The notes under the pieces are model-generated. The model had not been told where the DNA came from, made no database searches, and saw only the letters and a program-made list of their open reading frames with translations. DNA of 50,150 nt, taken from NCBI GenBank assembly GCA_963606965.1, contig CAVDAL010000108.1:1-50150 (forward strand), given 5' to 3'. Source of the DNA: Acutalibacteraceae bacterium. Lineage in GTDB: Bacteria > Actinomycetota > Coriobacteriia > Coriobacteriales > QAMH01. Positions 1 through 50,150 of the stretch are shown here, piece after piece. Both the position numbers and the translations under genes were made by a program. Every line of letters begins with the position of its first letter. Within the stretch, counting starts at the first letter, position 1.

Positions 1-86
1 AGCACCCGAATGCCCCCTTGAAACTTCCCCAAGTTTGCTATAAAGTGTAATAGAACATTTGTTTCGTTTATTTTTGAAAGGCAAAC

Positions 87-632
87 GTGGACGCAAGAAT
101 CATATTAGGAATAGACCCAGGACTAGCCAATACAGGCTGGGGCGTCATTGCTGCATCTAAGCAAAAGCTAATCCCTCTTGCATATGGTTGCATTCAAACG
201 TATAAATCACAAGAACTTCCACTTCGCTTATGCATAATTTCAGACGAATTAAAAAATATCGTTCAAAAATATAACCCGCAAGAAGTAAGCGTTGAATCAA
301 TCTTTTTTTGCGCAAATACAAAATCTGCAATGCTAACAGCTCAAGCTCGCGGCGCAGCTCTTTGTGCATGCGGGCAAATGAATTTGGATTATGCAGAATA
401 TACTCCTATACAAATTAAACAAGCACTTGTTGGAACGGGCGCAGCAGACAAATATCAAGTTCAATATATGGTGAAAGCTGTTTTAAACTTCAGCGACATT
501 CCAAAACCTGACCATGCAGCAGACGCTTTAGCAGCCGCAATTTGTCATGCAAGAATGAAGCCTGCAATTTTGCAAGAAGCGCATAGCAAACAAATATATG
601 AGCAAAACAAAATAATGAAAGAGGAAGCATGA
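87..632 (+). CDS. ruvC: Crossover junction endodeoxyribonuclease RuvC (Holliday junction resolvase)
   Basis: 181-aa ORF with a GTG start after GAAAGG. The N-terminal 'IILGIDPGLANTGWGV' and C-terminal 'DHAADALAAAICH' are typical RuvC acidic-residue motifs. Its stop overlaps the ruvA start, and the gene order is ruvC-ruvA-ruvB. Confidence 0.93.
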   Translation: MDARIILGIDPGLANTGWGVIAASKQKLIPLAYGCIQTYKSQELPLRLCIISDELKNIVQKYNPQEVSVESIFFCANTKSAMLTAQARGAALCACGQMNLDYAEYTPIQIKQALVGTGAADKYQVQYMVKAVLNFSDIPKPDHAADALAAAICHARMKPAILQEAHSKQIYEQNKIMKEEA

Positions 633-1216
633 TTTCATATTTAAAAGGAATAGTCGCTGCAAAAGGAGCAGACTCTGTAATAGTTGAAGTTCAAGGCATT
701 GGCTATGAACTTGCAATGTCAACAAAGTCCATTGCAGACTTGCCGCAAACAAATCAGAATGTGCAAGTTTGGGTGCATATGCATGTTAAAGATGATGGAA
801 TTTCTCTTTATGGCTTCAGCAGCTTAAAAGAACGCGAACTATTCACAAAGCTAACCAATGTGAGCAGCATAGGGCCAAAAACAGCATTAGCTGCACTTTC
901 CTCTTATTCAGCAGATGAACTTTTGCATGCAATAACACAAGCAGATTTATCTGCGCTTTCAAAAATTCCAGGAATTGGCAAAAAGAGTGCTCAGCGCATT
1001 ATTTTGGAACTTCAAGGAGTACTACAAACACAGCAAGATACAATTACAACAAGCACAAACAATTCACAAGAAATAAATGATGCGATACTCGCTCTTGAAT
1101 CAATGGGCTTTTCATCTGCAGAAGTTTCAAAAGCAATGCAAGATATAAACACAACGGAAATGAACAGCTCACAGCTAGTGCGCTTCGCACTAAAAAATTT
1201 AGGCGGTAAAAAATAA
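629..1216 (+). CDS. ruvA: Holliday junction branch migration complex subunit RuvA
   Basis: 195 aa. 'MISYLKG' N-terminus with an OB-fold, helix-hairpin-helix '[16 protein letters not shown]', and a C-terminal domain III. Flanked by ruvC and ruvB with overlapping junctions. Confidence 0.93.
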
Positions 1217-2244
1217 TGTGGGAAAATGAAAATATAGATGAATTTACATCGAATGCGCGACTTGTTAGTCCAAAAGAAACTGAAGCAGAAAAAACAGAAC
1301 ACAATTTGCGCCCACAATATTTGGACGACTATATCGGGCAAACTCGCATAAAAGAAAATATGCGAATTCTTATTCAAGCAGCAAAAAAGCGTGGAGAAGT
1401 TCTTGATCATTTGCTATTCAGCGGTCCAGCTGGTCTTGGAAAAACAACATTAGCAAATGTTATTGCTAATGAAATGGGCGTGAATATCAAAACAACATCA
1501 GGACCTACAATTGAGCGTTCCGGCGACTTAGCTGCAATACTCACAAATTTGGAAGAAGGCGATGTTTTATTCATTGATGAAATTCATCGCATGAATAGAA
1601 GCATTGAAGAAATTTTATATCCAGCAATGGAAGATTATGCACTAGACATAATAATTGGACAAGGTCCTGCAGCGCGCAGCATACGCCTTGATATTCCACA
1701 TTTCACTTTAATAGCAGCAACAACTCGCACAGGGCTTTTAACAGGTCCTTTGCGCGACCGCTTTGGAGCAACATATCGCTTGGAATATTACAATCCGCAA
1801 GAATTAAAAGATATCATCATAAGGTCAGCAAGCATTCTTGGAATTTCAATAGATGATAGCGGCGCATTAGAAATCGCAACTCGTTCACGCGCAACACCGC
1901 GCCTTGCAAATAGAATGTTAAAGCGCGTGCGCGACTATGCCCAAGTAAAAGCAGATGGCATTATCACAAAGAAAATTGCACAAGAGGCTTTAACTTTTTA
2001 TGAAGTTGACAAAATGGGACTAGACACAACAGATATCAAAATCCTTAACTTACTTGTTCGCACATTCAAAGGCAAGCCTGTTGGTCTATCAACTCTATCA
2101 AGTGCTCTTGGTGAAGAAGAAGGTTCACTTGAAGATGTATATGAGCCTTACCTTTTGCAACAAGGCTTGCTTATTCGCACTCCAAAAGGCAGAGTTGCAA
2201 CACAAAAAGCATTTGAGCATTTGGGTGAAGTCTATGAAGGCTAA
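1216..2244 (+). CDS. ruvB: Holliday junction branch migration DNA helicase RuvB
   Basis: 342 aa. AAA+ Walker A 'GPAGLGKTT', Walker B 'LFIDEIHR', sensor region 'TLIAATTR', and a C-terminal winged helix. Confidence 0.96.
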
Positions 2245-2261
2245 AACTTTATTAGCATAAA

Positions 2262-3545
2262 TTAATAAGGCATATAATCTTTGCCAACCACAACAAGCAA
2301 GTCGCCATCAAATGAATATCTATAAGCACTTGCCACAGTTCTGCCCTGCCCTAAATCTGAAACAAGCAATTTAGCAGCTGCTTTGTTGCTGTCTTTCTTA
2401 TAAACAACTAAAGTTTCTTCATAAACAAATTGTGCAGCATTGCCGCTGCTTTCAACTTTCCAGCCGAGCTTTTTAACCTGTTCAACGCAATCTGCGGCAA
2501 TACCTGTAACGCCAGCACCGTTCCATACAGTCACTTCATTAGAAGCTCGCAAATCTTTATTGCTTGAAACTTCCTTCTTGCTGGCAATTGGCCCTAAGCC
2601 ATTTGCAACGCGTTCAACCATAGTCTTCCAAGAAGAGCTTTCTGGTACTGCATAATCAACTGAATTTTCATTTTCATCTGTGTAAGGCATTGTTGCGGAT
2701 GAATAATTTTCACTAACATCCATGCCCTGCAATTCCGTAAAAATAGTCAACAAAGTATCCTGCGACATATCAGAGGCAAAATATTTATCAAAAGTTTCAA
2801 CTTGATTTTGCATTTCTTCAGAACTTGAACCAAAAATCTTTGTGAACAAACTTGAAGCAATATCATCAGCAGATTTAGAAGAATCTGGCAACTTCATGCC
2901 AACTTGCACAGATGCATATTCACTCAATCCAGTTTCTGAAAATTCAACATAATGGGCAATATCAACATCTGCCAAACTTGCTAAAGCTTGAACAACTCCA
3001 CTTTCGTGCTGTGAATCATACAAATCAGAAATTCGCATATATCCTGTTCCTTCAAGATACATGCGTGTATTTGTTGGAATCCACAAAAATGTAATCTCTT
3101 CATTTTCTGTATCAACATGACAAAGAGCGATTTTTTTAGCCGTGCCACTTTTCCCAAGCGAAGACTTTGCATCTGTTTGCGTCATAGCAATCCAGAAGGA
3201 AGTTGCACTATCAGATGGCGCAACCAAAGCGCTACTTAAAGAAGAAGTATCCAAAGAAGGACGAATCGAATCTTTGACTGTTTGCTTATAAACAATAACG
3301 CCAACAATTCCAGCCAACAAAAGAGCGAAAACAGCAATAACGATAATCAACAAAATATGCTTATTAACAAGCGGCGTCTTTTTTATAGCAGTTCCATGCT
3401 TTCTTGGAGCAGTCGAACGAGTATATTTTGAAGACTTCGCAAAAGTTAATCCTGAATTTTTCTGCGAATGAGCATATGGGCGTGACTTACCCCTGCCACT
3501 AAGGCCACTCATATCTAAACCGCTATTGCGTTTCCCAAAAGCCAT
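2262..3545 (-). CDS. LCP (LytR-CpsA-Psr) family cell-envelope protein with C-terminal LytR_C domain
   Basis: 427 aa. Basic cytoplasmic N-terminus, a single TM helix ('ILLIIVIAVFALLLAGIVGVIVY'), and a divergent LCP core ('ITFLWIPTNTRMYLEGTG'). The C-terminal 'VTVWNGAGVTGIAADCVEQVKKLGWKV' is typical of LytR_C. Confidence 0.7.
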   Translation of the reverse strand: MAFGKRNSGLDMSGLSGRGKSRPYAHSQKNSGLTFAKSSKYTRSTAPRKHGTAIKKTPLVNKHILLIIVIAVFALLLAGIVGVIVYKQTVKDSIRPSLDTSSLSSALVAPSDSATSFWIAMTQTDAKSSLGKSGTAKKIALCHVDTENEEITFLWIPTNTRMYLEGTGYMRISDLYDSQHESGVVQALASLADVDIAHYVEFSETGLSEYASVQVGMKLPDSSKSADDIASSLFTKIFGSSSEEMQNQVETFDKYFASDMSQDTLLTIFTELQGMDVSENYSSATMPYTDENENSVDYAVPESSSWKTMVERVANGLGPIASKKEVSSNKDLRASNEVTVWNGAGVTGIAADCVEQVKKLGWKVESSGNAAQFVYEETLVVYKKDSNKAAAKLLVSDLGQGRTVASAYRYSFDGDLLVVVGKDYMPY

Positions 3546-3555
3546 AAATTTTTAC

Positions 3556-4854
3556 CTATAAACAAGCACGTGTTGTGCGGCTAACGTCTGCACCAATTGC
3601 ACGCAACTTGTCTGCATAATCCTCATATCCTCTGTCAATGTGATGAATTTCGCCAACAACAGTTTGTCCTTGTGCTGCCAAAGCTGCAACAACAATTGCA
3701 GCTCCACCGCGCAAGTCTGTAGAAACAACAGGCGCACCAGCTAGTTCATCAACACCAGTAATCAAAGCATGGTGTCCATCAATGCGAATTTGTGCACCCA
3801 TGCGTGAAAGTTCAGAAGCAAACATGAATCGATTTTCAAAAACATTTTCTGTAATAATTGAATTGCCATCTGCCACAGCACACAAAACCATAAATTGCGC
3901 CTGCAAGTCTGTTGGGAAACCAGGATGCGGCAAGGTCTGAATATCAACAGCTTTCAAGCGGCCATCGCGTGAAACTGTAATTTCATCTTCGCCACATTCA
4001 ATATTGCAGCCCATTTGCGTCAACTTCTTTATAGCCATAGCCAAATGAGCAGGGTTAACGCCTTGAACAGTAATAGGGCCGCCCATCAAAGCGCCAGCAG
4101 CTAAAAATGTGCCAGCTTCAATTCTGTCTCCTACAGTTTTATGATGAGGAGCAATAAATTCTTCATCCGTGCCTTCAATTACATAATCTGGCGTGCCAAT
4201 ACCTTCAATGTGAGCACCCATTTCTGTCAAAAAATTAGCCAAGTCAACAATTTCAGGCTCACAAGCAGCATTGTGAATAATAGTTGTCCCCTTCGCGCGC
4301 GTTGCAGCCATCATCAAATTTTCAGTTGCTCCAACACTTGGAAAGTCCAAAATAATTTCATTGCCGCAAAGTCCACCATCATCAACATGGGCTTCAATAT
4401 AGCCATGATCCATTCTGAACTTAACACCCAAAGCTTCAAGACTTGTAATATGCATGTCAAGTTTTCTAGAACCAATCTGACACCCACCAGGCATAGCAAC
4501 TCTTGCACGACCAAACCTGGCAATAAGCGGCCCCAAAATAGAAATTGATGCGCGCATTTTTGCTACAAGTTCATATGGAGTTTCAAAAGAAGTCAAATTT
4601 GAAGTATCAATGAAAACAGTGTGCTTGTCAAAGCCGCGTTCAGGTCCACGAGTAACCTTTGCACCGATTGTGGTAAGGACTTTTTCCATTATTCTAACGT
4701 CTGAAATACAAGGGACGTTTTCAATGCAAGTTTCTCCTTCGCACAAAACACTTGCTGCCATCAACTTCAAAACGGAATTTTTAGCGCCGCCAATTGGCAC
4801 ACAGCCGCTAATTTTATTCCCGCCATTTATAACAAAAACTTCTTCTGAGTTCAT
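3556..4854 (-). CDS. murA: UDP-N-acetylglucosamine 1-carboxyvinyltransferase
   Basis: 432 aa. 'PIGGAKNSVLKLMAA' N-terminal motif, catalytic Cys loop 'MPGGCQIGSRKLD', full-length EPSP-synthase-like fold. Confidence 0.95.
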   Translation of the reverse strand: MNSEEVFVINGGNKISGCVPIGGAKNSVLKLMAASVLCEGETCIENVPCISDVRIMEKVLTTIGAKVTRGPERGFDKHTVFIDTSNLTSFETPYELVAKMRASISILGPLIARFGRARVAMPGGCQIGSRKLDMHITSLEALGVKFRMDHGYIEAHVDDGGLCGNEIILDFPSVGATENLMMAATRAKGTTIIHNAACEPEIVDLANFLTEMGAHIEGIGTPDYVIEGTDEEFIAPHHKTVGDRIEAGTFLAAGALMGGPITVQGVNPAHLAMAIKKLTQMGCNIECGEDEITVSRDGRLKAVDIQTLPHPGFPTDLQAQFMVLCAVADGNSIITENVFENRFMFASELSRMGAQIRIDGHHALITGVDELAGAPVVSTDLRGGAAIVVAALAAQGQTVVGEIHHIDRGYEDYADKLRAIGADVSRTTRACL

Positions 4855-4932
4855 CTTTAAATTCCTTTTTCCCTTTTAGCGTTCGTAAGTTTATCAGGAA
4901 ACTTTGATGATTTTATGAATGCTATATATGGA

Positions 4933-4961
4933 AAAGAGCCACTCTTGACGAGCGGCTCTTT
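4933..4961 (-). terminator. Rho-independent terminator candidate downstream of atpC
   Basis: Hairpin 4933-4944 / 4950-4961 with 12 stem positions (11 base pairs, one A-C mismatch at 4941/4953) and a 5-nt loop. On the minus strand it reads GAGCCGCTC-GTCAA-GAGTGGCTC followed by TTTTCC. It lies in the 130-nt gap between atpC and murA. Confidence 0.55.
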
Positions 4962-4984
4962 ATTCATTGCCTAAAGCTTTAAAG

Positions 4985-5386
4985 CTATTTTTGTTTGAGA
5001 AGCAATTCTTTCCATTTAATTTCAGAATTCAAAAATGCATAATTTGCAGCTTCTGAATCCATGTCTTCTAATTGAAAACGTAAAGCTTCAAGCTCTTTTT
5101 CAAGAGCATCGCGGTCAATATTGTCGTAGCTTTCAGCACGACTAGCAAGAATAACAACTTTCTCGCCGTCAATCTGTGCATAACCTCCTGCGATAACAAA
5201 ACGCTTTTGCTCTGGTTCGCCTTCAACAGTCACACGCACAGTACCGGCTTTCAGGTTTGTAACGACAGGCTCATGTTTTTCATAAACGCCCATCTCGCCT
5301 TCGGAAGCAGGGAAAACTACAAATTCAACCGTGTCAGAATAGAACTTGTGCTCAGGTGTCACAATGTCACATTGTAGTTTCGACAT
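4985..5386 (-). CDS. atpC: F1 ATP synthase subunit epsilon
   Basis: 133 aa. 'LQCDIVTPE' beta-sandwich N-terminus plus a helical C-terminus. Last gene of the atp operon. Confidence 0.9.
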   Translation of the reverse strand: MSKLQCDIVTPEHKFYSDTVEFVVFPASEGEMGVYEKHEPVVTNLKAGTVRVTVEGEPEQKRFVIAGGYAQIDGEKVVILASRAESYDNIDRDALEKELEALRFQLEDMDSEAANYAFLNSEIKWKELLLKQK

Positions 5387-5405
5387 AAGTCAACACCTCT
5401 TCCTA

Positions 5406-6833
<1,428 letters not shown>

Positions 6834-7724
6834 TTATTCCTCCAAGGCAGCTGCGCCGCCGACAATTTCTGTAATTTCAGTAGTAATTGCACTCTGGCGT
6901 ACTCTGTTGTACAGACGATCCAAAGTTGCAATCATGTCTGTTGCATTATCTGTAGCAGACTTCATTGCCTTACGACGTGCCCCTTGTTCAGCGGCAGCTG
7001 AATCAATCAGTGCGTGATAAATCATTGTCTCGACATATGCCGGGAGCAAGTTATCAAGAACTGCTTCAGCGTCTGGTTCGAATTCAGGAGTGGAGGATAT
7101 ACTCTCTGTCTCTTCCTCTGCTGGAGCGCTCATTAAAGCATCCGCCTCGATTGGCAGAATTAACTCACAGCGCAGATCCTGATCCGCTGCATTGCGTGCA
7201 TGATTATAGAAAAGCTTGACTTCATCTACAGATTCATCCAAGAATGCAGAACGCACATATTCAGAAATTTCACGTGCCTCTGCAATTGTTGGGTCTGCAG
7301 ACATATCGCGGAAGGCCAAAACTGGCTCAACATGGCGATATTTGAAGTAGCCAACGCCTTTTTTGCCACAAACAACGACATTTGTTTTGATGCCTTCTGC
7401 TTGGTTTTCACGCACATAGCTTTCGGCTAAGCGAAGGATGTTACTATTAAAACCACCTGCTAAACCACGGTCAGAAACAACCACGATTGCAACAGCAGTC
7501 TTTTTAGCTTCATGTTCCTTCAAAAGGGGATGATCGATGTTGCCTGAATGCTTTGCAACATCTGCAAGCACCGATGCCATAGCCTCAGAATATGGTGTGG
7601 CTTCGGCGATGCGCTCGGTTGCATGCCTAATTTTGGCAGTAGCGACCATCTCCATGGTACGCGTAATCTGCTTGGTACTATGTACCGAGGTTATACGCTT
7701 TTTAATGTCGCGGAGATTGGCCAT
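6834..7724 (-). CDS. atpG: F1 ATP synthase subunit gamma
   Basis: 296 aa. 'MANLRDIKKRITSV' N-terminus and 'ITTEITEIVGGAAALE' C-terminus. Confidence 0.93.
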   Translation of the reverse strand: MANLRDIKKRITSVHSTKQITRTMEMVATAKIRHATERIAEATPYSEAMASVLADVAKHSGNIDHPLLKEHEAKKTAVAIVVVSDRGLAGGFNSNILRLAESYVRENQAEGIKTNVVVCGKKGVGYFKYRHVEPVLAFRDMSADPTIAEAREISEYVRSAFLDESVDEVKLFYNHARNAADQDLRCELILPIEADALMSAPAEEETESISSTPEFEPDAEAVLDNLLPAYVETMIYHALIDSAAAEQGARRKAMKSATDNATDMIATLDRLYNRVRQSAITTEITEIVGGAAALEE

Positions 7725-7733
7725 ATCTTACCC

Positions 7734-9299
7734 CTATTCCCCTACGGCAAACGTAGCTTTGAATGCCTTGATAGCTTCTTCAAGCTCTTCTGAAATTTCA
7801 TCTGTAAGCTTTCCTTCTGCAACAATCTTTGCTGCAACATCTGCAGCAGATGTGTGCATGTAGTCAATAAGACCAGCACGGAAACGCAAAACATCAGAAA
7901 CCGGAAGATCATCCAAATAACCTTTGTCGCCAGCAAAAATTGCAGCAACCTGATCTTCTACAGCCATAGCAGAATAACGACCTTGCTTCAAAAGCTCAGT
8001 CATGCGAGCACCACGGTCAAGCTGGTTCTGAGTTGCTTTATCCAAGTCTGAACCAAACTGAGAGAATGCTTGCAGTTCACGATATGCAGCCAAGTCAAGA
8101 CGAAGTGTACCAGCAACCTGCTTCATAGCTTTAATCTGAGCAGAACCACCAACTCGAGAAACCGAGATACCAACGTTAACAGCTGGGCGCTGACCTTGCA
8201 AGAACAAGTCTGACTGCAAGAAGATCTGACCATCTGTAATAGAAATTACGTTGGTTGGAATGTATGCTGAAACGTCGCCGCCCTGTGTTTCGATGATAGG
8301 AAGCGCAGTCAAAGAACCTGCACCATTAGCATCGGAAAGCTTAACAGCACGTTCAAGAAGACGTGAATGCAAATAGAAAACGTCGCCTGGATAAGCTTCG
8401 CGTCCTGGTGGGCGACGAAGAGTCAATGACATCTGTCTGTAAGCGACAGCCTGTTTGCTTAAGTCATCATAAATGCATAAAACGTGGCGGCCTGGATTTG
8501 TAGCAGAAGCTGGTTTGCCGTCTTCGCCGTTATACATAAAGAATTCGCCCATTGCAGCGCCTGCCATAGGAGCAATATATTGCAATGGAGCAGAGTCAGA
8601 TGCAGCTGCGACAACAACGATTGTATATTCGAGTGCACCATGCTTTTCTAAAGTTTCAACAACAGTAGCTACAGTTGATGCTTTCTGACCAATGGCAACA
8701 TAAACACAAATCATGTCCTTGCCTTTTTGGTTGATGATTGTATCAACACCAATTGCAGTCTTACCTGTTTGACGATCGCCAATGATCAATTCACGCTGAC
8801 CACGGCCAATCGGAATCATAGAGTCAATAGCAATAATACCTGTTTGTACTGGTTCATGAACTGGTTTACGTTCAATAACACCAGGAGCACGGAACTCAAC
8901 AGGACGATAGCCTTCTGGCTCAATTGGGCCTTTGCCATCCAATGGCATACCCAAAGGGTTAACAACACGGCCAAGCATTTGCTTGCCAGATGGAACCTCT
9001 ACAACGCGGCCAGTTGTGTGGACTTCATCGTTTTCTTTAATAACGGTGACGTCGCCCAACAAAACAGCACCAACCTCGTCTTCTTCAAGGTTCTGAGCGA
9101 GACCATAGACTGTCTTTCCTTCAGAAGAGACAAATTCCAAAAGCTCGCCCGCCATTGCACCCTTGAGGCCGTCTACGCGAGCGATACCGTCACCAACTTG
9201 AATAACGGTGCCGACCTCACGTGACTCTACGCTTGTTTTGAGGTTATCGAGCTGTGCGCGCAAAACCTCATCAATAGCGCTAGCGGTGATTTCCGCCAT
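7734..9299 (-). CDS. atpA: F1 ATP synthase subunit alpha
   Basis: 521 aa. P-loop 'GDRQTGKT', and '[21 protein letters not shown]'. Confidence 0.97.
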
Positions 9300-9868
9300 T
9301 ATCTTTCACCTCCGGTCGTTACGGACGAGAGCGCAACACGCGCTTGTTCGAGAAGCGTATTAACGCTTGCATCGATGCGCTTTCCATGTGCGCCCAAAAC
9401 AATGCCACCCAAAATGCTTGAATCAATGTGCTCACGCAGCATAATCTCTTTGCCAAATTGTGCAGCAAACTTTTCTTTAATAGATTGACGCAGTGCATCA
9501 TCAAGCTCAACAACAGTAGTAACGTCGAGAATGACTACATTGAGGGTCTCTTCAACAAGGGTGTTAAATTCCTCAACCACTCGATGCAACAGGTCCATAT
9601 CGCAACGCTGTGCCATAACTGCGACTGTGCCAACTAAAGCTTGGTCGTAGTCTTTAAAAAGTTCCTTGACAATGTTTGAACGAAGTTCAGCATCTAAAGT
9701 TGCGTCGCTCAAAGTATCACGCAAATCTGGATGCGAAGAATAAACTTTGTTAACTTCTTCAAGTTGGCTTGCAACTTCAAATGTGTTGCCAGCTTCCTTT
9801 GTAGCGTCAAGAAGAACTTGTGCATAGGTTGCAACTTCTTGTTTGATGAGCATGCGTCCTTTAGGCAT
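9299..9868 (-). CDS. atpH: F1 ATP synthase subunit delta (OSCP)
   Basis: 189 aa. Sits between atpF and atpA with an OSCP-like C-terminus '[18 protein letters not shown]'. The start is uncertain: ATG 9868 overlaps atpF by 8 nt, and the alternative is ATG 9853. Confidence 0.85.
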
Positions 9869-10472
9869 CGAGATTACCTACCTTAGCAATATTGCGCTCA
9901 ATCAATTTGCGGTGATCAGCATCGGAAAAGTCCTCGCCAATAACCTGAGCAGCGACTGCAACTGTCAAATCTGCAACAGAACCTTGCAATTCAGCAATAG
10001 CAGCCTTTTTCTCGGACTCAATAGCCTCGCGTGCTTTAGCAACAATATCATCTGCTTCAGCTTGTGCCTTCTTTGTTAAGTCAGCACGTACTAATTCTGC
10101 TGATTGTTTTGCTTCAGCAATGATTGCTGTAGCTTCCTGACGAGCAGAATTCAATTGTTCCTTATACTCTTCAAGAATGCGCTCTGATTCAATCTGAGCA
10201 GCTTCTGATTTTTCAAGTGCACCTTTAATATTGTCTTCACGTTCTTTAATAATGCGATTTAATACTGGAAAACCAAATTTCGCTAAAATAATGACGACAA
10301 TAATGAATGCAACGAGCATAGGAACGAATTCATTCCAGTCAGGCAAAAGCACTGCTAAACCACTCTTTTCTTCCTCTGCGAAAGCAAGAGTTGGCATAGC
10401 GCAAGCACATACAGCAGCGACAGTTGACAATAAGCCAAATCGCGCGATGAATTTCTTTGCCCTTTCCTTCAC
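9861..10472 (-). CDS. atpF: Fo ATP synthase subunit b, with extra N-terminal hydrophobic segment
   Basis: 203 aa. TM helix 'FVPMLVAFIIVVIILAKFGFPVL' followed by a long charged coiled coil. It is preceded by a signal-peptide-like segment ending 'LAFA/EEE'. Operon position is between atpE and atpH. Confidence 0.85.
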   Translation of the reverse strand: MKERAKKFIARFGLLSTVAAVCACAMPTLAFAEEEKSGLAVLLPDWNEFVPMLVAFIIVVIILAKFGFPVLNRIIKEREDNIKGALEKSEAAQIESERILEEYKEQLNSARQEATAIIAEAKQSAELVRADLTKKAQAEADDIVAKAREAIESEKKAAIAELQGSVADLTVAVAAQVIGEDFSDADHRKLIERNIAKVGNLDA

Positions 10473-10520
10473 TTGTGCACCTTCTTCCCGGTCAAAATTA
10501 AATCTTTACTAAAAACCGAT

Positions 10521-10739
10521 TTAGAAGATGAAGGTGCAGACAAAGCCGATAAGAGCAAGAGCTTCAGCCAAAGCGCCAAAAATAAGAGCGTTTGTAAAGA
10601 GTTTGCCAGCGATTTCAGGCTGACGAGCTGAGCCAATGCAAAGACCATAGCCGCAAAGACCAAGGCCGATACCAGGGCCGAGTGTGCCGAGACCGTAGCC
10701 AACAACCTTGAGGGCTGCGATAACGATAGTTGTTTCCAT
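10521..10739 (-). CDS. atpE: Fo ATP synthase subunit c
   Basis: 72 aa from ATG 10739, which is preceded by GGAGGAAACAAA. The ORF-track start at 10772 adds 11 unsupported residues. Two-helix hairpin 'GLGTLGPGIG' with ion-binding Glu in 'FGALAEALALIG'. Confidence 0.9.
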   Translation of the reverse strand: METTIVIAALKVVGYGLGTLGPGIGLGLCGYGLCIGSARQPEIAGKLFTNALIFGALAEALALIGFVCTFIF

Positions 10740-10830
10740 TTTGTTTCCTCCTTTTGAATGAGCTGAAACCATCAGCTCTTCACGATTTTTATCTCAATCG
10801 AGTATCCGACTCGACTAAGCACCTAAAAAA

Positions 10831-11631
10831 TTAATGTTCGCTTGTTGCTAAACCTATGTACACAGCGGACAGTATTGTGAATACATATGCTTGCAAGAAA
10901 GCAACCAAGCATTCGAGTGCATACATGATGCATAAGAATAAGAACCAGATAACTGCTGGTAATGCCATTGCAAAGCTTGAATATGCAAATGCATTAAGCA
11001 AGAATGCGTTTACAAGGATGGCAAAAAGTCCCAAAACCATGTGGCCTGCGAACATGTTGCCATAAAGTCGAACTGCCAATGTTAATAAACGAATGACAAG
11101 TGAGATGAATTCGAATAGCCAGATAACTGGAACTAAAACCATTGGAAGGCCAGATGGAGCAATTGATTTGATGTAACCCCAGCCACCTTTAGCTTTGATA
11201 CCCCAGAAGTTGAAGTAGATGAATGACATTAAAGCAAGAGCCCATGTAATGCTTAATGTGCCTGTTGGAGTCTTAAAACTTGGGATAAGGCCGATAACAT
11301 TTGCAACTAAAATAAAGAAGAATAATGTTGCAAGGAATGGCATGTGCTTTTCATAGCCATGGCCAATTGCACCTTCGCCCATGTTTCTGCGGACTGCGTC
11401 ATATCCATATTCAACAAGACCCGCAAATTTGCTCTTAGGAATAAGCGTTACCTTCCTTGAGGCAATCAAAAGACCAATAACAACGATGAGCAAGATGATG
11501 ATCATCCAAAACACATATTGTGTGATGCCAATGCCATCGCCAAACTGAACTACGAATTGAGAATTGAACGATTCTCTTAGCTCTTGTATCGGTTCGGAAA
11601 TGTCCTCCAAAGGACTGCCGGTGAGCTTCAT
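10831..11631 (-). CDS. atpB: Fo ATP synthase subunit a
   Basis: 266 aa polytopic membrane protein with the essential Arg motif 'LAVRLYGNMFAGHMV'. Confidence 0.92.
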   Translation of the reverse strand: MKLTGSPLEDISEPIQELRESFNSQFVVQFGDGIGITQYVFWMIIILLIVVIGLLIASRKVTLIPKSKFAGLVEYGYDAVRRNMGEGAIGHGYEKHMPFLATLFFFILVANVIGLIPSFKTPTGTLSITWALALMSFIYFNFWGIKAKGGWGYIKSIAPSGLPMVLVPVIWLFEFISLVIRLLTLAVRLYGNMFAGHMVLGLFAILVNAFLLNAFAYSSFAMALPAVIWFLFLCIMYALECLVAFLQAYVFTILSAVYIGLATSEH

Positions 11632-11930
11632 TACTTAATCCTCCTACTATCTTTCCTTGGTAATATTACGCCAAAAATAAAAACTGCAATAAATAGTGCA
11701 GCTACGCTAGCTAAAGTGAATGGAAGTGCGAAGTCACGCGCGACTTTTATGCATATTACAATGCATATAAAGAGGATGAGAAATGACACAAGAATTGCGA
11801 AGAAAAACCATCCGGCTAAACCAGCTACGCCTTCTTGAGCATTTTCTTTTTTTGATTTTGCTGTTGCGAGTATGTATGGCAAATAACTAATAAAACCTGC
11901 GACTACACCCAAAACAATAGCAATAAACAT
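11631..11930 (-). CDS. Small integral membrane protein at the head of the atp operon (AtpI/AtpZ-like position)
   Basis: 99 aa with 3-4 predicted TM helices. Its stop overlaps the atpB start by 1 nt. The assignment rests on position only. Confidence 0.5.
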   Translation of the reverse strand: MFIAIVLGVVAGFISYLPYILATAKSKKENAQEGVAGLAGWFFFAILVSFLILFICIVICIKVARDFALPFTLASVAALFIAVFIFGVILPRKDSRRIK

Positions 11931-11996
11931 GTTCCAATCCTACGAAAACGCAAATGCCTTATGCACTTGCCCCATTAACTTTGAATCCATACTAAC

Positions 11997-12033
11997 GTAA
12001 AACGCCGAATACTACTAAAGAGTATCCGGCGTT
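11997..12033 (-). terminator. Rho-independent terminator candidate downstream of the dCMP deaminase gene
   Basis: 13-position stem 12001-13 / 12021-33 (12 base pairs, one mismatch) with a 7-nt loop. The minus-strand transcript ends ...GGCGTTTTAC. It separates the glyA block from the atp operon. Confidence 0.55.
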
Positions 12034-12077
12034 AGTTTGATGAAGTAAGAAAAAAGTACCACGAGCGGCGGGCAAAA

Positions 12078-12539
12078 TCAGTCCTTTTTCAGTCTTCTAA
12101 CTTTTATATCAGACTCATCAAGAAGTTGTTGTGAAAGTTCATCTGGATAACCCTGCTCAAAAACAATTTCTTTAATGCCTGCATTGATCATCATTTTTGT
12201 GCATTGCACGCATGGTTGAGTCGTGCAATAAAGAGTTGAACCGTCTGTATGCACACCATATCTTGCTGCTTGAATGATTGCATTTTGTTCAGCATGAACA
12301 CCACGACAAAGCTCGTGCTTTTGACCAGACGGAATGCCAAGCTGTTCGCGCAAGCAGCCAATGTCTAAACAATGAGCAAGCCCTGTTGGTCCGCCATTGT
12401 AGCCTGTTGCAATGATGCGTTTGTCTTTAACAAGAATTGCGCCAACTTTTCTGCGGCGGCACGTTGAACGAGTTGCCACATCATTTACAATCGACAAAAA
12501 ATATTCATCCCAAGAAGGTCGTGAAAGTTCAGCCATCAT
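12078..12539 (-). CDS. Deoxycytidylate (dCMP) deaminase, zinc-dependent CDA family
   Basis: 153 aa with zinc motifs 'HAEQNAI' and 'PCVQCTKMM'. The size and 'SWDEYF' N-terminus are typical of ComEB/dCMP deaminases. Confidence 0.9.
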
Positions 12540-12545
12540 TTACTC

Positions 12546-13802
12546 CTAATTATTCAATGCAGTATAAAGCGGATGATTATCAAGCATTTGCTTAACTCTG
12601 CCGCGAATGTCGCGCAAGACATCTTCATCATTTGGATTAAAGATTGCTTTTGCAATCATTTCGCCAACAAAGCGAGCTTCATATGTATCAAAACCGCGGG
12701 TTGTAATTGCAGCAGAACCAACGCGAATACCACTTGTAACAAATGGCGAGCGCTGTTCATTTGGAATTGTATTTTTATTCACACAAATGCCAACAGATTC
12801 AAGTAGAGCCTCTGCATCTTTGCCAGTTAAGTCTGAAGCTGTTAAATCGACCAAGCACAAATGGTTGTCTGTGCCGCCTGTCACAAGGCGCAAGCCGCCT
12901 TCAACCATGGCCTCGCCCATTGCTTTTGAATTTTCCAAAACTTGCTTTGCATATGTTTTATATGCAGGAAGTTGAGCTTCTTTAAATGCAACAGCTTTTG
13001 CAGCAATTGTATTTTCAAGAGGACCGCCTTGCGAACCTGGGAAAAGCGCTTTGTTATATTTTGTTGCAATTTCATCACTGTTGCAAACCATAAAGCCACC
13101 GCGAGGTCCGCGCAAAGTTTTTTGTGATGTTGAAGTAACAACATCTGCATGTGGAACTGGTGATGGATGATATCCTGCTGCAACAAGGCCAGCAATGTGT
13201 GCCATATCAACCATTAAATATGCACCAACTTCATGTGCAATTTGCGCAAATGCTTCAAAGTCGATAAAGCGAGGATATGCAGAAGCGCCAGCAACAATAA
13301 CTTTTGGCTTTTCTTTTAAAGCCATGTCGCGAATCATATCCATGTCGAGCAGTTCAGTTTCAGGATTGATACCATAATGAACAGCTTCATAAAGCTTGCC
13401 AGAAAATGAAACAGGAGAACCATGGGTCAAGTGCCCACCTTCAGACAAGTTCATGCCCATGAATTTGTCGCCAGGATTCATTAAAGCAGCATATGCAGCT
13501 TGATTTGCTTGTGAACCAGAATGCGGTTGTACATTTGCATGCTTTGCATTAAAAAGCTCACACGCACGTTCGATTGCAATATTTTCAATTTTGTCAATAA
13601 TTTCACAGCCGCCATAATAGCGCTTGCCAGGATATCCTTCTGCATATTTATTAGTAAGAACAGTGCCTTGAACTTCCATTACAGAAGTTGAAGCATAATT
13701 TTCAGAAGCAATCAAAATAATGCTATTGCGCTGGCGTGTAACTTCCTGATTAACAGCCTGTGCAATTTCTGGGTCTGTATTTTGCAAAAATCGAAAAGTC
13801 AT
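12546..13802 (-). CDS. glyA: Serine hydroxymethyltransferase
   Basis: 418 aa. 'LIASENY', 'GGHLTHGS', and the PLP-lysine region '[14 protein letters not shown]'. Confidence 0.97.
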
Positions 13803-13814
13803 AATTCCCCCTTT

Positions 13815-14261
13815 TTATTCAATGTCCATGATCTTTTCAACGCGACGCGCATGGCGACCACCTTCAAATTCAGTTTCAAGAAATGTTGTAATGATTTCTT
13901 TATTTGTATCGAAGTCAACAAATCTGCCTGAAAGAGTTAAAACATTTGCATTGTTGTGCTGGCGGCTTAATTGCGCAAACTGCGGACTTGTAACATTTGC
14001 AGCACGAATGCCATGAACTTTATTTGCTGCAATTTGCATTCCGATGCCTGTGCCACATACTAAAATTGCACATCTGCAACCATCTTGCAAAAGCTTTTCA
14101 CAAGCAGCTTTTGCAAAATCTGGATAGTCGACGCTATCACTTGAATTGCATCCACAATCAACAACTTTGCACCCCTGCTGTTCAAGCCAAGCTTTGATCA
14201 ATTCTTTTTGTTCAAAACCACCATGGTCACTTGCTAAAACTATGCACTTATCTTCCATCAT
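13815..14261 (-). CDS. rpiB: Ribose-5-phosphate isomerase B (RpiB/LacAB family)
   Basis: 148 aa. 'LASDHGGFE', 'VCGTGIGMQIAANK', and 'RRVEKI' C-terminus. Confidence 0.92.
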   Translation of the reverse strand: MMEDKCIVLASDHGGFEQKELIKAWLEQQGCKVVDCGCNSSDSVDYPDFAKAACEKLLQDGCRCAILVCGTGIGMQIAANKVHGIRAANVTSPQFAQLSRQHNNANVLTLSGRFVDFDTNKEIITTFLETEFEGGRHARRVEKIMDIE

Positions 14262-14276
14262 CGCTCCTCATATTTT

Positions 14277-14882
14277 TTATGACTTTTTAGCAAGTTTAAC
14301 ATTCAAGCCGCATGCGCGTTCAATCGCATTTGCGTCTATAGAACCTTCGCGCAATATGAATGGCAAGCGGCCAGTACAATCGACTATTGTTGATGCAATA
14401 TTTCCAGCGCAACGTTGCGGCAAGCTATCTTTTGCTAAGTGAAGAAAACTGCTATCAATTTCTTCGCGTAAAAATGGAGCTTGCTTCCCATGCTTATTTG
14501 CACTTGTGCATGCTAGCGGATTTTTCAAAGCATTGATAATATCTAAGCAAAATTCATTGTCTGGGCAGCGCATTGCAAGCGTGCCATCTTCTGGCACGCA
14601 GCCAAATTCATGTGCATCTTCAGAAGCCTCGACAACTAAAGTTAAAGCGCCGGGCCAAAATTCGTCGATAAGTCTTTTTGCATAATCTGGAATATCTTGT
14701 GCAAATTGCAAGAACAGATTATTGTTCACAAGCCAAGCGATGGGCTGGTTTGCACTCCTGCCTTTTAAGCGTGAAATTTCTGCGCAAGATTCCTTGCTTG
14801 GAATTGCAGCCAATCCATAAACTGTATCTGTTGGAAGTAAAACAACTTCACCAGCACATAAAGCATCAATGCTTGCTTGCAA
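14277..14882 (-). CDS. tsaC: L-threonylcarbamoyladenylate synthase (TsaC/YrdC/Sua5 family, single-domain)
   Basis: 201 aa. 'LLPTDTVYGLAA', 'FWPGALTLV', and 'TSANKHG'. Confidence 0.85.
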   Translation of the reverse strand: MQASIDALCAGEVVLLPTDTVYGLAAIPSKESCAEISRLKGRSANQPIAWLVNNNLFLQFAQDIPDYAKRLIDEFWPGALTLVVEASEDAHEFGCVPEDGTLAMRCPDNEFCLDIINALKNPLACTSANKHGKQAPFLREEIDSSFLHLAKDSLPQRCAGNIASTIVDCTGRLPFILREGSIDANAIERACGLNVKLAKKS

Positions 14883-14891
14883 AATCTTAAC

Positions 14892-16502
14892 TCAGAGCTC
14901 CTCTTCAAGAAGCTCTTTAGCATGAGCACATGCTGCTTCATCTGCATTTCCTGCAAGCATATAAGCTATATGCTTAACGCGCGCTTGACCATCAATAGCT
15001 TCAACCTGAGTTATTGGTGAACCATTTTCATCTTTTGTTTTGTTGACCAAGAAGTGTTTGTCGGCACGTGCAGCAACCTGAGCCAAGTGACTAATAACAA
15101 TAACTTGCGCACTTTTACTGAGCTCATGCAAACGTTGTGCAACAACTCGCCCAGTCTGCCCACCAATGCCTTGGTCAACTTCATCAAAAATAAATGTTTC
15201 ACCTTCACTTTTATGCAAGCATTCCAAAGCTAATAAAATTCTTGAAAGCTCACCACCTGATGCAATATGTGAAAGCGGACGAAGCTTCATATTTTTGCCA
15301 GGGCTATATAAAAGTTCAATATGCTCTGAACCATATGCATTCCAACGTTCAAGCGGCAAAGTTTCAAATGCAAATTCAAATGTTGCATCTGGCATTGCTA
15401 ACTCTTGCAAAGATTCTTGCAAAGCTGAACAAAATTCACCAGAAGCAGCATGACGAACTTTTGAAAGCTTTTGCGCCTCAAGCTTATAAGCTTCAAGTGC
15501 TATATCACGCTTTTGCTTTGCTTCTTGCAAGCGTTGCGGGCTAGCACAAGAAGCCTCAATTGCATTTTGTGCTTTTTCGCGAGTTTGCAAAACAGTATCA
15601 ATATCTGGACCAAAGCGTTTGATCAAACCAGAAATTGCATCTAAACGCTCTAAAGTTTCCTGCAAAGCTTGTGGGTCAAAAGAAATGCTTTCACGCACAG
15701 CAGACAAGTCGCGCGCAATATCTGAAAGCTCAGATTCTAAAGTTTCAAGACGCGCAGCTACATTATCAATTTCTTCATCTATGCCAGCAACACGCTGCAA
15801 GCTTTGCAAAGCTTGCGCCAGATAATCAAGAGCGGAATTGTCATCATAAATTAAATTTAAAGCGCTTTCACAAGCTGTCGCTAAAGATTCACCATGCTGC
15901 AAGCGCGGCAATTCAGATTCAAGCTGTTCATATTCGCCACGCTTAGGGTCGACCTTTTCAATCTCTTGCAAAGTGAATCGCAAATATTCAAGTTCATTTT
16001 CTTGGGCATTGCTTGCATTTTGCAGTTCTGTATATGCTTTATCAGCTTCCAAAAATTCATCGCGAGCTTTTGCATAATTTTGAAGATGGGAACAGTCCTT
16101 GCTAATCCAAGCGTCCAAATATGAACGTTGTTTAGATGCTTGAAGAAGTTGTACCTGCTCACTTTGGCTATGAATATGAACGCTTGCGCCAAGATTTGCA
16201 AGTTCACCAACAGTTGCCATTTCTCCATCTATCTTGCATTTTGAACGGCCGCTTTCACTAAGACGCCTAGAAGTAATATGTTCTTCATCATCCAAAATAA
16301 GTCGCGCGCTTGCAAAAGCTTCACTACAGCCGTCGCGCACCATCTTTGAATCTGCGCGCTGGCCTAAAATCAATTTCAATGCAGAAAGCAAAGCTGTCTT
16401 GCCTGCTCCAGTTTCACCTGTTAAAACATTAAGACCAGATGAAAATTCAATATCAGCCTGTGGAATTAAAGCAATATTTTGCACTTGGAGTTCATCTATC
16501 AT
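14892..16502 (-). CDS. recN: DNA repair protein RecN
   Basis: 536 aa SMC-like protein. Walker A 'GETGAGKT', long coiled coil, signature 'SGGELSR', Walker B 'FIFDEVD'. Confidence 0.93.
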   Translation of the reverse strand: MIDELQVQNIALIPQADIEFSSGLNVLTGETGAGKTALLSALKLILGQRADSKMVRDGCSEAFASARLILDDEEHITSRRLSESGRSKCKIDGEMATVGELANLGASVHIHSQSEQVQLLQASKQRSYLDAWISKDCSHLQNYAKARDEFLEADKAYTELQNASNAQENELEYLRFTLQEIEKVDPKRGEYEQLESELPRLQHGESLATACESALNLIYDDNSALDYLAQALQSLQRVAGIDEEIDNVAARLETLESELSDIARDLSAVRESISFDPQALQETLERLDAISGLIKRFGPDIDTVLQTREKAQNAIEASCASPQRLQEAKQKRDIALEAYKLEAQKLSKVRHAASGEFCSALQESLQELAMPDATFEFAFETLPLERWNAYGSEHIELLYSPGKNMKLRPLSHIASGGELSRILLALECLHKSEGETFIFDEVDQGIGGQTGRVVAQRLHELSKSAQVIVISHLAQVAARADKHFLVNKTKDENGSPITQVEAIDGQARVKHIAYMLAGNADEAACAHAKELLEEEL

Positions 16503-17332
16503 TATGACTCGCCCCCTCCTGCAAAAAATACTCTTGATACATTTTCAAAAAAGTCGCCGCCAGCACAAACAACATGAAGATCTTTTTGTCCGCGTGTTAC
16601 TGTGATATTCATTGCGCCATAAAAATCTATCGGTTCGCCATCTACAAAAAGCGATGAACCATACACGCCGCGGCCAAGCGTTTGAATTTCTAAAACATCA
16701 GAAGGTGAAAGCATCAAAGCTCGCGAATTTAAAGTATGCGGAGCAACAGGCACAACAAGCAACCCATGATAATCAGGGGAAACTATAGGGCCACCCGCAG
16801 ACAAAGCATATCCTGTTGAACCTGTACCAGTTGCAACAATAAGGCCGTCGGCTCGCAAGTTTGCTATTGGTGTTCCATTCACACTGTACTTATAGTGAAT
16901 GATGTGGCCATTTGCACCACGCGTATAAGCAAGCTCATTTAATGCTGTAACAAAGCGCTCTTCCCCATTTTCGTCAACAAAGCGTGCATCCAAAGTTGCT
17001 CTGCGCTCAATCAGAACATCCCCACTTAAAGTATCAAGGATACATTCAAGTTCATCGCGTTTATTTTCCCCACTCAAAAAACCTAAAGTCCCATGGTTAA
17101 GACCAAGAATCGGGATTGGTTCGAAATTAATAAGATGAGCAGCACGCAAAAAAGTGCCGTCGCCACCAATAGCAACGACAAGAGCGATTTCATCCAAATT
17201 TGCAGCAGTTAAATGTTTTTCATCTGGCTGTTGAACACATACATCAACGCCGGCAATCTCCAAGCGCGTTGTAAGCAGGCGCGTCGCATCCGACGTAGCT
17301 TCTTCTGTGTTTGGAACAAGTAAAACCTTCAC
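16502..17332 (-). CDS. nadK: NAD(+) kinase
   Basis: 276 aa. 'GGDGTFLRA' and 'NHGTLGFL' motifs. Overlaps tlyA (ATGA) and recN (1 nt). Confidence 0.92.
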   Translation of the reverse strand: MKVLLVPNTEEATSDATRLLTTRLEIAGVDVCVQQPDEKHLTAANLDEIALVVAIGGDGTFLRAAHLINFEPIPILGLNHGTLGFLSGENKRDELECILDTLSGDVLIERRATLDARFVDENGEERFVTALNELAYTRGANGHIIHYKYSVNGTPIANLRADGLIVATGTGSTGYALSAGGPIVSPDYHGLLVVPVAPHTLNSRALMLSPSDVLEIQTLGRGVYGSSLFVDGEPIDFYGAMNITVTRGQKDLHVVCAGGDFFENVSRVFFAGGGES

Positions 17333-18150
17333 GATTTACCACCTAAACTTTCATGTGCGCAACAGACGAGTTCATTTATATATGCATTGCTTATATTACT
17401 ATCATTTTCAACATTTGCACTGCGTCGCAAAAAAATAAGATATTCAATATTTCCCTTTGCACCTGTAACAGGAGAATGTGCAAGCCCAAGGCATGAAAGC
17501 TCAAAATCATTTGCACTTGCTATAACTTCTTCAATAACTCTTGTATGAACTTCGCGGTTATGGACTATTCCGCCTTCATCAACCTCGGTTTTTGCCGCTT
17601 CAAACTGCGGTTTTATAAGCAAGATTGCTTGCGCACCACATTTACAAAAATTGCGAACATCAGGCATTATTTTTTTAAGAGAGATAAATGAAAGGTCGCC
17701 AACTACTAAGTCAAAAGGCCCATCCACACTTGCAGGGTCAAGATTGCGGATGTTTGTGCGTTCATATAAACTTACGCGCTTGTCATTGCGCAAAGACCAA
17801 ACAAACTGCCCATATCCAACATCAATTGAACTGACGTGCGCAGCGCCTGCTTGCAGCAAGCAATCTGTAAATCCCCCGCTAGATGTCCCAAGGTCAGCAC
17901 AATTTTTGCCTTCAACTTCCACATCAAAAGCTTGCAAAGCAGCATGAAGCTTCTTGCCTCCACGGGAAACAAAATTTGAACGATTTTTTAAACGAATGTC
18001 GACTGTACGGTCTAAGCGTTTGCCGGCTGAAGTTTCACAATGAAATCCAACTACAACTTCCCCAGCTAAAACTGCAGCTTGTGCAGCATGAAGATCGTTG
18101 AAAAACCCACGCTCAACCAACAGTTCATCAAGGCGCGGCTTATCTGTCAT
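17329..18150 (-). CDS. tlyA: TlyA-family rRNA 2'-O-methyltransferase (S4 + FtsJ domains)
   Basis: 273 aa. N-terminal S4-like 'RLDELLVERGF' and SAM-binding 'DLGTSSGGFTD'. Confidence 0.88.
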   Translation of the reverse strand: MTDKPRLDELLVERGFFNDLHAAQAAVLAGEVVVGFHCETSAGKRLDRTVDIRLKNRSNFVSRGGKKLHAALQAFDVEVEGKNCADLGTSSGGFTDCLLQAGAAHVSSIDVGYGQFVWSLRNDKRVSLYERTNIRNLDPASVDGPFDLVVGDLSFISLKKIMPDVRNFCKCGAQAILLIKPQFEAAKTEVDEGGIVHNREVHTRVIEEVIASANDFELSCLGLAHSPVTGAKGNIEYLIFLRRSANVENDSNISNAYINELVCCAHESLGGKS

Positions 18151-20015
18151 TTATTATATGCCTCCAGAATTTTTGAAGCAATTCCAGCAGCATCTAAACC
18201 ATAAAGTTCATGAAGCTTTTGCAAAGAACCTTGCTGAATAAATTTATTTGGAAGGCCAATGCGTAAAACTTTTGGACTTTCCAAGCTGTCTGCATATTCT
18301 TCCAAAACGCTTGAACCAAATCCGCCAGCCAATGAATTTTCTTCCAAAGTCACAACTAGCTTTGCACATTTAGCAGCCTGTAAAGCTTCTTTATCTATAG
18401 GCTGAACAAAACGCATATCATAAAGGCTGGTATAAATTCCCTGCTCTTTAAGAATTTCACAAGCTTGCAATGCAGTAGATGCAAGTGCGCCAACACAAAG
18501 AATTGCCACATCTTTGCCTTCATGAAGAAGACGAGCTCCTTCTTCAAATGGCTTTGTATTTTCTTGAATTTCTTCAACACATGCGCCGCGTGGATATCTT
18601 ATTGCAATAGGCCCTTGCGCATTGATAGCATAATTTAAAGCATGGCGAAGTTCACCTTCATCTGAAGGAGCCAAAACTGTCATATTTGGAATTGTATGCA
18701 AGTATGAAAGATCAAATGAACCATGATGTGTTGGCCCATCTTCGCCAACAAGTCCTGCCCTGTCCAAACAAAAAATTACATGCTGATTTTGAAGAGCAAC
18801 ATTTATCATCATTTGATCATATGCGCGCTGCAAAAATGTTGAATAAATTGCAACAACTGGAATTTTGCCACCCATTGCAAGTGAACTTGCCATTGTAACA
18901 GCATGTTCTTCTGCAATCCCAACATCAAAAAAGCGCTTTGGATATTTCTTCGCAAATGCATCCAGGCCTGTTCCAGAAGTCATAGCAGCTGTGATTGCAA
19001 CAATATCTTCATTCTTATTAGCAAGGCGCAACAGTTCATCGCTAAAAATAGAAGTCCAAGTTTTGCAATCAGCTTTCTTTTGCGACTTGCCTGTTTTTAC
19101 ATCAAAAGCACCAATGCCATGGAATATATCTGGGTGCTTTTCAGCTGGTTCATAGCCTTTGCCTTTTGTAGTAACAGCATGAATAATAATTGGCCCGTCG
19201 AATTCTTTTGTTTCTTTAAAAAGCTCAATCAAAGTTGGAATATTATGACCATCGACAGGGCCTACATATGTAATGCCAAGCTGTTCAAAAAACATTCCTG
19301 TTGGCAAAACAAGCTGCTTGAAAGATTCTTTAAAAGCATTGCCAGTATCCATCAAAAACTTGCCAAGCTTGCCTTTGGAAGCTACAGCGTCTTCAACACT
19401 ATCGCGAACACTTGTATATCTTTTGGAAAGTCTAGAATGAGCCAAAGATGCAGCAATTCCACCAACATTTTTAGAAATTGACATGCCATTGTCATTTAAA
19501 ACGATAATCAATTTTGTGCCACTGCTTGCAACTTGATTCAATGCCTCAAATGCCATTCCGCCAGAAATTGAAGCATCCCCGATAAATGCGACTACAGTTT
19601 CATTTCTGCCATTTATATCGCGAGCACATGCAAAACCCAAAGCTGTAGAAATTGAATCTGAAGCATGACCTGCATCGTGGGAATCATAAGAACTTTCATC
19701 GATTTTTGGAAAGCCTGAAATTCCATCAAATGTTCTTAATGTATCAAAATTTTCAAAGCGCCCAGTCAATAGCTTGTGAGCATATGATTGATGACCAACA
19801 TCAAAAACAATGCGGTCGCGTGGACAATCTAAAACATAATGCAAAGCAACAATAAGTTCAACTGCACCAAGAGAAGAAGCAAGATGACCACCACGCAAAG
19901 AACATGTGCCAATCATCTTTGCACGGAGCTCGACAGCAAGCTGCTCAAGCTCTTCATTGGTCAAAGACTTAAGATCTTGTGGTGAATGTATTTTATCAAG
20001 CAGCTTTATTGGCAT
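18147..20015 (-). CDS. dxs: 1-deoxy-D-xylulose-5-phosphate synthase
   Basis: 622 aa. 'GGHLASSLG', 'GHQSYAHKLLTGR', the ThDP motif 'IGDASISGGMAFEALN', and a transketolase-like C-terminus. Confidence 0.96.
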   Translation of the reverse strand: MPIKLLDKIHSPQDLKSLTNEELEQLAVELRAKMIGTCSLRGGHLASSLGAVELIVALHYVLDCPRDRIVFDVGHQSYAHKLLTGRFENFDTLRTFDGISGFPKIDESSYDSHDAGHASDSISTALGFACARDINGRNETVVAFIGDASISGGMAFEALNQVASSGTKLIIVLNDNGMSISKNVGGIAASLAHSRLSKRYTSVRDSVEDAVASKGKLGKFLMDTGNAFKESFKQLVLPTGMFFEQLGITYVGPVDGHNIPTLIELFKETKEFDGPIIIHAVTTKGKGYEPAEKHPDIFHGIGAFDVKTGKSQKKADCKTWTSIFSDELLRLANKNEDIVAITAAMTSGTGLDAFAKKYPKRFFDVGIAEEHAVTMASSLAMGGKIPVVAIYSTFLQRAYDQMMINVALQNQHVIFCLDRAGLVGEDGPTHHGSFDLSYLHTIPNMTVLAPSDEGELRHALNYAINAQGPIAIRYPRGACVEEIQENTKPFEEGARLLHEGKDVAILCVGALASTALQACEILKEQGIYTSLYDMRFVQPIDKEALQAAKCAKLVVTLEENSLAGGFGSSVLEEYADSLESPKVLRIGLPNKFIQQGSLQKLHELYGLDAAGIASKILEAYNK

Positions 20016-20026
20016 AAGTGAAAAGC

Positions 20027-20383
20027 CTATTCTTCGCTGCCTTCTTCAGCTTCTTCAGCTGATGGCTCTTCGCTTTCCGCATCTTCACTAGCTGCACCTT
20101 CATTGGCAGCTTCTTCATTATCACTTTCAGAATCTGCGGCATTGCTAACTTCAGCACCAAGGCTCACACTAATTTCTTGTGAAAGCAATTCTGCAGCAGC
20201 TGCAGCTTCCTCTTTAGAAAAATCAGACTTGTCTACAAGTTCAGAGCAGCGGTTCGCAAACTTGATTGCCTCTTCATATAAGTCAAGGCTTTTTTCAAGC
20301 GATAAATCTTTCTTGCGAACTTCTACTAAAATTTCATCCAAGCGCGCACGCACTTCTGAAAATGTGCCATAAGTATTTGTCAT
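20027..20383 (-). CDS. xseB: Exodeoxyribonuclease VII small subunit with long acidic C-terminal tail
   Basis: 118 aa. The first ~65 aa ('FSEVRARLDEILVEVRKKDLSLEKSLDLYEEAIKFANRCSELV') match the XseB helical hairpin. The remainder is an Ala/Glu/Ser-rich tail. The position after nusB parallels Bacillus synteny. Confidence 0.75.
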   Translation of the reverse strand: MTNTYGTFSEVRARLDEILVEVRKKDLSLEKSLDLYEEAIKFANRCSELVDKSDFSKEEAAAAAELLSQEISVSLGAEVSNAADSESDNEEAANEGAASEDAESEEPSAEEAEEGSEE

Positions 20384-20898
20384 GCGAGCTCCTCTTTCAG
20401 CTCTTCATTAGCATCATCAATATCAACGGGACTTTCATTGAAAAGATTTTTTGCAACATGTCCCAAAACGCCATTTACAAAACGCGGAGAATCGTCGCCG
20501 CCAAAAGCCTTTGCCAACTCAACGGCTTCATTGATTGCAACGCTGACTGGAATATCTTCACGGAATTGCATTTCATAAATTGCAAGGCGAATGATATTTC
20601 TGTCCACAATTGGCATGCGCGAAACACTCCATTTGTATGCAACTTCAGAAATCCATTCATCAATTTGAGGAATTTTCTCTTCAATTCCTTCAAGCAATTC
20701 TTGAGCATATTCGCTTAAATCTGTGCCAATTAAATCAAATTCATGCGCGCCTTCTGGGCATGTTGGAATAAGTAAAGCTTCCCCAGATTCAATATCTTTG
20801 TCTAATGAGTCAAAAGAAACGCCAGCAAGTTCGCGCCTATAAAGCATTTGCAAGGCTTGGCGCCTTGAAAGTGTATTTTCATGTTGAAGTGTTGACAT
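20380..20898 (-). CDS. nusB: Transcription antitermination factor NusB
   Basis: 172 aa. 'RRQALQMLY', 'IRLAIYEM', and 'INEAVELAKAFGGDDSPRFVNGVLG'. Confidence 0.9.
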   Translation of the reverse strand: MSTLQHENTLSRRQALQMLYRRELAGVSFDSLDKDIESGEALLIPTCPEGAHEFDLIGTDLSEYAQELLEGIEEKIPQIDEWISEVAYKWSVSRMPIVDRNIIRLAIYEMQFREDIPVSVAINEAVELAKAFGGDDSPRFVNGVLGHVAKNLFNESPVDIDDANEELKEELA

Positions 20899-20904
20899 CT
20901 AGCT

Positions 20905-21279
20905 CTATTCCTTAGAAGTAATAGCGTCGATGCTAATATCTACATTTACGACTTCAATTCCAATTTGGCCTTTCAAAGCATCTGCACAAGCTTCACGAAC
21001 ACGCTGTGCAACTTCGACAAGGCTATATCCATAATAAACTTGGATAGTCAATGAAACATAAGCCTTCATCAATTCATCAACTTCAAGATTAATTCCTGCA
21101 TTTGAAGCTGACTTATTTGAAGAAAATGCAGCAGCCAAAGTTGAAATTGTGCCAGAATTTCCAACGCCTGCCACACCCTCGACTTCAGATACTGCTAAAG
21201 AAATAATTGTTTCTGCAACACCAGGAGCAATAACAACGCCATCAATGTTCAACTCTTGAGAGCTGTTCTTTTCTTTCAT
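20905..21279 (-). CDS. Asp23/Gls24 family envelope stress protein
   Basis: 124 aa from ATG 21279. The ORF-track start at 21348 would overlap accC by 65 nt. 'IAPGVAETIISLAVSEVEGVAGV' is typical of Asp23. The position before nusB matches Bacillus yqhY. Confidence 0.85.
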   Translation of the reverse strand: MKEKNSSQELNIDGVVIAPGVAETIISLAVSEVEGVAGVGNSGTISTLAAAFSSNKSASNAGINLEVDELMKAYVSLTIQVYYGYSLVEVAQRVREACADALKGQIGIEVVNVDISIDAITSKE

Positions 21280-21283
21280 GCTT

Positions 21284-22633
21284 TTATGCCTCCGCCATTT
21301 CTGTTTCAATAAAGTCTGTATAAACAATACCTTTGTTAAAGGCTTCATTATCTAAAACTTTTTTGTGGAATGGAATAGTTGTTGCAATCCCTTCCACAAT
21401 AAATTCATCTAAAGCGCGCTTACCGCGTGCAATTGCTTCTTCACGAGTGTCGCCCCAAACAATAAGTTTTGCAATAAGCGAATCATATGTTGGAGGAACA
21501 AAAGCACCTGCGCGGATATGAGTATCAACTCGAACACCAGGGCCGCCTGGCAAATCAAAACGAGTGATTTTTCCAGGGCATGGGCAGAAGTTATTGTCTG
21601 GATCTTCTGCATTGATTCTGAATTCTATAGCATGTGCTATTGGTGAAAGCGGAGCTTTATCTGCAATAGAAATTGGTTCATTTGCAGCAATGCGCAATTG
21701 CTCTTTAATAATATCTGAGCCAGTAATTTGTTCAGATACAGGATGTTCAACTTGAACACGCGTATTCATTTCCATGAAATAGAAGCTGCCATCTGTATCG
21801 AGCAAAAATTCTATTGTGCCAGCATTTTTATAATCAACAGCTTTGACTGCTTTTATTGCAACTTCACCCATCTTTTGGCGAGTTTCTTCAGACAAAGCAG
21901 GGCTTGGAGCTTCTTCAAGAAGCTTTTGATGTCTGCGCTGAATTGAACAGTCGCGTTCACACAAGTGCATTGCATTGCCAAAGTTATCTGCCAAAACTTG
22001 CATTTCAACATGGCGAGGACGAGCTAAATATTTTTCAAGATAAACATCGCCATTGCCAAAAGCATTTTGTGCTTCTGTTTTTGCAGCCTGAAACATTGCT
22101 TCTAAATCTTGTGGCTTTTCGCAAACGCGCATGCCTTTGCCGCCACCACCAGCAGAAGCTTTAATCAAAACTGGGTATCCAACTTCATCTGCAAATTTTG
22201 CAGCTTCTTCAACGCTTTCAACCACGCCATCTGAACCTGGAACACATGGAACACCAAACGATTCCATAGTTTCTCTTGCGTGTGCTTTGTCGCCCATCCT
22301 TTCAATGCATTCAGGAGAAGGGCCAATGAAAACGATATCATTTTCAGCGCATGCACGCGCAAAATCTGCATTTTCTGCCAAAAAGCCATAGCCAGGATGA
22401 ATAGCCTGAGCGCCTGTTATCTGTGCTGCGCCAATAATATTTGGAACGACTAAATAGCTTTGTGCAGAAGGAGCAGGGCCTATGCATACAGCTTCATCTG
22501 AAAGCTTGACAGGCAATGTGTCTTTGTCTGCTTCAGAATAAACAATGACAGTTTTAACGCCAAGCTCGTGAGCAGCACGGATTATGCGTGTTGCAATTTC
22601 GCCTCTATTTGCTATAAGAATCTTATCAAACAT
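21284..22633 (-). CDS. accC: Biotin carboxylase (AccC-type; likely pyruvate carboxylase subunit A given its neighbour)
   Basis: 449 aa. 'ILIANRGEIA', ATP-grasp 'GGGGKGMR', and 'EMNTRVQVEH'. Confidence 0.93.
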   Translation of the reverse strand: MFDKILIANRGEIATRIIRAAHELGVKTVIVYSEADKDTLPVKLSDEAVCIGPAPSAQSYLVVPNIIGAAQITGAQAIHPGYGFLAENADFARACAENDIVFIGPSPECIERMGDKAHARETMESFGVPCVPGSDGVVESVEEAAKFADEVGYPVLIKASAGGGGKGMRVCEKPQDLEAMFQAAKTEAQNAFGNGDVYLEKYLARPRHVEMQVLADNFGNAMHLCERDCSIQRRHQKLLEEAPSPALSEETRQKMGEVAIKAVKAVDYKNAGTIEFLLDTDGSFYFMEMNTRVQVEHPVSEQITGSDIIKEQLRIAANEPISIADKAPLSPIAHAIEFRINAEDPDNNFCPCPGKITRFDLPGGPGVRVDTHIRAGAFVPPTYDSLIAKLIVWGDTREEAIARGKRALDEFIVEGIATTIPFHKKVLDNEAFNKGIVYTDFIETEMAEA

Positions 22634-22641
22634 GATAATAC

Positions 22642-24489
22642 TTATCCTTCGATTGGCTCGACATAGAATAAAACAGTGCCAAATTCAACTGGTTGTGCAT
22701 CTTCAACGCAAACTTCACGCACGATGCAAACTTCTTCTGCTGGAAGTTCATTCATAAGCTTCATTGCTTCAACAATGCATAATGTGTCACCAGCGCCAAC
22801 TTTGTCGCCAACTTTAACAAATGGGTCTGCACCAGGAGAAGGTGCTTGATAGAATGTGCCAACCATCTTTGATGAAACAGGCTTCCATGTGTCTGGACGG
22901 TCTTTATCATCTGCAACTTTTGCAGCAGCAGGAGCAGCAGCTTCAGCAGGTTGCGCGGCAGCAACAGCGCCAACAACAGGTGCAACTGAACTGCGAACAG
23001 TAACCTTTGTTCCAGCTTCTTCAACTGTGATTTCTCCAACGCCTGTTTCTTCAAGCATTTTTACAAGTTCACGGATTTGTCCTACGTCCACAGTATCCTC
23101 CTCTTTGGTCATAGTGACAGCTTCATTCATTGGGAAGTGAGTCGACTTTTCTTGACGGTGCTTTTCAAGATATGCACGAGCTTCATTTGGAAACAGCGCA
23201 TACATAAGCACGTCTTCTTCACTTTCAGCAAGGTCTCCAATTTCTTCAGCAACTTCATCAAATGTAGTTGTGACCAAAGAACCTGGAGCAACGTCTGCAG
23301 GCAGCGGCTCAGTTTTGCCAAGAACAGATTTCATAACATCTTGATCAATTGGGCCTGGAGCCTTGCCATAATAGCCAGCAATATAGTCTTTCATTTCTTT
23401 AGAAACAACAGACCAGCGCTTGCCTGTCAAAACATTAAATACAGCTTGTGTACCAACAATTTGGCTCATTGGTGTAACAAGTGGCGGGAAGCCAACTTCT
23501 GCACGAACTCGAGGAATTTCTTCCAAAACTTCTTGCAGTCTGTTTGAAGCTTTTTGAATTTCAAGCTGGCTGACCAAGTTTGACATCATGCCGCCAGGAA
23601 CTTGATGGCTATAAACCTTCATATGGGTCAAAGTTGAAATGCCGCGCTTATATTTGCCCTTTTTGCGAATGCCTTCCCAATATTCAGCAATTTCGAACAA
23701 AAGATCAAGGTCAAGACCTGTGTCATAGCTTGATTCTTTAAGAGCAGCTACAATCATTTCAACAGCAGGCTGTGAATTGCCAAAGGCTAATGGAGCGCTT
23801 GCTGTATCAACAATTGATGCGCCAGCTTCAGCAGCTTTGAGGTAGTTTGCTGGAGCCATGCCACCAACATAATGGCAGTGCACGTGAACAGGCAAACCAA
23901 TTTCTTTATCAAGAGCTGCAACAAGGCGCTCTGTGCGATATGGCGTAAGCATGCCCGCCATGTCTTTAATGCAAATCGAATCTGCGCCAAGATCCTTAAG
24001 TTCTTGAGCATATTCAAGATATGAATCCAATGTGTGAACAGGGCTCATTGTATAACTGATTGCGCCTTCAAAGTGGCCGCCGTGTTCATTCAAAGCATCT
24101 GCTGTATCTTTAACATTCCTAATGTCGTTTAAGGCATCAAAAACGCGGAACATATCAATGCCATTTTCATGTGATGCTTTGATAAAGCGATTAACAATTT
24201 CTTTTGAATAATGACGATATCCTACTAAATTCTGACCACGCGTGAGCATCGCAAGCGGAGTGTTAGGGCAGTTTTGCTTAATAACGCGCAGACGATCCCA
24301 TGGGTTTTCATCCAGAAAACGAAGGCAAGTGTCGAATGTCGCGCCACCCCAAACTTCAAGCGCCCAAAAGCCCACTTTATCCATTTTGGGCAGAATGGGG
24401 AGCATATCGCCTAACTCCATACGTGTGGCCCATAGTGATTGATGAGCATCTCGCAGAGTTGTGTCCATGATGTTTAATTTTGTCACCAT
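22642..24489 (-). CDS. Carboxyltransferase (5S/OadA/PycB type) fused to a C-terminal biotinyl carrier domain; likely pyruvate carboxylase subunit B
   Basis: 615 aa. HMGL-like TIM barrel 'DTTLRDAHQS', a PYC_OADA-type middle region, an Ala/Pro linker, and the biotin attachment motif 'EAMKLMNE'. Confidence 0.85.
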   Translation of the reverse strand: MVTKLNIMDTTLRDAHQSLWATRMELGDMLPILPKMDKVGFWALEVWGGATFDTCLRFLDENPWDRLRVIKQNCPNTPLAMLTRGQNLVGYRHYSKEIVNRFIKASHENGIDMFRVFDALNDIRNVKDTADALNEHGGHFEGAISYTMSPVHTLDSYLEYAQELKDLGADSICIKDMAGMLTPYRTERLVAALDKEIGLPVHVHCHYVGGMAPANYLKAAEAGASIVDTASAPLAFGNSQPAVEMIVAALKESSYDTGLDLDLLFEIAEYWEGIRKKGKYKRGISTLTHMKVYSHQVPGGMMSNLVSQLEIQKASNRLQEVLEEIPRVRAEVGFPPLVTPMSQIVGTQAVFNVLTGKRWSVVSKEMKDYIAGYYGKAPGPIDQDVMKSVLGKTEPLPADVAPGSLVTTTFDEVAEEIGDLAESEEDVLMYALFPNEARAYLEKHRQEKSTHFPMNEAVTMTKEEDTVDVGQIRELVKMLEETGVGEITVEEAGTKVTVRSSVAPVVGAVAAAQPAEAAAPAAAKVADDKDRPDTWKPVSSKMVGTFYQAPSPGADPFVKVGDKVGAGDTLCIVEAMKLMNELPAEEVCIVREVCVEDAQPVEFGTVLFYVEPIEG

Positions 24490-24576
24490 AAACTTCTCCC
24501 CTTTCTTTCTTTGTGAAGGAACCGCACCAAAGATTAGGTGCTGCTTGAAAAATTATTAGATTGCAATTATAAATGA

Positions 24577-24610
24577 AAGCTAGCTATTCCATGCATGAAA
24601 TAGCTAGCTT
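24577..24610 (-). terminator. Hairpin / possible terminator downstream of the GH25 gene
   Basis: Perfect 12-bp inverted repeat AAGCTAGCTATT (24577-88) / AATAGCTAGCTT (24599-610) with a 10-nt loop. On the minus strand only a moderately T-rich tract follows (TCATTTATAATT). Confidence 0.45.
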
Positions 24611-24646
24611 ATCTTGTTTACGGCTATTGCTTGGCTTTTACTTTGC

Positions 24647-25933
24647 TTATCGCTTAAGGTACCAGCCCATATTTCGAGATTTTGGCCCTGTTTTGCGAAT
24701 GATGCTTAAATCTATACCGCCAGATGTTGAAACACCAGCCACACTGCCCTGGCTTGTATATTGCCACATGTCATAATTATAGTCAGGTGAATACTCCGTC
24801 GGGATATTTCCATCATTTTTGCCATATGTTGGAATCCAAATAAAGCTAGCTTGTTGAACCGCCTCTGAATCTATAAAACCAAAAGATTTATAAAGATGAT
24901 TTGCAATATATAAGCCAACTTTCAAGTTCGGATTATGAGTGCGCAGCTGTTCAATTGCTGCCAAAGTATATTCTGCTGTCTTTTTTCCAGCCTTTGTCTT
25001 CATATAGCTTGCTTCAATATCTAAAGCCAAAAATATTGGATTGTGTCCATTTGAATATGACGATTCATAGAATGCGTCTGCCTGCTCGCGGGCGTCTTCC
25101 TCGCTAACATAATTCATATATCCATATGCACCATATGGGATTTTTGCTTTTTCGCATCCTGTCGCAAATGAATCATATTTATCATCGCATTTGCGCTTTG
25201 AATGATCCGAATATTCAACCCATGAACGCAAGATTGCTAAATCAACTTTGCGGCTTAGCTTTGTATAATTTGTGACAGTATTCCATTCACTTAAGTCAAT
25301 TACTTTACCGCCATCTGCTGTAATTTTATATGTTTTGGTGATACTAAATCCGTACTTGCCTTTGCCTTTTGCTTTGACTGTAGCAGTCCCAACTTTTTTG
25401 CAATTGCTATATGTAAGCGTGTAATCTTTATTTAAAGTTAACAACTTCTTTTTATATTTAACTTTTACATATGGCTTGCGGTTTTTCCCTGTATAAGGCA
25501 TCTTTTTTCTGGAAAGTGCTATTGAGCCTTTCTTCTTTAAAGAATATCTAATTTTAAAATTTATGATACGCGTACCCTTATAATATTTGCCCTTGCCGCA
25601 AATTGTAATTGTAGCTTTTCCAACCTTTTTATTATTGGAATAAGAGATAGTATAATTTTTGTTCTTCTGTAACTTTTTGCCTTTATATGTAAGAACAACT
25701 TTTGGCCTAATTCTTTTGCCATTATATGCTTGCTTACTAACTTTTGTAACTTTTATCTTTTTCGAATTGATATTTACTTTTGCATGAGCAGCTGTTAAAA
25801 CAGATGCATCCGCATTCCCAAAACATGATTCACACATGCTTTGAGCTGCATTAATGCAGACAAAAGCAAGCATACAAAGCAAGACGCTTGCAATAAAAAG
25901 GCTTAATATTTTTGTGCATTTGCTATTAATCAT
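24647..25933 (-). CDS. Secreted GH25-family muramidase (lysozyme) with two Lys-rich tandem repeat modules
   Basis: 428 aa. N-terminal signal/TM 'ILSLFIASVLLCMLAFVCI', two ~60-aa repeats (see findings), and a C-terminal GH25-like domain: 'VIDLSEWNTV', 'IPYGAYGYM', 'FLALDIE', 'MWQYTSQGSVAGVSTSGGIDLSI'. Confidence 0.8.
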   Translation of the reverse strand: MINSKCTKILSLFIASVLLCMLAFVCINAAQSMCESCFGNADASVLTAAHAKVNINSKKIKVTKVSKQAYNGKRIRPKVVLTYKGKKLQKNKNYTISYSNNKKVGKATITICGKGKYYKGTRIINFKIRYSLKKKGSIALSRKKMPYTGKNRKPYVKVKYKKKLLTLNKDYTLTYSNCKKVGTATVKAKGKGKYGFSITKTYKITADGGKVIDLSEWNTVTNYTKLSRKVDLAILRSWVEYSDHSKRKCDDKYDSFATGCEKAKIPYGAYGYMNYVSEEDAREQADAFYESSYSNGHNPIFLALDIEASYMKTKAGKKTAEYTLAAIEQLRTHNPNLKVGLYIANHLYKSFGFIDSEAVQQASFIWIPTYGKNDGNIPTEYSPDYNYDMWQYTSQGSVAGVSTSGGIDLSIIRKTGPKSRNMGWYLKR

Positions 25934-26421
25934 TTGCTAAACTTGTCTTTCAAAGCTTTTTCAACACATGGTGAAACAATAGAACTAACATCTCCGCCAA
26001 ATGAAGCAATCTCTTTTACAACTGAAGATGAAACATACATATTTTCTGTTGAAGACATAACAAATAATGTTTCAAGCTCAGGCTCAAGCTGGGAATTTAA
26101 AGCTGCCATTTGAAATTCCATTTCAAAGTCTGTTGTCACGCGCAAGCCTTTAACAATTGCAACAGCTCCAATTTCTTTTGCAAAATCCACAAGCAAATTA
26201 TTGAATGAAACAACGCTGACATTTGGAAGATGAGCAGTTGTTTGCTTTGCCAAGTCGACGCGTTCTTCAATGGTGAAAAGTGGCCCGCCACCTTTATTTC
26301 TTGATGCTGCAACACCAACAACAACTTCATCAAAAAGTGTTGAAGAACGCTCGATTACATCTAAATGTCCTGCTGTAATTGGGTCAAATGTCCCCGGAAT
26401 TAAAACTTTGCGCTTTGTCAT
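25930..26421 (-). CDS. coaD: Phosphopantetheine adenylyltransferase
   Basis: 163 aa from ATG 26421. The ORF-track start at 26562 would overlap rsmD by 125 nt. 'VLIPGTFDPITAGHLD' is the nucleotidyltransferase T/HxGH motif. Confidence 0.93.
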   Translation of the reverse strand: MTKRKVLIPGTFDPITAGHLDVIERSSTLFDEVVVGVAASRNKGGGPLFTIEERVDLAKQTTAHLPNVSVVSFNNLLVDFAKEIGAVAIVKGLRVTTDFEMEFQMAALNSQLEPELETLFVMSSTENMYVSSSVVKEIASFGGDVSSIVSPCVEKALKDKFSK

Positions 26422-26437
26422 AAAAGATACACCAACT

Positions 26438-27025
26438 CTATTCATTGACAATAAAATAACTAATTGTTGTTGAACCAAAACTCCTGCAGCCATCTTCTTC
26501 AAGAAATGCATATTCAGCAAAACAAGAATCGACTTCTGCAGATGATTCACTTGCATGTTCATACATTATCACAGCATTTTGAGCTATGAGTGATTGCGAA
26601 TATAAGTCATTCAGAAGAGTGGCAATTTGCGATGGAAGATATGCATATGGCGGGTCAAGCAAGATAAGATTGAATGCGTCTTGCGCAATACTCCCCCTGC
26701 TTGCAGCTTGAAAAATATCTTGAGTGAAAAGTTTTGCACGCTGGTTACAAAGTCCAAGACTTTTTATATTTGATTTTAAAACTTTTGCAGCACGTACGTC
26801 TTTTTCAAAGAAGCAGCAACTTTGTGCGCCGCGCGACAAAGCTTCTAAACCAAGAGCGCCACTTCCGCCAAAAGCATCCAAGACGTTCACGCTCTCAAAG
26901 CTGCCAAGCCTTGAAATTAAAGCAGAAAAAATTGATTCACGCACTCTATCTGTTGTTGGACGCGTCTTCATATTTGTTGGCGGCGTCAACTTTCGTCCGC
27001 CAAATTCGCCTGCAATAATCCTCAT
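26438..27025 (-). CDS. rsmD: 16S rRNA (guanine966-N2)-methyltransferase RsmD
   Basis: 195 aa. 'RPTTDRVRESIFS', SAM motif 'LDAFGGSGALGLEALSRGA', and 'ILLDPPY'. Confidence 0.9.
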   Translation of the reverse strand: MRIIAGEFGGRKLTPPTNMKTRPTTDRVRESIFSALISRLGSFESVNVLDAFGGSGALGLEALSRGAQSCCFFEKDVRAAKVLKSNIKSLGLCNQRAKLFTQDIFQAASRGSIAQDAFNLILLDPPYAYLPSQIATLLNDLYSQSLIAQNAVIMYEHASESSAEVDSCFAEYAFLEEDGCRSFGSTTISYFIVNE

Positions 27026-27041
27026 CTATTCCCCACTCATA

Positions 27042-29189
27042 TTATGCTGCGCCATCAACATCTTCATCAAGACGCTGTTCAAGACGTTCCAATTCATTAC
27101 GCAAAGCTGCAAATTCAGGTGAATTAAGTTCCATATCTTTGTCGAGCATTTTCTTTGCGTCCTCATGTGCTGTCTGGATAAGCTTTGCGTCTGATATAAC
27201 ATCTGTTAATTTTAAAATCGACTGGCCATGTTGTTTATATCCCAAAACATTGCCTTCATGACGAATGCGCAAATCTGCTTGTGCAAGCTCAAAACCATCT
27301 GAGCAGTTAACAAAAGTCTGCAATCGTTCTTGCAGCTGTGTATCATCTTTTGCAGGATCTGCAACAATAAAGACTTTTCCTGCCTTAGTTCCGCGCCCAA
27401 CACGCCCTCTTAGCTGATGCAATTGTGACAAGCCAAAGCGTTCAGCATCTTCAATCATCATCATTGTTGCATTTGGAACATCGACACCAACTTCAACAAC
27501 AGTTGTAGCAACCAAGACATCAATTTTGCCGCTTCTAAAATCTTCCATAACTTCTTGCTTTTTTGCAGAAGCCATCTTGCCTGTAATCAAGCCAACATTT
27601 GCGCTGGTAAACACCTTGTCTGCTAAAAATTCAGCCTCTTGCTGCGCCGCCTTCAAATTGGAATAATCCTGTCCTTTACTATAATCCAAAAATGGATCAT
27701 TATCTTCTTTAGTTTCTTCACGCTGCTGACGCGTCAAACCAACAAGAGGGCAAATTATATATGCCTGTTCGCCCTTGGCGATTGCTTTCCGAATTTCATC
27801 ATATGCAACAAAGCGTTCATCGCGTGAAATATGTACTGTTGTTGTTTGCGCGCGCCCTGCTGGCGGCTTATGAATGAAGCTTGTTTCTAAATCGCCATAT
27901 AAAGTTAAAGCTAATGTGCGCGGGATTGGTGTCGCCGTCATCACAAGCAAGTCTGACCCAGGACCTTTCTTGCGCAAAATCGAACGCTGATTAACTCCAA
28001 AGCGGTGCTGTTCATCGATAATGCAAAGCGACAAATCTTTGAAGATAACATCATCTTCCAATAAAGCATGAGTGCCGAACAAAACGTCCAATTCACCGCT
28101 ATCAAGCTTCTTGCAAATTTCTTTGCGCTGTGCTGCTTTTGTTGAGCCTGTAAGTATTGCCCATGAAATACCACATTCATCCAAAAGTCCGCCCAAGCTA
28201 TTCCCATATTGACGAGCTAAAACTTCCGTCGGAGCCATGACAGCTGCTTGCTTGCCGCTATCTGCACACATAGCTAATGCGAATGCAGAAACTATAGTCT
28301 TGCCTGTACCAACATCGCCCAAAAGCATTCTATTCATAATGATATTTTTTTGCATATCATTTGTTATATCTTCAACAGCTGCAGTTTGTTCTGCGCTCAA
28401 TTCAAATGGCAAAGCACCCTGCAAAGCAGCAAACTTACTGCCTTTAATATGACAAATAGCATGCTGATTATTAAGCTCTGAATTGCGGCGACGCAACATC
28501 AAAACTTGCAACAAAAATACTTCTTCATAAGCAAGACGGCGACGAGCCTTCTTTTGCTCTTCCCACGAATGAGGAAAATGCAAAGCACGCAAAGCAGCTT
28601 TTTTATTCATCAAAGCATATTTATTCCGCAGTATGGCAGGCAAAAAGTCATGCATATCTGCACTTTGTTCCAAAGCTGTTGAAAGATATCTGCGCATCCA
28701 AGCATTTGTTAAGCCTTTTGTGCAATGATAAACAGGAATAAGGCGCGGAGTTGCAGCATCGCCAGAATTCAAAATTTCAAGATATGGTGAAACTATCCTT
28801 TTGAATCCATAGTCATAAGTCACCTTGCCCGATAAAGCAACGCGCATCCCCTCTTCCAGCTTATTAAGCATCCATGGCTGTCTAAACCAAATGCCTAAAA
28901 TCACTCCGCTATCATCAACGACAGCAATTTCAATAATATCGAGTTTTGGTTTTGGAATAGTATGTTTTATCCGCTGTATTGTGCCTGTGACGCTAACCAT
29001 TTCACCAATTTGAGCTTGCGCACAACTAACAGCATTGCTTAAATCTACATAGCGGAATGGATAAGATTCAAGCAGGTCACGGACTGTATAAATAGAAAGC
29101 TCCGCGAGCAGCTTTGCCCGCGAAGCATTAATAAGCCTAAGCTCGGTGACTGGCTTGTCTAAAATTGCGTCTGCAGCAAGTCGTGTCAC
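27042..29189 (-). CDS. recG: ATP-dependent DNA helicase RecG
   Basis: 715 aa. Wedge/OB N-terminus, 'GDVGTGKT', 'DEQHRFG', and 'LHQLRGRVGRG'. Confidence 0.95.
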   Translation of the reverse strand: MTRLAADAILDKPVTELRLINASRAKLLAELSIYTVRDLLESYPFRYVDLSNAVSCAQAQIGEMVSVTGTIQRIKHTIPKPKLDIIEIAVVDDSGVILGIWFRQPWMLNKLEEGMRVALSGKVTYDYGFKRIVSPYLEILNSGDAATPRLIPVYHCTKGLTNAWMRRYLSTALEQSADMHDFLPAILRNKYALMNKKAALRALHFPHSWEEQKKARRRLAYEEVFLLQVLMLRRRNSELNNQHAICHIKGSKFAALQGALPFELSAEQTAAVEDITNDMQKNIIMNRMLLGDVGTGKTIVSAFALAMCADSGKQAAVMAPTEVLARQYGNSLGGLLDECGISWAILTGSTKAAQRKEICKKLDSGELDVLFGTHALLEDDVIFKDLSLCIIDEQHRFGVNQRSILRKKGPGSDLLVMTATPIPRTLALTLYGDLETSFIHKPPAGRAQTTTVHISRDERFVAYDEIRKAIAKGEQAYIICPLVGLTRQQREETKEDNDPFLDYSKGQDYSNLKAAQQEAEFLADKVFTSANVGLITGKMASAKKQEVMEDFRSGKIDVLVATTVVEVGVDVPNATMMMIEDAERFGLSQLHQLRGRVGRGTKAGKVFIVADPAKDDTQLQERLQTFVNCSDGFELAQADLRIRHEGNVLGYKQHGQSILKLTDVISDAKLIQTAHEDAKKMLDKDMELNSPEFAALRNELERLEQRLDEDVDGAA

Positions 29190-29195
29190 AAGATC

Positions 29196-30812
29196 TTATT
29201 CCACAGAAAATATAACAGGATAAAGAGGTTGTTCACCACGATGAGCTTCAACTTCTAAATCTGGGAAGGTATCTTCAATTTTTTCAACCAAAGCTTCAAC
29301 AGCTTCATCAGAATAATCTTCGCCAGCTAAAAGCGTCATGATTTCCATATCTTGTGCAAGCTCATCAAGCAAGCCTAATGTTACTTCTTCAACAGAAGAA
29401 CCAACAACATCAAGCGAACCATTTGCAATTCCAATAAAGTCATCTGGAGCAATTGCTTCGCCCTTGCTTGTTTTTGCATCTTTGATAGCAACTGTGACTT
29501 CACCACAAGAAACTTGTGAAATCGCATCTGTCATAGCTTCAATATTTTCTTCAAAACTTGCATCAGGCATATAGCACATCATCGCAGAAAATGCAGCACA
29601 AACGCTCTTTGTTGGAATAACAGCAGCTGGAATATCGCAACAATCTGCTGCAGCATTTGCTGCCATGATAATATTTTTATTGTTTGGCAAAATGATTACA
29701 GATTCAGCATTCGCATCTTCAATTGCCGTTAGCAAATCCTTCGTTGAAGGATTCATTGTTTGCCCGCCACTAACAACATTATCAACACACATTGACTTCA
29801 AAATTTCAGCAGTGCCACTGCCAGCAGCAACAGCAATAACAGCAAGCTTCTTTGGCTCTGCCTTCTTTGAGTCAGCAGCAATGCCTTCTGCACGTTCTTG
29901 AGATTCAATAACCATATTGTGAATGAAAACTTCTGCGACTTGGCCGCGTTCAGTCATATATGTCAAGACTGTGCCTGGAGTGTCTGTATGAACATGAACT
30001 TTGAAGTCTGGATGAGCCCCTACTAAAAGTTCACAGTCGCCAATTGATGCAAGAAATTCAAGAGCAGCTTCTGTATCAATTTCTTCACTCTTTAACAAAA
30101 ATTCTGTGCAATACATATATTTTGAACCAGCCCAGTCATTGACTTGTTCAATTGCAACCAAAGGCTCAGGTCTTGAAAATTCTGAAGCGTGGACAAGTTC
30201 ACTTTTGTCGCCCGTAACAGCTGCAACAAATGCTTGAATAAGAATTGTTAAGCCAAAGCCGCCAGAATCAACAACGCCATTTTCCTTTAAAACTGGCAAA
30301 AATTCTGGAGTGCGCTTTACAGAAGCCAAAGCTTCATCTGAAATGGCATGCAAAGTTTCAATTGCATTTTTGCCATCTTGAGCACAAAGACTTGCGACAT
30401 TTGCAACATCTTCCAAAACAGTAAGGATTGTGCCTTTAACAGGCTTGCGCACTGCTTGAAATGCAACATCAACAGCGCGTTGAAAACCTAAAGCAATTGT
30501 GATTGCGTCAAAGTCTTTTGCGTCTGCTAAAGCTTCACACATTCCGCGAAGAATCTGGCTTGTAATTACGCCAGAATTGCCTCTTGCACCCATCAATGAA
30601 CCATGAGTGATAGCTTTGCACAAAGCTGCTTTATCTGCTCCTGGTTCAAGCGCCTTAATTTCATTGACAACAGATTGCATAGTCAAAGACATATTTGTGC
30701 CAGTGTCGCCATCTGGAACAGGAAAGACATTCAGCTTGTTAACTTCTTCTTTGCGTTCTTCTAATGCTGCTGCAGCAGCAATTACACATGATCGGACAAT
30801 GTCAGTATTCAT
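29196..30812 (-). CDS. DAK2 domain fusion protein YloV
   Basis: 538 aa. Dak2 'PDGDTGTNMSLTM' N-terminal domain plus a DegV-like C-terminal half. Conserved asp23-yloV-recG order. Confidence 0.9.
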   Translation of the reverse strand: MNTDIVRSCVIAAAAALEERKEEVNKLNVFPVPDGDTGTNMSLTMQSVVNEIKALEPGADKAALCKAITHGSLMGARGNSGVITSQILRGMCEALADAKDFDAITIALGFQRAVDVAFQAVRKPVKGTILTVLEDVANVASLCAQDGKNAIETLHAISDEALASVKRTPEFLPVLKENGVVDSGGFGLTILIQAFVAAVTGDKSELVHASEFSRPEPLVAIEQVNDWAGSKYMYCTEFLLKSEEIDTEAALEFLASIGDCELLVGAHPDFKVHVHTDTPGTVLTYMTERGQVAEVFIHNMVIESQERAEGIAADSKKAEPKKLAVIAVAAGSGTAEILKSMCVDNVVSGGQTMNPSTKDLLTAIEDANAESVIILPNNKNIIMAANAAADCCDIPAAVIPTKSVCAAFSAMMCYMPDASFEENIEAMTDAISQVSCGEVTVAIKDAKTSKGEAIAPDDFIGIANGSLDVVGSSVEEVTLGLLDELAQDMEIMTLLAGEDYSDEAVEALVEKIEDTFPDLEVEAHRGEQPLYPVIFSVE

Positions 30813-30829
30813 GAAAGTACTTGCTCCTC

Positions 30830-31180
30830 TTAATCGCGAACCTTCACGCCTTGCACGTGAACATTCACAGACTCGACATTCATCTGGGCGTAAGTAGTCA
30901 AAACGTATTCAACTTTTTCTGAAAGCATTCTTGAAACTTCTGCAATATTGACGCCGTGTTCAGTAATGACATAAAGATCAACATTAACAACATTTTCTTC
31001 ATTCAAATTAACAACAACGCCTTTGCGCATGCGGTTTGCAGGCAAAAGTTTTGCAATACCGTCGCTGATAGTTGGCGATGTCATACCAACAATGCCATAG
31101 CTTTCAAGCGCAGCATAACCTGCCAAGTCAGCCAAAACGCCTTCAGCAACAGTAAGAGTACCTGTGATTGTATTAGCCAT
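30830..31180 (-). CDS. Asp23/Gls24 family protein (YloU-like)
   Basis: 116 aa. 'VAEGVLADLAGYAALESYGIVGM'. Lies immediately upstream of yloV, as in Bacillus yloU. Confidence 0.88.
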   Translation of the reverse strand: MANTITGTLTVAEGVLADLAGYAALESYGIVGMTSPTISDGIAKLLPANRMRKGVVVNLNEENVVNVDLYVITEHGVNIAEVSRMLSEKVEYVLTTYAQMNVESVNVHVQGVKVRD

Positions 31181-31293
31181 TTATATACTCCTAATCGTGC
31201 AAATTTCAGAACTTGCATTTTACCATTATTATCGCTATATGCATGAGCTAAGGCTGATATCTATGCGTCTTATATCCGTATAAGGTATAAAGC

Positions 31294-34200
31294 TTAACTC
31301 AATTTTATTGATTCTTCCCCAACCAAAGCTTTGATAAGCTCAAGCATTTCTTTCGATTTCAAATTAACTGTCATTGGCAATTCTGCTCTAAATTTGCGCC
31401 CGTCAGATTGTTCCACAAAGATAGTCACAGGCTGGCCACCTGGATAGTTATCAAAAATCGAATAAAGTTTGCCAACAAGTTCATTTGAATATTGACAAGC
31501 TTGCATTGAAATTGCCATAGCTTTAGGGCCTGATGCTCCCTCTTTGCCTTTAAAGTCTAAAGCACCAAGTTCATAAGCTATTAACTGTGTGCCACGGTCG
31601 CTTCTTTCAAATTTGCCGCGAATGCTAACAACGCGATCAACTTCCAAAATGCCGCGATATTTTTCTAAAGTTTCACTCCAAAGCAAGCAATCTATCGTGC
31701 CCATCATATCTTCAAGCTTAATGATTGCCATGTTCGTTTTGTTCTTTGTTGTCTTGATTGTCACATCTGAAATAAGACCTGCAAATGTATATGTCTGCTT
31801 GTCTTTGAGTTTATCTTCGTCATTCACATCTCCCAAAGATGCAAAATGTGACTTTTCAAAAATCTCTTTATAAGGCGAAAGTGGGTGGTCACTAACATAG
31901 ATGCCAACATATTCTTTTTCGAATGAAAGCTTAACTTTTCTGTCCCATTCAATGCCATCTGGAGCAGGAATTTCATCCATAAATCCATTGGAAGAGCCAT
32001 CTTCTTCTTCCGCAAACAAATCGAACATTGAAACTTGACCAGCTTCTTTGTCGCGCTGGCGCTGCTGTGCACTTTCTAACAAGGAGCCATCTGCAACCAA
32101 ATCCCAAAGCTGTTTGCGCGTGTATCCTGTTGAGTCAAAAGCACCAGATTTGATAAGAGATTCAATAACTCGTTTATTGCATGCTTCTGAAGGCAAGCGA
32201 TATAAAAAGTCATGCAAACTGCTATATTCGCCATTGCTTTCACGGTCATCAATAATAATCTGTGCAACCTTATCACCAACACCACGCAAGCCAGAAAGAC
32301 CAAAACGGATGCCTTCTTCAGTGGCCGTAAAGTCAGACCTTGAGCTATTTACATCTGGCGGCAAAACAGCAATATTGTCGAATTTGCAAGCATTGATATA
32401 TTGAACAATTTTGTCTGTCTTGCCTGCATAGCTTGACAAAACAGCTGCCATATATTCATGTGGATAATAAGCTTTAAGCCATGCAGTCTGCATAACTAAG
32501 ATAGCATATGCTGCAGAATGAGACTTGTTAAAAGCATATTCTGCAAATTTCAAAACATCATTCCAAATTTCTTGTGCAATTTCAAGCTTATAACCATTGC
32601 GAACAGCACCATTCATCCAATGGTCTTCCATTGTTTCGACCTGGCCGTCCGCCCACTCTTGTTTAACTTCGCGCATGAGCTCGATTTTCTTTTTAGCCAC
32701 AGCTTTACGAACTTTGTCACTTTCTCCTACTGTAAAGCCAGACATCTTTACAGAAATCTGCATAACCTGTTCTTGGTAAACCATCGTGCCATATGTCTGT
32801 TCAAGAATATCTTTCAAGCGTTCATCATAATAATGAATTGGCTTTTTGCCATTTTTGCAGTCGACAAAGTTTTTAACCATGCCGGAATTCAATGGGCCTG
32901 GGCGATACAAAGCAATAGTAGCAACGATATCGTTATAACTATCAGGCTTCATGTCTTTTAGCAGCGCAGACATGCCACTAGATTCAATTTGGAACACGCC
33001 GGAAGTATGACCACTGCACATCAATTCAAAAAGCTTTGGGTCTTTAAAGTCAACATCATGGTCAATATCAACATCGCGCCCATAATTATCATGAATATTG
33101 CGAAGCGCTTTTGATATAACAGTCAGCGTGCGCAAGCCCAAAAAGTCCATCTTGAGCAAGCCCATTTCTGCAACAAGATGGTGATCATATTGAGTGATTA
33201 CATCGCCGCCTTTTGTGTCGCGCTTTGTTGGAACATATTTTTCAATCGGGTCGCGACAAATAATAACAGCTGAAGCATGAACGCCTTCACCACGCGTAAT
33301 GCCTTCAAGCTTTTTAGCTGCATCGATAATCTTTTTAACGTCCGCATCAGTTTCATATTTATGTCGCAAATCTGGGTTTGCTTCCAGCGACTTTTCAAGC
33401 GTTGATTCAGAAATCATCTTTGAAATATCTTGAGAAAGCCAAACAGGATATTCCAAAACGCGCGCAGCATCACCAACAGCTTGCTTTGCTTTCATCTTAT
33501 TAAATGTGATGACGTGAGCAATCTTTTCTTCACCATAAATGTCGCGGACATGTTGAATAACTTCTCCGCGGCGCTCATCATCAAAGTCCATGTCGATATC
33601 AGGCATTTCTGTACGTTCTGGACTCAAGAAACGTTCAAAGATTAAGCCGTTTTCAAGCGGGTCAAATGTTGTGATATCTAAAGCATATGAAATGATTGAA
33701 CCAGCAGCAGAACCACGACCAGGGCCAACTCCTATGCCATTCTTTTTTGCCCACTGTGTAAATTCTTGCACGACCAAAAAGTAAGCAGGAAAGCCTTTCT
33801 TGCAGATAATTTCATATTCATGTTCAAAACGGTCGATAACTTCTTGCGGCAGCGGGTCGCCATATCTTTCTTTCAAGCCAGCAATTGCTTTTTTGCGAAG
33901 GAAGGATTCATTTGTTTCACCTTCTGGCAAAGGAAAAACAGGCAAAATGATTTTGTCAAAGTCCAAAGTAACATTGCATTTGTCTGCAATTTCAAGAGTT
34001 GTTGGCAAACATTCTGGATGAGCTTTTAGAGCTTCCGCCATTTCTTCTGGACTTTTGCAATAAAACTGATCATTTTTAAACTTCATGCGGTTTGGGTCAT
34101 CAAGCTTTTTTGCCATGCCAACACAAAGCATCAAATCTTGCGTATATGCATCTTCCTGCTTTAGATAATGCAAGTCATTTGTGCCAACAGTCTTTAAGCC

Positions 34201-34890
34201 AAGTTCATTTGCAAGGCGCGTTAAAACATCATTGAGTCGTTCTTCGCTTGTTCCATTATCTGTTTTAACTTCAGGCCCTTGATTTTGAAGCTCGATATAA
34301 AAATCTTCTTTGCCAAAAATATCAATGAATGTTTGTGCCCATTCCTTAGCACGATTATATTCCCCACGGTCAATGTAGCTTGGAATAATACCCGCCATGC
34401 AAGCACTTGTTGCTAAAATTCCTTCGTGATAATTTTGCAAAGATTCCAAAGTCACTCGAGGCTTGTAATAAAAGCCATCAACAGCCGCTTTTGAAACAAT
34501 ATGAATTAAATTGCGATAGCCTTCATTATCCTTTGCTAAAAGAAGCATGTGATAAAGTTCAGGATATCCATCTTTAGATAAGCTATTATCTGGAGTGAAA
34601 TAAACTTCACAACCCAAAATTGGCTTGATGCCAGCCTTTAATGCAGCTTTATAAAATTCTGCACAGCCATACATATAGCCATGGTCTGAAATAGCAACAG
34701 CTGGCATTCCTAATTCTTTTGCATATTTGCACAAGTCGTCCAAACGAGTTGCACCATCAAGCAATGAATATTCAGTATGAACATGCAAGTGAACAAAGCT
34801 ACCGGATTCCCTACAAAATGTTGGAATTGGACCTTTGCCTTCACTAGCAGCTTTTATTTGATCAAAACAAGGAATGTCTGTTGCTGCCAT
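31294..34890 (-). CDS. dnaE: DNA polymerase III subunit alpha (DnaE1-type)
   Basis: 1198 aa. PHP domain 'FVHLHVHTEYSLLDG', polymerase palm 'MPDIDMDFDDERR', HhH and OB-fold C-terminus. Confidence 0.97.
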   Translation of the reverse strand: MAATDIPCFDQIKAASEGKGPIPTFCRESGSFVHLHVHTEYSLLDGATRLDDLCKYAKELGMPAVAISDHGYMYGCAEFYKAALKAGIKPILGCEVYFTPDNSLSKDGYPELYHMLLLAKDNEGYRNLIHIVSKAAVDGFYYKPRVTLESLQNYHEGILATSACMAGIIPSYIDRGEYNRAKEWAQTFIDIFGKEDFYIELQNQGPEVKTDNGTSEERLNDVLTRLANELGLKTVGTNDLHYLKQEDAYTQDLMLCVGMAKKLDDPNRMKFKNDQFYCKSPEEMAEALKAHPECLPTTLEIADKCNVTLDFDKIILPVFPLPEGETNESFLRKKAIAGLKERYGDPLPQEVIDRFEHEYEIICKKGFPAYFLVVQEFTQWAKKNGIGVGPGRGSAAGSIISYALDITTFDPLENGLIFERFLSPERTEMPDIDMDFDDERRGEVIQHVRDIYGEEKIAHVITFNKMKAKQAVGDAARVLEYPVWLSQDISKMISESTLEKSLEANPDLRHKYETDADVKKIIDAAKKLEGITRGEGVHASAVIICRDPIEKYVPTKRDTKGGDVITQYDHHLVAEMGLLKMDFLGLRTLTVISKALRNIHDNYGRDVDIDHDVDFKDPKLFELMCSGHTSGVFQIESSGMSALLKDMKPDSYNDIVATIALYRPGPLNSGMVKNFVDCKNGKKPIHYYDERLKDILEQTYGTMVYQEQVMQISVKMSGFTVGESDKVRKAVAKKKIELMREVKQEWADGQVETMEDHWMNGAVRNGYKLEIAQEIWNDVLKFAEYAFNKSHSAAYAILVMQTAWLKAYYPHEYMAAVLSSYAGKTDKIVQYINACKFDNIAVLPPDVNSSRSDFTATEEGIRFGLSGLRGVGDKVAQIIIDDRESNGEYSSLHDFLYRLPSEACNKRVIESLIKSGAFDSTGYTRKQLWDLVADGSLLESAQQRQRDKEAGQVSMFDLFAEEEDGSSNGFMDEIPAPDGIEWDRKVKLSFEKEYVGIYVSDHPLSPYKEIFEKSHFASLGDVNDEDKLKDKQTYTFAGLISDVTIKTTKNKTNMAIIKLEDMMGTIDCLLWSETLEKYRGILEVDRVVSIRGKFERSDRGTQLIAYELGALDFKGKEGASGPKAMAISMQACQYSNELVGKLYSIFDNYPGGQPVTIFVEQSDGRKFRAELPMTVNLKSKEMLELIKALVGEESIKLS

Positions 34891-34989
34891 TAAATCCGCC
34901 TTTTCATTTTTATATTTAATGCTTGGAATGCAACAAGCAAATCAAGCCTTTAATTACCACAATATGTGCACTGACGCATAAGCTTTATG

Positions 34990-35385
34990 CTAAAGCGCAT
35001 CTGGATCTTGCGCGCGCAAGATGAAATGATATATCACTAAAACTATAGCTTGAACAATCAATGCAATAGCTGAAATAATAATTGTTTGCTCAATATATAA
35101 ATTATTCACTTCATAATAAATAATAGCTACGCATAAAATTATTCCAATAATTACAGAAGGAATAACCCAATTTTTCTTGCCATGTGGCGTTGTTGTGCAA
35201 GCATATCCTGCACATGCTGCAGCCAAGGCAAGCAAGCCAGCAAACCAAGCAGCAGTCACTGTTATGTCTCCTGTTGAAGTTGTTTGTTGAGCAAGAGACC
35301 TTGCACATGCTGCAACACCAATTGCAGCAACGATAACAGAAAGTATGCGAAGCAAAACTTGCTTAATTGTGATATGTTCTTCCAT
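34990..35385 (-). CDS. Hypothetical 4-TM membrane protein (last gene of the accessory operon)
   Basis: 131 aa with four hydrophobic segments and no motif I recognise. Lies 15 nt downstream of the CCG protein gene. Confidence 0.55.
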   Translation of the reverse strand: MEEHITIKQVLLRILSVIVAAIGVAACARSLAQQTTSTGDITVTAAWFAGLLALAAACAGYACTTTPHGKKNWVIPSVIIGIILCVAIIYYEVNNLYIEQTIIISAIALIVQAIVLVIYHFILRAQDPDAL

Positions 35386-35400
35386 AAAACCTACAACCTA

Positions 35401-36552
35401 CTATGAAAATACTTGTGCAAGCCAGCTGCCATATGGGCCAACCCACATTTCATTCAAACGCTTGAAATTTTCTTCCCAATCAAACTTGTTTGAAAAGATA
35501 AGTTCAAGATAGTTTTTATTATCAATACCAGCGCCTTTACCAGCACTTATCTGCTGGAAAGCAAATGTATATGTGCATGTTGGGCACATTGTTACAAGAG
35601 TGTCGCCCGGTACACATTGTGCAAAAATTTCTTCAACTTTTGCAGCTTGGCGCTCTGGCTTAAATGCACTCACAGCACCGCCTGCACCGCAACATCCACC
35701 ACAAATTTGCGGCGCATCTTGCGGCAAGCCCATTATATGCTTAATGCCATCAGATGCATTTGCACCATGGTCTTGACATGATACAAAAAAGCGAGGGCTT
35801 TTGACTTCTGCATTTTCACAATTAAAGCCGGCCTCTTCTAAGAAATTAGGTAACATGCAAGCCTGTGCACTGCATTCATATTTTTTAAGAGCTTTAACAA
35901 GAATGTTATAGCAGCCTGGGCAACAACATAAAACCTTTTTTGCACCACTTTGCTTAATTTCTGAAACAAAGCGTTCACACAAGGCATCTGCGCGATCAAT
36001 AAAACCAGCACTTTTCAAAGGTGAACCACAACAATAATCAACCAATGTTGTCTTGCCACCAAGCTCTTCAATCTTTGCAAAAATTTCACGCGTTAATTCA
36101 GGAGCATATGCTGCTAAAGAACACCCTGGGAAAAATGCTAATTCGCAGTCCCCGTCTTCATATTTATAAAGGTCTGTATATCCAATGCCATAAATAGCAC
36201 GATATGCTTTAAAGATATCCCATTCTTGGTCAACTTGAACACTAACCCAAGCAGCACGAGGAATAAAGCCAGCTTTTTGATAGTCTTGACGCCCTGCCAA
36301 CATCAGTGAAATAACATCAATATCTGAAGGGCATTCATTCACACAATAGCCACATAAAAAGCAGCTACGCAAAACCTGTGTCAAGTCTTGATTTTCTTCC
36401 TTGCTTCCCTGCGAAAAAGCATCATGCATCATTAACGCAAATTTGCCAAGGTCAGTATTTACTTCGCTTAAGTTTATGCAAGAATCTGTGCACTTTTCAC
36501 AATGAATACAAGCACTTGCAACATCGCTATATGTCTTTAATGTGTCAACCAT
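35401..36552 (-). CDS. HdrD/GlcF/GlpC-like iron-sulfur protein (2 ferredoxin-type Cys motifs + 2 CCG domains), copy B
   Basis: 383 aa. 'CIHCEKCTDSC' and 'CFLCGYCVNECP'. CCG signatures are 'FPGCSL...CCGSPL...CPGC' and 'SCQD...CCGAGG...CPTC'. Its start overlaps the upstream stop (TAATG). Confidence 0.8.
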   Translation of the reverse strand: MVDTLKTYSDVASACIHCEKCTDSCINLSEVNTDLGKFALMMHDAFSQGSKEENQDLTQVLRSCFLCGYCVNECPSDIDVISLMLAGRQDYQKAGFIPRAAWVSVQVDQEWDIFKAYRAIYGIGYTDLYKYEDGDCELAFFPGCSLAAYAPELTREIFAKIEELGGKTTLVDYCCGSPLKSAGFIDRADALCERFVSEIKQSGAKKVLCCCPGCYNILVKALKKYECSAQACMLPNFLEEAGFNCENAEVKSPRFFVSCQDHGANASDGIKHIMGLPQDAPQICGGCCGAGGAVSAFKPERQAAKVEEIFAQCVPGDTLVTMCPTCTYTFAFQQISAGKGAGIDNKNYLELIFSNKFDWEENFKRLNEMWVGPYGSWLAQVFS

Positions 36553-37778
36553 TACAACTCAATCTTCAAACCGTCATGCGCTAATATAACGCGACCTTCA
36601 TATTGTTTTATATGCTCTTCGATAATTTCAATAATATCTTCATCTTCATGGCAAATATGCGGAGCAAGATGTGTTAGCACGATCTTTCCAGCGCCTAAAT
36701 CCAAACCTTCTGCAATTGTTTGCTTCACACTATGATGCGTCCTATATGGCGTATCATTTTCCCAGAAAGTAGAGTCCAAAATCAAAGTATCAATACCGCG
36801 CAAAAGTTCATAAACTTCTGGCTTAAAGTCACCTGAATCTGGAGCATAAAAAGTGCGCTTGCCGCTTGGTGAAGTTATTAAATAACCAAAAGTCCCAGGG
36901 CAATGATTAAGCGGCAAAGCTTGAATTTTTAGCGAGTCAATTTCAATAGTTTCAAAGTCTTGCAAAATTTTTGTATCAAAACAATCACGCATATATTCAA
37001 ACTCTTTGAAAGTTTCATTAATTGCATATTCACTTGCATAAAAAGGTAAAGACGCGCCCATATATAAACGAACAAAATATTCAAGCTCACCAAAGCCACC
37101 AAGATGGTCAAAATGAGCATGAGTCAAAAAGACTTGGTCAAGTTCGCAAACATCTTCACGAATAAGTTGGTGACGAATATCCGGCGGCGTATCAATCAAG
37201 ATATTTTGATGACCACTAATTAAAGCTCCAGTGCAGCCACGCTTTAAAGTCGGGTCTTTTCTTGCTGCTTCACAAGCTTTGCAATGACAAAAGAATGCCG
37301 GAACACCACAGCCTGAAGATGTTCCAAGCAATGTAATTGCATGCTTTACCTGGGAAGACTTCATTGGTGCAGGGCCGCATGTTTGCCTATCTTGGCACAA
37401 GTCGCATTCATTGGATTGCTCATATGCAATTTCATCCCATGAACATTCCTCAAAGCCACATTTTTTATAAAAGCCTTTTGTTGGTCCTTCTGCCACTAAG
37501 AAAAGCTGTGGATAAATTTTTAAAGCATCCTTAACCAAAGCAATGCCAACGCCGCTGCCTCGCGCAACTTCAAAAACAGCAACAGGTCTGATATAAAATT
37601 TGCCATCGCTTAGCTGTTCGCAGCGACAAGCACCCAAGATTGTGTTATCAAGTTTTGCAGCAACGCGAATTCCATTCGGCTCTGCCACATCTCCAAAGCC
37701 TTCTGAATAAAAAAGAGAACGAATGATTTCCATGTCCTCTTCTTTTGCATCACGAATACGCCAAGCAGGACTTATCAT
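36552..37778 (-). CDS. GNAT N-acetyltransferase :: PhnP-like metallo-beta-lactamase-fold hydrolase fusion
   Basis: 408 aa from ATG 37778, which has the RBS GAGGAGGA and an ATGA overlap with the upstream stop. The ORF-track start 37805 is less likely. GNAT 'RPVAVFEVARGSGVGIALV'. MBL 'LLGTSSGCGVPAFFCHCKACEAA', 'LTHAHFDHLGG', 'LPLNHCPGTFGYLI', 'VLTHLAPH'. Confidence 0.75.
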   Translation of the reverse strand: MISPAWRIRDAKEEDMEIIRSLFYSEGFGDVAEPNGIRVAAKLDNTILGACRCEQLSDGKFYIRPVAVFEVARGSGVGIALVKDALKIYPQLFLVAEGPTKGFYKKCGFEECSWDEIAYEQSNECDLCQDRQTCGPAPMKSSQVKHAITLLGTSSGCGVPAFFCHCKACEAARKDPTLKRGCTGALISGHQNILIDTPPDIRHQLIREDVCELDQVFLTHAHFDHLGGFGELEYFVRLYMGASLPFYASEYAINETFKEFEYMRDCFDTKILQDFETIEIDSLKIQALPLNHCPGTFGYLITSPSGKRTFYAPDSGDFKPEVYELLRGIDTLILDSTFWENDTPYRTHHSVKQTIAEGLDLGAGKIVLTHLAPHICHEDEDIIEIIEEHIKQYEGRVILAHDGLKIEL

Positions 37779-38296
37779 TTGTCCTCCTCGAAGTGACCAA
37801 AGCACCCGCGCTGACTCATGATAAGAGTTTGCGTTGGAACAACTTTGCCTTCTTCTGTAATATCAGCGCATGTTTGAGCAATTTTTGTGCGCCCGATATA
37901 AAGCTCATGGTCGCCATAAATTTTATGTTCCATCAGTTCACATTCGACCCAAGACAAAGCTTCTTTAATTCGCGGTGCTTTTACAAATTGTGAACTTTGC
38001 GCTGTTAATCCAGCTTGTGCAAATCTATCTTCGACATGCTGGCCGCATATAATAGCAGCTTGCGCCTGTTGTGGACGCAGCATATTTATACAAAAACTTT
38101 CGCCTTCAATAATTGCTTTAGCAGTCTTGCCACCTGGGCGCAAAGCAATAGCAATGATTGATGGCTCATGTGAAAGCGGCATAGCCCAAGCAACGCTAGC
38201 GACACAAGGCTCACCATTGCAATCACTGGAAGTGACAAGTGTTACACTTGTTGGGACAAGCAAAGCAGCAATTTCTTTTCCTTCAACAGTATTCAT
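37775..38296 (-). CDS. Flavin reductase-like (FMN-binding split-barrel) domain protein
   Basis: 173 aa. 'VTLVTSSDCNGEPCVASVAWAMPLSHEPSIIAIAL', 'FCINML', and 'GDHELYIGR' match the Flavin_Reduct pattern. Confidence 0.8.
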   Translation of the reverse strand: MNTVEGKEIAALLVPTSVTLVTSSDCNGEPCVASVAWAMPLSHEPSIIAIALRPGGKTAKAIIEGESFCINMLRPQQAQAAIICGQHVEDRFAQAGLTAQSSQFVKAPRIKEALSWVECELMEHKIYGDHELYIGRTKIAQTCADITEEGKVVPTQTLIMSQRGCFGHFEEDK

Positions 38297-38302
38297 AATG
38301 CA

Positions 38303-39274
38303 TCACATAATTGGTGGTAGATAAATTTTGTCGCGTGACTGAGGAATGGCACGTTTGCGCAACTCAGTCAAGCCTTTGCAAATTGTTGGCATCATTTCTG
38401 TTGGAACACCCATAAACATCATGTCTTCACCAATGTCACTTGCAGCACGGCAACCATAGCAGCCAAAAGTAATATTTGGTTCATTATTTAAGAATGGATA
38501 TAAAACAGCTTCAACACACATTGAATTATATCCACTGGCGTGAAAGTCAAATCTGTGTCCTGTGTAATAGCTCATAGACATGCAAAGCCACATCATCTGT
38601 TCTGGAGTGCCAGTAAATACAACAACTTCAGGTTCACGCACAGTCTTTGAAAGTGGAGCAACATATGTTGCGCGACGTGACTTTTCTGGAAGAGTTGGAC
38701 GTTCTGCAACCATCTGAGCAGCAGCTTCTGCTGTTTCAAGCTTGTGAAATAAAACATAAATTTCACCTGTTGCAAGCTTTTTTGGAACATCTGTCATGCC
38801 AAAAATGCTTGTGCCATCAGGGCAAGAATGCTTATGAGGCGGCATCAAAATGCTTTGTCCGCGGCGTGCATTCATTAAAGCTTGGCAAAAACGCAAGTTT
38901 TCTGGTGGCATTGCAACATCTGGTAAAAGTTCATCTTTATCAATTAAACCAACAGCAACTGGACGCCAACGCAAGTCCAATTTTTCCATGCAAATCTTTT
39001 CCCATTCAGCATATTGTTTATGAAGCTCATTAGAAATTGGTTCTGCACGATCTTCATCTGCAAATGGGTCATAAACAGCACCGCCAATTGCTTCAACAGT
39101 TAAAGCACGCTTTTGGCATTGGCCCGAGCATGTATCGCAACCAACACATGCATCAATATCGACAACAACTGGTTTGCCATCTTTCATTTCAAAACAATAG
39201 CAAGGACAAAATGCCACGCACAAGCCACAACCAATGCACTTTGATGCATCATGAATGATTCTATAATCTGCCAT
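38303..39274 (-). CDS. 2x[4Fe-4S] ferredoxin domain fused to a DUF169 (COG2043) domain
   Basis: 323 aa. 'CIGCGLCVAFCP' and 'CVGCDTCSGQC' lie in the first 60 aa. The remainder ('WRPVAVGLI...LRFCQALMNARRGQSILM...HSCPDGTSIFGM') resembles DUF169 as I recall it. Confidence 0.65.
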   Translation of the reverse strand: MADYRIIHDASKCIGCGLCVAFCPCYCFEMKDGKPVVVDIDACVGCDTCSGQCQKRALTVEAIGGAVYDPFADEDRAEPISNELHKQYAEWEKICMEKLDLRWRPVAVGLIDKDELLPDVAMPPENLRFCQALMNARRGQSILMPPHKHSCPDGTSIFGMTDVPKKLATGEIYVLFHKLETAEAAAQMVAERPTLPEKSRRATYVAPLSKTVREPEVVVFTGTPEQMMWLCMSMSYYTGHRFDFHASGYNSMCVEAVLYPFLNNEPNITFGCYGCRAASDIGEDMMFMGVPTEMMPTICKGLTELRKRAIPQSRDKIYLPPIM

Positions 39275-40576
39275 CTATTCGCTTGCTCCTGTTCCCCACA
39301 TCTTATAAATTCTATTTCCGCAGCTATTCGTCATTTGATATGAACAAAATGGAATAACTCGCCCATCCTTCATCGCAACTGTCATTGAACATTCGCGCAT
39401 TCTCTCAACTGTAGTGCTCATTGCATCCATATAATTCATGATAATTACTGAAACTCCATGATCCCAATCTTTAACACCGCAATGAGCAAGCACATCTGTA
39501 AATGCTGAACCTTGCGGACTTGTTGGGTCAAAGTGTTCAATATATTGTTCACGCGTTAAGTCGCGTGTTGCACATTCCCAACCGCCTTCTGGTTTTGGAA
39601 CAAGAAATGTGCCAGTATCGCATAGCGGATGAGAACAGCCCAATGGCCAAATGTCAGAAGCTTTGATGAGCCCATCTGTTTGTTCTTCAAGAGAAAAGAT
39701 TGTATCTCCTGCTGTATATGGAGCAATTGCATCAGGTTCAAACCTGCCACTATTAAATGCTGGTTGCAAAGCAACGCCGCGAATTATGTCTGAATTATCT
39801 AGTGCAAACTGAATAACTTTGCCAACTTGATCATCATTTACACCGCTGACAATTGTCATGCAAATAACAACCTGAATGCCAACCTTGCGGCAATTTTCTA
39901 TCGCATTCAACTTTGCTTGAAACACTGCTTTGCTGCCACGGATAATGCTATATGGATTTTCATCCACGCCATCAAAAGCAATATATACGCCTGTAATTCC
40001 AGCATCTACAAGCTTTTGCAAATAATCAATATCTTTGCCAATTACAAGACCATTTGTATTTACTTCAATTCCAGTGAATCCATAGCGTCTAGCCATAGCA
40101 ACAATTTGAGGTAAGTCTTCACGCACCGTTGGCTCGCCGCCTGTAATTTGCAAGCCTGTTTCTGGTCCAACTTTTGTTGCAAGTGTTGAAATCAAGCCTT
40201 CAATTTCTTCAAAGCTAATTCCATCACTTGGAAAGTCAGCAGACATAAAACATACAGGGCATTTCATGTTGCAGCGGCGCGTCACTTCAATTTCGACAAG
40301 AGTACCGCGGCGTGTATGCCTTGAACAAAGTCCACAAGACTTGCAGCATGCGTCCGTGACTTGAGCATCTGCAACTTTTGGAGCAGTGCAGTCCATGTGC
40401 AAGCTGTTAAGCCACATATAATGGTCTGCATCTGGCCAAACATAGCTTGTGACTTCGCCATGTTCAGGACATGTGCGTTTCATCCAAACTTTATTATCAT
40501 CATCTGCATAAACTTCCGCATTTAAAGTTTTCAAGCAATGCGGGCATAAAGCATGTAACTTTTGGAGCGTCTTCAT
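39275..40576 (-). CDS. Radical SAM protein with N-terminal zinc-ribbon and extra Cys cluster (COG1964 / MJ0619-Tes-like architecture)
   Basis: 433 aa. 'CPHC...CPEHG' ribbon, 'CCKSCGLCSRH', the canonical 'RRCNMKCPVCF' CX3CX2C, 'ITGGEPT', and C-terminal 'IIMNYMDA...RECSMTVAMKDGRVIPFCSYQ'. Confidence 0.85.
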   Translation of the reverse strand: MKTLQKLHALCPHCLKTLNAEVYADDDNKVWMKRTCPEHGEVTSYVWPDADHYMWLNSLHMDCTAPKVADAQVTDACCKSCGLCSRHTRRGTLVEIEVTRRCNMKCPVCFMSADFPSDGISFEEIEGLISTLATKVGPETGLQITGGEPTVREDLPQIVAMARRYGFTGIEVNTNGLVIGKDIDYLQKLVDAGITGVYIAFDGVDENPYSIIRGSKAVFQAKLNAIENCRKVGIQVVICMTIVSGVNDDQVGKVIQFALDNSDIIRGVALQPAFNSGRFEPDAIAPYTAGDTIFSLEEQTDGLIKASDIWPLGCSHPLCDTGTFLVPKPEGGWECATRDLTREQYIEHFDPTSPQGSAFTDVLAHCGVKDWDHGVSVIIMNYMDAMSTTVERMRECSMTVAMKDGRVIPFCSYQMTNSCGNRIYKMWGTGASE

Positions 40577-41496
40577 CGAATGTGACCTTCTGTTTCTTCA
40601 GCTGCTAAGGCAGGTGCATCTGCCCCATCTTCACTTTCATCCAAATATTGACGAGGGTCATGATTTTCATTCGGCGGTGAAACAGGCCTAATGCCAAGAT
40701 AATCTGCCCATTCCAAAACACGCTTTGGAACATAAATACCTGTTTGGAATTCTGAAGCTGTGCGCAAAGCACGAGCGCAAGAAAGACAATGCGCAAGGTC
40801 ATCAATTTCATCAACATCTGCAACAGGTGGCAAATAAGCATTTGGAATATTTCCATCCTTTAGCTTTTGAACATAGCCATCGAGTGCGGGGCGCCCAGTC
40901 ATGTTGTAATAAATCTCTTGATGATTGATTGGCGTATCATAATTAAAGCCAACCAATGATGTGCCACATTCTTGGCATGGCGCCTGAACAAAGCCAGGTG
41001 TACCCAAAACTTCACTGAAGTAGTCGAGCCAACGGAATGCTTCTGAAACATGCCCGCGAGGAAGTGTTGGAATGTCAGCACCGATTGAAACTATAGCTTC
41101 ATATCCAAGATCAAAAATATATTTGAATGCATAATCAAAGTGGTCGTCAAAAGTCGCGCCTTTGTCTGTCATATAATTTATTTCACGCGGCCAACCAGGA
41201 ACTTCTGCGATAGTTTCTTTCATAAGTTCAATATTTTCTGCTGGCGTTGTTGAAATGAATAAATCATATGTACGTTCAGGAGCACCAGGATTATATTCAC
41301 GCTCCTGCTTATTGTATGCGTCCAAGTCATCCATGCACCACATTGCAAGCTCTGTTACATCCCACAAGCTGCGCTTAAAAAATTGTGCTGCCTGTTCCTG
41401 TGTAAACGGGCCGCCACGTTCCTTTGTAAGACGAGTTTTTACAAGGCCCGGAATTGGCGGCTTGCTAAAGATTAAAATTGCATATTTCTTCTGCAT
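40573..41496 (-). CDS. DUF2064 / TIGR04282-like GT-A-fold (nucleotidyl/glycosyl-transferase-like) protein with acidic C-terminal tail
   Basis: 307 aa. 'YAILIFSKPPIPGLVKTRL' N-terminus and 'VSIGADIPTLP' are the DUF2064 hallmarks as I recall them. Its stop overlaps the radical SAM start (ATGA). Confidence 0.7.
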   Translation of the reverse strand: MQKKYAILIFSKPPIPGLVKTRLTKERGGPFTQEQAAQFFKRSLWDVTELAMWCMDDLDAYNKQEREYNPGAPERTYDLFISTTPAENIELMKETIAEVPGWPREINYMTDKGATFDDHFDYAFKYIFDLGYEAIVSIGADIPTLPRGHVSEAFRWLDYFSEVLGTPGFVQAPCQECGTSLVGFNYDTPINHQEIYYNMTGRPALDGYVQKLKDGNIPNAYLPPVADVDEIDDLAHCLSCARALRTASEFQTGIYVPKRVLEWADYLGIRPVSPPNENHDPRQYLDESEDGADAPALAAEETEGHIR

Positions 41497-41500
41497 AACC

Positions 41501-43717
41501 TTACTCCTTCTTTCTTATTCGACATGGTATGCCGTTATAAATCCAAGTACCTATTAGCGGCTCAGGGTCTGTATCAACATATCCCCGAGTTAAATAATTA
41601 ATGTTTGACTTAAAGCACTCTTCAAAATCGTCTGAAGATTTGCATATTTCAGGGTACCACCAACCATATTCAGCAGAGGCAATATCATCAACGATATCCG
41701 CAATATGCACATATTGAAGCACTTCTATGGAAGGATCATCTATACGCGAAATTAAGCATTCGTCACCCTCTTCAAGACCAAGCCGTTTTGCTGTATTTTC
41801 AGACATATCAACAAGCGGTTTTGGATGTGCTTTTCTAAAACTTTCGACTTCAAAATAACAAGATGCCCAATATGGCTGCTTGCGAGCACCTGTTATCAAA
41901 GTCACATAGTTTGGATCATCTGGAATTTCACTATGGATCCCTGGAATTTCAAACCAATTTGCAACAATGCCAGCGCCCATTTCTTCAAACATTTCATTTG
42001 CAAGTTCAACCTTGCCAGAAGGTGTTGCAAAGCCTTGCGGCTGTCCAGTTTCAGGGTTGATTTCTGTATATTTATAATAACGAGTTGAAGAGCCAGCAAT
42101 TCCATATGCTTTAAAAGCTTCCCACGACATGCCCGTAGGCTCAATAACGCGCGTCAATTCTTCTGTTAAATTTTTAGCAGGCCAAGCATCTTCACCTTGA
42201 CCAAGAGCAAGTCCAAGTTCGCGGAAAATTTCATAATCTTCTTTGCGTTCATAAAGTGGCTCAACAGCGGCAGGACCGCCATAACAAAAGTCTGAAACTC
42301 CACCCATTGCTTGAAAAGCAGGACGTTCGATTGCGCTTGCTGCTGGCAAAATATAGTCCGCCATAATTCCACTTGGAGTGATTAAATAATCAAGAACAAC
42401 GATCAAGTCCATCGACATCATTGCTTTATAAACAAGGCGAGTATCTGCATATGTAAGCAGCGGATTTGCAGCATTTACAATCAAAGCACTGACCTTGTAA
42501 GGCTTGCCTGTAATTGCCGCATTCCAAACATGAAGAGGCAAAGGCGAAGTTAAATATCGCATTGGCAAAGTTTTGCCCTGCTTTTCCGTGCGTTCATTCG
42601 CGCGCCGCCAGCCCGCATAGCTTTGAAGTTTACTGCCTTCTTCATTCAAACCATGTTGACGTGAAATTTCTGGGAAATATTCACTCATTTCAAGATCATA
42701 TTCCGACATAAAAGACGGGGCCATATTTACTGAACAAGTTCCAGGCTTGTCAACTCCGCCAGTTATAGCTCTAAGGCCTGCCAAAACACGATGAAGAGGA
42801 GCAGTATTTGGGCCGATTTGATCAACACCTCTGCCAGAAAGCAAAGCGCCTGGACCAAAGTCACACCACATATGAGCAGCAGCTTTTATATCTTCTGCTG
42901 AAACTCCAGTGATTTCTTCATACTCTTCCATGCTGCGTTCAAAGGCTTTTTCTTTGAAGATATCAAAACCATGGCACCAATTATTTATAAAGTCCCAATC
43001 GCATAAATTATCTTCAATTATCACTCGCGCTAAAGCATATGCAAGCAAAGTGTCTGTCCCTGGGAATGGGTGCAGCCATAGTGTTGCTTTTGAAGCTGTT
43101 GTTGAACGGCGCGGGTCAATACAAATGAGTCTGCCGCCATTGCGAATATAATCATTTATTGTTGTCCAAAAAAGTGAATTATCAGATTGTGCAGGATTTG
43201 TCCCCCACAAAATTAAACAAGCAGTGACTGCAGGATTAAAATCAACTTCAATTGGGTAACCAAATGTCATTGCCTGCATCCAGACGCGCGGGTTCCAGCA
43301 AATTGGACCTATACCCATATTATTTGGACTTCCAAGCAAATTCATAAACCTATGCAATGGCCAAAAGACGGCATGTGGACCACCAATAGCGCTAGCTACT
43401 GTCCAAGGACCATGCTCCTCAACAAGAGCAGCCATTTTCTGGGAAATTTCTTTTATTGCTTCATCCCAGCTTATGCGTTCAAACTTGCCACTACCGCGCT
43501 TGCCGACCGCGCGCAGCGGATAATTCACTCTATCTTCACTATAAAGCTTGTCCAAATTCATGCGCCAACGCCTGCAGCGCTGAGCAACTCGCACATCATA
43601 TGGATAACGCGTCGGGTCTGGAGTTAGCTCGACAATTTTGTCACCATCCATATGGGCATCAAAAGCACACAAGTACCCACAGTAATGACAATTTGTCTTT
43701 CTAACTTCTTCAGACAT
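41501..43717 (-). CDS. Molybdopterin (Mo/W-bisPGD, DMSO-reductase superfamily) oxidoreductase, cytoplasmic (no Tat signal)
   Basis: 738 aa. N-terminal [4Fe-4S] motif 'CHYCGYLC...C48', 'ILWGTNP', 'LICIDPRRS', and a C-terminal Molydop-binding barrel. An in-frame TAA three codons upstream of the ATG precludes a signal peptide. Confidence 0.88.
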   Translation of the reverse strand: MSEEVRKTNCHYCGYLCAFDAHMDGDKIVELTPDPTRYPYDVRVAQRCRRWRMNLDKLYSEDRVNYPLRAVGKRGSGKFERISWDEAIKEISQKMAALVEEHGPWTVASAIGGPHAVFWPLHRFMNLLGSPNNMGIGPICWNPRVWMQAMTFGYPIEVDFNPAVTACLILWGTNPAQSDNSLFWTTINDYIRNGGRLICIDPRRSTTASKATLWLHPFPGTDTLLAYALARVIIEDNLCDWDFINNWCHGFDIFKEKAFERSMEEYEEITGVSAEDIKAAAHMWCDFGPGALLSGRGVDQIGPNTAPLHRVLAGLRAITGGVDKPGTCSVNMAPSFMSEYDLEMSEYFPEISRQHGLNEEGSKLQSYAGWRRANERTEKQGKTLPMRYLTSPLPLHVWNAAITGKPYKVSALIVNAANPLLTYADTRLVYKAMMSMDLIVVLDYLITPSGIMADYILPAASAIERPAFQAMGGVSDFCYGGPAAVEPLYERKEDYEIFRELGLALGQGEDAWPAKNLTEELTRVIEPTGMSWEAFKAYGIAGSSTRYYKYTEINPETGQPQGFATPSGKVELANEMFEEMGAGIVANWFEIPGIHSEIPDDPNYVTLITGARKQPYWASCYFEVESFRKAHPKPLVDMSENTAKRLGLEEGDECLISRIDDPSIEVLQYVHIADIVDDIASAEYGWWYPEICKSSDDFEECFKSNINYLTRGYVDTDPEPLIGTWIYNGIPCRIRKKE

Positions 43718-43729
43718 AAAAGTTTACCT

Positions 43730-44884
43730 TTAAGAAAACATCAAGTCGCTTTGTTCGCAAATCTGCTGATATTTTGGGTCTCCAAAATATTTGCCAACGC
43801 GTTCATAAGCTTTGTCCCAGTCGATTTCTTCATCAAATAAAAGTTCAAGATAGTGATAAACCTTTGTTTTATCTGCACTACGTTGCAAAGAATTCACGCA
43901 GCTAAAACAAGCACTAACAACATAATCAAGGTCTAATGCATCAAACTCTTGCAAGCGCAATAGTCTGCGATAATCGCACATGTCTGGAGCATAACCGCTA
44001 ACAAGGCCACCGCCGCCACAGCACAATGCATCCCTATATTCATGAGGAAGTTTTACAATTTCGCTATTAGCTAAAAGCTTGCGAACACTTTTGCCAATTT
44101 CTCCACTGAATCTGTCATAGCATGAATCGTGAATAGCAACTTTCTTGCCACCTTCAATAACCATTCCTTCTTTTAGCAAAACATCTGGCAACATAATTTT
44201 ATTAAATCCATGCCTTTGCAGCGGCTCTTCAAAATGTTCATTGCAATCTGGGCAAACCAAAATCAAAGAATCTATTCCTTGGTCTTTAAGCCAATTTAAC
44301 AAGCCGTCCATGTGCGCATTATATCTATCTGCAAAGCCTCCCAAATCTAGTGGAGCGCCACAGCAAACAGTCACAACATGAGAAGCATATCCCTTTTCGC
44401 GCAGCCAATTGAATGTTTTTTCAACAAGCCTTGGCGCATATGCAAATAAAGAGCATCCTGGGAAAAATGCAGTTCTATCAGCACTTGCATTGCCGGTTGG
44501 CTTGCTTACAATTTTTGTAACTTTGCTTTCATCGCCATCATACATAGACTTCATCATTGTGAAGAAATTAAATTCGTTTTCAACGCGGAATTTGTTGAAG
44601 TTGCCTTCTAGCGAAGGATATTTATCAAGAAGAATTGAGCGCGCAGGCTTCATTGCATCGCTTGCTCGCAAGTCAACAGGGCAATGCGCGATGCATCTGT
44701 TGCACAAAGCACAAGCAAATGGAAAACTATCATGCGTTGTATCGCCAGACAAAATTGCTTCACAAACATCCCCAAGAGTAGTTGTTCCATCTTGAAACAT
44801 TCCACAATTTGTTTGCGTGCACAAACCACAGCGGATACAAGAATCCGCAAAGGATTGCACGCTTTCATTAGCGTCACTCAACAT
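43730..44884 (-). CDS. HdrD/GlcF/GlpC-like iron-sulfur protein (2 ferredoxin-type Cys motifs + 2 CCG domains), copy A
   Basis: 384 aa. 'CIRCGLCTQTNC', 'CALCNRCIAHCP', 'FPGCSL...CCGAPL...CPDC', and 'HDSC...CCGGGG...CFSC'. RBS GAGGGTG. First gene after the terminator. Confidence 0.8.
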   Translation of the reverse strand: MLSDANESVQSFADSCIRCGLCTQTNCGMFQDGTTTLGDVCEAILSGDTTHDSFPFACALCNRCIAHCPVDLRASDAMKPARSILLDKYPSLEGNFNKFRVENEFNFFTMMKSMYDGDESKVTKIVSKPTGNASADRTAFFPGCSLFAYAPRLVEKTFNWLREKGYASHVVTVCCGAPLDLGGFADRYNAHMDGLLNWLKDQGIDSLILVCPDCNEHFEEPLQRHGFNKIMLPDVLLKEGMVIEGGKKVAIHDSCYDRFSGEIGKSVRKLLANSEIVKLPHEYRDALCCGGGGLVSGYAPDMCDYRRLLRLQEFDALDLDYVVSACFSCVNSLQRSADKTKVYHYLELLFDEEIDWDKAYERVGKYFGDPKYQQICEQSDLMFS

Positions 44885-44932
44885 AATGCACCCTCATTTT
44901 TTAATTCAAACCTAGGGTTCATATAATACTCC

Positions 44933-44944
44933 ATCAATATTGAT
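44933..44944. promoter_or_regulatory. Perfect 12-bp palindrome ATCAATATTGAT in the promoter region of the nine-gene operon (candidate operator)
   Basis: Seen directly. It lies 49 nt upstream of the first start codon, between the terminator and the RBS. No regulator can be assigned. Confidence 0.2.
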
Positions 44945-44953
44945 AGTTTACAA

Positions 44954-44984
44954 TAAAAAAAGCCCCGCTCAAACGAGCGGGGCT
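44954..44984 (-). terminator. Rho-independent terminator of the DmsABC-like operon
   Basis: Perfect 10-bp GC-rich stem AGCCCCGCTC (44961-70) / GAGCGGGGCT (44975-84) with a 4-nt loop. On the minus strand a T7 run follows (A-run 44954-60 on the plus strand). It lies 32 nt after the stop of the NrfD-like gene. Confidence 0.8.
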
Positions 44985-45015
44985 TTGCTATAAATAAAGC
45001 GAGAAAGAAAAGTTC

Positions 45016-46227
45016 TTATGCTTCAGCAGGAGTTTGCTCTGCTGCGATTTCTGATGGCAAAACAATATTGCGTGGGAAAGCTGGATTTTCAACAGGACGT
45101 TCCCCTTTAACACTTTTTACACCAACAGCCATCTTGAATTTCTTGCCAGCACCTGTGAATTCAGGAGCAACACGAACCGGGATATCGTCAAAGTCGTCTG
45201 CATTAACAATTTCAAAATACTGACGGCCTGGCTCCCAGTAATCCATATAATCTTCGTGCTTTTGTGACAAGCGAGTATAGTAACGTTCTTCGCCTTCGTC
45301 TAAACGGCGGTCATATGTCCACAAGATCATAAAGCGGAGCAAGCAGCCAGCAAGCAATGCCATAACTGGTGAAACAACGTTACCCAAGACTCCACCTGCT
45401 AAGTTAAAGATTAGTGGAACAACAAGACCAAGTCCGAACATGAATACCCAGAACACAACAGCCATGTTGCCACGAACCCAGCGTTCTGCAGCGCGCTTTG
45501 CATATACATTTGATGCACAGAATTGCAACATAACAAAGAGCAAGATTGTCAAAATTTCAGCGCAAATCAAAATTGCATCAATAGTATGTGTAAGGTGCAA
45601 CAATTCTTCATGTGCAAGTCCCCATTCAGCTGAGCCAATCAAAGCTTGTGCTTCGCTATTCATCCAGCTTGTTGGGAATGGGAAATGACCCATGCACAAG
45701 CCGAGCAAGCAAGCACCAGTTGAAAGAGCAGAAACTGTAAAGAGAACTGGAAGAGCTGGTGTATTCCAGAAAGGCCTTGCCTTCAAAGAAGAAAGCAAAA
45801 CGCCTGTATAAATCATAACGCAAGCACCTGTAATGCCACTAATACCAAGGCAGAATTTGCCAAAACCATTAGATGGAATTACATGCTTAAGCAAAGGCCA
45901 GTTTTCAAACCAGCTGACCTGCCAAATCAAGAACAGAGCAGCAAAGATCATAGAAACTGACAATAAAACAGCACCCCATTTAATAACAGCAGTGCGTGTA
46001 ACGAATGCGCGCTCGAAAACAGGCCACTGACCAAGTTCAAAAACGAGCAAGCCAGTACCAACGAGCAAGCATAAAACAGCAACTAAAACGCCCCATGTAA
46101 GAAGAGCTGATGTCATAACACCTGGAGCAATAATGATTGAATAAATAGCAGCAAATGTAAGCATGCCGCCGCCAAGGCCGCCAAGGAACAAATATGTTGC
46201 AAGTTCCCATCCCCAAAACTTCTGCAT
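45016..46227 (-). CDS. NrfD/PsrC/DmsC-type polytopic membrane anchor subunit with ~100-aa hydrophilic C-terminal extension
   Basis: 403 aa. 'WGWELATYLFLGGLGGG' is an NrfD-family N-terminus. About 8 TM helices run to roughly aa 305, followed by a charged tail. Its start overlaps the stop of the Fe-S subunit gene (TAATG). Confidence 0.85.
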   Translation of the reverse strand: MQKFWGWELATYLFLGGLGGGMLTFAAIYSIIIAPGVMTSALLTWGVLVAVLCLLVGTGLLVFELGQWPVFERAFVTRTAVIKWGAVLLSVSMIFAALFLIWQVSWFENWPLLKHVIPSNGFGKFCLGISGITGACVMIYTGVLLSSLKARPFWNTPALPVLFTVSALSTGACLLGLCMGHFPFPTSWMNSEAQALIGSAEWGLAHEELLHLTHTIDAILICAEILTILLFVMLQFCASNVYAKRAAERWVRGNMAVVFWVFMFGLGLVVPLIFNLAGGVLGNVVSPVMALLAGCLLRFMILWTYDRRLDEGEERYYTRLSQKHEDYMDYWEPGRQYFEIVNADDFDDIPVRVAPEFTGAGKKFKMAVGVKSVKGERPVENPAFPRNIVLPSEIAAEQTPAEA

Positions 46228-46787
46228 TAGGATCGACCTCCTAAGTCTCGAATGTAATAGACCTGTGGTTCTGTACCTAAATCTTCGAAGATGCGGTCTG
46301 TACGATATTTGTTGACCAACTTAGAAACCTCTGAGTTTGGATCATCCAAGTCACCAAAAATACGAGCATTTTGGTGGCATGATTTAACACAATGTGGCTG
46401 TTCACCTTGACGTACTCTGTCTTTGCAGAATGTGCATTTGCGAATCCAGCCCTCTTTTTTATTGTAGTCACGAGCACCATATGGGCAAGCATTTGCACAA
46501 ACTTTGCAACCCATGCACTGTGTTGGTTCTACCCAAACAATGCCGTCGTCATCTTGACGAGAAGCACCTGTTGGGCAAGCAGGAACACAAGCTGGTTTTG
46601 CGCAGTGCATACAAAGCATTGGTGTAAAGTTCAAGTGAACATCTGGCCATTGCCCTTGAGCACCAGCAGAAACAACTGGATTATAAATAATATCTACGGG
46701 AAGGTCATTCCACGTACGACATGCGATTGTGCATGACTGACAGCCAACACAACGACGCGTGTCCATTACCATTGCATAACGTGTCAT
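46227..46787 (-). CDS. 4x[4Fe-4S] electron-transfer subunit (DmsB/PsrB/NrfC type)
   Basis: 186 aa. 'CVGCQSCTIAC', 'CMHCAKPACVPACP', 'CMGCKVCANACP', and 'CTFCKDRV...CVKSC'. Confidence 0.92.
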   Translation of the reverse strand: MTRYAMVMDTRRCVGCQSCTIACRTWNDLPVDIIYNPVVSAGAQGQWPDVHLNFTPMLCMHCAKPACVPACPTGASRQDDDGIVWVEPTQCMGCKVCANACPYGARDYNKKEGWIRKCTFCKDRVRQGEQPHCVKSCHQNARIFGDLDDPNSEVSKLVNKYRTDRIFEDLGTEPQVYYIRDLGGRS

Positions 46788-46803
46788 TTATCTCTCCCTC
46801 CCC

Positions 46804-49644
46804 TTAAACCGTAACTTCTTGATTTGGATCTTGCATGCTGTAATGCTTGCCTGTCTGCATATCCAACAAAGTATTTGTTGCTGGATCATATGCACGCAAT
46901 GTCACACGTTCATATAAAACATTTGTTGCAGGATCAACAAGCCAGCCTGTTTCAGCCTGATAATGGAATCCTGTACCAGGATGCTTTGTAACTTGTTCAA
47001 TTGGATCCCAAGTTAATCCCGGTGGTACTTGATAACCCGGTTGAGGACCACTTGAAGGCTGACCAGCAAAGTCATAGAATTGCTTATTGACTTCATCAAG
47101 TAAGAATTGTTCTTCGCCATATGGAACATATTTATAATCTGTGCCATATTGATGCAAAGCTTTTGTGACAGGGTCAACACACCAACCAGTAGCGCCATCA
47201 TAATAACGTGTGCGGTCTGCATTCCATGCTTTGCGAGTTTTGTAATCCCAAGTATAATCAGCTGGAACTTGGAAGTCTGGCTCAACAAAGATAGGTTCAT
47301 TGAATGGCAATGCACGCTGCTGTTCGCTTGGCATCTGATGAACGCCGCCACCAAGTGTTGCATAAGCAGAGCCAGGAATTGAGAATTCAGCATCATGTTC
47401 TGTATATTCGCAGTCTTCAGGAGTGCACTTATAAACTTTGCACAAAAGACCACGGTTTGCCCAACAACCTGTTAATGGGTCACAATGTTCGTCATCAACA
47501 GATGTCAAAACATTTGTATTTGATTCAAAGCAACCAAATGGCTGATAGCCTTCATGGCTGCGTTCTGGGAACCACCAACCACGCTGTGTATAAATAACAC
47601 GTGGATCCAAAGATGGCTCAACATTCGCACGTTGCTTAATACGGCCACGGCGAGTTTCAATCCAGCACCAGTCGCCTTCCTTAATCTTTAGCTTTTTAGC
47701 TGTATCAGGATGAATTGTGAAGAATGGATCTGGTTTGATATAACGAATAATTGGATTGTTGAAATGCTCTGAATGGTGGAATGGCATGAAGCCGCCGCCA
47801 GTAGTAAGAGCCAAAGGATATTCCTTTGCCAATTCTGGGTCATCTTGTTCGCTTTCTGGAGCGCAACCAAGATATGTTGGCAAGCCAGGAAGACCAAATT
47901 CTTCAAATACAGTAGATTTAAGTTCAACCTTGCCAGAAGCTGTGCAGAAGTAACCACGATTGATATGCTTTGAATAGTGCAATGGTGGATAATACATACG
48001 GAAGCGTTCAACAAAGTCATCATAACTTGTAATTGGCAAGTTAAGTGGTGAAAGAACATACATAAATACATCTTCGAGTTCTGGCCATGGCCAGTATCCT
48101 TCACCTTGACCGCAAGCAAGGCCAAGTTCACGCCAGATGTTGTAATCTGTTTTGCGTTCATACATTGGCTGAATTGCACGCTGGTTGCCTGTAATTGAAT
48201 CTGTTACACCATAGTTTGTATGAACAATTGGACGTTCCATAGCGCCAGCAACAGGCAAAACAAAGTCTGCTTGCAAAGCTGTTGGTGTGATGTAATAATC
48301 CAAAACAACCAAGAATTCTACTTTTCTTGTTGCTTCATAAACCATCTTTGAGTCACCATAAGAACTCAATGGGTTAGTGCCAGAAACAAGCAATGCACGA
48401 ACAGGATATGGATCGCCTGTAATGATTGCTTTGAAAACAGAAGGACCATGAGCTTCACAGAACCATTCACCCGTGAATGCCTTGCCCCACTTTTCTTTAG
48501 AAATATCTGCAAGTCGCTGATAACCAGGCCAAGTTGTCATTGGATACTTGTCTGCACCAATTTGCTTTGCCTTAGCTTCTTCAGGCAAAAATTCATTGCC
48601 TTCAAGTTCTTCATCAGTGATATATGCAGCAGGGCCTGGCATACCGTCGCCACCTGGGCAGTCGAGGTTGCCAGTAATAGAACGCAAAATTTGACGAGCA
48701 TGCATACCGCAACCAGCAGTTTTGCCAAGCTGGTCAGCAGTGCAACCCCACTGGATGTTACCAGGAGTGTTGCGAGCATACATACGAGCAGCTTCACGAA
48801 TTAATTCAGCATCGAGCCATGTTTCTTCAGCTGCCCACTCTGGAGTGTATTGCTGAATGTGTGCTTTGAGTTCTTCAAAACCATAGCACCATTGCTGAAC
48901 AAAAGCTGCATTATATAAGCCTTCATTGATGATGACATTGATCATAGCTAATGCCAAAGCTGAGTCTGAACCTGGACGCAATGGCAGCCATAAATCTGCA
49001 TGTGCTGCTGTCTCTGAATAACGAGGATCAACAACAATGAGCTTCATGCCTGTCTGCTGTTGCAGATCAAAATAGCCATGAGCACCTGGCATTGAAGATG
49101 CGCCTGGGTTAAAGCCCCAAAGAATAACGCATTTTGAACTGCCAAGGTCTGTTTCAAATGGTGACCAACCGCTTGTTGCAGTTTCGATCATGAATGTTGG
49201 AATCCAACAAAGCAAAGCATTATGGAATCCGTTTGGTGTACCAAATGCATTCAAGAAACGGCGACGAGCCCAGTCGTCAGTACGAAGCGTACCTGCAGCA
49301 GCTGCAACAGCCTCTGCACCACTTTCTTGTCTGATTTGCATTAACTTGTTAGCGATTTCGCTAATTGCCTGTTCCCAAGAAACACGCTCCCATTTATTTT
49401 CGCCCTTTTCACCAGCACGCTTTAATGGATAATTAACGCGCGAAGGATCATCGACAAAGTTGAGAGCTTGGTTGCCGCGGCAGCACAAGCCGCCAGCATT
49501 TGTTGGGTGGTTAGGATCGCCTTCAGCATAGATGAGCTTGCCGTCTTTTACATAAGCAAGAACACCACAGTTCTGATGGCAGAAGTAACAGGCGGATTTT
49601 TTAACTTCCACGCCCTCAGCATGGATATCTGCCTCGATTGTCAC
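46804..49644 (-). CDS. Mo/W-bisPGD oxidoreductase catalytic subunit (DmsA/PsrA-like), Tat-less, with ~200-aa repeat-containing C-terminal extension
   Basis: 946 aa. GTG start 6 nt after GAGGAGGAGG, with an in-frame TAG two codons upstream. [4Fe-4S] motif 'CYFCHQNC...GGLCCRG', 'ILWGFNP', and 'LIVVDPRYS'. The Molydop-binding barrel ends near aa 740 ('LLCKVYKC'). Confidence 0.9.
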   Translation of the reverse strand: MTIEADIHAEGVEVKKSACYFCHQNCGVLAYVKDGKLIYAEGDPNHPTNAGGLCCRGNQALNFVDDPSRVNYPLKRAGEKGENKWERVSWEQAISEIANKLMQIRQESGAEAVAAAAGTLRTDDWARRRFLNAFGTPNGFHNALLCWIPTFMIETATSGWSPFETDLGSSKCVILWGFNPGASSMPGAHGYFDLQQQTGMKLIVVDPRYSETAAHADLWLPLRPGSDSALALAMINVIINEGLYNAAFVQQWCYGFEELKAHIQQYTPEWAAEETWLDAELIREAARMYARNTPGNIQWGCTADQLGKTAGCGMHARQILRSITGNLDCPGGDGMPGPAAYITDEELEGNEFLPEEAKAKQIGADKYPMTTWPGYQRLADISKEKWGKAFTGEWFCEAHGPSVFKAIITGDPYPVRALLVSGTNPLSSYGDSKMVYEATRKVEFLVVLDYYITPTALQADFVLPVAGAMERPIVHTNYGVTDSITGNQRAIQPMYERKTDYNIWRELGLACGQGEGYWPWPELEDVFMYVLSPLNLPITSYDDFVERFRMYYPPLHYSKHINRGYFCTASGKVELKSTVFEEFGLPGLPTYLGCAPESEQDDPELAKEYPLALTTGGGFMPFHHSEHFNNPIIRYIKPDPFFTIHPDTAKKLKIKEGDWCWIETRRGRIKQRANVEPSLDPRVIYTQRGWWFPERSHEGYQPFGCFESNTNVLTSVDDEHCDPLTGCWANRGLLCKVYKCTPEDCEYTEHDAEFSIPGSAYATLGGGVHQMPSEQQRALPFNEPIFVEPDFQVPADYTWDYKTRKAWNADRTRYYDGATGWCVDPVTKALHQYGTDYKYVPYGEEQFLLDEVNKQFYDFAGQPSSGPQPGYQVPPGLTWDPIEQVTKHPGTGFHYQAETGWLVDPATNVLYERVTLRAYDPATNTLLDMQTGKHYSMQDPNQEVTV

Positions 49645-50020
49645 TGCCTACCTCCTCCTCTTTCTCTTACCTTTTCTTTCTCCTAATAAAAACCTACATA
49701 CCGATATATGCACATGGGTACATAATGCTACAGAGAAAAAATTTGTACACTTAAAACACGATAGAGTTTCTCTAAGTGGCGCGGCGTGTTCGAACTATGG
49801 AAACTTGAAAATATAATCTTTATTTGAGATAAAGGATAAAAGGGTCTATGTCACCTACTAGATTATGTCTATACCGAATAATTAGCAAACAAACCGTTCA
49901 GGGGAGGCAAAATTCTATTTTGAAATTTTACCTTTAAACTATTCGATGTTCGATTGTTAAAGATAAAAACCTTCGATCAGGCCTGCGTTTTATTGTTAGT
50001 TCGTTGAAAGAGGGATTGAA

Positions 50021-50150
50021 ATGTGCTTCCGTCCACCTACAGTTGAAATGGATGACACTCCTGGCGGAGCGGGCGCTCCTGGCGCTCCTGGTGCACCTGG
50101 TGCTCCTGGCGCTCCTGCAGCCCCTGGTGCTCCTGGCGCTCCTGCAGCCC
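50021..50150 (+). CDS. Partial CDS (5' end only): protein with Gly-Ala-Pro collagen-like/low-complexity repeat
   Basis: ATG 50021 lies 7 nt after AGAGGGA. The frame stays open to the window end and reads MCFRPPTVEMDDTPGGAGAPGAPGAPGAPGAPAAPGAPGAPAA... It is absent from the ORF track because no stop lies within the window. An alternative start is ATG 50048. Confidence 0.4.
   Translation, partial: MCFRPPTVEMDDTPGGAGAPGAPGAPGAPGAPAAPGAPGAPAA
50063..50150 (+). repeat. 9-nt tandem repeat (GGYGCWCCT, about 9 units) with a 27-nt higher-order unit, truncated by the window end
   Basis: Seen directly. ggcgctcct/ggtgcacct/ggtgctcct/gcagcccct units run from 50072. The 27-mer ggtgctcctggcgctcctgcagcccct (50099-50125) is repeated from 50126. 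The tract is strongly GC-rich against an AT-rich background. Confidence 0.85.

Follow-up and report, generated by a model that had tools for sequence, protein, structure and literature searches.

A nine-gene molybdenum/tungsten and radical SAM block is part of a larger gene cluster conserved over several bacterial phyla

Do the nine genes at 34990–44884 of the analyzed window (the whole 50,150-nucleotide stretch of DNA), which combine a Mo/W-bisPGD enzyme with CCG proteins and a radical SAM enzyme, form a complete system, and what might it do? Re-calling the ORFs of the window reproduced the nine ORFs of the initial annotation, all on the minus strand, with the junctions given there (+12, +4, −4, 0, +6, −4, −1, and +15 nt from gene 1 to gene 9). 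The −4 junction between genes 6 and 7 requires the ATG at 37778, which is preceded by GGAGGA; the GTG at 37805, the longest-ORF start of gene 7, was set aside. The strong terminator said to precede the block was found on the minus strand at 44986–44959, just 5′ of gene 1, with a 12-bp stem, eight G–C pairs, and a T-run. As had also been claimed, the interval between gene 9 and dnaE contained no terminator-like site when searched, and every domain call for the nine genes was borne out by Pfam and NCBIfam profiles. The block is therefore real, but its boundary had been drawn too small: the conserved unit extends to 45016–49644, beyond the terminator, where the genes for MoA, a four-cluster ferredoxin, and an NrfD anchor lie upstream of the nine. 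The features are as follows.

49645–50020, no strand: AT-rich intergenic region 5′ of MoA (read directly from the sequence)
46804–49644, minus strand: MoA, Tat-less Mo/W-bisPGD catalytic subunit, 946 aa (Pfam; nearest solved structure 2e7z)
46227–46787, minus strand: four-cluster [4Fe-4S] electron-transfer subunit, PsrB/ArrB/NrfC-like, 186 aa (Pfam Fer4_11)
45016–46227, minus strand: NrfD-type quinone-interacting membrane anchor, 403 aa (Pfam NrfD, 88 bits; hydropathy)
44959–44986, minus strand: intrinsic-terminator-like hairpin between the NrfD gene and gene 1 (12-bp stem, T-run)
43730–44884, minus strand: gene 1, HdrD/TfrB-like Fe-S protein with two complete CCG motifs, 384 aa (Pfam CCG twice, Fer4)
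41501–43717, minus strand: gene 2 (Mo2), soluble Tat-less Mo/W-bisPGD enzyme, 738 aa (Pfam; nearest solved structure 2e7z)
40573–41496, minus strand: gene 3, DUF2064 GT-A-fold protein, nucleotidyl-/glycosyl-transferase-like, 307 aa (Pfam DUF2064)
39275–40576, minus strand: gene 4, Tes/TrsS-family radical SAM enzyme, 433 aa (Pfam Radical_SAM and Zn_ribbon_HMPTM; 7tol)
38303–39274, minus strand: gene 5, 2×[4Fe-4S] ferredoxin::DUF169 fusion, 323 aa (Pfam Fer4; DUF169, 191 bits)
37775–38296, minus strand: gene 6, Flavin_Reduct (flavoredoxin/HpaC-fold) protein, 173 aa (Pfam, 98 bits)
36552–37778, minus strand: gene 7, GNAT::metallo-beta-lactamase (MBL; PhnP/PqqB-like) fusion, 408 aa from the ATG at 37778 (Pfam Acetyltransf_1/7 and Lactamase_B_2)
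35401–36552, minus strand: gene 8, second HdrD-like CCG Fe-S protein, 383 aa (Pfam CCG twice, Fer4_17)
34990–35385, minus strand: gene 9, small membrane protein with four TM helices, 131 aa (hydropathy; position-matched relatives)

A strong RBS (GAGGAGGAGG), read from the sequence, precedes the GTG start of MoA, and the AT-rich region is likely the putative promoter region of the upstream module.

The conservation survey, anchored on the radical SAM orthologue, took in 80 genome loci and at least six phyla; presence was counted only in loci with full flanks (n = 43: 33 from Coriobacteriia and 10 from other phyla). Gene content and order were kept beside the radical SAM orthologue in dozens of genomes spread over several phyla, and because identical gene order recurs on this scale, the co-localization is far beyond chance. 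Carriers were found in Coriobacteriia, Chloroflexia, Acidobacteriota, Syntrophobacteraceae, Desulfuromonadales, and Firmicutes, with 25–80% protein identity between orthologues across phyla and completely different flanking genes. Across the 80 loci, the conserved set includes the three upstream genes. In other phyla, the upstream and downstream modules are contiguous in a single gene string and the Mo2 and radical SAM genes overlap or abut; in Chloroflexia, Acidobacteriota, and Syntrophobacteraceae loci, a gene 1-type CCG gene stands directly 5′ of the radical SAM gene. In most related loci, the NrfD gene and gene 1 lie on the same strand, separated by −16 to about 400 nt. We concluded that the nine-gene block is the downstream two-thirds of a larger cluster of genes, inherited vertically, in which 11 components recur.

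Most of the nine genes recur, but three do not behave as fixed members. Among Coriobacteriia loci with full flanks, gene 3 was present in 33/33 and gene 5 in 32/33; Mo2 and MoA were each counted in 31/33 of these and in 10/10 from other phyla, the MoA count not being separated from its paralogue Mo2, as their tblastn matches cross-match. Gene 6 is an optional component, present in 17/43 loci (13/33 Coriobacteriia, 4/10 other phyla) and seen in the Chloroflexia and Acidobacteriota versions. Gene 8 is recurrent but optional (13/43; 11/33 and 2/10, respectively): its counterpart stands after the GNAT gene in locus L083, and the nearest-relative loci yielded no separate copy. Gene 9, the twelfth component, matched no family in Pfam or NCBIfam, is 31–44% identical to the same-position ORF in seven nearest-relative loci, and is limited to the window's own clade. 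The halves of gene 7 are separate genes in most other genomes, with GNAT after DUF169 and MBL upstream of MoA.

Part-sets were also observed. Termite-gut Coriobacteriales retain DUF2064, radical SAM, DUF169, and GNAT with no Mo enzyme within about 9 kb, and the Firmicutes and Desulfuromonadales versions have both Mo enzymes and the radical SAM gene without DUF2064, DUF169, CCG, GNAT, or MBL. These part-sets suggest that parts of the cluster can work in different combinations. Several loci hold three or four Mo-bisPGD genes. Aromatic-acid/H+ symporter-type MFS genes, sigma-54/PAS activators, and IclR occur in some non-Coriobacteriia loci, and a PadR gene is present in 17 Eggerthellaceae loci.

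MoA and Mo2 both matched Pfam Molybdop_Fe4S4, Molybdopterin, and Molydop_binding; Mo2 has no Tat leader, and a Tat signal check of MoA found no RR motif. For both, the nearest solved structure was acetylene hydratase (2e7z; E=1e-120 over a full-length alignment for MoA, E=6.6e-81 for Mo2), MoA being even more acetylene-hydratase-like than Mo2. The FS0 cluster and the Cys metal ligand of that enzyme are kept: C19/C22/C26/C54 and ligand C146 of MoA are invariant in 32 orthologues, and C10/C13/C17/C48 and ligand C140 of Mo2 are invariant or nearly so (56–57/57 orthologues). However, the catalytic Asp13 and the hydrophobic ring of acetylene hydratase are replaced, the Asp13 position being an invariant His in the 32 MoA orthologues and Gly in 56 of the 57 Mo2 orthologues. 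Acetylene hydration was rejected as the proposed Mo/W reaction. MoA also carries, from about residue 746 on, a lineage-specific C-terminal extension made of repeats. Both enzymes are assigned to the acetylene-hydratase/catechol-dehydroxylase clade. This clade includes the gut catechol dehydroxylases Dadh, Hcdh, Cadh, and Dodh, to which MoA and Mo2 were likened by description (PMC7028382). MoA shares with the E. lenta dehydroxylases a three-gene layout of catalytic subunit, 4Fe-4S subunit, and membrane anchor, and Mo2 is soluble and Tat-less like the Gordonibacter-type enzyme. In contrast, the E. lenta enzymes have Tat signals, and no radical SAM, DUF169, or DUF2064 partner is listed for the characterized dehydroxylase clusters (PMC7028382).

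The upstream module is predicted to form a molybdoenzyme complex anchored in the membrane, with its catalytic dimer on the cytoplasmic side and menaquinone as its electron-exchange partner. It has the A (bisPGD), B (four-cluster), and C (NrfD) architecture of PsrABC/PhsABC, but the PhsA score is 328 bits against a cut-off of 694, and MoA is much nearer to acetylene hydratase than to PsrA (407 vs 240 bits). The same A/B/C architecture occurs in SoeABC, a cytoplasm-facing sulfite dehydrogenase whose A subunit also has no Tat signal; by this precedent, the catalytic dimer should face the cytoplasm. The four-cluster subunit matched NCBIfam ArrB, NrfC, DsrO, and TtrB, all below cut-offs. It was present in 27/33 Coriobacteriia and 9/10 other-phyla loci, and its orthologues are 57–80% identical in most loci that retain the upstream flank, identity falling to 34–35% for the more distant homologue of Syntrophobacteraceae-type loci. 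Hydropathy of the NrfD anchor, found in 26/33 and 5/10 loci, indicated about eight TM helices and a 98-aa hydrophilic tail. In the Syntrophobacteraceae locus L077, a NarI-like subunit replaces NrfD and stands beside FeS and CCG proteins, as in DsrMK/HdrDE. An anchor of either type supports quinone coupling from the cytoplasmic side. The block had been viewed as a self-contained cytoplasmic redox and radical SAM module. A conserved module it is; since the conserved unit includes the MoA, 4×[4Fe-4S], and NrfD genes, however, the system is membrane- and quinone-linked rather than purely soluble.

The radical SAM enzyme (gene 4) had been related to a pterin methylase, which did not hold. Its nearest solved structure was GDGT-MAS (7tol, E=1.7e-79). 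NCBIfam gave 344 bits for TrsS (cut-off 490) and 328 bits for Tes (cut-off 450); ten orthologues from several phyla were likewise sub-cut-off, with TrsS the highest-scoring family (336–392 bits). Being below both cut-offs, gene 4 represents an unnamed sister clade. TrsS (NF045646) is a radical SAM (seleno)protein reportedly described by Haft and Tolstoy in 2025; gene 4 differs from it in having no selenocysteine. The invariant residues C11/C14/C36/H39, C77/C81/C84/H87, and C102/C106/C109 coincide with the metal-site motifs of GDGT-MAS, that is, a rubredoxin-like CX2C...CX2H site, an N-terminal CX3CX2C+His auxiliary cluster, and the radical SAM CX3CX2C motif, and the C-terminal Cys residues are also conserved. 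However, the segment inserted between core and C-terminal cluster region, which makes the second lipid pocket in GDGT-MAS, has 54 residues in gene 4 vs 114; with an insert half as long, Tes-like substrate binding is not assured. Unlike Tes, gene 4 neighbors molybdoenzymes rather than lipid genes, in a bacterium not known for tetraethers. The founding member MJ0619, once called a pterin methylase, has been reassigned as the tetraether synthase GDGT-MAS/Tes, the earlier assignment being not reproducible and the active site a hydrophobic tunnel (PMC9433317). This reassignment mostly removes the basis for one of the two hypotheses of the initial annotation, a Mo/W enzyme with its own cofactor-tailoring genes. 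We favor the other, a small-molecule redox pathway in which CCG proteins and the flavin reductase shuttle electrons to or from the Mo/W enzyme.

The two HdrD-like CCG proteins, the ferredoxin::DUF169 protein, and the flavin-reductase-fold protein are candidate electron carriers. Genes 1 and 8 share two ferredoxin-type clusters and two complete CCG motifs with HdrD/DsrK/TfrB, but they have no evident thiol or disulfide substrate, and their NCBIfam equivalog scores are all far below cut-offs; the best match of gene 1 was the CCG-type family 'diclust_near_Sec' (133 bits), followed by TfrB. In gene 5, H149, C130, C151, C253, C272, and C275 are invariant across phyla, and an AF2 model (pLDDT 87) had PDB structural neighbors only for the ferredoxin part. 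The DUF2064 GT-A protein, the GNAT, and the PhnP-type MBL phosphodiesterase are predicted small-molecule-handling enzymes. The best NCBIfam match of gene 3 was TIGR04282 (58.8 bits vs cut-off 134), and its sole PDB match was 3cgx, a putative nucleotide-diphospho-sugar transferase. For gene 7, GPMC-MBL (120 bits) and PhnP (106 bits) were among the best NCBIfam matches, both sub-cut-off, in keeping with the PhnP-type label, and Lactamase_B_2 was confirmed.

As the initial annotation had found for the nine genes, the module matched no characterized pathway in Pfam, NCBIfam, the PDB, or the searchable literature, and no description of the cluster was found in that literature. Our tentative candidate for its function, to which we give somewhat less than an even chance, is a cytoplasmic, menaquinone-linked anaerobic pathway in which radical C–H chemistry is combined with (de)hydroxylation by the Mo/W enzymes, the substrate being hydrophobic or aromatic. 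Like Tes, the radical SAM enzyme would act on an unactivated carbon of its hydrophobic substrate, which may be alkyl, alkyl-aromatic, or lipid-like, by abstracting a hydrogen atom; oxygen-atom chemistry on this substrate or its product would fall to both Mo/W enzymes. Their step may be reductive dehydroxylation, as in the catechol-dehydroxylase relatives, or water addition other than acetylene hydration. The path of electrons between cytoplasmic Fe-S proteins and the quinone pool would lead through the CCG proteins and the FeS/NrfD pair, whose anchor is NarI-like in some lineages, while DUF2064, GNAT, and MBL may activate or trim a polar group of the substrate. We counted in favor of this pathway the order conserved across phyla, the modules contiguous elsewhere, the Mo2/radical SAM overlap, and the CCG–radical SAM adjacency; for the Mo enzymes, the missing Tat motif, the conserved FS0 and Cys ligands, and acetylene hydratase as nearest structure, in a clade with the gut catechol dehydroxylases; the NrfD or NarI-like anchor; the GDGT-MAS metal motifs in gene 4 and the hydrophobic substrate tunnel of GDGT-MAS (PMC9433317); and the MFS symporter-type, sigma-54/PAS, IclR, and PadR genes at other loci. 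Counted against it were the strong terminator between the two modules in the window genome, the part-sets of termite-gut Coriobacteriales, Firmicutes, and Desulfuromonadales, the shortened lipid-pocket insert, and two loci that tie the DUF2064 part to arsenic-type genes.

Those two loci point to organo-metalloid or chalcogen chemistry, which we consider unlikely. Here, the Mo/W and CCG proteins would reduce cytoplasmic As, Se, Te, Sb, or S species, the radical SAM enzyme would form or cleave a carbon–metalloid bond, and, on the model of arsenosugar synthesis and of PhnO/PhnP in the C–P lyase pathway, a ribosyl or adenosyl group would be acted on by DUF2064, GNAT, and MBL. TIGR04282 is named 'arsenosugar biosynthesis glycosyltransferase'. 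At locus L086, DUF2064 is followed directly by a bona fide ArsS (426 bits vs cut-off 300), an ArsM-like methyltransferase, a MIP channel, and an ArsC-like gene, and the Geobacter locus L074 has DUF2064, then a radical SAM::ArsM-like::MbdU-like fusion, then a flavin reductase. The nearest named relative of the radical SAM enzyme is the selenoprotein TrsS, 'diclust_near_Sec' is the best match of gene 1, and PhnP is among those of the MBL half; the GNAT::MBL fusion mirrors phnO (GNAT) and phnP (MBL), which are adjacent in the phn operon. DUF169 genes adjoin a TauE/SafE permease in D. alaskensis, and one is linked to YedE in Slackia (STRING). However, arsenic genes adjoin the cluster in just 2 of about 90 loci, these four family matches are all below curated cut-offs (for PhnP, 106 vs 272), both Mo enzymes are far nearer to acetylene hydratase than to ArrA or PsrA, and the window has no ArsR, ArsM, ArsS, PhnGHIJ, or metalloid transporter. 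It is rather improbable that the radical SAM enzyme, DUF2064 (with its MobA/CofC-like nucleotidyl-transferase fold), MBL, GNAT, and DUF169 instead build or modify a special pyranopterin cofactor or an Mo2 residue. The radical SAM gene does tightly adjoin Mo2 in all phyla, DUF2064 has a weak CofC match, MoaA, MogA-like, and FmdE-like genes accompany the cluster at several non-Coriobacteriia loci, and Mo-bisPGD paralogues are numerous in the lineages of many carriers, among them Eggerthellaceae and Desulfitobacterium. Against this stand the Firmicutes and Desulfuromonadales sets, which keep the Mo enzymes and radical SAM without DUF2064, DUF169, GNAT, and MBL, the termite-gut lineages, which keep accessory genes with no adjacent Mo enzyme, and the unreproduced pterin-methylase assignment of a family member with a hydrophobic tunnel (PMC9433317).

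The likeness to GDGT-MAS, with all metal motifs retained, bears on membrane-lipid remodeling, to which we assign a similarly small probability: the Tes homologue would join lipid tails to one another or modify them (membrane-spanning or ether lipids), reducing equivalents would be supplied or taken away by quinone-linked Mo and CCG proteins, and head groups would be the target of the GT-A, GNAT, and MBL enzymes. For bacterial Tes homologues, a role as brGDGT synthases has been proposed (PMC8941075), Acidobacteriota, Chloroflexia, and Syntrophobacteraceae are among the carriers, and the core-genome position in the window suits a housekeeping role. However, gene 4 falls below the Tes equivalog cut-off with a shortened second-lipid-pocket region, lipid-synthesis genes are not conserved nearby (a UbiA prenyltransferase adjoins the cluster at one locus only), and the sigma-54/PAS regulators and MFS transporters in other phyla better suit an inducible pathway. 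Moreover, we know of no report of membrane-spanning lipids in Eggerthellaceae. That the nine genes are a fortuitous head-to-tail run of unrelated small operons in a compact genome is scarcely credible: the strong terminator divides the region and genes 6, 8, and 9 are variably present, but the order conserved across phyla at 25–80% protein identity between differing flanks contradicts this reading, and overlapping start and stop codons also oppose it.

For the host of the window, the setting of the cluster counts against the favored menaquinone-linked pathway. The cluster is embedded among housekeeping genes, and no transporter or regulator stands beside it within the window; a constitutive or biosynthetic role would therefore fit better than an inducible catabolic one.

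ORF translation located nine minus-strand ORFs at 34990–44884, as claimed in the initial annotation, and the junctions of +12, +4, −4, 0, +6, −4, −1, and +15 nt were reproduced. Genes 1–9 encode a CCG-domain protein, a Mo/W-bisPGD enzyme (Mo2), a DUF2064 protein, a radical SAM enzyme, a ferredoxin–DUF169 fusion (Fd::DUF169), a flavin reductase, a GNAT::MBL fusion, a second CCG protein, and a small protein with four transmembrane segments; the domain calls were all borne out by Pfam and NCBIfam annotation. For gene 7, the ATG at 37778, preceded by GGAGGA, is the start rather than the GTG at 37805 of the longest ORF; its use reproduced the ATGA overlap with gene 6. Directly upstream of gene 1, a terminator-like hairpin (12-bp stem, 8 G-C pairs, T-run) was located at 44986–44959, and a search of the interval between gene 9 and dnaE found no terminator-like site, as had been reported. 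However, the unit boundaries drawn from these features proved too small, since the gene order that recurs in other genomes includes three genes beyond the terminator, outside the nine-gene block:

46804–49644, minus strand: MoA, a second Mo/W-bisPGD enzyme, upstream of the terminator
46227–46787, minus strand: FeS subunit, upstream of the terminator
45016–46227, minus strand: NrfD, upstream of the terminator

The surroundings of the cluster in the window, whose G+C content is ~41%, are housekeeping genes, and the cluster is embedded in a same-strand run of them:

12546–34890, same strand as the cluster: glyA, recN, dxs, biotin carboxylase, carboxyltransferase/biotin-carrier (PYC_OADA/HMGL-like), GH25 lysozyme-like, coaD, rsmD, recG, fakA, dnaE

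The dnaE gene also lies beside the cluster in the two nearest relatives, L005 and L007 (L-numbers denote loci from other genomes or contigs compared with the window). In the genome collection, protein homologues of the cluster came from uncultured gut and rumen Coriobacteriia at no more than 73% identity. The close relatives L081 and L082 (positions 1–336) carry a gene for a ParA/Mrp/CbiA-type ATPase, which may be an Fe-S carrier, immediately 5′ of MoA on the same strand; the same position in the window holds an AT-rich 376-nt gap and then a divergent ORF of a small-protein family that we call MCFRP.

To define the extent of the cluster, an alignment of the radical SAM protein was used to scan one genome per GTDB species, which yielded 80 loci. 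Most belong to Coriobacteriia, including Gordonibacter, Adlercreutzia, Raoultibacter, Ellagibacter, Parvibacter, and Denitrobacterium; the remainder come from Chloroflexia, Acidobacteriota, Syntrophobacteraceae, Geobacter/Desulfuromonadales, Desulfitobacterium, Desulfosporosinus, and other Firmicutes. The cluster was near-universal among the Eggerthellaceae loci sampled. Searches with the window proteins (tblastn) gave the recurrent order MoA–FeS–NrfD–CCG–Mo2–DUF2064–rSAM–Fd::DUF169–GNAT, and presence was counted at loci with enough flanking sequence.

Presence of cluster genes at loci with enough flank (Coriobacteriia, n = 33; other phyla, n = 10). MoA and Mo2 are paralogous and their tblastn matches cross, so that their counts alone do not prove two genes per locus.
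Gene: Coriobacteriia; other phyla
MoA: 31/33; 10/10
FeS subunit: 27/33; 9/10
NrfD: 26/33; 5/10
CCG (gene 1): 29/33; 4/10
Mo2: 31/33; 10/10
DUF2064: 33/33; 3/10
DUF169: 32/33; 4/10
GNAT and/or MBL: 31/33; 7/10
Flavin reductase: 13/33; 4/10
Second CCG (gene 8): 11/33; 2/10

ORF tables showed that most loci carry both MoA and Mo2. Pfam-annotated neighborhoods agreed with the tblastn gene order: L083 reads MBL–MoA–FeS–NrfD–CCG–Mo2–DUF2064–rSAM–Fd::DUF169–GNAT–CCG, and the Chloroflexi-like L084 contains the complete set, flavin reductase included, in a single unbroken gene string. L086 and L138 hold most of the set, with the MoA–FeS–NrfD triad of L086 lying ~8 kb off on the opposite strand. In most relatives, NrfD and CCG are separated by a same-strand gap of −16 to ~400 nt. 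Reduced versions occur in termite-gut Coriobacteriales, which keep only DUF2064–rSAM–DUF169–GNAT, and in Firmicutes and Desulfuromonadales, which keep MoA–FeS–NrfD–rSAM and, in most cases, Mo2. Gene 9 was found in seven nearest-relative loci at 31–44% identity and is not widely conserved. Two Chloroflexi-type loci (L055, 7793–8827; L084, 3399–4433) have an extra BioB-like radical SAM gene of 344 aa between NrfD and CCG.

The closest solved structure to the gene 4 radical SAM protein was GDGT-MAS/Tes (MJ0619; PDB code: 7TOL; E = 1.7e-79). The radical SAM CX3CX2C motif (C102, C106, C109; Pfam Radical_SAM, 89 bits) was invariant in 12 orthologues, as were a rubredoxin-like site (C11, C14, C36, H39; Pfam Zn_ribbon_HMPTM, 56 bits) and an N-terminal auxiliary [4Fe-4S] site (C77, C81, C84, H87). 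The latter two match the motifs of GDGT-MAS, namely the rubredoxin-like C9X2C12X20C33X2H36 and the auxiliary C73/C77/C80 plus His (PMC9433317). The C-terminal cysteines C314, C319, C396, and C411 were also invariant, and residues 373–415 align to residues 452–494 of GDGT-MAS; the intervening region, which in GDGT-MAS builds the second, amphipathic-helix lipid pocket, is 54 residues long in gene 4 versus 114. Against the Tes equivalog NF045702 (cut-off 450), the window protein scored 328 bits and ten orthologues from other lineages 285–331 bits; against NF045646 (cut-off 490), the equivalog of the radical SAM (seleno)protein TrsS, the scores were 344 and 336–392 bits. Membership of Tes or TrsS was thus rejected at equivalog level, and since the orthologues behave alike, gene 4 represents a distinct, unnamed clade, the third of the Tes/TrsS radical SAM family.

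A pterin-methylase relationship had been invoked for this protein as a link to cofactor tailoring. That relationship goes back to MJ0619 itself, and this founding annotation has been superseded: Lloyd et al. found that its pterin activity was not reproducible and described a long hydrophobic tunnel with bound lipids, and the protein is now the lipid synthase GDGT-MAS (PMC9433317). Zeng et al. reported 456 bacterial Tes homologues of unknown function, using the criteria E < 1e-50 and identity > 20%, and suggested that they act in brGDGT synthesis (PMC8941075). These criteria probably take in the gene 4 clade, and its link to Mo enzymes in Acidobacteriota, Chloroflexia, and Desulfobacterota casts doubt on the brGDGT-synthase inference.

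Both molybdoenzymes found their closest solved structure in acetylene hydratase (AH; PDB code: 2E7Z), MoA over its full length (E = 1e-120) and Mo2 with E = 6.6e-81, and the next match, PsrA, was far behind. The FS0 cysteines C19/C22/C26/C54 and the metal ligand C146 of MoA were invariant in 32 orthologues, and C10/C13/C17/C48 and the ligand C140 of Mo2 were kept in 56–57 of 57; this conservation suggests that both are probably real cofactor-bearing enzymes. Asp13 of AH, beside the second FS0 Cys, is its catalytic residue, and Ile142, Trp179, Trp293, Trp472, and Phe611 form its hydrophobic ring. An invariant His takes the place of Asp13 in the MoA family and Gly does so in 56/57 of the Mo2 family, and most ring residues are replaced in both; therefore, MoA and Mo2 are not acetylene hydratases. 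The gut catechol dehydroxylases also belong to the AH clade (PMC7028382), and their likeness to MoA and Mo2, drawn here from published descriptions of the dehydroxylases, consists in this shared nearness to AH. The Eggerthella lenta dehydroxylases have a catalytic/FeS/anchor gene triad and Tat signals, whereas a Gordonibacter-type dehydroxylase is soluble and Tat-less (PMC7028382). MoA shares the triad with the E. lenta enzymes but not their Tat signal.

The subunits around MoA (bisPGD, four-cluster FeS, and NrfD; Pfam/NCBIfam) are those of the Psr/Phs-type complex iron-sulfur molybdoenzymes, in conserved order, although MoA scored 328 bits against the PhsA equivalog (cut-off 694) and does not match these systems in Tat-dependent export. 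No Tat leader was found in MoA or Mo2, whose first FS0 Cys is residue 19 and residue 10, respectively; an RR motif was present in 0/32 MoA orthologues and in 4/57 called Mo2 ORFs, the latter attributed to over-extended start calls. Judged from sequence, MoA, FeS, and NrfD would assemble like PsrABC, with the catalytic dimer necessarily confined to the cytoplasm. In SoeABC, the catalytic dimer lies on the cytoplasmic side of the membrane. The self-contained cytoplasmic module pictured in the initial annotation is accordingly corrected to one with a membrane/quinone link via MoA–FeS–NrfD. Independent support for quinone coupling on the cytoplasmic side came from Syntrophobacteraceae (L077, 6462–7253; also L078 and L080), in which a NarI/DsrM-like membrane subunit replaces NrfD and adjoins CCG, a pairing like that of DsrMK/HdrDE. 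Behind the cluster, the same loci carry genes for an FmdE-like zinc-finger protein and MoaA. MoA also carries a C-terminal extension (window 46804–47409; residues ~746–946) with aromatic-rich W-x-VDP-x-T repeats and faint Pfam OCRE matches. It is confined to Coriobacteriia and differs in length among loci: MoA measures 860–1198 aa in Coriobacteriia and 1351 aa in L088 (1–3838), versus 746–774 aa in other phyla.

Among the accessory genes, 1 and 8 both encode HdrD/TfrB-like proteins. Each of the two matches Pfam CCG twice, together with Fer4 families, and the two CX(n)CCGX(m)CX2C and two ferredoxin-type motifs of HdrD-like proteins are visible in both translations. DUF2064 is a GT-A-fold protein whose sole PDB relative is a putative nucleotide-diphospho-sugar transferase; its best NCBIfam match was the arsenosugar-associated TIGR04282, at 58.8 bits (cut-off 134), with 88.5 bits for the L086 orthologue. 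The MBL domain of gene 7 scored 106 bits against PhnP (cut-off 272), and no phnGHIJ-type genes were found among the annotated window ORFs. The GNAT::MBL fusion is confined to the clade of the window, with separate genes elsewhere.

Conservation within the set is highest for Fd::DUF169, at up to 82% identity between genera. Its DUF169 domain (PF02596) scored 191 bits against a gathering threshold of 27 and covered 208/209 model positions, and H149, C130, C151, C253, C272, and C275 were invariant across phyla. An AlphaFold2 model from a shallow alignment (pLDDT 55) was discarded in favor of one from 51 sequences (pLDDT 87), for which Foldseek matched only the ferredoxin domain to the PDB, suggesting from the model that DUF169 is an uncharacterized, probably metal-binding fold. 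The window Fd::DUF169 (38303–39274) shares 80–82% identity with Eggerthellaceae proteins but only 67–70% with the genomes nearest by every other cluster gene (rSAM, 71–73%; loci compared: L003–L007, L066, and L046/L028). Across loci, DUF169 identities are bimodal, at ~72–82% or ~48–58%, which suggests gene replacement or two DUF169 subtypes.

Members of the MCFRP family have an invariant MCFRP N-terminus, a CPxC...CPxC zinc ribbon, and a low-complexity Ala/Pro/Glu tail, and gave no significant Pfam or NCBIfam match, only sub-threshold generic zinc-ribbon matches. The window copy (50021–50150, plus strand; MCFRPPTVEMDD..GAPGAPG) shows the N-terminus and an AP-rich tail before running off the window end, with no zinc ribbon inside the window. 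Members turned up near the cluster in the window and in 13 other loci, 14 hits in all versus ~0.24 expected by chance. An unbiased metagenome scan recovered ~50 members; of 70 loci, 28 carry a Mo-bisPGD gene and 2 the Tes-like cluster (MCFRP loci: L012, L055, L061, L067, L068, L070–L072, L075, L077, L078, L080, L086, and L089–L158). The family therefore accompanies many kinds of Mo-bisPGD loci and is not specific to this cluster; it was rejected as a radical SAM precursor peptide or specific partner, and seems to travel with molybdoenzyme loci in general.

What the cluster acts on is addressed by clues pointing to an aromatic or hydrophobic substrate, a metalloid, cofactor maturation, or lipid, none of which is decisive. 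Our tentative preference, held with rather less than even confidence, is for a cytoplasmic, menaquinone-linked pathway in which a hydrophobic or aromatic substrate would undergo radical H-abstraction of the Tes type together with Mo/W-dependent (de)hydroxylation. Such a substrate is suggested by the placement of the Mo enzymes in the AH/dehydroxylase clade, PcaK/MhpT-type aromatic-acid symporters in L086, L067, L062, and L076, sigma-54/PAS activators and an IclR gene in non-Coriobacteriia loci, a PadR gene in 17 Eggerthellaceae loci, and the hydrophobic tunnel of GDGT-MAS (PMC9433317).

Organo-metalloid chemistry appears unlikely, though several observations point to it: DUF2064 resembles TIGR04282, genes 4 and 1 have TrsS and 'diclust_near_Sec', respectively, as their closest named relatives, and DUF169 genes occur beside TauE/SafE and are linked to YedE. 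In addition, the Acidobacteriota-like L086 (11564–16190) carries a true ArsS, an ArsM-like methyltransferase, a MIP channel, and an ArsC-like gene after DUF2064, and in the Geobacter locus L074 (9164–14128), DUF2064 and the flavin reductase flank a 1033-aa radical SAM::ArsM-like::MbdU-like (DUF5714) fusion; however, this ArsS/ArsM adjacency, while real, is confined to these two loci. A role in Mo2 maturation seems improbable, even with the tight adjacency of the radical SAM and Mo2 genes and the MoaA, MogA-like, and FmdE-like genes alongside several loci. Lipid remodelling would fit the Tes homology of the radical SAM protein and the UbiA prenyltransferase gene adjoining the cluster in L019, but that adjacency was seen only once, UbiA was dropped as a cluster partner, and we regard this reading as hardly likely.

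The proposal that the genes form an undescribed conserved system gains support from comparative genomics and from the searchable full-text literature, which takes in few subscription papers and in which no description of the cluster was found. All parts come from known protein families, and on a conservative reading this is a complex iron-sulfur molybdoenzyme cluster whose set of partners is unprecedented. The chance that new chemistry lies behind it is substantial. It is possible, if somewhat doubtful, that a novel Tes-like radical SAM clade, a quinone-wired, cytoplasm-facing Mo/W pair, and DUF169 as a novel Cys-rich metalloprotein fold make up a phylogenetically widespread, unrecognized anaerobic system with undescribed chemistry. 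An unactivated C-H bond might, for example, be functionalized without O2, with Mo-dependent (de)hydroxylation as the next step, or a carbon–metalloid bond might be made or cleaved. If so, many 'bacterial Tes homologues' taken as brGDGT markers would not be lipid synthases. The cytoplasm-facing bisPGD/FeS/NrfD layout is unusual for its enzyme class, and a genomic context is now defined for two long-standing DUFs, of which DUF169 has no solved structural neighbor. Eggerthellaceae play a major part in the transformation of drugs, catecholamines, and dietary polyphenols, and their characterized Mo-dependent dehydroxylases are reported to be dedicated, substrate-specific enzymes (PMC7028382); the cluster described here is a near-universal relative of these enzymes in the Eggerthellaceae loci sampled.
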